DNA of 64,000 bases from Eledone cirrhosa (Eukaryota): positions 27,218,001-27,282,000 of the forward strand of contig OZ024760.1 in NCBI GenBank assembly GCA_964016885.1. Reading direction: 5' to 3'. Every line of letters starts with the position of its first letter. The stretch's first letter is position 1. Below the pieces are notes generated by a model. The model had not been told where the DNA came from. It worked only from the letters and a program-made list of their open reading frames with translations, and ran no database searches. Position numbers and translations under genes: made by a program. Positions 1-64,000 of this stretch are shown piece after piece.

Positions 1-100
1 ATATATATACATATATATACATATATATACATATACATATATATATATATATATACATATATATACATATATATATACACACATATATACATACATATAC

Positions 101-151
<51 letters not shown>

Positions 152-893
152 TATATATACATATATATACACACATATATATATATATACATATATACAC
201 ACATATACATATATATATACATATATACACACACATATACATATATATATACATACACATGTATATGTGTGTGTATGTATATGTGTATATATATGTGTAT
301 ATGTGTGTATATATGTATGTATATGTATATGTATATGTATATATATATATGTATATATATATGTATATATATATGTATATATATATGTGTATATATATGT
401 GTGTATATATATGTGTATATATATGTATATATATATGTATATATATGTATTTATATATATGTATATATATATATGTATATATGTATATATATATATATGT
501 ATGTATATATATGTATATAAATGTATATAAATGTATATATATATATATGTATATATATGTATATATATATGTGTGTGTATATATGTATATATATATGTAT
601 ATGTGTGTATATATGTATATATGTATATATATATATATATGTGTGTGTGTGTATGTATATATATATATACATACATACATACATACATATATATATATAT
701 GTGTATATATATATATGATATATATATATATATATATATGATATATATATGATATATATATATATGATATATGATATGATATATATACATATATACATAT
801 ATATAAATATATATACACACAGACACACATATATATATATTCATATATAATATCATATATCTATACATACATATATATATATATATATATACA

Positions 894-928
<35 letters not shown>

Positions 929-930
929 GT
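1..930. repeat. Compound (TA)n/(CA)n/(TACA)n microsatellite
   Basis: Directly visible. It changes from ACAT-type to ATGT-type units near 259. Similar tracts occur throughout, e.g. 14310-14740, 15175-16255, 30210-30820, 36310-36770, 50355-50730, 60695-61620. Confidence 0.97.
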
Positions 931-1148
931 CTCTCCTTGAAACAAACAAGCTAGTCTGTATAACTGTATAATAGAAACTAAAAGAACAATGTGGAGGAGA
1001 GAAAGACATAGTAGCAACATATACAGCCATTTGATATCGTGGCAACAAGTATATATTTATAAAAAAGTAAATAGAATAAAAAAAATAATAATAAATAAAA
1101 TATATAAAAGTTTTTTTTTTTTTAAATAAAAAAAAAGATATAAAAAGT

Positions 1149-1157
1149 GCCACGTCA
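1149..1157 (-). promoter_or_regulatory. Candidate UPRE / CREB3-XBP1-type site (TGACGTGGC)
   Basis: GCCACGTCA on + in short non-repetitive sequence ~3.8 kb upstream of the first coding exon. Motif match only. Confidence 0.3.
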
Positions 1158-1385
1158 GCGACTTCAGGCAGAATCTTCAGCCATTCAAAGATGGAAGAGA
1201 ATTCTTCGTTTCGTTCGCTTTTTCTTCTTATCAGTGGCATAGAGTGACAGAGGGTAGCTACAAGGGTGCAATAATGAGGTATCTAAGGGCTTTAAAGGAG
1301 GGGGTACTTTAAGAGTGGTTCTGGAGGACGCATGAGTGGTGAGGATAGCTACTTGGGAGTACTGGTGGCAAGGAAGGGCTGACAT

Positions 1386-2330
1386 AGGCAGTATCGGTAG
1401 AGGGTCGGACGCCATGCTTTCCAGCATAGTTACATCCCTTTACGATCTGAGTTCAAATCCCGCCGAGGTTGACTTTGCCTTTCATCCTTACGGGGTCGAT
1501 AAAATAAAGTACCAGTAATGCACTGGGTAATTGCTGGCCTTGTGCCTAAAGTAGAAACAATTATTAGGTAGCATATGATGTGAGTTCAAATCCCACCGAG
1601 GTTAACCTTGCCTTTCATCCTTACGGGGGGTCGATAAAATAAAATACCAGTAATACACTGGGATAATTGCTGGCCTTGTGCTGCCAAAAGTAGAAACAAT
1701 TACTAGCGGCATAGAGTTACGGGCCTTTACGTTCTGAGTTCAAATCCTGCTGAGGTTTAGCTTTGCTTTTTTTTTTTTGTCATCCTTACGGCGGGGGAGG
1801 GGGGGCGATAAAATAAAGTACCAGTAATGCATTCGGGTCGATTTAATCGACTCTCCCCTCTTCCTATAGTAGAAACCCAGTAATCGATAAAGCGTCGGAC
1901 GATATGCTTAGTGGCATAGAGTTACGGCCCATTACGTTCTGTGTCTATACTAGAAATCATTATCAGTATCGGTGGAGCATCGCACAATATTGCTTAGCGG
2001 CATAGAGTTACGGCCCTTTACACTCTGAGTTCAAATCCCACCGATGTTAACCTTACGGTGAGAGTCGATAAAATAAAGTACCAGTAATGCACTTGGGTCG
2101 ATTTAATCGAGTTTCCCTTCCCTCCCACAAAAAAATTATTGGCCTTGTGCCTATAATAGAAACTCAGTATCGGTAGATGGTCGGACACCATGTTTTGCAG
2201 CATAGAGTTACGGCCCTTTACGGTCTGAGTTCAAATCCCGCCGAGGTTAACTTTGTCTTTCCATGCTTACGGGGTCGATAAAATAAAGTGGTATAATTGC
2301 TGGCCTTTTGCCAAAAGCAGAAACAATTAT
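1386..2330 (+). mobile_element. Cluster of tRNA-derived SINE copies (family 1)
   Basis: Repeated unit ggcagtatcggtagag...ctgagttcaaatcccgccgagg (B-box-like GAGTTCAAATCC)...ctttgcctttcatccttacggggtcgataaaataaagtaccagt...ttgctggccttgtgcc, about 5-6 full or partial tandem copies. Confidence 0.85.
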
Positions 2331-2973
2331 TTTATCCATCATCACCCCGTGCCTAAATCACTGTTTGGGATTTCGTTTCGTTCGCTATAAAATCTCCACA
2401 CCTAGTTTTATATCTCACTTATACAAACCATCCCCTCTCCCTTTCTCCGTTTCGGCTACTGTCTCATTTTCTACTTTCCCCTCTCTCAAGCACCTTGCAT
2501 TTCACGCCTCCGTTCCTACTGTTACTAATCTATTTATCCATCTATCTATCGATCTATTTCTTCAATTTTTCCATCTCTCATCCTATTTTTCTTGTTTTCC
2601 TCAATTTTTCTCGCTTCCAAACTCGCTATTTCACTCTCTCTTTAGTCTATATCTATCTATTCTCTACACTGATTTTGTTTACTCTTTCTCCTCAGTCAGT
2701 CAATCTCTCTCTCTCTCTCTCTATCTATCTTTTCATTTATTTTATACTCTCTCCATCACTGTCGTCTCTCTCTCTCTCTTAACCTTTCCTACATACACAT
2801 TTTCTACATAACATTTCGCTTCCTCAATAACTAAAACATTTTCACCCTCTCTCCTCTTTCGCTCACTGTAAATATTTTGGTCTCTCTCTCTCTCTCTTTA
2901 TCTATCTACTTCTCCGTCAGTGTTAACGCCCCCCCTCTCTAATCTCTTCTCTCTCTTTATTTCTCCGTATATA

Positions 2974-3007
<34 letters not shown>

Positions 3008-3080
3008 ATTCACATACTGACAAATGTAAATAAATGAATTAATACTGTTTAAACTTTCTCTTCTCTCTCTCCCTCCTTAT

Positions 3081-3113
<33 letters not shown>

Positions 3114-3831
3114 CACAATTTCTCTGTCACACTTCTCACCGTCCCTCTCTCTGTTTCTCCACCCAATTCTTCCTATTTTAGCACCAAGACCATTTCGTCA
3201 GAACCACTTCGGGCTTTCACAGCACTTTTTTTTAAAGAAAAATAATAATAACAATAATAACAATAATAATTAACGAAAACACGAAAAGAAAAGCCAAAAC
3301 TACAATTATTTATAGTTGAACTTTTTCGGAGGAAAAAAAAAGCAAAAAAGTTCGTCAGACTCGCAACTCTTAATTCTAATCATTTACTATGACTGTTGGT
3401 GCATTTGTTGGTAGTAGTTATACTATTGAGGAAGATGTAATATTTATTTAATTAATTAATTCTAGAGCCTGTTATACTAATTAATCAGCTTCTGGTCGCT
3501 TCATCTTATGTGTTTAGCTCAGATCTACATATAAAATACTCGATCTTACTTCGTAAGGCAGTCATACGCATAATTCTCATTCCTTTTCTGCCACGATCTT
3601 ATATATATATATATATATATATACTGTACATACATATATACAAGATATATTATATATATACATATATATTATATACTTTTCTTTTTCTTCTTGAGGTTTA
3701 ATCTTGCCCTATAAGAAAGTCACCTTCTATATTTCTCACCTCGTCACAAACTCTTCTCTCTTACTTTACTTTTTTTAAAATCTATCTTTCCATCTCAACT
3801 TTTTACTCGCCCGGTTTCCGTCTTGTCTTTT

Positions 3832-3870
<39 letters not shown>

Positions 3871-4437
3871 ACACACACGCATTCATCACCTCGTCTACAC
3901 ATACCTTTCTTTCCTTCCTTCCTTCGTTCTTGGGTCACTTTCTCTTCATTTCCTCGTATTTCACATCAAACTCCTCCCTAAAACACACACACACACACTT
4001 AGACACAAAGCATAGATCTCCCGACAAGGTTATCATCATCATCATCACCATAATTACCTTTACTACCAGTAGTAGTCTTACTATTATCGCCTCTACTACC
4101 CCTATTAAACTACTACTACTGCTACTACTACTACTATAGTTTTCTAGAAACAAAAACATTGTCAACGACACGAGAAAACGAAAAAATACAAAAGAAGCAT
4201 CGCTACTGTTAACTATATATATACTAATAAACTACCAACCACCACCAGCTAACAACTCAGCGGAGCCAAAAACAACAACAACAACAGTAACAACATTAGT
4301 CAGTGCCACTAACCACACCACCACCACCCACCATCATCACCACAACCACCACCAACATCTACACCAAGTCTTTTCCTTCTTCTTCAATCTAGAAGGAATA
4401 CACATCAAATATATATATTGCACGTACACACAACCAT

Positions 4438-4490
<53 letters not shown>

Positions 4491-4977
4491 TGCGCGTACA
4501 CACTACCGTCATATATATACAAATAGCACGTACACACAACCATCTTATATACATAGCCCATATACACACCCGTCATATATCTATATATATATATATATAC
4601 ATAGCCAGCCCACACATCACACACATATATATATATATATATAGCCAGCGCACACATCACACATCATATATATATATATACATAGCCAACACACACATCA
4701 CACATATATATATACATAGCCAGCACACACATCACACATCATATATATATATATATATATACATAGCCAGCACACACATCACACATCATATATATATATA
4801 TATATACATAGCCAGCACACACATCACACATCATATATATATACATAGCCAGCACACACATCACACATCATATATATATATATATATATACACAGCCAGC
4901 ACACACACCATATATATATCATATTCCCACATCATACCACAGCACACACTTTTGTAGGTTGACTAGAAAAACCGAAA

Positions 4978-5153
4978 ATGTTTCTTCTCGCACATGTGTG
5001 TCTATGTTTCTTGTTGGCCGTGCAAACGGTTCGTTCGGAGCTTTTCACAGCCATGGTGGAACTAGAAAAGGCCCTTCAAACGGAACAGGAGATTGCACTT
5101 CTACTGAAAGATTACATTGCCAACGAGGAAGAACGACTGATGCATCTAAAGAG
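4978..5153 (+). CDS. P4HA: Prolyl 4-hydroxylase alpha subunit, first coding exon (signal peptide and N-domain start)
   Basis: Acceptor tttgtag ends at 4957 and the ATG is at 4978. It reads MFLLAHVCLCFLLAVQTVRSELFTAMVELEKALQTEQEIALLLKDYIANEEERLMHLK, a hydrophobic signal peptide followed by a typical P4HA N-terminus. Donor AG|GTAAGC at 5154 (phase 2). Not in the ORF track. Confidence 0.9.
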
Positions 5154-5369
5154 GTAAGCAAAAAAAAAAAAAAAAAGAAATCATATCAACCAAGCGACCC
5201 TTCGCCCCTCCTGCCCTCCTCCATTTACGATCGACCACCTTTCCAATTACAACACACCTATTCATTCATTGTTGGTACGCTTCGATGGTTATTTCGGTGG
5301 AAGGGAAGGGATATGGTAAGGTTGTTGTTGCTGTTATGGTAGTGGTGGTGGTTATATTATGGTATGTTT

Positions 5370-6424
5370 GATATTTAGCCCCAGGTCAGTCTCGATTGTT
5401 AAACAAACAGGATCAAAGACGTTCTAGCCGTGACCACACTACAAAATCTCTCTCTCTATCTATCTCGCTCTCTATTTATCTCTCTATCTCTCTCTCTCTC
5501 TGCTTTTCTTAAGATAGGAAGTTGGTGTGATTTGGAAGAAAATAAGGCTGCTATTTCTAGCAGGTCGATCGACCACATAGACTTTTCTGTCATTGTTGAT
5601 ATTTAGCCCTAGGTCAGTCTAGATTGTTGAGCAAATATAGGATCAAAGACGTTCTTGCCGTGACCACACCACAAAATCTCTCATTCTTTGCTTTTCGTTT
5701 CGTTAAATAAGAAGTTGGTGTGAAGTGGAAGAAAATAAGGCTGCTATTTCTAGCAAGTCGATCGACCACATACAGACTTTTCTGTCAATGTTGATATTTA
5801 GCCCCAGGTCAGTCTAGATTGTTAAACAAACAGGATCAACGACGTTCTAACCGCGACCACACCACAAAATCTATCTATCTATCTATTTGCTTTTCGTAAG
5901 AAAGGAAGTTGATGTGATATCGAAGAAAATAAAGCTGCTATTTCTAGCAAGTCGATCAACCACATGCAGACTATTCTGTCAATGTTGATATTTAACCCCA
6001 GGTCAGTCTAGATTGTTAAGCTAACATAGCATCAACGACGTTCTAGCCGTGACCACAAAGTCTATACTCTTAGTATCTTCTGTTTATTTCTTAAGAAACT
6101 GTTTATGTGATTTTTGAGAGAAATTTGGCTGCTATTTCTAGCAAGTCAGTCGATCAGGTCGAGGCTCTTCCGTCGTTGTTTAACCCCAGGTCAGTCCTAT
6201 TCGAGCAAAGATGGGATCGAAGACATTCTAGCCATGACCACAACATCTCTTTTCTCTATATAGTATTCCTCTCTTAAGATGGGAAACTTGACTGCTACTT
6301 TTAGCAGGTCGATAAACCATATATATGTTCTTCCGTCCCAGGTCAGTCAAGTCCCGATGGAGCAAACTTAGAATCAAAGGCGCTCTTGCCGTGACAATCA
6401 CGTTTTTCTCTCTCTAGATAGTGA

Positions 6425-6463
<39 letters not shown>

Positions 6464-6566
6464 GTTTATCCCGGGTTCAATCGGGGGTAACAACAGTAAG
6501 TAAGGTACTCAGTCGGCTCTCCTGATGATTTCTCCCGAATGAAACAGTTCTAGTCCTGTAGAAGCC

Positions 6567-6615
<49 letters not shown>

Positions 6616-7035
6616 CATGTGTGTGTGTATTTAAAAGCGATGCAATTTAAAATACATTTGGCTGCTATTTCTAGCAGGTTGTTCGACGAGGTACAGCTCT
6701 CTTCGTTGTTGTTTACTCGGGGGGTCAGCCCCGATTGTGCTGACAATAATTCAAAGTCGTTCTAGCCGTGACATTCACGTCATTGTCCAGACAGTAGCTT
6801 ACATTATTCAATGCATCTTTCTCTCTTTTTTTTAAAGCATTAAGGTAAGATTTAAGGGAGATTTAGCCGCTATTTTTAACAGGTCGGGCGACTACGTCAG
6901 GCTTTTTGTCGTTGTTATTTAGCCCCAGGTCAATCCTGACGGGGCATCCCTAGGATTAAAGGCATTCCAGTCATTACCATCCCGTCATTTTTAAGGGTAC
7001 ATCACTTGAGGTATTCTTTCTTGCAACCCCTCCCT
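5370..7035 (+). repeat. Degenerate tandem array of a ~190-230 bp dispersed repeat
   Basis: Recurring tttagccccaggtcagtc...gatcaaagacgttctagccgtgacc...ggctgctatttctagcaggtcga. The same motif recurs at ~51595 and 52360-52690. Confidence 0.8.
6515..6566 (+). ncRNA. Type I hammerhead ribozyme motif, family A
   Basis: GGCU(C)UC-CUGAUGA-U UUC[UCCC]GAA U-GAAACAG[UUCUAGUC]CUGUA^GAAGCC: complete core, stems I-III pairable, predicted cleavage after 6560. It lies in an element (6463-6572) between (TA)n tracts whose left part is an inverted copy of the element's 3' tail. Confidence 0.75.
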
Positions 7036-7040
7036 TCCAA

Positions 7041-7742
7041 GACGGTATATTATGATTTTAGGGAGAATTGGCTGCTATTTCTAGCACGAAGACGGTATAT
7101 TATGATTTTAGGGAGATTTGGCTGCCATTTCTAGCACGAAGACGGTATATTATGATTTTAGGGAGATTTGGCTGCTATTTCTAGCACGAAGACGGTATAT
7201 TATGATTTTAGGGAGATTTGGCTGCCATTTCTAGCACGAAGACGGTATATTATGATTTTAGGGAGATTTGGCTGCCATTTCTAGCACGAAGACGGTATAT
7301 TATGATTTTAGGGAGATTTGGCTGCCATTTCTAGCACGAAGACGGTATATTATGATTTTAGAGGGGATCGGCTGCCATTTCTAGCACGAAGACGCTATAT
7401 CATGGTTTTAGGGAGAGCTGGCTGCCATTTCTAGCACAAAGACAGTAGATTAGGATTTTAGGGAGATCTGGCTGCAATTTCTAGCACGAAGACGGTATAT
7501 TAGGATTTTAGGGAGAATTGGCTGGTATTTCTAGCTCGAAGAGGCTATATTATGATTTTAGGGAGATTTAGCTGTCATTTCTAGCACAAAGACGGTAGAT
7601 TAGCATTTTAGGGAGATCTGGCTGCCATTTCTAGCACAAAGACAGTAAATTATGATTTTAGGGAGATCTGGCTGCTATTTCTAGCACAAAGACGGTATAT
7701 TAGGATTTTAGGGAGATCTGGCTGCCATTTCTAGCACAAAGA
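7041..7742 (+). repeat. 50-bp minisatellite (~14 copies)
   Basis: Unit gacggtatattatgattttagggagatttggctgccatttctagcacgaa with 50-bp period (7091, 7141...). Derived from part of the adjacent dispersed repeat. Confidence 0.95.
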
Positions 7743-8052
7743 TGGCCGGGGGGGGGGGGGCTTCCTTAATGGCTACAAAATGGTGATATATTCTTTGTTT
7801 TGTTTTGTTTGTGTGTGAGGAGGGTATTTTTTTTTATTTACTAAGTTGGTTTATAAACCATTGAAATTCACATAAATGTCGGCTCTGGTTATTGGCATTC
7901 TCTATGTGTACACGTGTTTATATATATAACCAAAGATTCATATGGTTCGTTGATTATTCAACGAATACAATATTAAAATAGATTAGAAGCACTCAACAGA
8001 AGATTTCCCTGGAGTGTTTAATATTATTCAAAATATTCTCATAATCAAAATA

Positions 8053-8379
8053 TCATTTTACGTCCACTTTTCCCTGCTTGCAAGGGTGGGACGGGAACTG
8101 ATTCTGGCTTGATTTCTACAGCTGGATGCCCTTCCTAACACCAACCTCATTTACAGTGTGGGCTGGGTGCTTTTTTGCCGTGGCACCTCCACGACCACTT
8201 TGCAGTGGAATAATATGGACCCCAGTCCCTATCATCTCATTTCTACAGCTGAGTAAACTGGAGCAATGTGAAATAAAGTGTCTTGCTCAAGGAAACAACA
8301 CATCACCCGGTCTGAGAATTGAACTCACAACCTTTCGATTGTAAGGCCAATGCTCTAACCAGTAAGCCATGTGCCTCCG
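8053..8379 (-). mobile_element. tRNA-derived CORE-like SINE with RTE-type 3' tail (family 2)
   Basis: On the - strand: a tRNA-like head ggaggcacatggctta.tggttagagcattgg...gagttcaattc, a CORE-like ccttgagcaagacactttatttcac, and a tail gttggtgttaggaagggcatccagc...ggacgtaaaatga shared with the RTE 3' ends in this window. Confidence 0.85.
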
Positions 8380-8624
8380 TATATATTTTATTATATATAT
8401 TTCAAAGGTACAATGGTGTTTAAGTACGTTTTCATCAGACAAAATATAGGATTTTATATGTGACATACCGCTACAGTTTTGATTATTCAATTCCAAGACT
8501 CCCAATACTGGAATTGAATAATCAAAACTGTAGCGGTATGTCACATATCAAATCCTATATTTTGTCTGATGAAAACGTACTTAAACACCATTGTACCTTT
8601 GAAATATGTATAATAAAATATATA
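8380..8624. mobile_element. Fold-back element with two inverted hammerhead motifs (family B; Penelope-like pLTR remnant)
   Basis: ~115-bp near-perfect inverted arms (8380-8495, 8509-8624) around a 13-nt loop. The + arm reads UAUAUUUUGU-CUGAUGA(8566)...GAAAUAUGUAUA^AUAAAAUAUA. The left arm continues at 7920-8052 beyond the SINE. Confidence 0.75.
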
Positions 8625-8660
8625 TTTTGATTATGAGAATATTTTTCATTTAACATTTTT

Positions 8661-8764
<104 letters not shown>

Positions 8765-8927
8765 AGAGTTAAACAAGATTCAATGAATACATCAAAGAAT
8801 GAGTTTTACAATAGATTGGAAGCACTCTACAGTTGTTTTTCCAGAGTTATTAACATTAATTCAAAATATTAACAAAATAGATATTCTTGTGATCAATTAT
8901 ATTGTCAGGGTATGTCATGTATCATTT

Positions 8928-8994
8928 TATTTTATCTGATGAGGACGTACTGTTGAACTTAATTCAGTACCTCTGAAATATGTATAATAAAATA
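8928..8994 (+). ncRNA. Hammerhead ribozyme motif, family B variant
   Basis: UAUUUUAU-CUGAUGA-GGAC GUACUG[12 nt]CAGUAC CUCU-GAAAUAUGUAUA^AUAAAAUA, with a perfect 8-bp stem I. The element 8762-9040 has inverted terminal segments and (TA)n flanks. Confidence 0.72.
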
Positions 8995-9034
8995 TAATTG
9001 ATCACAAGAATATCTATTTTGTTAATATTTTGAA

Positions 9035-9078
<44 letters not shown>

Positions 9079-10042
9079 CATTTTCGCTCTACATGGCTGA
9101 ATACAATAAATGTAATCTGAGTTTTTCGAATATTAATAATAACATTCGATTCATTTGCAATTATGCAAACAAGCCTCATTTTTATAGCCTTATCAGTAGA
9201 ATGAACTCTTCATTCTTGCTCTTGTGTTGGCATGTAAACACAAGAGCAAGAATGAAGAGTTCATTCTACTGACATGGCTATAAAAATGAGGCTTGTTTGC
9301 ATAATTGCAAATGAATCGAATGTTATCATTAATATTCAAAAAACTCACATTACATTTATTATATAGATATATATATATATATATATATATATAGTAATAA
9401 TAATAAATGCGAAGACTAAAATCCAAAGAAGGCTCGATAAGGATAAATATATATCAAATAAATAAGAACCATAGAGCAAATATTTATTAAAATAACAGAT
9501 TAAAGTTTAAGCAAAGATCCTGTTAAGGGTGAAAGCAGCAATTCTTTGCTTAAACTTTAATCTGTTATTTTAATAAATATATAATATATATATATATATT
9601 AATGATTAGATACTTTAAACAATCTTTGATTGTCATTTACATTGTGTATATATATATATATATATCATCATCATCATCGATTAATGTCTATCTTCCCTGC
9701 TAGCATGGGTTAGACGGGTCCCATTTAGAGGCAAGTTGGGTTGTGTTGGGTGACCATGTCTTGCTCATATAGGAGTGTTTCTGGCTGGTTTTCTACGGCT
9801 GAATGTCCTTCCTAACACCAACCACTTTACAGTGTGTGGGCTGGGTGCTTTTTACCATGTCTTTTACACGACCACTATACAGTGTGGACTGGGTACATAT
9901 ATATACAGATGCATACCTATGCTAGCAAATATATAGGTTTTGTCTTAGTAACTTTGTGGTTCAATGCAAGGGGATGCAGAACAATTATATGAAAGACGTA
10001 AAATAAGAAAATTATAAAAATTAACTTACTTACTAAAATTTC

Positions 10043-10123
10043 ACTCCAACTAATTAGTTTCTGAAAGGGAATAAACATGGTGTCCGAATGGAACATGGAG
10101 AATACCTTTCGTCATCAGGAAGT
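10043..10123 (-). ncRNA. Hammerhead ribozyme motif, family G
   Basis: On the - strand: ACUUC-CUGAUGA-C GAAAGG...CCUUUC A-GAAACUAAUUAGUU^GGAGU. Stem III is the palindrome ACUAAUUAGU. Confidence 0.68.
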
Positions 10124-10148
10124 CAATTCTCAGCTAAGTTCCCAGGCG

Positions 10149-10370
10149 ATGCGTGGACACAGGGAACTTATATAAAAATAATTCAGTGGATGGAAAAAGC
10201 TTATTAACACCCCACTCTTCACTGATTAACCTCGATGTCACGTGATTGATTCTTTTGAATTTGCCCCCGACAAGTAGGCAGTGATTTTTTCAATGTCCTG
10301 GAATTTAGTCCTCGCTTGCTTTTTTCCATCCACTGAATTATTTTTATATAAGTTCCCTGTGTCCACGCAT
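10149..10370. repeat. ~52-bp inverted repeat pair next to the family G hammerhead
   Basis: atgcgtggacacagggaacttatataaaaataattcagtggatggaaaaagc (10149-10200) and its reverse complement at ~10318-10370. Confidence 0.85.
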
Positions 10371-10548
10371 AAATACGTTCACAACATCAATATATATGTA
10401 TCTATATGATTGTTCAGTTGAATAGGAGGTTAATTTATATGTACAAACATTGCTAATGCTCTGACACTCCATACGATAGTTTGGAAGAAACGATTGTCAG
10501 CAATAAAATGATTTGAACATAACTTTGATAATTGTGTAATTTATTTGA

Positions 10549-10607
<59 letters not shown>

Positions 10608-10994
10608 TATATATATATATATATATATATATGAGTACACATATATATATATATATATGAGTATATATGTCCAATGGCAGTGGATATGATACAACACTGA
10701 CAGGAGATGTATCTCTCGTTGGTCAACTGCTGACCGGTGCGGATGACAATGTAGAGGGAGATGAAGACAGACACTGCACGGATGCTGAGAGAGATATTCT
10801 TGGAGTGGGGTCCTGTGGAGAGATAATGGATAACAGCATGGCATTTCACTTGGAGGTGTTGATGTTTGATTGGTGGAATGTGGGTCCCTTCTTCAGAGTA
10901 GAAATGGGATCGGTGGAGAGACATCATCGCATGATGAAAGACATGGCGGAGTGGGGGAGACATTTAAACAATGGAGGTGGTGTTGTAGTACAAC

Positions 10995-12005
10995 ATGTCA
11001 CCTCAGGTGTGACAGGCTGAGGAGTTGGTGCCATATAGGGTGATATATAGAGATGTAACCTCAGGTGTGACAGGCTGAGGAGTTGGTGCCATATAGGGTG
11101 ATATATAGACATGTCACCTCAGGTGTGACAAGGTGAGGAGTTGCTGTTACATAGGGCATTATATAGACATATTACCTCAGGTGTGACAAGGTGAGGAGTT
11201 GCTGTCACATAGGGCGATATATAGACATGTCACCTCAGGTGTGACAGGCTGAGGAATCAGTGTCACATAGGGCAATGGATAGACATGTACCTCAGGTGTG
11301 ACAAGGTGAGGAGTTGGTGTCACATCGGGCAATAGATAGACATGTCACCTCAGGTGTGACAAGGTGAGGAGTCAGTGTCACATAGGGCAATATATAGAGA
11401 TGTCACCTCAGGTGTGACAGACCAAGGAGTCAGTGTCACATAGGGTGATATATATTAGATATGTCACCTCAGGTGTGACAGCCCAAGGAGTCAGTGTCAC
11501 ATAGGGTGATATATATTAGAGATGTCACCTCAGGTGTGACAGGCCAAGGAGTCAGTGTCACATAGGGTGATATATATTAGAGATGTCACCTCAGGTGTGA
11601 CAGGCCAAGGAGTCAGTGTCACATAGGGTAATATATATTAGAGATGTCACCTCAGGTGTGACAGCCCAAGGAGTCAGTGTCACATAGGGTGATATATATT
11701 AGAGATGTCACCTCAGGTGTGACAGGCCAAGGAGTCAGTGTCACATAGGGTGATATATATTAGAGATGTCACCTCAGGTGTGACAGACCAAGGAGTCAGT
11801 GTCACATAGGGGGATATATATTAGAGATGTGACCTCAGGTGTGACAGACCAAGGAGTCAGTGTCACATAGGGTGATATATATTAGATATGTCACCTCAGG
11901 TGTGACAGACCAAGGAGTCAGTGTCACATAGGGTGATATATATTAGAGATGTCACCTCAGGTGTGACAGGCCAAGGAGTCAGTGTCACATAGGGCAATAT
12001 ATAGA
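10995..12005 (+). repeat. ~57-61 bp minisatellite with internal palindrome
   Basis: Unit tgtcacctcaggtgtgacaggccaaggagtcagtgtcacatagggtgatatatattagaga, about 17 copies. Confidence 0.95.
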
Positions 12006-12019
12006 TATGAATAGCAACA

Positions 12020-13037
12020 TCCGTGCAGGTTATTACAACAACCTGTGGAGGAAAGAGAGGTTGCATTCGTACAAGTGGACAAATAAGTCTGGATCAAGCC
12101 CCCGAAGGCTCGTTACACATCTCAATAGGGAAAGGGAATGGTAACAGCTGTAAATTCCTGAAACATCATGTCTGCGGACGGAATGCCACGTCACGCCGTG
12201 GATGTCCATAAGAGTCGTTGATTTGACGGACTTCGAAGGAGAGGAGAACAAAAACGCTGCCCTAAACTGTGCGGAGATCATAACAGGAATGTCGCTCACC
12301 CAGGTGGATGACGGTCTTTGACATGGAGTGATATGATGGGTTGATTGGTCCTTGAGATCATGGGGCATGTGGGGTGCTAGGGTGCCAAAAATACAGGCGT
12401 GGTCTTGCTGGAAGTACAAGGGTGGTCATGCTGGAAGTACAAGGGTGGTCTTGCTGGAAGTACAAGGGGGGGTCTTGCTGGAAGTACAAGGGAGAGTCTT
12501 GCTGGAAGTACAAAGGTGGTCTTGCTGGAAGTACAAGGGGGGGTCTTGCTGGAAGTACAAGGGGTGGTCTTGCTGGAAGTACAAGGAGGAGTCTTGCTGG
12601 AAGTACAAGGGGGGGTCTTGCTGGAAGTACAAGGGAGAGTCTTGCTGGAAGTACAAAGGTGGTCTTGCTGGAAGTACAAGGGGGGGGGGGTCTTTCTGGA
12701 AGTACAAGGAGGAGTCTTGTTGGAAGTACAAGGGGGGGGGGGTCTTGCTGGAAGTACAAGGGGGAGTCTTGCTGGAAGTACAAGGGGTGGGGGGGTCTTG
12801 CCAGAAGCAAGGTTCCAGCGACTCACAACAGAGTTCCAACAACTGTTGGAGCCTCACCGAAATTTCATCGGAGAAACCCTTCACAAATGCCATCCGCACA
12901 TGGCAAGCAACTACAGGGAGCTGAAGCCTAATATAATTTGCTATCGATGTAAGCGAGGAGGCCACATTGCCAATTGCAACCAGGGAAATGGTCAAAGGGG
13001 AGTTACTGCAGCAGTAGCTACCTCCAGAAGCGAGTAG
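12020..13037 (+). mobile_element. Degraded gag-like LTR retrotransposon remnant interrupted by a ~21-24 bp minisatellite
   Basis: Zinc-knuckle-like IICYRCKRGGHIANC near 12935-12980. ggtcttgctggaagtacaagg repeats at 12400-12810. Confidence 0.5.
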
Positions 13038-13039
13038 AG

Positions 13040-13429
13040 GCGCTTTTGCTGTCCCTCAACTGTGACACGTCGCACAGGCTTTGCTCTTCCTCTCCACCAC
13101 ATCATCCTCTGTGTTCCCAATCGTTGCTCCCAGGTACAGGAAGTCCTCAACCAACTCTAGCGGCTTCCTGCCTACATTCATAATCTTCTCTACCAGATAC
13201 TTCGTCTTACCCTCATTCATTCTCAGCCCCACACTCATCGACACAGTTTCTACCTCCCACATCAACTCCTCTGCCTCCTACACTGTGTTTGTCACCAGAC
13301 CTATTTCATCAGCAAATTCAGCATCTGGTATCTTTTTAGCCTTAACTCTCCTGCTCTGATCCAGTGTTATAGTGAAACCTGAATCCTGGTGTTCTTCCAT
13401 GGCAAGGCGCATACAATAGTCCACTGCGA

Positions 13430-13432
<3 letters not shown>
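13040..13432 (-). mobile_element. LINE (RTE-like) reverse transcriptase fragment
   Basis: - frame: ...DAEFADEIGLV...SVGLRMNEGKTKYLV...LELVEDFLYLGATIG, covering RT domains 5-7 with an in-frame stop. Confidence 0.8.
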
Positions 13433-13467
<35 letters not shown>

Positions 13468-13687
13468 TTAAGGATACTATTTATGGTTATGTATATACTA
13501 AAACCTTTTATAGTTATATATATTTTAAACCCTAAACAGTGAAAGACAGTAATTTATATATCATAATTTCTCCCGAATGAAACAGTTTTAGTCCTGTAGA
13601 AGCCATTTCTATATTAAATATTTATACTCTGCTATCTATTGAGTACCTTACTTACTGTGGTTACTCACGATTGAACTTGGGATAAAC

Positions 13688-13755
<68 letters not shown>

Positions 13756-13941
13756 TTATATTTAGGAGGTGAGTTTTATTGTAGCACAATAAAGCAATGC
13801 AAATATCGGATAAGTAGCACTCAACAGTTTATAGGACTGGAGTATATATAATATAAAATCAAAAGATGGTTAAAAGAGTTCCATGTATTTTATTATGCGC
13901 ATAATAAAGTACATGGAACTCTTTTAACCATCTTTTGATTT

Positions 13942-14004
<63 letters not shown>

Positions 14005-14350
14005 GTATTAATTTATAAGAGAACAAAGAATCAGTGTTGCAGCATATACATATTTAATTACATGTTACATATGTTTCACTGTCGATCTGCTCGAGGTACG
14101 ATCTATTAATAATCGAACCTGACTCTGGAATCAGAAGCTCCTCAGCTATGTTTGAACACGTAGACTCGCGTCTGAGAGTGGTTGAATATTATACCGATTC
14201 CTTCTTATATGATACCACCAATTCTATCATAGTCATATTTGAATGTATTCACTTGGTTTGTTTTCAGTCAGATCACAGCTGGGGACTTCCTATAATTTAG
14301 CGGCTATATGTATATATATATTTATATATATATTTATATATATTTAAATA

Positions 14351-14420
<70 letters not shown>

Positions 14421-14779
14421 ATATATTTAAATAAATATATATATATAAATATAAATATATATATAAATATACATAAATGTATAAATAAATATATATATAT
14501 AAATATAAATACATATATATACATAAATATATATATATAAATATATATATAAATATACATAAATGTATATATAAATATATATATAAATATAAATAAATAT
14601 ATATATATATATATATAAATATACAGATATAAATATAAATAAATATATATATATAAATATAAATAAATATATATAAATATAAATAAATATATATAAATAT
14701 ATATACATATAAATGAATATATATACATATATATATATATCATTTTCTAGAAATTTCCAACAAAATGATTTGTGGTATT

Positions 14780-15150
14780 TAGTTACGTCCCTTTACGTTC
14801 TGAATTCCAATCTCGCCAAAATCAACTTTGCCTTTCAGCCCTTCCAGGGGCGATGAAATAAAGTACCAGTTAACTACTGGGCTCAATATAATCGATACCC
14901 TCCCACACAGGAAATTGTTGGCCTTCTGACTAAATTAGAAACCATTATTTTGTGCTATTTGTGGATTGGCAGTATCGGTAGAGGGTCGGACGCCATGCTT
15001 TGACGCATAGAGTTACGGCCCTTGCCATTCTGAGTTCAAATCCCGCCGAGGTTAACTTTGCCTTTCATCCTTACGGGGTTGATAAAATAAAGTACCAGTC
15101 ACGCACTGGGGTAATTGCTGGCCTTGTGCCAAATGTAGAAACAATTATTT
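14780..15150 (+). mobile_element. Two SINE family 1 copies
   Basis: Same B-box and gcctttcatccttacggggt core as 1386-2330. Confidence 0.8.
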
Positions 15151-15181
15151 TGTGCTATATAAAAAGAAGGGTAATATATAT

Positions 15182-15262
<81 letters not shown>

Positions 15263-15324
15263 CACACACATATATATATATACACACGTATATATAACAC
15301 ACACACACACTTATATATATATAT

Positions 15325-15355
<31 letters not shown>

Positions 15356-15685
15356 CACACACATATATATATACACACGTATATATAACAAACACACACA
15401 CATATATATATATATGCAAACACACACACATATATATATATGCAAACACACACACATATATATATACACACACACACATCATCATCATCATCATCATATT
15501 ACGTCCGCTTTTCCCTGCTGGCAAGGGTGGGACGGGTCTTATTCAGCACAGCATCTCTCCACTCGTCACGGTCCCTCGTCATCTCCACCGTGAGCTTCAA
15601 TGATCTGAGGTCTGTTCTCACCACCTCCGCCCATGTTTTTCGTGGTCTACCTCTACCACGTCTTCCTTCAACTGGCATTTCCTAT

Positions 15686-15716
<31 letters not shown>

Positions 15717-16361
15717 CACACGTATATATATATACATACACACGTATATATATATACATACACACATATATATATACATACACACATATATATACACACA
15801 CACATATATATATATATATACACACGTATATATATATACACACGTATATATATATACACACACACACACATATATATATATATGCAAACACACGTATATA
15901 CAAACACACAGACATATATATATATACATATGCAAACACACATATATACACACACACACACATATATATATACATACACACATATATATATACACACACA
16001 CACACATATATATATACATACACACATATATATATACACACACACATATATATATATATATACACACACGTACACACACACACACAAATACACACACACA
16101 CACATACTTATGCAAACACACACATATATATATATATATATACATACACACATATGCACTCACATGTATACACACACACACAGATATATATATACACACA
16201 CACAGACATACACACATATATATACAGACACACACACATATATATACGCACACACATGAAACAGTTCTAGTCCTGGATACATTTCTATAATAAAACAAAG
16301 ATGTCAGCACTCTACTAACATATTGAGTACAACAGTGGTCACCTTCCGATATATATATATA

Positions 16362-16970
16362 TGATGGCTGCCAACTCGTTTTCGAGTACGGCCACTACTT
16401 TATATCCATGTAGGAGAACCCCTACCAATGCACTGAACGAGTGTGACTTTTTAGTCCAGCCAGCGACTTGAAAACTCTGGTACAAACACTACACTTGTGA
16501 CAATTATTGACACATAGTGCTGGGCCCTTGGTACCATGTGACGACAAGTGCAGAGAGATCTCCAGATATAAAGCAATGCCTGTGCCGTGAAGCTTTTATA
16601 GTGAGCAAAGTCACTGCACAAAGCCAGTCCCACTCTCTTAACCAAGATGATATTTACCAAAAAGAAGAACAAGTCAACATCATTGGATACCATGAGAGTT
16701 GCAGGTGTTATATCAGAGTTTTCCTTCTCCTAGAATTCTGCCTTGACAAAGGCTAAGGGGTCATCTCTCCCGGTGATTTTGGATGGCCATTGACTCTTAA
16801 GAGCTTCATTGCCCTTTGACAGGTTTTGTTTTTTGTCCTGCAGGATGTCCAAAGTCGCCCTCCTCACCAAGAAACCTTGGTGGGGTTGCCACTTTAGTCG
16901 CCAACGACCCCGACCATGAGACAGGTTGTACTGGGATACATGTTACCAGTAGCACCAACTGGTGACTTGA
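16362..16970 (-). mobile_element. ~600-bp interspersed repeat in (TA)n, possibly a LINE 5' region
   Basis: Near-identical copy in the opposite orientation at 36771-37325 and a partial diverged copy at 48405-48595. Confidence 0.7.
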
Positions 16971-16994
16971 CATATATATATATATATATATATA

Positions 16995-17430
16995 TATGCA
17001 AAGGTTCTATTTAAATTGTTGGGATACAACAAGCAAATATTTTTATAACTGATATAAAGCACTCAACAAGTATTTGGAGTAAACATACGATATTAACAAA
17101 TGGAAACTATATTTATAAAACCATATTTATTTTATTATACATATTTCAAGGACACCACGTTAAATTATGGTATGCTTTCATCAGACAAAATACAATATAG
17201 ATCAGTTTTATAAATAAATATTGACATACCCTTAAAAAATGACTATCCGGGAGCTTCCAACAGTAATGGTTGCATTTTTTAAGGGTATGTCAATATTTAT
17301 TTATAAAACTGATCTATATTGTATTTTGTCTGATGAAAGCACACCATAATTTAACGTGGTGTCCTTGAAATATGTATAATAAAATAATATGGTTTTATAA
17401 ATATAGTTTCCATTTGTTAATATCGTATAT
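16995..17430. mobile_element. Family B fold-back element with paired hammerheads
   Basis: Inverted arms ~17085-17240 and ~17273-17428. The + motif at 17322-17386 reads UAUUUUGU-CUGAUGA-AAGCACACCAU[8 nt]GUGGUGUCCUU-GAAAUAUGUAUA^AUAAAAUA; the - copy is at ~17127-17192. Confidence 0.75.
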
Positions 17431-17553
17431 ATATATATATATATATAAACATATATTTATCTGGCGTAAAAAAAAAAAAGCGAAACTATGTTTATAAAAA
17501 AAGAGTAAATAATTAATCAGAAACACATTCACACAGACACGTATATGTGTGAA

Positions 17554-17584
<31 letters not shown>

Positions 17585-17697
17585 TGCACGATAGAATTAA
17601 TTAATAATTATTAATAATGGTATATCATGCAATGGCCATACTCGATAACGAGAGGGCAGCCATCATCATCATCATATATATATATATATATATATAT

Positions 17698-18375
17698 ATG
17701 ATAATGATAATGAAATTATTGTGTAAAGTGCTCAGGTGCACTACAACTCGTCAATATAGTACATAGAATAATACACAAATGTCAGGGAAGTACATGTGTG
17801 TATGTGTTAGCTGTAGTGTTGGCGGATCTCGGGAAGCATGGAGGCCTTAAAGGATGCAGTGTCTCGACAGCTAACAACTGATGCAGGTAGTTTGTTCCAT
17901 GCTTCAGCAACTCTGAGCGTGAAAAAATGTTTCCGAAAGTCATGGGAGCTGTGCTGTTTTCTTACTTTGTGGGCATGTCCACGTGTGTTAGACACATGGA
18001 AATCAAAAAGGTACTCAGGGTTGTTGTTGGCAACGTGGTTAACAATTTTGTGGGTGTTTACCAAGTCAGTTGCCAGGCGTCGGAGCTTCAATGAATCCAT
18101 GCCCAGGGAAGCAAGGCGCTCAGAGTATGGTAGATGCCTGATGGAGGGTATTCGCTTGGTTGCACGTCTCTGAACAGTTTCCAGGCGGTCAATGTCCTGA
18201 GCAAGATAGGGGTTCCAGACTGGTGATGCAAATTCTAAGTGTGGTTGCACCATAGCTGTATACAGCTTTAAATAGATATCTGGAGAGCGGCTGACAAAGG
18301 TCTTGCTGAGTGATGCTAAGACACCCTCGGCCCTCTTGACAATTTTAGAGACGTGCCTCGTCCAACGCAAATCGG
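17698..18375 (-). mobile_element. CR1-clade LINE 3' fragment
   Basis: ORF 17807-18370: HLEFASPVWNPY...LETVQRRATKRI...LRRLATDL...NTRGH..K...RKHFFTLRV..WNKLP, a typical CR1-group RT C-terminus. (TTATCA)-type tail at ~17700. Confidence 0.88.
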
Positions 18376-18619
18376 TTACATAACAGTTAGTTCACTATAC
18401 CGACAACAATTGTTTCACCTTAGCGGATCCTCAGCTCGTAATGGACATGGTTATATGGAACAGGAAGGACAACCGTACTAACTGTTGTGTAACCACGTCT
18501 ACCTAACTCGTCCCATGGACTGAGTGTTCTACCACTACGGATATTACCTTCCAGTGTTCTACCACTATATATATATATGTTTGAATGTGTATTTGCACAT
18601 GTATATATATGTGTGGGAA

Positions 18620-18663
<44 letters not shown>

Positions 18664-18899
18664 CAGACACAGACACACATATATATGTGTGAGAATGTGT
18701 GTGTGTGTATATATATATATATATGTTTGAATGTGTATTTGCGCATGTATATATATGTGTGAGAATGTGTGTGTGTGTATATATATATATATATGTTTGA
18801 ATGTGTATTTGCGCATGTATATATATGTGTGAGAATGTGTGTGTATATATATATATGTATGTTTGAATGTGTATTTGCACATGTATATATATGTGAGAA

Positions 18900-18930
<31 letters not shown>

Positions 18931-19239
18931 CATCATCATCATCATCATCGTTTAACGTCCATCTTCCACGCTAGCATGGGTTAGACGGGAGTTGTCCCAC
19001 TTGAGGCAAGGCTGGTCGGGTGACCTTGTCTCGCTCATATAGGACTATCTGGCAGGTTTTCTATGGCTGGATGCCCTTCCTAACACCAACCACATTTACA
19101 GTGTGGAACTGGGAACTTTTTACCGTGTTACCTACACGGCCACATTACAGCGTGGACTGTGTTTTTTTTTGTTTTTTTTAATATATATATATATATATGT
19201 CTGAATGTGTATTTGCACATGTATATATATGTGTGAGAA

Positions 19240-19271
<32 letters not shown>

Positions 19272-19289
19272 CACACTATCCAGCGAATT

Positions 19290-19670
19290 TCAACCGTTGA
19301 GTATGTCAATATTTATTTATAAAACAAATCTGTATTGTATCTGATGAAAGCACACCATAATTTACCTTGGTCGCCCTTGAAATATATATAATAAAATAAT
19401 TATGGTTTTATAAATATAGTTTCCATTTATTAATATATTGTATATTTACTCCACTAACCCGTTGAGTGCTTTATATCAGTTATAAAAATGTTTAAGCTTG
19501 TTGAATCCCAACAAATTAAATATAACCTCTGCATATATATAATATAATTAAATATAACCTCCCTATATATATATATATATAGAGAGAGAGAGGTTATATT
19601 TAATTATATATTTAATATATATATATATATGCAGAGGTTATATTTAATTTGTTGGGATTCAACAAGCTTA
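19290..19670 (+). mobile_element. Family B element with hammerhead and terminal nested hairpin
   Basis: CTGATGA at 19341, GAAA at 19379, then AUAUAUAUA^AUAAAAUA. The tail is inverted-duplicated at 19494-19670. Confidence 0.65.
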
Positions 19671-19689
19671 TATATATATATATATATAT

Positions 19690-20120
19690 ATAAAATATTA
19701 AAAAAATAATGAATAAAACAATGAAACTGTTCCTTATATTAAACAAAAAAAGTTCATTATTTAACGATCGTTTCTAGGACATATATGTGTTAGAATTGGC
19801 ATGCATATTCAACAGATCTATGTACAAAATTATACAAAATTATACAAACTATCAAATTTAATATACATACCCAACACATATATATGCCGTCTTCAGAAAT
19901 AATTCAGATTATTTCTGAAGACGGCATATATATGTGTTGGTATGTATATTAAATTTGATAGTTTGTATAATTTTGTATAATTTTGTACATAGATCTGTTG
20001 AATATGCATGCCAATTCTAACACATATATGTCCTAGAAACGATCGTTAAATAATGAACTTTTTTTGTTTAATATAAGGAACAGTTTCATTGTTTTATTCA
20101 TTATTTTTTTAATATTTTAT
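19690..20120. mobile_element. ~215-bp-arm palindrome with paired hammerheads having an extended stem II (family C)
   Basis: Arms ~19690-19903 and 19908-20120. The + motif reads AUUAUUU-CUGAAGA(19915)-long stem II (GGCAUAUAUAUGUGUUGG...CUAACACAUAUAUGUCC)-GAAACGAUCGUU^AAAUAAU(20054). Stem III is the palindrome ACGAUCGU. Confidence 0.72.
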
Positions 20121-20251
20121 CTTGACTCTGTATTCCGTTTATCTTTCACCGAAAGTGATTTTTGAATGCATCTCTTCTTTCCATGATATCCGGATTGCAT
20201 TGAGTTCTTCATACGGATTGGACACTACCGTAAACTCTTGGTAGATTTATC

Positions 20252-20296
<45 letters not shown>

Positions 20297-20495
20297 CCTC
20301 TTTGTTGTTATCTTGTTTCACTCGCTTTACGCGTTTTAATTGTCCTAATAACTTAATTTAGTTATTATTGCACCGACGTGAGGTATATGATTTTTAATGC
20401 AATGAAATATCTATGATCGTCGGCAAATCACTGATGAGGGACTTATTTTATTACATGTTATCCATGTGCAACCAGCAGTATTCTTCTCCCCATTT

Positions 20496-20557
<62 letters not shown>

Positions 20558-20561
<4 letters not shown>

Positions 20562-20900
20562 GCACATGGCTTAGTGGTTAGAGCATTGGCCTTGCAATCG
20601 AAAGTTCAATTCTCAGACCGGGTGATGTGTTGTTTCCTTGAGCAAGATACTTTATTTCACATTGCTCCAGTTTACTCCAGTTTACTCAGCTTTGCAGTGG
20701 AATGATAGGGAACCCAGTCCCTATCATTCCACTGCAAAGTGGACGTGGAGGTGCCACGGCAAAAAAGCACCCAGCACTCACTGTAAATGAGGTTGGTGTT
20801 AGGAAGGGTATCCAGCTGTAGAAATCAAGCCACAATCAGTTCCCGTCCCACCCTTGCTAGCAGGTAAAAAGCGGACGTAAAATGAAATGATGATGATGAT
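20558..20900 (+). mobile_element. SINE family 2 copy with an internal inversion hairpin
   Basis: Same head, core and tail as 8053-8379. Hairpin ctttgcagtggaatgataggga...tccctatcattccactgcaaag at 20690-20739. Confidence 0.8.
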
Positions 20901-21018
20901 ATATATGACTGAATGTGTATTTGCACATGTATGTATATATGTGTGTATATATATATATGTCTGAATGTGTATTTGCACATGTATATATATATATGTGTGT
21001 GAGAATGTGTGTGTATAT

Positions 21019-21055
<37 letters not shown>

Positions 21056-21123
21056 CATAAATATATGACTGAATGTGTATTTGCACATGTATATATATAT
21101 ATATATGGGTGAGAATGTGTATT

Positions 21124-21161
<38 letters not shown>

Positions 21162-21313
21162 TGTGTGGATGTATATTTACATATTGTATATAGGCCACAC
21201 CTAAAGGAGACAAGCAAAAAACTGCCTATAGTTTTTTTCTGTCAAAGCACGTTCACTTCCCTGTGAACTCACATACACATACATACATATATACACATAT
21301 ACATACATATACA

Positions 21314-21365
<52 letters not shown>

Positions 21366-21667
21366 GACATATATACATACACTTATTTGGTTTTATTTTT
21401 AACCATCTGAAGAACACCACTATATATATATATATATAGGAACGAGTAGGACCCCTACTCATTCCTATATACAGTACCCACTCTACTACCCTAAGTATTG
21501 AGTACTTTGGTGCGTTATAGTCCACCTGGTTCCTTACCACATTTCCTTTGTTATATATATATATCATCATCATCATCATCATCGTTTAACGTCCATGTTC
21601 CACGCTTGCATGAGTTTGGACGGGGGTTTTCCCACTTGAGGCAAGAGTGGTTGTCTTGCTCGCATAG

Positions 21668-21725
<58 letters not shown>

Positions 21726-21865
21726 CCAAAAGTTAAACAAGGTTCATTGATTAATCAATTAATATAGTTTAACAATAGATTAGAAGCACTCAACAAAGAA
21801 GTTTTCTGAAGTTATTAATATTAATTCAAAATATTAATAAATATAGACATTCATGTGATCAAATA

Positions 21866-21931
21866 TATTTTATTATATATATTTCAGAGGTACTGAGCTA
21901 TTTCATCAGTACGTCCTCATCAGATAAAATA
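21866..21931 (-). ncRNA. Hammerhead ribozyme motif, family B variant
   Basis: On the - strand: UAUUUUAU-CUGAUGA-GGACGUACUGA...UCAGUACCUCU-GAAAUAUAUAUA^AUAAAAUA. The element 21723-21960 starts at a (TA)n tract. Confidence 0.7.
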
Positions 21932-22104
21932 AATTGATGTCTGACATACCTCAACTGTGCTGATGGTTCAATCCCAGTCTTGGCAGTGATTAGTTAAGAC
22001 AAAACTCAATATTTATATACCATAAGTTGTAACATGACAAACTACATATAATTGAGAGGGTGAGTAGGAAAATGTATAGAAAAAAATAAAATAAATACAT
22101 ATAA

Positions 22105-22446
22105 TGGAGGCACATGGCTTAGTGGTTAGAGCATTGGCCTTGCAATCGAAAGGTTGTGAGTTCAATTCTCAGACCGTGTGATGTGTTGTTTCCTTGAGCA
22201 AGACACTTTATTTCACATTGCTCCAGTTTACTCAGCTGTAGAAATGAGATGATAGGGACTGGAGTCCATATCATTCCACTGCAAAGTGGTTGTGGAGGTG
22301 CCACGGCAAAAAAGCACCCAGCACTCACTGTAAATGAGGTTGGTGTTAGGAAGGACATCCAGCTGTAGAAATCAAGCCAGAATCAGTTCCCGTCACACCC
22401 TTGCAAGCAGGGAAAAAGCGGACGTAAAATGAAATGAAATGATGAT
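22105..22446 (+). mobile_element. SINE family 2, full length
   Basis: tRNA-like head, CORE-like centre and RTE-type tail ending (gaaat)(gat)n. Other copies on - at 32725-33060, 37958-38306, 42805-43141 and 47912-48260. Confidence 0.88.
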
Positions 22447-22763
22447 ATAGATAAATAAAATACATAAACACATCAGTACATAACTGTTAAATATTTAAAT
22501 AATTAAATATGTAAATATCCGTATTAGAGGAAAAAAACAAAAAACAAATGAGAGAGAGAGAGCTAAATAGAGGAGAAAAGGAAAAGATAGAGAGATGAAG
22601 ATAAAAACGAAGAAAGGGAGATATAGATAGTATAATATAACTACATAAGGAGAATAGAGGTATATGATGCATGACCATTTTTTTTCAAATATTAAGTTAG
22701 GTAGAAACGATCAATTAAATACCGTGAAATTTTTACTCTATAATATTTGAAAGAATATATATA

Positions 22764-22811
<48 letters not shown>

Positions 22812-23899
22812 GGAAAATTTGAACAGGAACAAAACAGAGAGGCAGTACAACGAATGTTTATTAATTTCACGCTCTGGAGAGTGGGGTGGTGGTGGAGAAC
22901 GACGTTTCGGGCATAAGCCCTTCCTCGGGTGAGAAGTGTGTGGGAAGAGAGTTCAAAGGGTGTGTAGGGGAGTGGTGGAGAGACATATAGCGAAAAGGGG
23001 GTGGGAGGAAACGGTGCGAATGAAATTAAAAATAAAAATAAAAATAAAGCATGATCAAAATAAAATGAAATTAAAAAGGGGTAAAACAGGTGGTGGAAGG
23101 GTGTGGGGTGTGTAGGCGTGGTGGCGGGTGGAGTGGGGAGAGGGAGACGGGGTGTCCGAGCGGGGAGGGCTGAAGGTGGTGTGTGTGTGTAGGTGTACGT
23201 GTGTGTGTGTGTGTGTGTATGTGAAAGCAAGGGTTGGGGGAAGAACGGGGTTGCATGTTCAGGAAGAGGTGTGTGTGGGGTTTAAGCGTGTTGTGGGTGT
23301 AGGTGGCGTGTGGGAGAAAAAATATTTTTTTGGGTGTGTGTGTGGGTGAGTTATATATATATATATATATATATTAGAATTGGTGCTCTGAAATAGCGAT
23401 GTATATATGAATGTATATATAGTATATTTGATAATATACCACATGTTTAATTAAAAACATTTTGAAGACCATTCGCTATGAATTTTAAAGTAGTGACCAT
23501 GTCACTTACTTATTCTCGGCATAAACAAAGGGGAGTAATTGACAGGCTGTTTCTCACTCGTTAGCGGTTATCAAGACTACTTTGCCCTTCGATTCTGCCA
23601 CAGGCCCCAACTGGTCACCCTGCGCTCGCAGGTTGTGTGTTTGGATGCCGCTTGGCCAAATAGTTAAACAGTTGACTTTGCACTCATTAGGTCCCAGGTT
23701 CAATCACATTGCATTCTATCTTTACCTTGTAAGTGAAATTGTGGGGATATGGGGAACTGTTTGGAAACCCATCATGAATTCAAGGGGTCAACCATGTCTC
23801 ACACTCACATACTGTATCATGCTGAATCTTAGTGGGAATTACCTAAGTGGCTGTGTATCTCACAAACACATGTACCCCTACCTAATATAATCCTCAGAT

Positions 23900-26260
23900 C
23901 AGTCAAGCTCATGGAAGTTATCCAATCTTGCTCAAGGTCTACCCCTGGGTCTCCTGCCGGTTGCTTTTGCCCATAAAATCTGTCCAGTTATTCTTTCCCG
24001 AGATATTCTAACCACATGCCCATAGTATCAGAGCTGTGATCTCTCAATTCAGAGAAATAGCAGCTCTACCTGGAGTGACTCTCTGATCTTTGAGCTACAA
24101 ATCTGTCCAGTGATTCTTTCCTGAGATATTCTAACCACACGCCCATAGTATCAGATTTGTGGTCTCTCAATTCAGAGAAATAGCAGCTCTACCTGGAGTG
24201 ACTCTCTGATCTTTGAACTACAAATCTGTCCAGTGATTCTTTCCTGAGATATTCTAACCACATGCCCATAGTATCAGAGCTGTGATCTCTCAATTCAGAG
24301 AAATAGCAGCTCTACCTGGAGTGACTCTCTGATCTTTTAGCTACAAATCTGTCCAGTGATTCTTTCCTGAGACATTCTAACCAAATGCCCATAGTATCAG
24401 AGCTGTGATCTCTCAATTCAGAGAAATAGCAGCTCTACCTGGAGTGACTCTCTGATCTTTTAGCTACAAATCTGTCCAGTGATTCTTTCCTGAGACATTC
24501 TAACCAAATGCCCATAGTATCAGAGCTGTGATCTCTCAATTCAGAGAAATAGCAGCTCTACCTGGAGTGACTCTCTGATCTTTGAGCTACAAATCTGTCC
24601 AGTGATTCTTTCCTGAGATATTCTAACCACATGCCCATAGTATCAGAGCTGTGGTCTCTCAATTCAGAGAAATAGCAGCTCTACCTGGAGTGACTCTCTG
24701 ATCTTTGAGCTACAAATCTGTCCAGTGATTCTTTCCTGAGATATTCTAACCACATGCCCATAGTATCAGAGCTGTGATCTCTCAATTCAGAGAAATAGCA
24801 GCTCTACCTGGAGTGACTCTCTGATCTTTGAGCTACAAATCTGTCCAGTGATTCTTTCCTGAGATATTCTAACCACATGCCCATAGTATCAGAGCTGTGG
24901 TCTCTCAATTCAGAGAAAAAGCAGCTCTACCTGGAGTGACTCTCTGATCTTTGAGCTACAAATCTGTCCAGTGATTCTTTCCTGAGATATTCTAACCACA
25001 TGCCCATAGTATCAGAGCTGTGATCTCTCAATTCAGAGAAATAGCAGCTCTACCTGGAGTGACTCTCTGATCTTTTAGCTACAAATCTGTCCAGTGATTC
25101 TTTCCTGAGACATTCTAACCAAATGCCCATAGTATCAGAGCTGTGATCTCTCAATTCAGAGAAATAGCAGCTCTACCTGGAGTGACTCTCTGATCTTTTA
25201 GCTACAAATCTGTCCAGTGATTCTTTCCTGAGACATTCTAACCAAATGCCCATAGTATCAGAGCTGTGATCTCTCAATTCAGAGAAATAGCAGCTCTACC
25301 TGGAGTGACTCTCTGATCTTTGAGCTACAAATCTGTCCAGTGATTCTTTCCTGAGATATTCTAACCACATGCCCATAGTATCAGAGCTGTGGTCTCTCAA
25401 TTCAGAGAAAAAGCAGCTCTACCTGGAGTGACTCTCTGATCTTTGAGCTACAAATCTGTCCAGTGATTCTTTCCTGAGATATTCTAACCACATGCCCATA
25501 GTATCAGAGCTGTGATCTCTCAATTCAGAGAAATAGCAGCTCTACCTGGAGTGACTCTCTGATCTTTGAGCTACAAATCTGTCCAGTGATTCTTTCCTGA
25601 GACATTCTAACCAAATGCCCATAGTATCAGAGCTGTGATCTCTCAATTCAGAGAAATAGCAGCTCTACCTGGAGTGACTCTCTGATCTTTGAGCTACAAA
25701 TCTGTCCAGTGATTCTTTCCTGAGATATTCTAACCACATGCCCATAGTATCAGAGCTGTGGTCTCTCAATTCAGAGAAAAAGCAGCTCTACCTGGAGTGA
25801 CTCTCTGATCTTTGAGCTACAAATCTGTCCAGTGATTCTTTCCTGAGATATTCTAACCACATGCCCATAGTATCAGAGCTGTGATCTCTCAATTCAGAGA
25901 AATAGCAGCTCTACCTGGAGTGACTCTCTGATCTTTTAGCTACAAATCTGTCCAGTGATTCTTTCCTGAGACATTCTAACCAAATGCCCATAGTATCAGA
26001 GCTGTGATCTCTCAATTCAGAGAAATAGCAGCTCTACCTGGAGTGACTCTCTGATCTTTTAGCTACAAATCTGTCCAGTGATTCTTTCCTGAGACATTCT
26101 AACCACATGTCCATAGTATCAGAGCTGTGATCTCTCAATTCAGAGAAGTAGCAGCTCTACCTGGAGTGACACTCTAATCTCCAAGCTACACACACTATCG
26201 AGTAATGTTACTCCAAAGACCCTTTGGAGAAACCTTATTTTGGTCGCTCGTGCAACCAAT
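23900..26260 (-). repeat. 123-bp satellite (~17-18 units) amplified inside an RTE-like LINE fragment
   Basis: Exact 123-bp period (cagctctacc at 24061, 24184, 24307...26152). On - the unit reads like IRESLQVELL..IERSQL*YYGHVVRISQERITGQI. Flanks give RFLQRVFGVTLLDSV (upstream) and ATGRRPRGRP (downstream), typical of RTE ORF C-termini. Confidence 0.88.
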
Positions 26261-26951
26261 TTTTTCCTCACATTACTTAGAATTAATCTGAGGTCATTGA
26301 AATAAAACATTCCCAAAATATCAGACAAGTCCAGCTGGAATAACATCTAGCAATGGTAGGTTTTTGTTTAACCCTTTAGCATTTAAACCGGCCATATCCG
26401 GCTAGAATTCTCTCACCTCTTTCTGTTCAAATCAGCTGTAACTTGCCACTCATACTGATGTTAAGGTATTGTTCTCAAAATAAATAATATAAAGATCTTG
26501 TAGATTCGATATTATGTGAGATAATTATGTAAGGTAAAGACTTTATCACAAAAATACGATAGTAAATATAGAGCAATGTGAATACTAAAGGTTTAAGAAG
26601 ACATTAAATGAGAGGTGAGATGGTGTCAACCTTCACAATCAACTTGAAATATAATATCCTTTATATTACCCACCAGATGGTTATAAAATTGTAAAAAAAA
26701 TTGTAATAAAATTGTAAATAGAAATAAACTACACAACTTCCTTTATGTCTAAACTAAAGTTTTTTCTTGTAAGTTATTTTTATATTCATTCAAATATAGA
26801 AAGGAACAAAGAAACTTATATAAAATATACAATAAGTTGACGGACCTAGCATGGGGTGCATCTCAGCGAACTCAATAGGTATGGTTAAATAATACGACAC
26901 ACGTCAATGGGTACTTTCAATCTTTACCTGTACTTGAGTTTCCGCCACACT

Positions 26952-27465
26952 TAACCGTTTAGCATTTACATTACTCTATATATACTATTGTATTTTTACA
27001 GTAAAGGCTTTACCTCACATAATATCTCACATAACATTTACATTACTCTATATATACTATTGTATTTTCACAGTAAAGGCTTTACCTCACATAATATCTC
27101 ACATAACATTCACATTACTCTATATATACTATTGTATTTTCACAGTAAAGTCTTTACCTCACATAATATCTCACATAACATTTACATTACTCTATATATA
27201 CTATTGTATTTTCACAGTAAAGGCTTTACTTCACATAATATCTCACATAACATTTACATTACTCTATATATACTATTGTATTTTCACAGTAAAGGCTTTA
27301 CCTCACATAACTATCTCACATAATATCAAATCTATGGGATTTTGAAAGTATTTATTTTGAGAACAATACCTTAACATCAGTTTCAGTGACCAGTTACAGC
27401 CAGTTTCAACAGAAAGTGGTAGAGAATTCTGGCCGGTTTGGGCCGGTTTGTACATTAAAGGGTTC
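26952..27465 (-). mobile_element. piggyBac-like MITE with internal 72-bp tandem expansion
   Basis: ttaacc(g)tttagcatttac...taaagggtt ends. The 72-bp unit cattactctatatatactattgtattttcacagtaaaggctttacctcacataatatctcacataacattta occurs about 5 times. Confidence 0.7.
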
Positions 27466-27926
27466 ATGCAGTAATAGAGTGCACAGCATCTATTGTCCGC
27501 ATTTATTATGCAACAATGCATAATCGGAACATGTGGCTTCATCAGAGGGTTTCGCCTATAACCAATCGATCAACAGAATTCCATTCCGGTCTGTGTCGGT
27601 TATGACTGTATCTGACGTCCAACACAGTAAAACATTAGTAACTGAAATCTCTACGCGTCATCACAATATATATAAAATAATTGTTTATACTTTTGGCACA
27701 AGGCCAGCAATTATCCCAGTACATTACTGGTACTTTATTTTATCGACACTGAAAGGATGAAAGGCAAAGTTAACCTCGGCGGGATTTGAACACAGATCGT
27801 AAAGGGCCGTAACTCTATGCTGTAAAGCATGGCAACAATATATATAAAATAATGTTAATGTAGAATAAATTCTTAAAGGCATTGGGCAGTACTAGAAAGC
27901 TGAAATTTTGAGGTCAGCAAGTTCAG

Positions 27927-27971
<45 letters not shown>

Positions 27972-27973
<2 letters not shown>

Positions 27974-28535
27974 AAAAAGAAAGTGCAGGGCGATAAAAAT
28001 AGACGGTAGCCACGGAGTAGGCAGACCCAGAAAAACCTGGGACGACTTGATAAATTCCGACCTCACACACTTACACCTCCCCAAGACAATGTCACTGGAT
28101 CGAGATCTTTGGCGCTACACAGTAATACAGAAGACCCGCCTTGCCTAAGTACAAAGCGAAACCTACAGTGAATAGGCACCTCTAACAAAAACACCCCCGT
28201 CCCACCACCCCCACCCCATCCACACCACCCCTTTCGATGTAAAGCTATGTTGGTACCACAACATCCAGTCCGAAATAAATGAGGTCGTGTAGGTGTCACG
28301 ACAAAAAAACACACAGTCCACGCTGTAATGTGGCCGTGTAGGTAACACGGTAAAAACCTCCCAGTCCACACTGTAAACGTGGTTGGTGTTAGGAAGGGCA
28401 TCCAGCCGTAGACAGCCCGCCAGACAGTCCTATGCGAGCGAGACAACCAATCTTGCCTCAAGTGGGAAAATTCCTGTCCAAACCCATGCAAGCATGGAAG
28501 ATGGACGTTAAACGATGATGATGATGATGATGATC
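27972..28535 (+). mobile_element. 5'-truncated RTE LINE (ORF end, 3'UTR and (GAT)n tail)
   Basis: Homologous to 31605-32138 ([28 protein letters not shown]...). Another copy at 40327-40908. Confidence 0.88.
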
Positions 28536-28549
28536 ATATATATATATAA

Positions 28550-28740
28550 TATAGAAATGGTTTCTACAGGACTAGAACTGTTTAATTCAGGAGAAATCAT
28601 CAGGAAGCCCTGATGATTTCTCCCGAATGAAACAGTTCTAGTCCTGTAGAAGCCATTTCTATATTAAATATTTATACTCTGCTATGTATTGAGTACCTTA
28701 CTTACTGTGGTTACCCCCGATTGACCTAGGGATAAACTTA
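28550..28740. mobile_element. Family A element with inverted tandem hammerhead motifs
   Basis: - copy at 28559-28609 (GGCUUC-CUGAUGA...UAAAC, core mutated) abuts the + copy at 28610-28654 (CUGAUGA...GAAACAGUUCUAGUCCUGUA^GAAGCC). The tail ...tgagtaccttacttac...gggataaac runs into (TA)n. Other family A pieces at 13561-13690, 16257-16350 and 38832-38886. Confidence 0.72.
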
Positions 28741-28943
28741 TATATATATTATATATAAGTTGCAGCTGTTCTATAGCAGATGAACAATCAAACCATAAAA
28801 GGCAGTCATAAAGCACTCACTGAGTGAGGAATTTATCAATTTCTCCTCATAGTGAACACAAAATCTTAAGGACTTGTGACACCATGAATAAAGCAGAGAC
28901 ATGTACAAACAATATGTAGAAACAGGTTGAAAAACTATATATA

Positions 28944-29045
28944 CAGGGTGTCCCAAAAAATGTATACTCACTTTGATTACCTGTACAGGCAATATTTATT
29001 AAAACACTGTTGAAGTGTGTATACATTTTTTTGAGGAACACCGTG
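28944..29045. mobile_element. Tc1/mariner-type MITE
   Basis: TA|cagggtgtcccaaaaaatgtatac...gtatacattttttgaggaacaccgtg|TA: imperfect TIRs with TA target sites. Confidence 0.7.
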
Positions 29046-29101
29046 TATATCTAGTTGTTGATGGAAGGGCCAATAACATTGTATTATATATATATATAAA
29101 T

Positions 29102-29925
<824 letters not shown>

Positions 29926-30211
29926 GGGCACTCCATCGATAATAACAGTCAGTGTTCCAACCAATAACATAACATTAGTGGACCAACAACCAACAACCAA
30001 CTGGTAGCAGTTACGGTACCAGTTACTGTAGAGTATCAATTTTGTCACTGTCAGCTGGCTTCTTTGCTTACCTACGCAGTTTTCTAGCTTGAAAGAAATG
30101 AATCAAACTAAACCAATTGCCTTCTTCCTCCACTCAAGTTTGTCACGTAGGCCATTGAGATGGGTTCCTCAGGATTTCCCAAACACAGGCATTCTACAAA
30201 TTATTCATTAT

Positions 30212-30242
<31 letters not shown>

Positions 30243-30369
30243 GTGTGTGTGTATATATGTATATATATATGTATGTGTATATATATATATATATGTATGT
30301 GTATATATATATATATGTATGTGTGTATATATATATATGTATGTGTATGTATGTGTATATATATATATA

Positions 30370-30506
<137 letters not shown>

Positions 30507-30647
30507 ATATATATAAGTATGTATGTATATATATATATACACACATATGTATATATATACAAACACATATATATATGTGTGTGTGTATATGTATATATAT
30601 GTATGTATATATGTGTGTATGTGTATATATATGTATATATGTGTGTA

Positions 30648-30678
<31 letters not shown>

Positions 30679-30820
30679 GTGTATGCGTATATATATGTAT
30701 ATATATATATATGTGTGTATGCGTATATATATGTATATATATATATATGTGTGTATGCGTATATATATGTATATATATATATATATGTATATGTATATGT
30801 ATATATATATGTATATATAT

Positions 30821-32138
30821 GTCGACCTGACACTCATAGCGGAATCAATGGCCGAGCTAGAGAAGAAATTCCAAACATGGAAGCACGGCCTAGAGTCAAA
30901 AGGACTTAAAATTAACCTGGCTAAGACCAAAGTTCTAGTTTGTAGGAAAGAAAACAAGGCGGCGGTCCTTTCTGGGAAATGGTCGTGCTCGGTATGTAGG
31001 AAAGGCGTAGGTAGAAACTCCATCTTATGTCCTAAATGCAAAGTATGGGTGCATAAAAGATGTAGTGGGATCACAGGTAAGCTAACTAAGAACATAGACT
31101 TTACATGTGGCCGGTGTTCTGGTGCAATAAGTAGCAGCAAGTGCCCACAAAATACTAGCTCTTTCAATTGCGCAGAGGGTTCTATAGAAATAGTGGACAG
31201 CTTCCGTTACCTGGGCGATAAAATCAGCAGTGGGGGAGGGTGCTCTGAAAGTACTGTAGCTAGAGTCAGAACTGGTTGGAAAAAGTTCAGAGAGCTTATA
31301 CCACTATTAGCTGCTAAAGGGTTCTCCCTAAAAATGAAAGGCAGGTTGTACGATGCCTGCATACGAACAGCAATGTTGCATGGTAGTGAGACCTGGGCAT
31401 TGTGTGCAGAGGATATACGCAGACTAGAGAGGAACGAAGCTTGCATGCTCCGCTGGATGTGTAACAGTAATATACGTGAACGGCAAAGCATAAACGAACT
31501 AAGGAAAAAATTAGAGATAAGAGGGATCAGATGTTGTTTACTCGAGAGAAGGCTGCGTTGGTATGGACACGTGATGCGCATGAAAGTCGATAGCTGTATT
31601 ACAAAGTGCAGGGCAATAAAGATAGACGGTAGCCACGGAATAGGCAGACCTAGAAAAACATGGGATGAGCTGATAAACTCCGACCTCACACACTTACACC
31701 TCTCCAAGACAATGTCACTGGACCGTGACCTTTGGCGGTACTCAGTAACAGAGAAGACCCGCCTTGCCAGTAGGCATCTCTAACAAACTACACCCCGTCC
31801 CGCCACCACCCCCACCCCATCCACACCACCCCGTTCTATGTAAAGTTATGTTGGTGCCGCGCCATCCAGGCCGAAACAAATGAGATCGTGTAGGTGTCAC
31901 GACAAAAAAACACACAGTCCACGCTGTAATGTGGCCGTGTAGGCAACACGGTAAAAACCTCCCAGACCCACACTGTAAATGTGGTTGGTGTTAGGAAGGG
32001 CATCCAACTGTAGAAAACCTGCCAGACAGTCCTATGCGAGCAAGACAATCACTCTTGCCTCAAGTGGGACTACCCCCGTCCAAACCCATGCAAGCGTGGA
32101 ACACGGACGTTAAACGTTGATGATGATGATGATGATGA
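30821..32138 (+). mobile_element. RTE-clade LINE 3' portion (RT C-terminus with Cys/His finger insert, 3'UTR, (GAT)n tail)
   Basis: Open frame to 31783: [15 protein letters not shown]...[21 protein letters not shown]...[12 protein letters not shown]...[14 protein letters not shown]...MLHGSETW...[11 protein letters not shown]...GRPRKTW. 5'-truncated into a microsatellite. Confidence 0.92.
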
Positions 32139-32142
32139 TATA

Positions 32143-32211
<69 letters not shown>

Positions 32212-32220
32212 ATGTATATA

Positions 32221-32260
<40 letters not shown>

Positions 32261-32411
32261 TATATATGTATATCATCATCATCATCATTTTACGTCCGCT
32301 CTTCCCAGCTTGCAAGGGTGGGACGGGTCTTATTCAGCACAGCATCTCTCCACTTGTCACGGTCCTTCCTCATCTCCACCGTGAGCTTCAGCGATCTGAT
32401 GTCTGTATATA

Positions 32412-32496
<85 letters not shown>

Positions 32497-32604
32497 GTAT
32501 ATATGTGTATATATTTATATATAAGTATACATATATGTGTGTATATATATGTGCATATGTATATGTGTGTGTATATATATATAACTGTGTGTGTATATAT
32601 ATAA

Positions 32605-32638
<34 letters not shown>

Positions 32639-33130
32639 ATATCAAAATATGTCATGTAAATGTCTTGCTTTCACCACCATATATTTCTGTATATAAAAAT
32701 ATATATGTGTATATATACATATATATCATCATCATAATCATTTCATTTTACGTCCACTTTTCCCTGCTTGCAAGGGAACTGATTCTGGCTTGATTTCTAC
32801 AGCTGGATGCCCTTCCTAACACCAACCTCATTTACAGTGAGTGCTGGGTGCTTTTTTTGCCGTGGCACCTACACGACCACTTTACAGTGGAATGATAGGG
32901 ACCCCAGTCCCTATCATCTCATTTCTACAGCTGAGTAAACTGGAACAATGTGAAATAAAGTCTCTTGCTCAAGGAAAAAACACATCACCCAGTCTGAGAA
33001 TTGAACTCACACCCTTTCAATTGCAAGGCCAATGCTCTAACCACTAAGCCATGTGCCTCCATATATATATATATAGATAGATATGCTATTAAGTTAGACA
33101 TGGCCTGGGCCAATACTGGCGAAACCTATC

Positions 33131-34350
33131 AAAGTTATATGTATGAGGAAGTTCCACACATGGAAACATGGCCTAGAATCAAAAGGTCTTAAGGTTAACT
33201 TATCTAAGACTAAAGTTCTAGTATGTAGAAAGGAAGATAGGGTACAGGTTCCTTCTGGGAAATGGCCATGTTGAGTGTGTAGGAAAGGAGTAGGCAGAAA
33301 TTCCATTCTATGTCCCAAATGCAAAGTATGGGTACATAAAAGATGTAGTGGGATCACAGGCAGGCTATCAAAGAACATAGATTTTATATGTGGCCAATGC
33401 TCAGGTGCAATAATTAGCAAGTGTGCACAGAATACTAGCTCCTTCAACTGCCCAGACAGCTCTATAGAAATAGTAGACACTTTCCATTACCTGGGTGACA
33501 AAATCAGCAGTGGTGGAGGGTGCTCTGAAAGTACTGTAGCCAGAGTTAGAACGGGATGGAAAAAGTTCAGAGTACTAATACCACTGTTGGCCACAAGGGG
33601 TTTTTCCCCTAAAAGTGAAAGGCAGATTGTATGATGCTTGTATACGAACGGTAATGTTACATGGTAGTGAGATTTGGGCGTTGTGTGCAGAGGACCTGTG
33701 TAGATTAGAAAGAAATGAAGCTTGCATGCTCCAATGGATGTGTAATAGTAATATACGTGAACTGCAAAGCATAAACGAATTGAGAGAGAGACTAAGCATA
33801 AGAGGTATCAAATGTTGTGTTCTAGAAAGGAGATTGCGTTGGTATGGACATGTGATGCGTATGAAGGACAACAGCTGTATAAAAAAGTGCAGGGCGATCA
33901 AAATTGATGGAAGCTACGGAGTGGGTAAACCAAGAAAAACCTGGCACGATGTGATAAAAAACTGACCTTGTTCACTTACACCTCTCTCAGGCGATGTCAC
34001 TGGATCGAGATCTTTGGCACTATGTAGTAATACAGAAGACCCGACTACCATTACATACAAACCTAGTCAGTAGACACCTCTTAACAGAATATACACCTCA
34101 CCCCCACACACCCTACTCCATCTTCCCATTTCCGTCCACTGTAAAGTGGTTGTGTCAGTGATACGACAAAAAGCACCCAGTCCACACTGTAAATGTGGTT
34201 GGTGTTAAGAAGGGCATCCAGCCATAGAAAACCTGCCAAGGACTGTTCTGTACGAGCGGGACACAATCTCTCGACCAATCTCGCCTCAAATAGAACAAAA
34301 CCATCCAACCGATACTGGCGTGGAAGATGGACGTTAAATGATGATGATGA
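33131..34350 (+). mobile_element. Second RTE LINE fragment, frameshifted
   Basis: Same protein in pieces (ORFs 33275-33634 and 33615-33965) with a stop and a frameshift; 3'UTR and (GAT)n tail. Confidence 0.9.
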
Positions 34351-34392
34351 TATACATATGTATGTACCTATATACATATGTATATACATATA

Positions 34393-35460
34393 TAAAAACA
34401 CACAGTCCACGCTGTAATGTGGCTGTGTAGGTAACACAGTAAAAACCTCCCAGTCCACACTGTAAACATGGTTGGTGTTAGGAAGGGCACCCAGCCGTAG
34501 AAAACCAGCCAGACGTGTAGGTATCACGACAATAAAACACACAGTCCACGCTGTAAGGTGGCTGTGTAGGTAACACAGTAAAAACCTCCCAGTCCACACT
34601 GTAAACATGGTTGGTGTTAGGAAGGGCACCCAGCCGTAGAAAACCAGCCAGACGTGTAGGTATCACGACAATAAAACACACAGTCCACGCTGTAAGGTGG
34701 CTGTGTAGGTAACACAGTAAAAACCTCCCAGTCCACACTGTAAACATGGTTGGTGTTAGGAAGGGCACCCAGCCGTAGAAAACCCACCAGACGTGTATGT
34801 ATCACGACAATAAAACACACAGTCCACGCTGTAAGGTGGCTGTGTAGGTAACACAGTAAAAACCTCCCAGTCCACACTGTAAACATGGTTGGTGTTAGGA
34901 AGGGCACCCAGCCGTAGAAAACCCACCAGACGTGTATGTATCACGACAATAAAACACACAGTCCACGCTGTAAGGTGGCTGTGTAGGTAACACAGTAAAA
35001 ACCTCCCAGTCCACACTGTAAACATGGTTGGTGTTAGGAAGGGCACCCAGCCGTAGAAAACCAGCCAGACGTGTAGGTATCACGACAATAAAACACACAG
35101 TCCACGCTGTAAGGTGGCTGTGTAAGTAACACAGTAAAAACCTCCCAGTCCACACTGTAAACATGGTTGGTGTTAGGAAGGGCACCCAGCCGTAGAAAAC
35201 CAGCCAGACGTGTAGGTATCACGACAATAAAACACACAGTCCACGCTGTAAGGTGGCTGTGTAAGTAACACAGTAAAAACCTCCCAGTCCACACTGTAAA
35301 CATGGTTGGTGTTAGGAAGGGCATCCAGCCGTAGAAAACCTGCCAGATAGTGCCATACAAGCGAGACATGGTCACCCGACAAATCTTGCCTTAGGTGGGA
35401 CAATTCCCATCTAAACCCATGCTAGCGTGGAAGATGGACGTTAAACGATGATGATGATGA
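34393..35460 (+). repeat. 139-bp tandem array (~7 units) of RTE 3'UTR sequence
   Basis: 139-bp period (ORF ends at 34478, 34617, 34756...). It ends in the normal RTE 3' terminus with (GAT)n. Confidence 0.92.
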
Positions 35461-35512
35461 TATGTGTGTGTGTATATATATATATATGTGTACATATAGA
35501 TGTGTGTGTATG

Positions 35513-35544
<32 letters not shown>

Positions 35545-35594
35545 CATGGTGTGTGTGTGTGTGTATACATATATATATATAATGCACATATAGG

Positions 35595-35697
35595 AGTAAA
35601 AACAGGAGAGAGAGATTAACCCTTGGAAATTCGTCTATTTAACCCTCTAACTCTTAGCAAAGTAAATACTACCACTACTTCACTTCTAATAATAATG

Positions 35698-35745
<48 letters not shown>

Positions 35746-35931
35746 ATAGTAGTAGTAATAGTAGTAGTAGTAATAGTAGCAGTAATACTACTACTACTAC
35801 TACTACTGCTGCTACTATTTCTACTACTACTACCATTATTATTATAAGTAGTGGTAGTATTTACTTTGCTAAGAGTTAGAGGGTTAAATAGACGAATTTC
35901 CAAGGATTAGTCTCCCTCTCTCTCCTGTTTT
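35595..35931. repeat. Inverted repeat with a (TAG)n/(CTA)n centre
   Basis: taaaaacaggagagagag...gtctatttaaccctctaactcttagcaaagtaaatactaccactactt and its reverse complement flank a microsatellite that switches strand. Confidence 0.85.
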
Positions 35932-36035
35932 TAGTAGTAGTAATACTACTACTACTACTACCACTACCCCCACATTTCCAGAACATTCTCTACAACCAGT
36001 ACAATGCCAGCAGTAACCAATATACCAAACTTGTG

Positions 36036-36130
36036 TACGTGTAAATGTGTACGTCATAAAGTTGCCACGTGTTTTACTATATTCACTGCCAACGCCAAAA
36101 CTTGTCTCTCTCTCTAGACCGGAAGTGACG
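36036..36130 (+). promoter_or_regulatory. Intronic transcription-factor motif cluster (candidate enhancer or alternative promoter)
   Basis: TACGTG (36036), TACGTCA (36050), GCCACGTG (36064) and CCGGAAGTGACG (ETS plus half-CRE, 36119) within 95 bp of non-repeat sequence. Confidence 0.4.
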
Positions 36131-36328
36131 ACATCACTAGACAGCAGTGCTTCCTTTACCATTCTCCCACTACACTGGCACAAACATGTGTAGATTATAG
36201 TATACTGTATAGTATAGTATGCTGTATATTATAAACACAACTCCGTTTTTTTTTTCTTTACCCTTCCTTCCCCCCACACCTCGACAAGAGCTAAGGAAAG
36301 GGCTTATGTATGTAGGTATGCGTGTATG

Positions 36329-36370
<42 letters not shown>

Positions 36371-38790
36371 TATATATAAATATATATATGTCTATATATA
36401 AATATATGTATATATGTATGTATATATGTATGTATATATATATGTATGTATATATGTATGTATATATATATGTATATATATATATATATGTGTATATGTA
36501 TGTATATATATATATATATATGTGTATATGTATGTATATATATATATGTGTATATGTATGTATATATATATATATGTGTATATGTATGTATATATATATA
36601 TATGTGTATATGTATGTATATATATATATATGTGTATATGTATGTATATATATATATATGTGTATATGTATGTATTTATATATATATGTGTATGTATATA
36701 GATATATATGTGTATATATAGATATATATGTGTATATATATATGTATATATATATATACATATATATATACATGGTCGGGTCATTGGCGACTAAACTGGC
36801 AACCCCACCAAGGTTTCTTGGTGAGGAGGGTGACTTTGGACATCCTGCAGGACTAAAAACAAAACCTGTCAAAGGGCAAAGGAGCTCTTAAGAGTCAATA
36901 GCCATCCAAAATCACCGGGAGAGATGACCCCTTAGCCTTTGTCAAGGCAGAATTCTAGGAGAAGGAAAACTCTGATATAACACCTGCAACCCTGATGGTA
37001 TCCAATGATGTTGACTTGTTCTTCTTTTTGGTAAATATCATCTTGGTTAAGAGAGTGGGACTGGCTTTGTGCAGTGCCTTTGCTCACTATAAAAGCTTCA
37101 CGGCACAGGCATTGCTTTATATCTGGAGAGCTCTCTGCACTTGTTGTCACATGGTACCATGGGCCCAGCACTATGTATCAATAATTGTCACAAGTGTAGT
37201 GTTTGTACCAGAGTTTTCAAGTCGCTGGCTGGATTAAAAAGTCACACTCGTTCAGCGCATCGGTAGGGGTTCTCCTACATGGATATAAAGTAGTGGCCGT
37301 ACTCGAAAACGAGTTGGCAGCCACCATATATATATATGTGTGTATATGTATGTATATATATGTATATATATGTAGATGTATATATGTATGTATATATATA
37401 TATATGTATGTATATATATATGTGTGTATATATATATATGTATATATATATATATGTATATATATATGTTTTTATATGTATGTATATATATATAAAGAAT
37501 CAATTCAAGATTGTCTAAAGTTATATATATATATAGTTGTTTATATATATATATACATATATAACGAAGGACGTGTGGTAAGGAACCAGATAGACCATAC
37601 CGTACCAGAATACTCAATACTTAGGGTAGTAGAGTGAGTAATAGGAAAAAGTTTAACCCCGGCGGCAGAACTCAAACTTTGAGCTCTGCCGTCCGGGTTA
37701 AACTTTTTCCTATATATATATATATTATATTCAAAGTATATATATATTATATTCATGTCATGTTTGAGATAATTTAAAACATGTGTCTTGTCTCACAAAA
37801 TAAGCTTTCAAAGAATTAATCCAAGCATTTAATCATTACAAAATAGTGAATGACATATGTATATACATATATATCTACTGATATAAATGTATAACAGAAC
37901 ATATCAAACTTTAATCGCAGACAATCTGTATAGAATGGAATACTTAGTTCGTTATATATCATCATCATCATCATCATTTCATTTTACGTCCGCTTTTTCC
38001 TTGCTTGCAAGGGTGGGACGGAAACTGATTCTGGCTTGATTTCTACAGCTGGATGCCCTTCCTAACACCAACCTCATTTACAGTGAGTGGTGGGTGCCTT
38101 TTTGTCGTGGCACCTCCACGACCACTTTGCAGTGGAATGATATGGACCCCACTCTCTATCATTTCATTTCTACAGCTGAATAAACTGGAGCAATATGAAA
38201 TAAAGTGTCTTGCTCAAGGAAACAACACATCACCCGGTCTGAGAATTGAACTCACAACCTTTCGATTGCAAGGCCAATGCTCTAACCACTAAGCCATGTG
38301 CCTCCATGTATATATATATATAAGGAACGATCGACTTTCGTCAAATCGAACCGAGGAAACAATGTTTCCATGGGTCTTTCCAATTGCTAACACTATCTAT
38401 CGGTTGCAACTCCAGGTAGAAGGAGCAGCATGAAATAAAGTGTCTTGCTCAAGGACATAACGCATCACCCGGTCCAGGAATCGAACTAACAACCTCACAA
38501 TTGCGAATCCAATTTTCTAACCACTCAGCCACACGTCTTCACTCTCAGCCACACACCTTCACCTTACACACACACATATATATATATATGTAAGGTGGCC
38601 ATGTAGGAGACACAGTTAAAAAGCTCCCAGTACTCACTGTAAATGTGGTTGGTGTTAGGAAGGGCATCCAGCTGTAAAAAAACCTGCCAGAAACGCTTCA
38701 GTGCGACCGAGACATGGTCTCCCGACCATTCCTGCATCAAATGGAACAAAACTGTCTAACCCATGCTAGCGTGGAAGATGGACATTAAAC

Positions 38791-38830
<40 letters not shown>

Positions 38831-39208
38831 TATGAAACAGTTCTAGTCCTGTAGAAGCCATTTCTATATTAAAATGTTATACTCTCCGGATGGTTGTTTA
38901 TATATTGTGTTGTGTGATAGCTCACAACACCCAAAAACCAGATAGTTAGGACAGAACAAAGGAGAGACACAAAATAAAATCGTAGTCACTGGGGAGGTCA
39001 CAGAAAGTGTGACAAAAGAACTTTGACAATATATAAACAACCATCCAGTTATCAAACCAACCAACCAACCGGAAATTTATAATAAATTGAAGTAAAAACT
39101 AACAGGTGCATGTGTTTTTATTGGTAGCATGACCCTCCCAAAGTATAAATATCTGTTTCAACACACGTTTTCAGATAAGAAATCTTGCAAAACGAATTCA
39201 AAAACGAA

Positions 39209-39250
<42 letters not shown>

Positions 39251-39412
39251 AAATTTCGCTCTACGTGGCTGAATACAATAAATGTAATCTGAGTTTTTCA
39301 AATATTAATAATAACATTCGATTCATTTGCAATTATGCAAACAAGCCTCAATTTTATAGCCATGTCAGTAGAATGAACACTTCATTCTTGCTCTTGTGTT
39401 GGCATGTGAACA

Positions 39413-39462
39413 GAACTGCAGACACTAATGTTTCTGGGTATCACCCTTCATCAGTACAGCTC
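39413..39462 (-). ncRNA. Canonical type I hammerhead ribozyme, family F (antisense copy)
   Basis: Reverse complement of 39944-39993. Confidence 0.83.
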
Positions 39463-39943
39463 ACTGCTCACCTGCCAAACTCTCAGAGCTAGTGAAAATA
39501 TATGCTATTTTCAAAAATACACAGTGACTGATCAGCTTGATTTGCATATTAGCAGATCCACTGATCAATCAGATTTGCATATCAGCAGACTGGCCAGTCA
39601 GTTTCCTGTATACGGGCGATAAATGGCCGGCTTTGCCAAATTCAAATAAAAAAGAAAATGTTCGCTCTACATGGCTGAATACAATAAATGTAGTCTGAGT
39701 TTTTTGAATATTAATAATAACATTCGATTCATTTGCAAATATATTGAATGTTGTTGTTAATATGCAGGAAACTGACTGGCCAGTCTGCTGATATGCAAAT
39801 CTGGCTGATCAGTGGATCTGCTAATATGCAGATCTGACTGATCAGCCAGTCTGTTAATATGCAAATCAAGCTGATCAGTGACTGTGTATTTTTGAAAATA
39901 GCAGATATTTTCACTAGCTCTGACAGTTTGGTAGTTGAACAGT

Positions 39944-39993
39944 GAGCTGTACTGATGAAGGGTGATACCCAGAAACATTAGTGTCTGCAGTTC
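39944..39993 (+). ncRNA. Canonical type I hammerhead ribozyme, family F
   Basis: GAGCUGUA-CUGAUGA-A GGGU[GAU]ACCC A-GAAACA[UUAG]UGUC^UGCAGUUC: 8-bp stem I, 4-bp stem II, 3-bp stem III and a GUC triplet; predicted cleavage after 39985. Confidence 0.85.
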
Positions 39994-41121
39994 TGTTCAC
40001 ATGCCAACACAAGAGCAAGAAAGAAGGGTTTATTCTACTGACATGGCTATAAAATTGAGGCTTGTTTGCATAATTGCAAACAAATCAAATGTTATTATTA
40101 ATATTCGAAAAACTCAGATTATATTTATTATATATGTATATATATATATACTTCATTTCTGAATTTGTACATATATATATTTTTTAATAAATATTTGTTC
40201 TAGGGTTTTTATATATTTGATATATATTTATCCTTATCGAGCCCTCTTTGGATTTTTGTCTTCAAATTTATTATTATTACTATCATCATCATCTTCATCT
40301 ACTATAATATATATATATATATATATGAAAGACGACAGCTGTATAAAAAAGTGCAGGGCAATAAAAATAGACGGTAGCCACGGAGTAGGCAGACTCAGAA
40401 AAACCTGGGACGACTTGATAAATTCCGACCTCACACACTTACACCTCTCCAAGACAATGTCACTGGACTGAGATCTTTGGCGCTACACAGTAATAGAGAA
40501 GACCTGCCTTACCTAAGTACAAAGTGAAACCTACTACAGTCAGTAGGCACCTCTAACAAAATACACCCCGTTCCACTACCCCCACCCCATCCACACCGCC
40601 CCTTTCAATGTAAAGTTATGTTGGTACCACACCATCCAGGCCGAAACAAATGAGATCGTGTAGGTGTCACGACAAAAAACACACAGTCCACGCTGTAATG
40701 TGGCCGTGTAGGCAACACGGTAAAAACCTCCCAGCCCCACACTGTAAATGTGGTTGGTGTTAGGAAGGGCATCCAACTGTAGAAAACCCGCCAGACAGTC
40801 CTATGCGAGCAAGACAACCACTCTTGCCTCAAGTGGGAAAACCCCCGTCCAAACCCATGCAAGCGTGGAACACGGACGCTAAACCTGATGATGATGATGA
40901 TGATGATGTATACATATATACGTATGTATGTGTATATATATATATATTCTGAATTCTCTTGGGCCTCCTATTAACTGTCCTTAACATGTCTGTCTGTCAC
41001 AATGGTTGAATCTATTTTAAACTATAGGGGTGTGTGGTATGGGGTAGGATACCAGGAAGTGTCCTTGACATTTTGAGAGGGGACAATTGGTAAATTGTGT
41101 AAAATGGATTTATTACATCCC

Positions 41122-42292
41122 TTACACCACCACCACCACCACTACCAACACCACCACCACTACCCACACCACCACTACCACCATCACAACCACCACCAAC
41201 AACACCACCACCACCACCACCACTACTACCACCACCACTACCACCATCACAACCACCACCAACACCACCAGTACCACCATCAACACCACCGACACCGCCA
41301 CCACCACTACCACCATCACAACCACCGCCACCACTACCAACACCACCACTACCACCATTACAACCACCACCAACAACACCACCACCACTACCAACACCAC
41401 CACTACCACCACCACTACCACCACCACCACAACCACCAACACTGCCACCACTACCAACACCACCACTACCACCATCACAACCACCACCACCACAACCACC
41501 ACCTCCAGAACCACCACCACCACTACCACCATCGCAACCACCACCAACAACACCGCCATCACCATCACTACCAACACCACCACTACCACCATCACAATCA
41601 CCGCCACCAACACCACCACTACCACCATCACAACCACCACCAACAACACCACCACCACTACCAACACCACCACTACCACCACCACCACAACCAACAACAC
41701 TGCCACCACCACCACTACCACCACCACCACAACCAACAACACCGCCATCACCACCACTACCAACACCACCACTACCACCACCACTACCACCATCACAACC
41801 ACCACCACTACCACCATCACAACCACCACCACCACTACAACCATCACAACAACCACCACCATCATTTCCACCACTACCAACAACAATAATAATACCACCA
41901 CTGGTGGTGATGGTGGTGGTGGTTGTGATGGTGGTGGTAATGGTGGTGGTGGTGGTGGTGTGGGGGTGGTGATGATGATGGTGGTGGTGGTGGTGGTTGG
42001 AGAGATGGTATAATTGCAATTATGGTGTTTGATGTAATGGTGGTGGTGGTGGTGTAGTGTGGTTGTGATGGTGGTGGTGGTGGTGGTGTAGTATGGTTAT
42101 ATGGGTGGTGGTGGTGGTGATGGTGTAGTGTGGTTGTGGTGGTGGTGGTGGTGGTGGTGTAGTGTGGTTGTGGTAGTGGTGGTGGTGTAGTATGGTTATA
42201 TGGGTGGTGGTGGTGGTGATGGTGTAGTGTGGTTGTGGTGGTGGTGGTGGTGGTGGTGGTGTAGTGTGGTTGTGGTGGTGGTGGTGGTGTAG
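41122..42292. repeat. (CAC/ACC)n trinucleotide-rich tract switching to (GGT)n at ~41900
   Basis: Directly visible. A similar (CAC)n tract is at 53990-54410. Confidence 0.95.
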
Positions 42293-42526
42293 GCTCACCC
42301 CACTCCCCGCAATAAAACCAAACTATATTCTAATAGAATTACTAAATGATTTTGTTGTAAAAGAACAAATGAATTGTTTTTAACCCTTTAGCATTTAAAC
42401 TGGTCACAACCGGCCAGAATTCTCTCTCTTCTTCCTGTTCAAACTGACCTAGGAGATTAATGTAAATGTTAAAAGGTTAAAGTATAATATTATCTCTAAC
42501 TTCATAACCTTATTGTAAAAATTGTA

Positions 42527-42576
<50 letters not shown>

Positions 42577-43334
42577 CTTAAACTTTATATATATCGTCTA
42601 ACCCATGCTAGCGTGGAAGAACGGACGTAAAACGGTGATGATGATGATGATGATATATATATATTTGCTTAAACTTTAATCTGTTATTTTAATAAATATT
42701 TGCTCTATGGTTCTTATATATTTGATATATATTTATCCTTATCGAGCCATCTTTGGATTTTAGTCTTCAAATTTATTATTATTACTATATATATATATAT
42801 ATATATCATCATCATCATTTTACGTCCACTTTTCCCTGCTTGCAAGGGTGGGACGGGAACTGATTCTGGCTTGATTTCTACAGCTGGATGCCCTTCCTAA
42901 CACCAACCTCATTTACAGTGAGTGCTGGGTGCTTTTTTGCCGTGGCGCCTCCACGACCACTTTGCAGTGGAATGATAGGGACCCCAGTCCCTATCATCTC
43001 ATTTCTACAGCTGAGTAAACTGGAGCAATGTGAAATAAAGTGTCTTGCTCAAGGAAACAACACATCACCCGGTCTGAGAATTGAACTCACACCCTTTCAA
43101 TTGCTAGGTCAATGCTCTAACCACTAAGCTATGTGCCTCCATATATATATGCATATATATATATATATGTGTGTGTATGTACAGTATGCTTCCCCCCTCC
43201 CCCAGCCCACACTGTCAATGTGGCGGGTGTTACGAAGGGCAACCAGCCGGAAAATTATATGTCTGTGTATATATATATATATATGTACGTACAGTATGCC
43301 CCACTCTCCAACTCACGCAGGATGTGTGAGAGAC

Positions 43335-44370
43335 AGTAAAAAGCACCCAGTCCACACTGTAAAGTGGTCATGTAAAAGACACAGTAAAAATCACCCAGTC
43401 CACACTGTAAAGTGGTCATGTAAAAGACACAGTAAAAATCACCCAGTCCACACTGTAAAGTGGTCATGTAAAAGACACAGTAAAAATCACCCAGTCCACA
43501 CTGTAAAGTGGTCATGTAAAAGACACAGTAAAAAGAACCCAGTCCACACTGTAAAATGTTTGTGTAAAAGACATGGCAAAAAGCACCCAGTCCACACTGT
43601 AAAGTGGTCATGTAGGTGACACAACAAAAAGCACCCAGTCCACACTGTAAAGTGGTCATGTAAAAGACACAGTAAAAATCACCCAGTCCACACTGTAAAG
43701 TGGTCATGTAAAAGACACAGTAAAAATCACCTAGTCCACACTGTAAAGTGGTCATGTAAAAGACACAGTAAAAAGAACCCAGTCCACACTGTAAAATGTT
43801 TGTGTAAAAGACATGGCAAAAAGCACCCAGTCCACACTGTAAAGTGGTCATGTAGGTGACACAACAAAAAGCACCCAGTCCACACTGTAAAGTGGTCATG
43901 TAGGTGACACAACAAAAAGCACCCAGCACACACTGTAAAGTGGTCATGTAGGTGACAACAAAAAGCACCCAGCACACACTGTAAAGTGTTCGTATAAAAG
44001 ACATGGCAAAATGCACCCAATACACACTATAAAGTGGTCGTGTAGGTGACATGGTAAAAAGCACCCAGCACACACCGTAATGTGGACTTGTAAAAGACAG
44101 TAAAAAGCACCCAGCACACACTGTAAAGTGTTTGTGTAAAAGAAATGGCAAAAAGCACCCAGTCCACACTGTAAAGTGGTCATGTAGGTGACACAACAAA
44201 AAGCACCCATGTGGTTGGGCGTTAGGAAGGGCATCCAACCGTAGAAAACCAGCCAGAAACACTCCTGTATGAGCGAGACACGGACACCCGACACAACTTG
44301 CCTCTAAATGGGACCCGTCTAACCCATGCTAGCGTGGAAGATAGACATTAATCGATGATGATGATGATGA
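43335..44370 (+). repeat. 48-bp minisatellite grown from the RTE/SINE 3' tail
   Basis: Unit aaaagcacccagtccacactgtaaagtggtcatgtaaaagacacagt, followed by the normal RTE tail and (GAT)n. The same module is expanded at 45410-46415, 56680-56910 and 63075-64000 (-). Confidence 0.9.
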
Positions 44371-44485
44371 TAGATATTGTTATACTTGCCAATACAAACA
44401 GACGCACCTGTTGGTTGTCACTTCAATTTATTATAAATTTCCGGTTGGCTGGTTGGTTCGATAACGGGAAGGTTGTTTATATATT

Positions 44486-44528
44486 GTCAAAGCTCTTTCG
44501 TCACACATTCCGTGACCTCCTCAGTGAC
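44486..44528 (-). ncRNA. Minimal hammerhead motif, family I
   Basis: On the - strand: GUCA-CUGAGGA-G GUCAC[GGAAUGU]GUGAC-GAAAGAGCUU^UGAC. Degenerate relatives at 38985-39030 and in the inverted pair at 54850-55160. Confidence 0.62.
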
Positions 44529-45081
44529 TAGGTTTTTATTTTGTCTCTCTCCTTTGTTCTGCCCTACACCATCTTGTTTTTGTGTAAAACAAGTTATATA
44601 AATGCTCTCTCCTTCTGTTGTATGTATGTTTGAGTGTATGTGTAGATGAGTGAGTGTGTATGCATATGTTTTTGTGTGTACATGTGTGTATGTATGTATG
44701 TGTGTATGTATGTGTATGTGTACGTGTGTGTGTGTGTATGTATGTGTGCATATGTAAGAGTATACAATATGGCTGTAAGTTTTATAAATTCTCTCTCCTT
44801 CTGTTGTATATATGTGTATGTATGTTTGAGTGTATGTGTACGTGTGTATGTGTACGTGTGTATGTATGTGTAGGAGTGTGTGTGTACGTGTGTGTGTGAA
44901 TGTAAGTATGTATGCATATATGAGTGTATTCTGTTGTCTATATGTGTATGTATGTTTGAGTGTATGTGTACATCTGTATGCATGTTTTGTGTGTACGTGT
45001 GTGAATGTAAGTATGTGTGCATAAGTGAGTGTATACAACATGGCTGTAAGTTTTATAAATTCTCTCCCCTTGTATTTCCAG

Positions 45082-45233
45082 CCTAGCTGCAGATTATGAC
45101 AGACACAGTATGGATGCATTAGAAAACCCAGATCACTACCTGGGAAACCCAGTCAATGCATTTTTACTGGTGAAACGATTTACAGTAGACTGGGATAAAG
45201 ATTTTTATTTATTAAAAGATAACATCACAAATG
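45082..45233 (+). CDS. P4HA: P4HA coding exon 2
   Basis: ttccag acceptor. It reads (S)LAADYDRHSMDALENPDHYLGNPVNAFLLVKRFTVDWDKDFYLLKDNITN, containing the P4HA N-domain motif YLGNPVNAFLLVKR. Donor G|GTAAGT. Phase 2 in, phase 1 out, matching the neighbouring exons. Confidence 0.93.
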
Positions 45234-45409
45234 GTAAGTAGAATCAACCCCCTACTCTCTCTCTCTCTCCTCAAATCTCTCTTTCCTTCACACCCCCTAA
45301 TACATGACACAGGACCGAGACCTCTGGTGTTAGGCAGTAATACAGAAGACCCGAGTTCCTACAGGTACAAGTCAAAGCTGAAGCATATAGACAGTATGCC
45401 CCCACGCCC

Positions 45410-46415
45410 CTCCCATTGTAAAGTGGTCATGTAGGTGTCACAACAAAAAAAGCATCCAGTCCACACTGTAAAGTGGTCATGTAGGTGTCACAACAAAAAG
45501 TACCCAGTACACACTGTAAAGTAGTCATGTAGGTGTCACAACAAAAAGTACCCAGTACACACTGTAAAGTGGTCATGTAGGTGTCACAACAAAAAGTACC
45601 CAGTACACACTGTAAAGTGGTCATGTAGGTGTCACAACAAAAAGTACCCAGTACACACTGTAAAGTGGTCATGTAGGTGTCACAACAAAAAGTACCCAGT
45701 ACACACTGTAAAGTGGTCATGTAGATATCACGATAAAAAGCACCCAGTCCACACTGTAAAGTGGTCATGTAGGTGTCACAACAAAAAGCTCCCAGTCCAC
45801 ATTGTAAAGTGGTCATGTAGGTGTCACAACAAAAAGTACCCAGTACACACTGTAAAGTGGTCATGCAGGTGTCACAACAAAAAGCTCCCAGTCCACACTG
45901 TACAGTGGTCATGTAGGTGTCACAACAAAAAGTACCCAGTACACACTGTAAAGTGGTCATGTAGGTGTCACAACAAAAAGCTCCCAGTCCACACTGTAAA
46001 GTGGTCATGTAGGTGTCACAACAAAAAGCTCCCAGTCCACACTGTAAAGTGGTCATGTAGGTGTCACAACAAAAAGTACCCAGTACACACTGTAAAGTGG
46101 TCATGTAGGTGTCACAACAAAAAGTACCCAGTACACACTGTAAAGTGGTCATGTAGGTGTCACAACAAAAAGCACCCAGTACACACTGTAAAGTGGTCAT
46201 GTAGGTGTCACAACAAAAAGCACCCAGTCCACACTGTAGAGTGGTCGTGTAGGAGAACCCAGCACTCACTGTAAACATGGTTGGTGTTAGGAAGGGCATC
46301 CAGCTGTAGAAATCAAGCCAAAATCAATTCTGCATGAACCTGACCTGGCATTGCCCACAACTGGACAACCTGTCTAACCCATGCTAGCGTAGAAGCATGG
46401 ATGATGATGATGATA
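45410..46415 (+). repeat. 48-bp minisatellite plus RTE-type tail
   Basis: gtggtcatgtaggtgtcacaacaaaaagtacccagtacacactgtaaa, about 17 copies. Confidence 0.9.
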
Positions 46416-48699
46416 CACTATAACACAATGAGTAGGTGGAGAGCTCAATTGATGAAATGGCAAATACTCCTTATTAAAATTGACAGCGAAGGAGTGTCAA
46501 GGAATCCCGGTGGAAGGAAGACGCAGTAGAGGAAGACTACGGAAAATATGGGAGGAGGTGGTGAGAGCTGACCTCAGATCGGTGAAGGTCACGGTGGAGA
46601 TGACGACCATGACAAGTGGAGAGATGCTGTGCTGAATAGGACCTGTCCCACCCTTGCAAGCAGGGAAAGGCTTGTAATTCCATCAAGGCACTTGTTCTAG
46701 TATTGAAAGAATCCATGTCACAAACACATACACACAAACAAACACATACACATAAACACTCAAACAAACACATAAACACTAACACATACACACATAAACA
46801 AACACACAAACATTAACATACACACATACACACACATAAACACTAACGTACACACATGCACACACACACATACACACACAAGTAGACACACACACACATA
46901 CACACAAACACACACATACACACACACATAAACACTAACATATACACACAAACAAACACAAACACTACCACACACACAAACACTAACATACACACATAAA
47001 CACTAACATACACACATACACACACACAAACACACACATACACACACACAGGTAGTCACACATACACACACACACACACAGGTAGTCACACACACACACA
47101 CACACACACACAGGTAGTCACACATACACACAAACACACACACAGGTAGTCACACACACACAGGTAGTCACATAAACACGAACACACACACATATATACA
47201 CATACAAAGAAAACATAAACATACAATCTTCACATACACACACAGAGCCATGTTTGGACCTTGGGGACCTCAGGGCAGTCCCTGGGGGTGAGGGGTGGCC
47301 CAGGAATTCTGCTCCCTAGACCCCCTCAGATAAATTTTTTTTGGGGGGGGGCTGTACAAAGACTATACTCACACTAATCCTCACTCACTGCATTCTTTCC
47401 TCCTCCTACTACCATTATCTCTTATGTTTTCATCCTCTTCCTCTCCCTCCCTCTTTCTTCCCCTTTCCCCCCTCTTTCTTCTTCTTTCTCTTTCTTCTCC
47501 CCCACCCCCTCCTTTTCCCTCTCCCTCCCTCTTTCTTCACCTTTCCCTTGCCCTCTCCCCCTCTTTATTTCCTCTCCCTCACCCCTTCTTTTTCCTTTCC
47601 CTCTCACCCCTCCTTCTCAGTCTCTCTGACCCTTCTCCCCTTCCTCACTCTCTCTACCTCATGCCCATCCCTTTCTATCTGCCTATCCCTTCTTCCTTTC
47701 CTATTCTCTCTCTCTCTCTGTCAGAGCCCCCTAACCCCCAACCCCTACTCTCCATCATTTCACACACCCGTCCTTTATTATTCAACACCACCAGACCATG
47801 ACACACCTGGGGTTCCCCTTCTTCACTCTCTCCCCCTCTCTCTATTAATCTGTATATACACACACACATGAAAATATATGTGTATATGACTCTCTGTCTA
47901 GAATGGAGTATATCATCATCATCATCATCATCATTATTTTACGTCCACTTTTCCCTGCTTGCAAGGGTGGGACGGGAACTGATTCTGGCTTGATTTCTAC
48001 AGCTGGATGCCCTTCCTAACACCAACCTCATTTACAGTGAGTGCTGGGTGCTTATTTGCCGTGGCACCCCCACGACCACTTTACAGTGGAATGATAGGGA
48101 CCCCAGTCCCTATCATCTCATTTCTACAGCTGAGTAAACTGGAGCAATGTGAAATAAAGTGTCTTGCTCAAGGAAACAACACATCACCCGGTCTGAGAAT
48201 TGAACTCACAACCTTTCGATTGCAAGGCCAATACTCTAACCACTAAGCCATGTGCCTCCATATGAGTATGTATATGCATGTATGTATGAATATGTATGTA
48301 TGAGTGTGTATGTATGAGTATGTATGTGTATGTATGTATGAATATGTATGCATACGTATGAATATGTATAAATATCTATGAATATGTATGTATGTATGTT
48401 TGTATGTCAGGTCACTCTTGAGTGCTACTGGTAACATATAACCCAGTACAACCTGTCGCATGGTCGGGTTGTCAGCGACTAAACCGGCAACCCCACCAAG
48501 TTTACTTGGTGAGGAGTATGATTTTGGACACCCTGTAGGACAAAAAACAAAACCTGACAAATGACAGAAGAACTCATAAGAGTTAACGGCCATCAAAAAA
48601 TATGTAAATATGTGTATACATATATACATGTGTATACATATATATGTATATACATGTATGCATGTGTGTGCATATGCACGGGGACATAGAAATAATCGG

Positions 48700-50050
48700 G
48701 CCAGAATTCTCTCACTTTCTGTTCAAACCAGCTGGAACCGGATGTTCATACCAATGTTAAGGTATTGTTCTTAAAATAAATAATATCAAAATCTCATAGA
48801 TTCGGAATTATGTGTGGTAAAGACTTTACTGTGAAAATACAATAGTATATATAGAGTAATGTAAATGTTATGTGAGATATTATGTGAGGTAAAGCATTTA
48901 CTGTAAAAATACAATAGTATATATAGAATAATGTAAATGTTATGTGAGATATTATGTGAGGTAAAGACTTTACTGTGAAAATACAATAGTATATATAGAG
49001 TAATGTAAATGTTATGTGAGATATTATGTGAGGTAAAGCCTTTACTGTGAAAATACAATAGTATATATAGAGTAATGTAAATATTATGTGAAGTAAAGCC
49101 TTTACTGAAAATACAATAGTATATATAGAGTAATGTAAATGTTATGTGAAGTAAAGCCTTTACTGTGAAAATACAATAGTATATATAGAGTAATGTAAAT
49201 GTTATGTGAGATATTATGTGAGGTAAAGTCTTTATCGTGAAAATACAATAATATATATAGAGTAATGTAAATATTATGTGAGGTAAAACCTTTACTGTGA
49301 AAATACAATAGTATATATAGAGTAATGTAAATGTTATGTGAAGTAAAGACTTTACTGTGAAAATACAATAGTATATATAGAGTAATGTAAATATTATGTG
49401 AGATATGTGAGGTAAAGCCTTTACTGTGAAAATACAATAGTATATAGAGAGTAATGTAAATGTTATGTAAGATATTATGTGAGGTAAAGCCTTTACTGTG
49501 AAAATACAATAGTATATATAGAGTAATGTAAATGTTATGTGAGATATTATATGAGGTAAAGCCTTTACTGTGAAAATAGAATAGTATATATAGAGTAATG
49601 TAAATGTTATGTGAGATATTATGTGAGGTAAAGCCTTTACTGTGAAAATAGAATAGTAAATATAGAGTAATGTAAATGCTATGTGAGATATTATATGAGG
49701 TAAAGCCTTTACTGTGAAAATAGAATAGTATATATAGGGTAATGTAAATGTTATGTGAGATATTATATGAGGTAAAGCCTTTACTGTGAAAATAGAATAG
49801 TATATATAGAGTAATGTAAATGTTATGTGAGATATTATGTGAGGTAAAGCCTTTACTGTGAAAATACAATAGTATATATAGAGTAATGTAAATGTTATGT
49901 GAGATATTATATGAGGTAAAGCCTTTACTGTGAAAATAGAATAGTATATATAGGGTAATGTAAATGTTATGTGAGATATTATGTGAGGTAAAGCCTTTAC
50001 TGTGAAAATACAATAGTATATATAGAGTAATGTAAATGCTAAAGGGTTAA
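48700..50050 (+). mobile_element. piggyBac-like MITE with a large internal 72/60-bp tandem expansion
   Basis: Same MITE and unit as 26952-27465 in the opposite orientation; ends aatgctaaaggg|ttaa at ~50050. Confidence 0.75.
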
Positions 50051-50172
50051 GATAAGTATGAGCAGAAAGAGGTGAAAGAATTCTGGTCAGAAACGGTCGG
50101 ATTAAATGCTAAAAGTTTAAGAAACATGGCAACAAAATGGTTAACATTTTTGTGGGTTTTGTTTTGTTGTAG

Positions 50173-50334
50173 AATTAGTGTCAACGATAGAAGCCAAGCG
50201 ACAGCATCTTCCTGACTATGAAGACCTCAATGGTGCAGCAGCTGCTCTTTTACGGTTGCAGGATACATACCAGTTGGAGACATCTGATATTGCACGAGGA
50301 GAGGTTGGAGGTGTGAAAACTGCAGAACTCACAG
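50173..50334 (+). CDS. P4HA: P4HA coding exon 3
   Basis: ttgtag acceptor. It reads (E)LVSTIEAKRQHLPDYEDLNGAAAALLRLQDTYQLETSDIARGEVGGVKTAELT, containing the P4HA motif P..EDL.GAA.AL.RLQDTY. Donor G|GTATGT, phase 1/1. Confidence 0.95.
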
Positions 50335-51049
50335 GTATGTATTGTTTTATACATTATACACACATACATATATACACACACACACACACATATATATACA
50401 CACATACATACACACATATACATACACACACACATATATACATACACACACATATACATACATATATACATACACACATATATATACACATACACACACA
50501 TACACATATATATACACACATACATACACACACACATATACACACACATATACATACACACACATATATATACACACACATATACACACATACACACATA
50601 TATACATACACACATATATATACACATACACACACATACACATATATATATACACACACATATATATACACACACACATATATATACAAACACACACACA
50701 CACAAATATACATACACACATACATTATATATATTATTATAGTTTAACATCCATTTTTCCACCCTAGACATACATATATACACACACATACATGCACATC
50801 TAATTCATATATATATATTTATGTATATCATCATCATCACTGTTTAACCTCCCATCTTCCACGCTAGCATAGGTTAGATGGGCTTGTCCCATTTAGAGCC
50901 ACGTTGGGTCGGGTGGCTGTGTCTCGCTCACAATATATATACAATATGGTCTACCTTTAGGTGTCTGTCTTTTTTCTAAAAAAATAATAGACATGACATA
51001 GTTTGAAGTTAAGGGTTTAAACACTTACTTGAGGAGGGGTTTTTTTCTG

Positions 51050-51580
51050 CTGAAAACCTTCTGCTGTCCACCTCTCCTGAGAGTTTCTTCCCTGAAGACC
51101 TTCTGCTGTCCAGCTTTCTTGAGAGTTTCTTCCCCGAAGACCTTCTGCTGTCCAACTCTCCTGAGAGTTTCTTCCCTGAAGACCTTCTGCTGTCCAGCTT
51201 TCTTGAGAGTTTCTTCCCTGAAGACCTTCTGCTGTCCAACTCTCCTGAGAGTTTCTTCCCTGAAGACCTTCTGCTGTCCAACTCACCTGAGAGTTTCTTC
51301 TCTGAAGACATTCTGTTGTCCAGCTCTCCTCAGAGTTTCTTCTCTGAAGACACTCTCCTGAGAGTTTCTTCTCTGAAGACATTCTGTTGTCCAGCTCTCC
51401 TCAGAGTTTCTTCTCTGAAGACCTTCTGCTGTCCAGCTCTCCTGAGAGTTTCTTCTCTGAAGACTTTCTGTTGTCTAGCTCTCCTCAGAGTTTCTTCTCT
51501 GAAGACTTTCTGTTGTCCAGCTCTCCTGAGAGTTTCTTCTCTGAAGACATTCTGTTGTCCAGCTCTCCTCAGAGTTTCTT
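51050..51580 (+). repeat. 42-bp minisatellite
   Basis: Unit ctctcctgagagtttcttccctgaagaccttctgctgtccag, about 12 copies. Confidence 0.92.
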
Positions 51581-53257
51581 ACCACTAGAAATATATTTGG
51601 CTGCTATTTCTAGCAGGCCAAGAAGCCACATGGACAGGGTTCTCTGGGTTAAATAAACGGAGGAATGATGAGGGCTGAGGGACAAGAAAAGTGTTTACAG
51701 CTGTGAAAACACACGGCTTCTAAAATTATATATAATTATTAAAATATGCAGCATAAAAGTGTGTGTACATATGTACATCTGCCTGTGTGTATGTGTTTAT
51801 TCCCATACATCTATGTATGTGTGTATGTGTGTGCATGTCTGTCTGTTTATTCCTATACATCTATGTATGTACATGCATATGTATGTGTTTATTCCCATCT
51901 ATGTATGTGTATGCCTATATGTGTGTGTGTGTGTGCATGTTTTGTGTGTTTATTTGTATACATCTATGTATGTGTATGCATATGTATCTGTGTGTGTATG
52001 TATGTATATTAGTGTGTCCCATTCTATGTGAGTGTATGCATATGTAACTATATACGCATGTGTATAAATATATATTTATATACATGTGTGTATGCATGTG
52101 CAAAAATATATATATAAATATAAGTATGTATAAATATATATTTTTATGTATGTGTATGTATATTTATAAATGTATATGCATATGTGTGTATATGTATATG
52201 CATATGTGTATATATGTATATGCATATGTGTATATGCATATGTGTGTATATGTATATGCATATGTGTATATATGTATATGCATGTGTGTGTATATGTATA
52301 TGTATGAATGTATATAGCAGTCGTAATGTTCAAACTTGACATAATAACTGATTTGAGGGTGATCTGGCTGCTATGTCTAGCAGATTAATGCTACCACTGT
52401 TAGTTTGGGTCAATGAGATACCTATCATATATTTAAACATGACATAAGTGATTTGAGGGCGATTTAGCTACTATCTCTAGCATATTAATACTACCATTGT
52501 TAGCTTCAGTGAATCAGATACCTCTCATATGTTCATACAAGACATAATAGCTGTTTTGAGGGTGATTTTAGCTGCTATTTCTAGCAGATTGATAGTGCCA
52601 GTGTTAGCTTAGCCTAGTCAGGTGTCTGTCGTATATATATAAAACATGACATAGTAGGTGATTTGAGGGAGATTTAGCTACTGTGTCTAGCAGATTAATC
52701 CTCTAACATTTACATTACTCTATATATACTATTATATTTTCACAGTATATATTTCACATAATATCGAATCTATGAGATTTTGATATTTATTTTGAGAACA
52801 ATACCTTAACATCAGTATGAGTGGCTGGTTACAGCCAGTTTAACCCTTTAGCATTTACATTACTCTATATATACTATTATATTTTCACAGTAAAGGCTTT
52901 ACCTCACATAATATCGAATCTATGAGATTTTGATATTTATTTTGAGAACAATACCTTTACATCAATATGAGTGGCTGGTTACAGCCAGTTTGAACAGAAA
53001 GAGGTGAGAGAATTCTGGCCTGATATGGCCAGTTTAAATGCTAAAGGGTTAATGCTACCATAATCAGCTTAAGTAAATGAACTGTCTGTTATGTTTACTG
53101 AGAAATTACAATGTTTACCAATGTTCTCTAATTAATTAATAGATATCCACTAATTAGGTATTTATTAATTGAATTAACTGTTTACATAAACACTAGTTGA
53201 CTTTTCTATATCTTAACATATTTACATAATGTATTTATATTATTATTATTTGGTGCA

Positions 53258-55340
53258 TTGGCAGTATTGGTAGAGAGTCGGACACCATGCGTTGAAGCAT
53301 AGAGTTACGTCCCTTTATGATCTGAGTTCAAATCCCGCCGAGGTTAACTTTGCCTTTCATCCTTACGGGGTCGATAAAATAAAGTACAAGTAATGTGCTG
53401 GGTAATTGCTGGCCTTGTGCCTAAATTAGAGACAATTATTTATGTAGTTACTGCTGTTAATATTATTACCCCCCCCCCCCCCCTCCGACACACACACACT
53501 GTTCCTGTCTTTGTATTGTCCCCTATATGTCGGCGCCCTGGTGGCCAATAAAGAAATCATTATCATTCGGCAGTATCGGTAGAGTGTCAGACACCATGCT
53601 TTGCTGCAAAGAGTTACATCCCTTTCCATTCTGAGTTCAAATCCAGCCGAGGTTAACTTTGCCTTTCCTCCTTGCGGGGCTCGATAAAATAAAGTACCAG
53701 TAATACACTGGGTAATTGCTGGCCTTGTGCCTAAAGTAGAAACAATTATTATTATTATCATAGGGTGGTGGATAGGTAGAATCGGTAGAGTGTCGGACAA
53801 CATGCTTTGAGGCATAGAGTTATGGCCCTTTACGTTATGAGTTCAAATCCCGCCGAGGTTAGCTTTGCCTTTCATCCTTACGGGTTCGATAAAATAAAGT
53901 ACCAGTAATGTACTGGGGTTGATTTAATCGACTTTCCCCCTCACCCAAAATTGCTGGCCTTGTGCCTAAAGTAGAAACAATCATTTTTATTGTCACCACC
54001 ACCACCACCACAACCACCACCACAACTACTACATCATCACTACCACCACCACACCACAACTACTACCACTACCACCACTACTCTCACCACCACAACTATC
54101 ACACCACCAACACTACCACTACCACCAACACTACCACCACAACTACTACCCCACTACCACACCACCACCACAACTACTACCCCACTACCACCATCGACAC
54201 CACAACTACTACACCACCACCACTACTACAACCACCATCACCACCATCAACACCACAACTACTACACCACCACCACCACCACCACACCACCACAACTACC
54301 ACACCACCACCACTACCACCACCACCACACTACCACCACCACAACACCACTACCACCACACCACAACTACTTCATCACTACCATCACACCACACCACCAC
54401 TACCACCACCACTGATATATTTTTTTGTAAACTAATTTTTATGTTTTATTTCTTGGTATTATTTTTTTGTTTAATCTTATTGCCAAAAATATATAAATAC
54501 TTTTTATTAGAAACAATGTATTTGTATTGCAAGCTTTTTCATGTGAAGTCATGTGTTGAGACAGATATTGTTATATTTGGGGAGGTCATGGTTGCTTCAG
54601 TATAGCTTTATATTTCTATAAATAATTTAGCTGGCAATCAATGTGGCGGTGGATTAGCAGTATCGGTAGAGGGTCGGGCGCCATGCTTTGATGCATAGAG
54701 TTATGGCCCTTGCACAGTTACGTCCCTTTACGAACTGAGTTAAAATCCCGCTGAGGTTAACTTTGCCTTTCATCCTTACGGGGGTCGATAAAATAAAGTA
54801 CCAGTAATGCACTGGGTAATTGCTGGACTTGTGCCAAAAGTAAAAACAATTATTGATTGACCAACAGTTAAAAAATATAAATATAAATATAGTTTTTCAA
54901 AGTTCTTTCGTCACACATATCTGTGACATCTTCAATGATTATCATGTTTCTATGTTTCCTCCTGTTGTGTTCCTATAGGAGACCTATGTATATATACATA
55001 GGAACATAACAGGAGGAAACATGATATTCACCGAAGATGTCACATATGTGTGACAAAAGAACTCTGGAAATCTATATTTATATTTATGTATTTTAACTGT
55101 TGGTCAATTAATGATAAAAATATTGATTGCCAGCTAAATTATCTATAGAAATATAAAAATATACTAAAGTGAAAACAAAACCAAACTGAGTGTGTTTTAC
55201 TATATTTTTATGGCAATATTAGAACATGACCCTCTCAAATATAACAATATTTAATATAGATATATTTCACAAAATTTTATTTATTGTTTTTTTATAAATT
55301 TTATTTCATGTTCTCATAATTTATATAATTCTCCAAATTT

Positions 55341-55422
<82 letters not shown>

Positions 55423-56125
55423 GATAGATATAGAGTTTTTTTTGTTTATTTTATTCAATTTTAATTTTAAAATAAATAGTTTTTTTTTTTTTGTTTTTTT
55501 TTGGAATGGTAACCTACGGGGATATTCTAATTAATTATATTTTAACTAATTAACTAATTAGCTACTGGCTTGCATCATTACTGGAATGCTTATTTTTTTA
55601 TTTATTTATTTATTTTTTGTTTTGTCCTTTGATTAACTGCTGCTGCTACTACTACTAATAATAATATTGTTACTACTACCACTACTACTACTGTTACTGC
55701 CACTACTACTACTACTAGTGCTATTGCTACTACTGTTGTTAATGTTATTATTATTATCATCATAAAGGGAAGGGCGGTGGATTGGCAGTATCGGTAGAGG
55801 GTCGGACACCATGCTTTGCAGAGTTACGGCCCTTTATGGTCTGAGTTCAAATCCCGCCGAGGTTAACTTTGCCTTTCATCCTTACGGGGTGGATAAAATA
55901 AAGTACCGGTAATACACTGGGATAATTGCTGGCCTTGTGCCTAATATAGAAACAATTATTATCATCATACTTTTGGCACAAGGCCAGCAATTTGGAGGGA
56001 AAGGGGAAAGTGAATTAAATGAACCCCAGTGTGTTACTGGTACTTTATTTTACCAATCCTATAAGGATGATGAAAAGCAAAACTAACCTCAGCGGGATTT
56101 GAACTCAGAACATAAAGGGTCGTAA
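53258..56125 (+). mobile_element. Region with multiple SINE family 1 copies
   Basis: Copies at ~53258-53437, 53568-53755, 53770-53990, 54650-54855, 55780-55960 and 55968-56125 (-). Also at 27675-27835 (-) and 57245-57430. Confidence 0.8.
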
Positions 56126-56215
56126 CTTAATGGCTTTCATTGTTCAGGGTCATGCTTTAGAATCTCTCTCTCCCTATCACTTCTGTTCCCTGTTCAATAT
56201 GTGGTTATATCTTAA

Positions 56216-56438
56216 CCCTTTAGCATTTAAACCGGCCATATCTGGCCAGAATTCTCTCACCTCTCTCTGTTCAAACCTGCTATAACCGGCTACTCATACT
56301 GACATTAAGGTATTGTTCTCAATATAAATAGTATCAAAATCTTATAGATTCGATATTATGTGAGATAATTACGAGAGATTCAGCTGGTACCACGAAAATA
56401 CAACAGTATATATATAGAGTAATGTAAATGCTAAAGGG
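56216..56438 (+). mobile_element. Intact piggyBac-like MITE
   Basis: TTAA|ccctttagcattta...taaatgctaaaggg|TTAA: 14-bp TIRs starting CCC with TTAA target sites. Other copies at ~26369-26590, ~42380-42480 and ~52840-53052. Confidence 0.85.
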
Positions 56439-57803
56439 TTAACCCAACCTTTTACTCTGCATATAGTATTCAACTGTTTATAGCTACGATGGTGCTGAGA
56501 ATACTACAATTTTATGAAAATTTATATACACTCATCGCTTCAAACTTTTTCAATTAATGTTTTATATATATATATATATCATCATTATTGTTTAACATCT
56601 ATCTTCCATGCTAGCATATATATATATATATATAAAAGAAGACCTGACTTCCCATGAAGCATATAGACAGTATGCCCCCCACTCCCACTGTAAAGTGGTC
56701 GTGTAGGTCTCACAACAAAAAGCACCCAGTCCACACTGTAAAGTGGTCATGTAGCTGTCACAACAAAAAGCACCCAGTCCACACTGTAAAGTGGTCGTGT
56801 AGGTCTCACAACAAAAAACACCCAGTCCACACTGTAGAGTGGTCATGTAGGTGTCACAACAAAAAAAGCATCCAGTCCACACTGTAAAGTTGTTGTGTAG
56901 GTGTCACAATTGTAACACACAATAAATTAAGTTTTGATGTATCACTTATTTTTCCTTTTCCATTCTATATATATATATTTGAAAATGTGTGAGGTCCTTG
57001 GTACAGTTAGGTATATTTGAAAAAAAAAGGAAAAGAATGACTTCACTTTTAGTTCTAAATAATTTGATTTAATTTTATAATATTATAATATTATGAGTTG
57101 GTAGATCTAGTAAGTTCTTTGTTACTCAGTTTGACAATCGCCACCACCACTGATGAATGCGAGAAAGTTCTCCAAGAAAGTTAACCAGGAATCTTTAAAA
57201 TTCTTCCCGCCGAAGTTAACAAAGAACTTACTAGATCTACCAAGGATTGGCAGAATCGGTAGAGGGTCGGACGCCATGCTTTCCAGCATAGTTACGTCCC
57301 TTTACGATCTGAGTTCAAATCCCGCCGAGGTTGACTTTGCCTTTCATCCTTACGGGGTCGATAAAATAAAGTACCAGTAATGTACTGGGTAATTGCTGGC
57401 CTTGTGCCTAAAGTAGAAACAATTATTATTATCATAAAATTAAATCAAATTATTTAGAACTACAAGTGAAGTCATTCTTTTCCTGTTTTCAAATATATAT
57501 ACTATAAATTATGTCCTTAGAATCATTTGATAAGATATATACTCCATTTCCTCTCCCAATTAGCATAATCAAGCACACAAAAACCCAATTAAACCAGGCT
57601 ATAAAATTAAAAGGCACCTGTGTGAAAAAATAATAGCTAAATAAATGCTAGTAATCTATTCACGGTCAACAGCCATAGAATATTTACCCAACATTTCAAC
57701 AGCACGTGGAAATCGATTAAATATATCATCAACCATACACAATTAGGTATAAAATTAAAGTTAGAAGAAAAAATGCATATACACATATATATATATATAT
57801 ATA

Positions 57804-57951
57804 TAATGTATAAAAATCAATACAATATAATTACCTCATTACCAGAGGTTTCCCGAATCTGACGAACGAATGAAGACGTTTCTTTCGTATTCGCCTCATT
57901 CGGGAAACCTCTGGTAATGAGGTAATTATATTGTATTGATTTTTATACATT
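57804..57951. mobile_element. Fold-back element with a hammerhead-like core (family D)
   Basis: ~55-bp inverted arms. The centre reads CUGACGA(57859)-A CGAAUGA...UCAUUCG G-GAAACC[UCU]GGUA^AUGAGG. The 5' strand of stem I is not adjacent, apparently replaced by the inversion. Confidence 0.55.
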
Positions 57952-58283
57952 AAATTTTGCTCTGGAACTTACATAGAGCACTCTTCACTTCTGTTTTCAA
58001 CGGAAATTTCAATACATATATATATATATATATATATACATATATATATCATCATCATCATCTTCGTTTAACGTTCATTTTCCACGCTAGCATGGGTTAG
58101 ACGGGAGTTGTCCCACTTGAGGCAAGGCTGGTCGGGTGACCATGTCTCGCTCATATAGGACTATCTGGCAGGTTTTCTACGGCTGGATGCCCTTCCTAAC
58201 ACCAACCACATTTACAGTGTGGAACTGGGAACTTTTTACCATGTTTCCTACACGATCCATGTTACCTACATATATATATATAT

Positions 58284-58336
<53 letters not shown>

Positions 58337-58642
58337 AGAAAAAAGAGAATCAGTGTTGCGACGAAAGGAATTTATTGGACATATTACAATTGTTTCTCAA
58401 GCGACCAGCTCGAGGCACGATCGGTGTGGTGATCAAACCTCACTCTGTCAGGTTTGATCACCACATCGATCTTGCGTCGAGCTCTATGAGGGCATCGAGT
58501 GCGCATACGGCCTACCACATACGGACGCATTAAGCATCGAACACCAATTATATATATTTATATATATATATACATATATATATACATACATATATATATA
58601 CATATATATATATACATATATATATACATATATATATATATA

Positions 58643-59128
58643 CGAGGCGGGTCAGAAAAGTTCCAGGACTGATGTCACAAAAGATTTATTTCAAACCCAA
58701 ACTTCACACTAAGAGTTTTCTCCTTCAAAGGATTCTTCCGGGATCCTCCACAGTTCTGTCATCACGGCCTTTTTGATGGGTCCCCTCCGGGTTGTACTTG
58801 AAGATCCATGACTCATCACCGGTGATGACTGTCCCTAGCAAGTCTGGTTCGGTTTCAAGACGTCCGAGGATGTCCTGGCACACTTACATGCGTCGACCCT
58901 TCTGGTCATCGTTCAGCAGTTTTGGCACCATCTTCGCGCAGACTTTCCGCATGTCCAAATCTTCAGTGAGAATCTTCCAGACGCTGTCCCGATTTCATGC
59001 CCAGCCCATTTGCCATCAGTCGAACAGTCAGCCAACGATCGCTACACACCATCTGCCTGACGCGCTCAACGTTGACTTCAGTCCTGGTTGTTGAGGGCCT
59101 TCCGCTCCTGGGGCCATCTTCCACGTCC
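58643..59128 (-). mobile_element. Mariner transposon remnant
   Basis: TA|cgaggcgggtcagaaaagttcc terminus. The - frame gives ILTEDLDMRKVCAKMVPKLLNDDQK...DLLGTVITGDESWIFKYNPE, matching the mariner WVPHEL-like and ITGDE(T/S)W motifs. Internally deleted. Confidence 0.85.
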
Positions 59129-59129
59129 G

Positions 59130-60692
59130 CGTTTTCTACGGCTGGATGCCCTTCCTAACACCAACCATGTTTACAGTGTGGACTGGGAGGTTTTTACCGT
59201 GTTACCTACACGGCCACATTACAGCGTGGACTGTATGTTTTTTTGTCGTGACACCTACACGACCTCATTTATTTTGGACTGGATCTTGTGGTACCAACAC
59301 AACTTTACATCGAAAAGGGTGGTGTGGGTGGGGTGGGGGTAGTTGAACGGGGGGGGGGGGGGGGGGTATTTTTGTTAGGAGGTACCTACTGACTGTAGGT
59401 TTCGCTTTGTACTTAGGCAAGGCGGGTCTTCTGTATTACTGTGTAGCGCCAAAGATCTCGGTCCAGTGACATTGTCTTGGAGAGGTGTAAGTGTGTGAGG
59501 TCGGAATTTATCAAGTCGTCCCAGGGTTTTCTGGGTCTGCCTACTCCGTGGCTACCGTCTATTTTTATTGCCCTGCACTTTTTTATACAGCTGTCGTCTT
59601 TCATGCGCATCACGTGACCATACCAACGTAGTCTTCTCTCAAGTAAACAACATCTGATCCCTCTTATTCCTAATTTCTCCCTTAGTTCATTTATGCTTTG
59701 CCGTTCACGTATATTACTATTACACATCCAACGGAGCATGCAAGCTTCGTTCCTCTCCAGTCTGCGTATATCCTCTGCACACAATACCCAAGTCTCACTG
59801 CCATGTAACATTGTTGTTCGTATGCAGGCATCATACAGCCTGCCTTTCATTTTTAGAGAGAACCCATTAGCAGTGGTATAAGCTCTCTGAACTTTTTCCA
59901 TCCCGTTCTGACTCTAGCTACTGTACTTTCAGAGCACCCTCCACCACTGCTGATTTTGTCACCCAGGTAACGGAAGGTGTCCACTATTTCTATAGAACCA
60001 TATGTGCAATAGAATGAGCTAGTATCCTGTGGGCACTTGCTGCTACTTATTGCACCAGAGCACCGGCTACATATAAAATCTATATTCTTAGCTAGCTTAC
60101 CTGTGATCCCACTACATCTTTTATGCACCCATACTTTGCATTTGGGACATAAAATGGAGTTTCTACCTACTCCTTTCCTACACACTGTGCATGGCCATTT
60201 TCCAGATGGGACCAGTGCCCTATTTTCCTTCCTACAAACTAGAACTTTAATCTTAGACAGGTTAATTTTAAGGCCTTTTGATTCTAGGCCATGCTCCATG
60301 TTTAGATTTTCTTCTCTAGTTCAGCCATTGATTCAGCTATGAGCGTTAGATCATCAGCGTATAGGAGTTCCCATAGGCAGCCGGTCTTGAACTCCTCTGT
60401 TATAGCCTGAAGGGCAATAATAAATAGTAGGGGGATAAGGACGGAGCCCTGATGAACACCAAATTTTATGCTAAACTCTTCACTATATTCGTTGTTAATT
60501 CTAACCTTGCTGACTGTTTCTTGATACATGGCTTGTATAGCTCTCACAAGCCATTCATCAACACCTAGTTTTCTAAGAGCCCACTAGATAATGAAGCGTG
60601 GGATTCTGTCAAAGGCTTTCTCCAAGTCAACAAAAGCTAAGTATAGGGGTTTACTTTTAGCTAGGTACTTCTCCTGTAGTTGTCGTACAATG
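59130..60692 (-). mobile_element. RTE LINE fragment including the RT catalytic region
   Basis: IVRQLQEKY...[15 protein letters not shown]...GVHQGSVL.PLLF...LLYADDLTL, then the Cys/His insert, LHGSETW and [11 protein letters not shown]. Contains frameshifts and a stop. Confidence 0.92.
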
Positions 60693-60710
60693 GTATACAT
60701 ATATATATAC

Positions 60711-60743
<33 letters not shown>

Positions 60744-60842
60744 CATATATACATATATATATACACACATATATACATATATACACACATATACATATAT
60801 ATATACACACACACATATATATATATATATATACATACATAT

Positions 60843-60881
<39 letters not shown>

Positions 60882-60984
60882 CATATATACATACATATAT
60901 ATATATACATATATATATATACATATACATATATATATATATACATACACATATATATATATATCTATATCTATATACATACAC

Positions 60985-61017
<33 letters not shown>

Positions 61018-61025
61018 CACATATA

Positions 61026-61057
<32 letters not shown>

Positions 61058-61091
61058 CACACATATATACATATATATATACACACACATA

Positions 61092-61125
<34 letters not shown>

Positions 61126-61138
61126 CATATATATACAT

Positions 61139-61179
<41 letters not shown>

Positions 61180-61223
61180 TATATATATATATATACATAC
61201 ATATATACATACATATATATATA

Positions 61224-61257
<34 letters not shown>

Positions 61258-61344
61258 TACATACATATATATATATATATACATATATATACATACACAT
61301 ATATATATATACATATATATACACATTTATATATATATATACAC

Positions 61345-61395
<51 letters not shown>

Positions 61396-61410
61396 CATAT
61401 ATATATACAC

Positions 61411-61441
<31 letters not shown>

Positions 61442-61560
61442 TATATATATACATATATATACATACACATATATATATACATATATATACATACACATAT
61501 ATATATACATATATACATATATATATATACATATATATATCTATACATATATATATATAC

Positions 61561-61597
<37 letters not shown>

Positions 61598-61757
61598 AAT
61601 ATATATACATACATATATATATACCTACTATCTTGTTGTGATCTGTTTGCATTAATAACCTCTATAACCTCTATAACATCTCTAACCTCTCTCCACTGTT
61701 CGATCACCGAGCAGTACTGTTTTGCTAATCGCATGCTCCTTGCTTGGTTTCTTCCAG

Positions 61758-61918
61758 CTGCCGATTGCTACGAGCTTGGTAGAATAGCCTATCATGATGA
61801 TGACTACTACCATACCGTTCTCTGGATGGACGAAGCTATGTCTCGTTATGATAAGGAAAACGTTAAGACTATCAGTAAAGATGCCCTCCTGGATTACTTA
61901 GCTTTTTCAAACTATAAG
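61758..61918 (+). CDS. P4HA: P4HA coding exon 4 (start of TPR peptide-substrate-binding domain)
   Basis: ttccag acceptor. It reads (A)[53 protein letters not shown], matching the P4HA DCF.LG..AY...DYYHTVLWM motif. Donor AAG|GTATGT. Confidence 0.95.
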
Positions 61919-61959
61919 GTATGTGCTGCTGTACTGATTGTCTGGTAGTTGGTGCAAGT

Positions 61960-62765
61960 TACATGGTCAGTTGGTTGGATGGTGGGGTGGTTGAGTGGAT
62001 GGTCACAGTTGAGTGGTTGGGTGGTTGGTTGGTTGGTTGGTCAGTTGGTTAGTTGAGTGGTTGGGGAGTTGAGTGGTTGGGTAGTGGGTGGTCGGGTAGT
62101 TGAGTGGTCAATTGGTTAGTTGAGTGGTTGGGTAGTTGGGTGGTCGGGTGGTTGAGTGGTCAGTTGATTAGTTGAGTGGTTGGGTAGTTGGGTGGTCGGG
62201 GTGGTTGAGTGGATGGTCAGTTGAGTGGTTGGGTGGTTGAGTGGTCAGTTGGTTAGTTGAGTGTTTGGGTAGTTGGGTGGTCGGGTGGTTGAGTGGTTGG
62301 GTGGTTGAGTGGTCAGTTGGTTAGTTGAGTGGTTGGGTAGTTGGGTGGTCGGGTGGTTGAGTGGATGGTCAGTTGAGTGGTTGGGTGGTTGAGTGGTCAG
62401 TTGGTTAGTTGAGTGGTTGGGTAGTTGGGTGGTCGGGTGGTTGGGTGGTTGAGTGGTCAGTTGGTTAGTTGAGTGGTTGGGTAGTTGGGTGGTCGGGTGG
62501 TTGAGTGGATGGTCAGTTGAGTGGTTGGTTGGTTGAGTGGTCAGTTGGTTGGTTGAGTGGTCAGTTGGTTAGTAGAGTGGTTGGGTAGTTGGGTGGTTGA
62601 GTGGATGGTCAGTTGAGTGGTTGGGTGGTTGGTTAGTTGAGTGGTTGAGTGGTTGGGTGGTTGGTTGGTTGGTTAGTTGAGTGATCAGTTGGTTGGTTGG
62701 GTGGTTGAGTGGATGGTCAGTTGAGTGGTTGGGTGTTTGGATGGTTGGTTGGTTGGATGGTTAGT
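61960..62765 (+). repeat. G/T-rich low-complexity repeat (GGTT/GAGTGGTTGGGT)n
   Basis: Directly visible, immediately downstream of exon 4. Confidence 0.92.
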
Positions 62766-62989
62766 TACCGTCATTGACAGCATTTGGCTGTCTCACCAAC
62801 TTCCTTACGCCGAGTTTTCCCATTATCCTACAAATTCTAATACACTCGCATCTCAAACTCTATGTTCGAGTTAACTTTATATATATATATATATATATAT
62901 ATAGTTCAAGGAAACGACAAAACAGAGGTACAAAAAGTCTTATTAGTTTCACGCTTTATATGGAAAAGGGGAAAGATAGTTCAACATGT

Positions 62990-64000
62990 TAGGTCAGGTG
63001 ACCATGTCTTGTTCATACACAACTGATTTTGGCTTGGTTTCTACAGCTGGATGTCCTTACTAACGGCAACCACATTTACAGTGTGGACTGGGTGCTTTTT
63101 GTCACAACTCCTATATGACCACTTTACAGTGTGGACTGGGTGCTTTTTGTCACAACTCCTATATGACCACTTTACAGTGTGGACTGGGTGCTTTTTGTCA
63201 TGACACCTACAAGACCACTTTACAGTGTGGACTGGGTGCTTTTTGTCACAACTCCTATATGACCACTTTACAGTGTGGACTGGGTGCTTTTTGTCATGAC
63301 ACCTACAAGACCACTTTACAGTGTGGACTGGGTGCTTTTTGTCACAACTCCTATATGACCACTTTACAGTGTGGACTGGGTGCTTTTTGTCATGACACCT
63401 ACAAGACCACTTTACAGTGTGGACTGGGTGCTTTTTGTCACAACTCCTATATAACCACTTTACAGTGTGGACTGGGTGCTTTTTGTCATGACACCTACAA
63501 GACCACTTTACAGTGTGGACTGGGTGCTTTTTGTCACAACTCCTATATGACCACTTTACAGTGTGGACTGGGTGCTTTTTGTCATGACACCTACAAGACC
63601 ACTTTACAGTGTGGACTGGGTGCTTTTTGTCACAACTCCTATATGACCACTTTACAGTGTGGACTGGGTGCTTTTTGTCATGACACCTACAAGACCACTT
63701 TACAGTGTGGACTGGGTGCTTTTTGTCACAACTCCTATATGACCACTTTACAGTGTGGACTGGGTGCTTTTTGTCACAACTCCTATATGACCACTTTACA
63801 GTGTGGACTGGGTGCTTTTTGTCACAACTCCTATATGACCACTTTACAGTGTGGACTGGGTGCTTTTTGTCACAACTCCTATATGACCACTTTACAGTGT
63901 GGACTGGGTGCTTTTTGTCACAACTCCTATATGACTACTTTACAGTGTGGACTGGGTGCTTTTTGTCACAACTGCTGTATGACCACTTTACAGTGTGGAC
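62990..64000 (-). repeat. RTE-tail-derived 48-bp minisatellite running off the window
   Basis: accactttacagtgtggactgggtgctttttgtcacaactcctatatg with two alternating variants. Confidence 0.92.

What the first reader, a model, noticed from the sequence alone, without database searches (positions are those of the whole stretch)
39246..40130. Best ribozyme candidate: canonical GUC hammerhead present on both strands of an inverted pair
39944-39993 has all conserved core nucleotides, an 8-bp stem I, GC-rich stem II, 3-bp stem III and a GUC triplet. The inverted arm carries an identical 50-nt copy (39413-39462), while surrounding arm sequence shows scattered differences. The + copy is on the P4HA pre-mRNA strand. 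Pairing of the two arms would compete with ribozyme folding, which could act as an off-switch (inference).
Basis: partly seen in the sequence, partly recalled or inferred. Interest (0 to 1): 0.75.

Follow-up and report, generated by a model that had tools for sequence, protein, structure and literature searches.

The report
Penelope-type repeat with dimer hammerhead ribozyme
This is one of more than a thousand copies of a small non-coding repeat, likely a Penelope-type jumping element, with a hammerhead-shaped RNA motif; the back-to-back pair is the family's usual insertion shape and likely not a gene switch, although sister copies that start exactly at the predicted cut suggest the motif did cut its RNA in the past.

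Summary
The motif and its identical inverted copy are real, but it is neither canonical nor locus-specific. It belongs to a non-coding repeat with a ~400-440-nt unit; its 34-nt core occurs 1,104 times exactly in this genome. Copies show Penelope-like (PLE) anatomy: partial tandems, inverted 5'-truncated partners (35 of 56 loci), two 3' ends ~30 nt apart, (TA)n flanks. The hammerhead has an A.A mismatch at 10.1/11.1 and a weak stem III inside a 10-nt palindrome, the dimer-type design of PLE hammerheads; alone it is predicted to misfold. Across copies it is no more conserved than its flanks, and 6 of 27 other two-arm loci also have identical ribozymes. Arm pairing is predicted to bury it on both strands, a by-product of insertion; three more inverted hammerhead pairs lie in the same P4HA intron. 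One result adds interest: 11 of 125 copy 5' ends fall exactly on the base after the cut site (about 2.4 expected), suggesting cleavage in vivo despite the mismatch. The scan noted a similar hint before in another genome. No RNA data or cleavage assay. New member of a known kind.

The parts
39211..39245 (.). (TA)n microsatellite, left flank (likely the insertion target)
   Evidence: Sequence; 111 of 139 long 3' ends and 113 of 128 short 3' ends of other copies run into TA-rich sequence
39246..39651 (-). One full repeat unit (406 nt; numbered 1 at 39651 to 406 at 39246), left arm
   Evidence: Self-alignment and 406-nt direct-repeat spacing; mapping on other loci
39246..39272 (-). ~27-32-nt 3' 'tail', present on the left arm only
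   Evidence: Two 3'-end classes at unit positions ~374-379 and ~406; 57 of 81 tail-out inverted pairs have one long and one short end
39413..39462 (-). Hammerhead copy on the minus strand; predicted cut 39421/39420
   Evidence: Identical to 39944-39993
39525..39605 (-). 33-nt internal repeats with an octamer-like word (two units here; one to three in other copies)
   Evidence: role not tested
39652..39742 (-). 3' ~91 nt of the preceding unit: partial tandem, pseudo-LTR-like
   Evidence: 93% match to 39241-39336; 21 of 56 other loci have partial tandems
39743..39760 (.). Inversion junction with a short fold-back filler
   Evidence: Self-match 39698-39773, sequence; template switching is inferred
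39761..40130 (+). Inverted, 5'-truncated unit (right arm, three 33-nt repeats, short 3' end)
39944..39993 (+). Type I hammerhead motif: stem I 39944-39951/39986-39993, core 39952-39958 and 39972-39975, A.A at 39959/39971, stem II 39960-39970, predicted cut 39985/39986
   Evidence: cleavage not assayed
39975..39984 (+). 10-nt self-complementary stem III/loop 3 (10 of 10 positions pair, two G.U), the predicted dimer helix
   Evidence: duplex -8.8 kcal/mol
40131..40150 (.). (TA)n-rich right flank
   Evidence: Sequence
5154..45081 (+). Host intron of a prolyl 4-hydroxylase alpha gene (P4HA)
   Evidence: Pfam P4Ha_N on both flanking exons; in-frame GT..AG join

Best explanation
This is one copy of a high-copy non-coding repeat, likely a non-autonomous Penelope-like retroelement, whose hammerhead motif is predicted to work as a dimer on the element's own RNA; at this locus the inverted arms are predicted to keep it folded shut, so it likely does nothing to P4HA. 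Mechanism: tandem units are transcribed (inferred); two hammerheads pair through the 10-nt palindrome to build a stable stem III (predicted) and cut some RNAs after C17, setting a 5' end at unit position 232 (inferred from the pile of copy ends, shown); a PLE reverse transcriptase/GIY-YIG protein supplied in trans nicks (TA)n and starts cDNA at two sites ~30 nt apart, ~145 and ~175 nt downstream of the cut (two end classes and TA flanks shown; enzyme inferred); the two cDNAs are joined head to head, giving the inverted pair with one tailed and one untailed end (anatomy shown, mechanism inferred). Cutting is partial: both arms here, and most copies, run through an uncut hammerhead. After insertion the copies decay at about the same rate inside and outside the ribozyme (shown).
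For: 1,104 exact core copies, control 0; 2,798 first-look candidates. 35 of 56 loci inverted, 21 partial tandem, 13 with the ribozyme in both arms. Of 415 segments, 128 end short, 139 long, 73 run into the next unit, 75 end elsewhere. These are the PLE features described in PMC8557442 and PMC11167929. Short palindromic stem III matches PLE/metazoan dimer hammerheads in PMC4209133. 11 of 125 5' ends in positions 135-262 fall exactly at 232; 0.5 per nt in 190-229 against 2.6 per nt in 233-241; simulated nulls give 2.3-2.4 at 232 and reach 11 in 0 of 5,000 and 0 of 3,000 runs. Substitution rate 3.2% in the ribozyme, 3.5% upstream, p 0.44. The genome holds RT + GIY-YIG elements (10,597 first-look GIY-YIG candidates; both domains in 2 of 3 ORFs scanned), one with a hammerhead in both terminal repeats (L169). 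Whole element: ribozyme bases pair with the other arm on both strands.
Against: No autonomous partner sharing sequence was found in 40 GIY-YIG loci; the only matches were what look like nested copies of the repeat itself in L158, L177 and L179, L158 lying within L179. The A.A mismatch breaks the pair that PMC3088659 calls the most conserved after 15.1-16.1. The double-hammerhead fold (-32.6 kcal/mol) is less stable than the best dimer fold (-40.6), so the model does not favour the active dimer without help. The pile at 232 was first noticed in data later included in the test; of 6 hits in the later loci 2 were re-finds, leaving 4 new. PMC11167929 found uncut RNA the main template in vitro and no reads at the cut site for another PLE. 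Core positions mutate slightly less than upstream (2.6% vs 3.5%, p 0.06).
Confidence: 0.85

Rival explanations
1. Host-adopted switch: the intronic ribozyme cuts P4HA pre-mRNA when arm pairing is relieved (for example by editing, helicases or protein binding).
For: Sense orientation in the intron; arms identical over the ribozyme, naive p about 0.02; arm pairing excludes the ribozyme fold.
Against: No on-state predicted even without the partner arm (exact fold probability 2e-5); no second same-strand copy of this ribozyme in the window to dimerise with; same arrangement at 13 of 56 other loci; identical ribozymes at 6 of 27 other two-arm loci, pooled arm differences 4.4% inside vs 5.4% outside, p 0.16; three more inverted pairs in the same intron.
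Confidence: 0.04
2. Same element, but the hammerhead was already dead in the master copy because of the A.A mismatch; the family spread on uncut RNA, and 5' ends pile near 232 because reverse transcriptase stalls in the long stem I hairpin or joins by microhomology at the short palindrome at 231-236.
For: A.A in 125 of 140 copies, and only 27 exact matches with another base at 11.1; most copies run through the ribozyme; raised end density across 233-251, the 3' side of the hairpin; 8 of the 11 ends at 232 were classed as inversion junctions; cleavage not needed in vitro for another PLE.
Against: The single highest position is the exact cut site, at the far end of the stem rather than its entry; nulls with chance and reverse-complement microhomology give about 2.4; all other core bases and three stems are intact in the family; other hammerheads beside RT/GIY-YIG ORFs in this genome read with a U.U mismatch at the same place, and U.U is a known natural variant.
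Confidence: 0.25
3. A classical non-LTR retrozyme that replicates through a ~400-440-nt circular RNA made by double cleavage of tandem arrays.
For: Unit size and type I motif fit PMC7229834; copies cross the unit junction in 73 of 415 segments, 14 of them including a second complete hammerhead; a 2026 preprint derives animal retrozymes from PLE pLTRs. This overlaps with the best explanation.
Against: Most loci are dispersed single or one-and-a-half units with inversions and tails, not long arrays; upstream units mostly start at or after the cut site (57 of 70), as expected from linear cut RNA rather than from reading round a circle.
Confidence: 0.2

Closest known systems
Hammerheads of metazoan Penelope-like elements and short-stem-III type I hammerheads (Cervera and de la Pena 2014, PMC4209133; parts 1-2 of 4 read)
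   Same: Type I, short helix III with palindromic 15.2-16.2/loop 3, expected to act as dimers; dispersed single motifs; pairs 100-700 bp apart on opposite strands are explicitly reported there.
   Different: Their consensus has one extra base between 9 and 10.1 and a G10.1-C11.1 pair; here there is an A on both sides of stem II (an A.A mismatch, or one extra base on each side). Stem I (8 bp, extendable) and the palindrome (10 nt) are longer.
Penelope-like element insertions, EN+ clades (Craig et al. 2021, PMC8557442, passages read; Frangieh et al. 2024, PMC11167929, parts 1-2 of 4 read)
   Same: Partial tandems, adjacent inverted 5'-truncated copy, 30-40-bp tail at one end, microsatellite or AT-rich targets, 3' ends set by internal priming downstream of the hammerhead.
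   Different: No RT/EN reading frame; partner not identified. Frangieh et al. saw no reads at the cut site, whereas here genomic 5' ends peak at it.
Non-LTR retrozymes of animals (Cervera and de la Pena 2020, PMC7229834, passages read; Li et al. 2026 preprint 10.64898/2026.07.22.740005, part 1 of 5 read)
   Same: Non-coding unit of a few hundred nt, low GC, one type I hammerhead per unit, proposed non-autonomous PLE derivatives.
   Different: Mostly dispersed monomers and partial tandems with inversions; circular RNA not shown; this copy is intronic.
Natural hammerhead core variants with U10.1-U11.1 (Perreault et al. 2011, PMC3088659, passages read)
   Same: A mismatch at the first position of stem II in a natural motif.
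   Different: A.A, not U.U; the paper says U.U is the best-tolerated mispair and its search rejected other hits mispaired there.

Membership tests
Type I hammerhead ribozyme | Core C3 U4 G5 A6 N7 G8 A9, G12 A13 A14, A15.1-U16.1, H17 | tested here: met
Type I hammerhead ribozyme | Three stems, stem I open-ended | tested here: met
   8, 4 and 3 bp can form; not the predicted lowest-energy fold
Type I hammerhead ribozyme | Paired 10.1-11.1 at the base of stem II | tested here: not met
   A.A here and in 125 of 140 copies; so not canonical, at most a variant
Type I hammerhead ribozyme | Match to an Rfam hammerhead model | tested here: not met
   None at gathering score or E up to 10
Type I hammerhead ribozyme | Self-cleavage after H17 | not testable with these tools
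   Indirect only: 11 of 125 copy 5' ends at the site
Type I hammerhead ribozyme | Loop 1-loop 2 tertiary contacts | not tested
   Not examined
PLE dimer-type hammerhead | Short stem III with palindromic loop allowing an intermolecular helix | tested here: met
   10 of 10 positions pair, -8.8 kcal/mol
PLE dimer-type hammerhead | Extra base between 9 and 10.1 followed by G10.1-C11.1 | tested here: inconclusive
   An A precedes a G-C pair, but a second A sits between that C and G12 (compared)
Non-autonomous Penelope-like element | Partial-tandem (pLTR-like) organisation | tested here: met
   39652-39742; 21 of 56 loci
Non-autonomous Penelope-like element | Adjacent inverted 5'-truncated copy | tested here: met
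   35 of 56 loci
Non-autonomous Penelope-like element | 30-40-bp tail at one end | tested here: met
   Ends at ~374-379 and ~406, i.e. 27-32 nt apart; 57 of 81 pairs long+short
Non-autonomous Penelope-like element | AT-rich or microsatellite target | tested here: met
   224 of 267 canonical 3' ends followed by TA-rich sequence, against 7 of 49 other ends
Non-autonomous Penelope-like element | Sequence shared with an autonomous RT + GIY-YIG element | tested here: inconclusive
   None in 40 GIY-YIG loci, a small sample of 10,597 candidates
Non-LTR retrozyme | Tandem units each with a complete type I hammerhead | tested here: inconclusive
   14 of 73 junction-crossing units include a second hammerhead; this locus has none in tandem
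Non-LTR retrozyme | Unit-length circular RNA | not testable with these tools
   No RNA run was available to test

The most novel reading that the evidence does not exclude
A hammerhead with an A.A mismatch at 10.1/11.1, a form that standard searches discard, cut its RNA in vivo, and the genome records it: copies of this Penelope-type repeat start at the exact cut nucleotide. That would be genomic evidence that ribozyme cleavage sets the 5' end of a share of PLE retrotransposition templates, a role that in vitro work on another PLE could not show.
Probability: 0.6. Interest if true: 0.5.

Novelty: new member of a known kind. Interest (0 to 1): 0.3.

Why it matters
As a locus it is ordinary: one of over a thousand repeat copies, in the insertion shape typical of Penelope-like elements. 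The family-level result is more useful. The role of hammerheads in PLE mobility is open (PMC4209133 reports low activity; PMC11167929 found cleavage unnecessary in vitro). A nucleotide-exact peak of copy 5' ends at the cut site offers a purely genomic readout of past cleavage that can be applied to any PLE family, and it suggests that an A.A mismatch at the base of stem II is tolerated.

Tried and rejected
Rfam found no hammerhead; the E-value run gave only hairpin-type matches below gathering score. Ribozyme more conserved than flanks: rejected; the lower rate seen in loci chosen on the ribozyme (3.7% vs 5.6%, p 0.02) disappears in loci chosen on other parts (5.6% vs 4.9%). A subfamily with a restored 10.1-11.1 pair: only 27 exact matches with a non-A at 11.1 (14 G, 9 T, 4 C), consistent with decay. 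Autonomous partner: not found in 40 loci or upstream of unit starts. A pile of segment starts at unit position 340 proved to be a different repeat inserted there, not a partner. A Pfam accession recalled for a PLE domain was not in the library. Lunse et al. 2017 on dimeric PLE hammerheads is not held; I know it only from a review's passages and reference list and recall; one search fetched an unrelated paper. Literature searches: hammerhead + octopus gave 4 listed papers, none on this family; PLE + cleavage site + truncated copies gave 1; 10.1/11.1 mismatch gave 2 unrelated. These do not show absence from print; supplements of PMC4209133 and PMC3088659, which list many motifs, were not read. 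The species was not determined: 'octopus' was my recalled guess used as a search word; PMC13282606 (O. vulgaris repeats) has no mention of hammerhead or ribozyme in its main text. Rows dropped before counts: window copies, duplicate segments, segments at locus edges, segments with poor 5' alignment or not reaching position 300, and segments selected through the ribozyme (415 distinct, 319 kept, 125 starting in 135-262). Duplicate removal was by sequence and may be imperfect.

Full report
Observation. The 50 nt at 39944-39993 are identical to the reverse complement of 39413-39462. They hold the hammerhead core, a GUC triplet ending at C17 = 39985, an 8-bp stem I with two G.U pairs, a 4-bp stem II and a 3-bp stem III. 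The motif is not canonical: the bases that should pair at the foot of stem II (39959 and 39971) are both A. Rfam found no hammerhead at gathering score or among 22 matches at E up to 10. The + copy lies in sense in a ~40-kb intron (5154-45081): the flanking exons match consecutive parts of Pfam P4Ha_N and join in frame through GT..AG.

Anatomy. Between two (TA)n tracts lie, on the minus strand, a full 406-nt unit (39246-39651) preceded by the last ~91 nt of another unit (39652-39742), then a short fold-back filler, then an inverted, 5'-truncated unit on the plus strand (39761 to ~40130). I number the unit 1-406 in ribozyme sense, which puts C17 at 231. The left arm ends at 406, the right at ~374-379.

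It is a repeat. The genome is 3.0 Gb (species not determined). The 34-nt core occurs 556 + 548 times exactly, the reversed control 0 times; a 251-nt query gave 2,798 first-look candidates, the best at 95-96%. Of 56 other loci, 35 are inverted pairs, 13 have the ribozyme in both arms and 21 have partial tandems. Of 415 distinct segments, 128 end at the short site and 139 at the long site, with TA-rich sequence next in 113 and 111 cases; 73 cross into the next unit and 75 end elsewhere. In 57 of 81 tail-out pairs one arm is long and one short, as here. Partial tandems, an adjacent inverted truncated copy, a 30-40-bp tail at one end and microsatellite targets are the PLE features listed by Craig et al. 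(PMC8557442, passages); Frangieh et al. trace the tail to two internal priming sites (PMC11167929, parts 1-2). Cervera and de la Pena report PLE hammerheads 100-700 bp apart on opposite strands (PMC4209133, parts 1-2). The genome has many GIY-YIG loci; 2 of 3 ORFs scanned carry RT then GIY-YIG (the RT scores lie just under Pfam's cut-off), and L169 has a hammerhead in both terminal repeats. No partner sharing sequence with this family was found in 40 loci, so the mobilising enzyme is inferred.

Folding. Alone, the 50-mer is predicted to fold into an inactive form in which the first core strand pairs with the stem III region (-16.4 against -10.2 kcal/mol; probability of the exact hammerhead fold 2e-5). 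Stem III and its loop (39975-39984) form a 10-nt palindrome in which all ten positions pair, the hallmark of dimer-type hammerheads. The double-hammerhead fold scores -32.6, the best dimer fold -40.6, so the model does not favour it unaided; for another PLE the ribozyme cut only with the element's protein present. In the whole element the ribozyme pairs with the other arm on both strands and in a transcript ending 20 nt past it; forcing the hammerhead costs about 92 kcal/mol. Secondary-structure energies ignore tertiary contacts and Mg2+.

Conservation. The arms differ at 23 of 317 sites and at none in the ribozyme, naive p about 0.02. This does not hold up at family level: 6 of 27 other two-arm loci are also identical there, pooled arm differences are 4.4% inside and 5.4% outside (p 0.16), and in 140 copies not selected on the ribozyme the substitution rate is 3.2% inside and 3.5% upstream (p 0.44); core positions are at 2.6% (p 0.06) and 31 copies equal the window's 50-mer. 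Both arms simply keep the family's majority sequence. A.A is the family state (125 of 140; 27 exact matches with another base at 11.1). Perreault et al. describe a natural U.U at this position as the best-tolerated mispair and rejected other mispaired hits (PMC3088659, passages); hammerheads beside several RT/GIY-YIG ORFs in this genome read with U.U there.

A footprint of cutting. Among 319 segments not selected through the ribozyme, 103 extend 5' of position 135, 125 start in 135-262 and the rest start further 3'. Eleven of the 125 start exactly at 232, the first base after C17, each with a different flank; density is 0.5 per nt in 190-229, 2.6 in 233-241 and 2.1 in 242-251. Simulations with uniform starts over 226-262 and chance extension into real or reverse-complement flanks give 2.3-2.4 at 232 and reach 11 in 0 of 5,000 and 0 of 3,000 runs. 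Of 70 upstream tandem units, 11 include a second ribozyme, 2 start in 191-229 and 57 start at 230 or later. Caveats: I saw the pile first; of 6 hits among 63 starts in the later loci, 2 were re-finds, leaving 4 new; loci were top-scoring hits, not a random sample; stalling in the stem I hairpin would also raise ends in 233-251, though it does not predict the peak at the exact cut. I read this as partial cleavage of the element's RNA in vivo (about 0.7). An earlier AI note on another genome (e1-9317145) mentions a few insertions ending at the predicted cut; that is a lead, not support.

The switch idea. The off-state is physically plausible, but there is no predicted on-state, no same-strand partner copy in the window, no sign of selection, and the arrangement is common. 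The same intron holds three more inverted hammerhead pairs of other repeats (8438/8566, 17184/17330, 29201/29360) and a further sense motif at 8936. I give host adoption about 0.04.

Verdict. A real but non-canonical, dimer-type hammerhead in a non-autonomous Penelope-type repeat; a new member of a known kind. It works like PLE and retrozyme hammerheads; it fails the canonical 10.1-11.1 test, and neither cleavage, expression nor the partner enzyme was shown. Interest 0.3, carried by the 5'-end peak and the A.A variant rather than by this locus.

Noticed in passing
window 8380-8624, 17085-17428, 29097-29464: Three more inverted repeats (93-95% identical arms), each with a type I hammerhead on both strands (8438-/8566+, 17184-/17330+, 29201-/29360+) with A10.1-U11.1, a GUA triplet (AUA in the 8438 copy) and a palindromic stem III; same P4HA intron.
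   Followed up: partly
window 8860-9045: A related sense hammerhead at 8936 inside a short element whose two ends are complementary to each other; a similar, scrambled motif on the minus strand near 21909-21923.
   Followed up: no
window 9039-9405: Second copy of the studied family: an inverted pair of 3' fragments between (TA)n tracts, without the ribozyme.
   Followed up: partly
L032:2111-2292, L073, L074, L112, L143 and others (unit position ~337-358): A different, tRNA-like repeat has inserted again and again at the same AT-rich site of this family; 17 segments start at position 340 for this reason.
   Followed up: partly
window 39525-39605 and 39771-39880: 33-nt internal repeats, one to three per unit, each with an octamer-like word and able to form hairpins, ~60-150 nt upstream of the ribozyme; a promoter role is a guess.
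   Followed up: no
L169:3452 and 8431 (-); also L170, L173, L177, L180: RT + GIY-YIG element with ~1-kb terminal repeats carrying a minimal hammerhead with the U3-A8 core covariation.
   Followed up: partly
L171, L172, L175, L182; L178, L180: Two other hammerhead families near GIY-YIG ORFs that read with a U.U mismatch at 10.1/11.1; L178 holds four tandem copies ~490-510 nt apart.
   Followed up: no
window 22112-22180: Marginal tRNA match (29.2 bits, gathering 29), probably the head of a tRNA-derived SINE.
   Followed up: no
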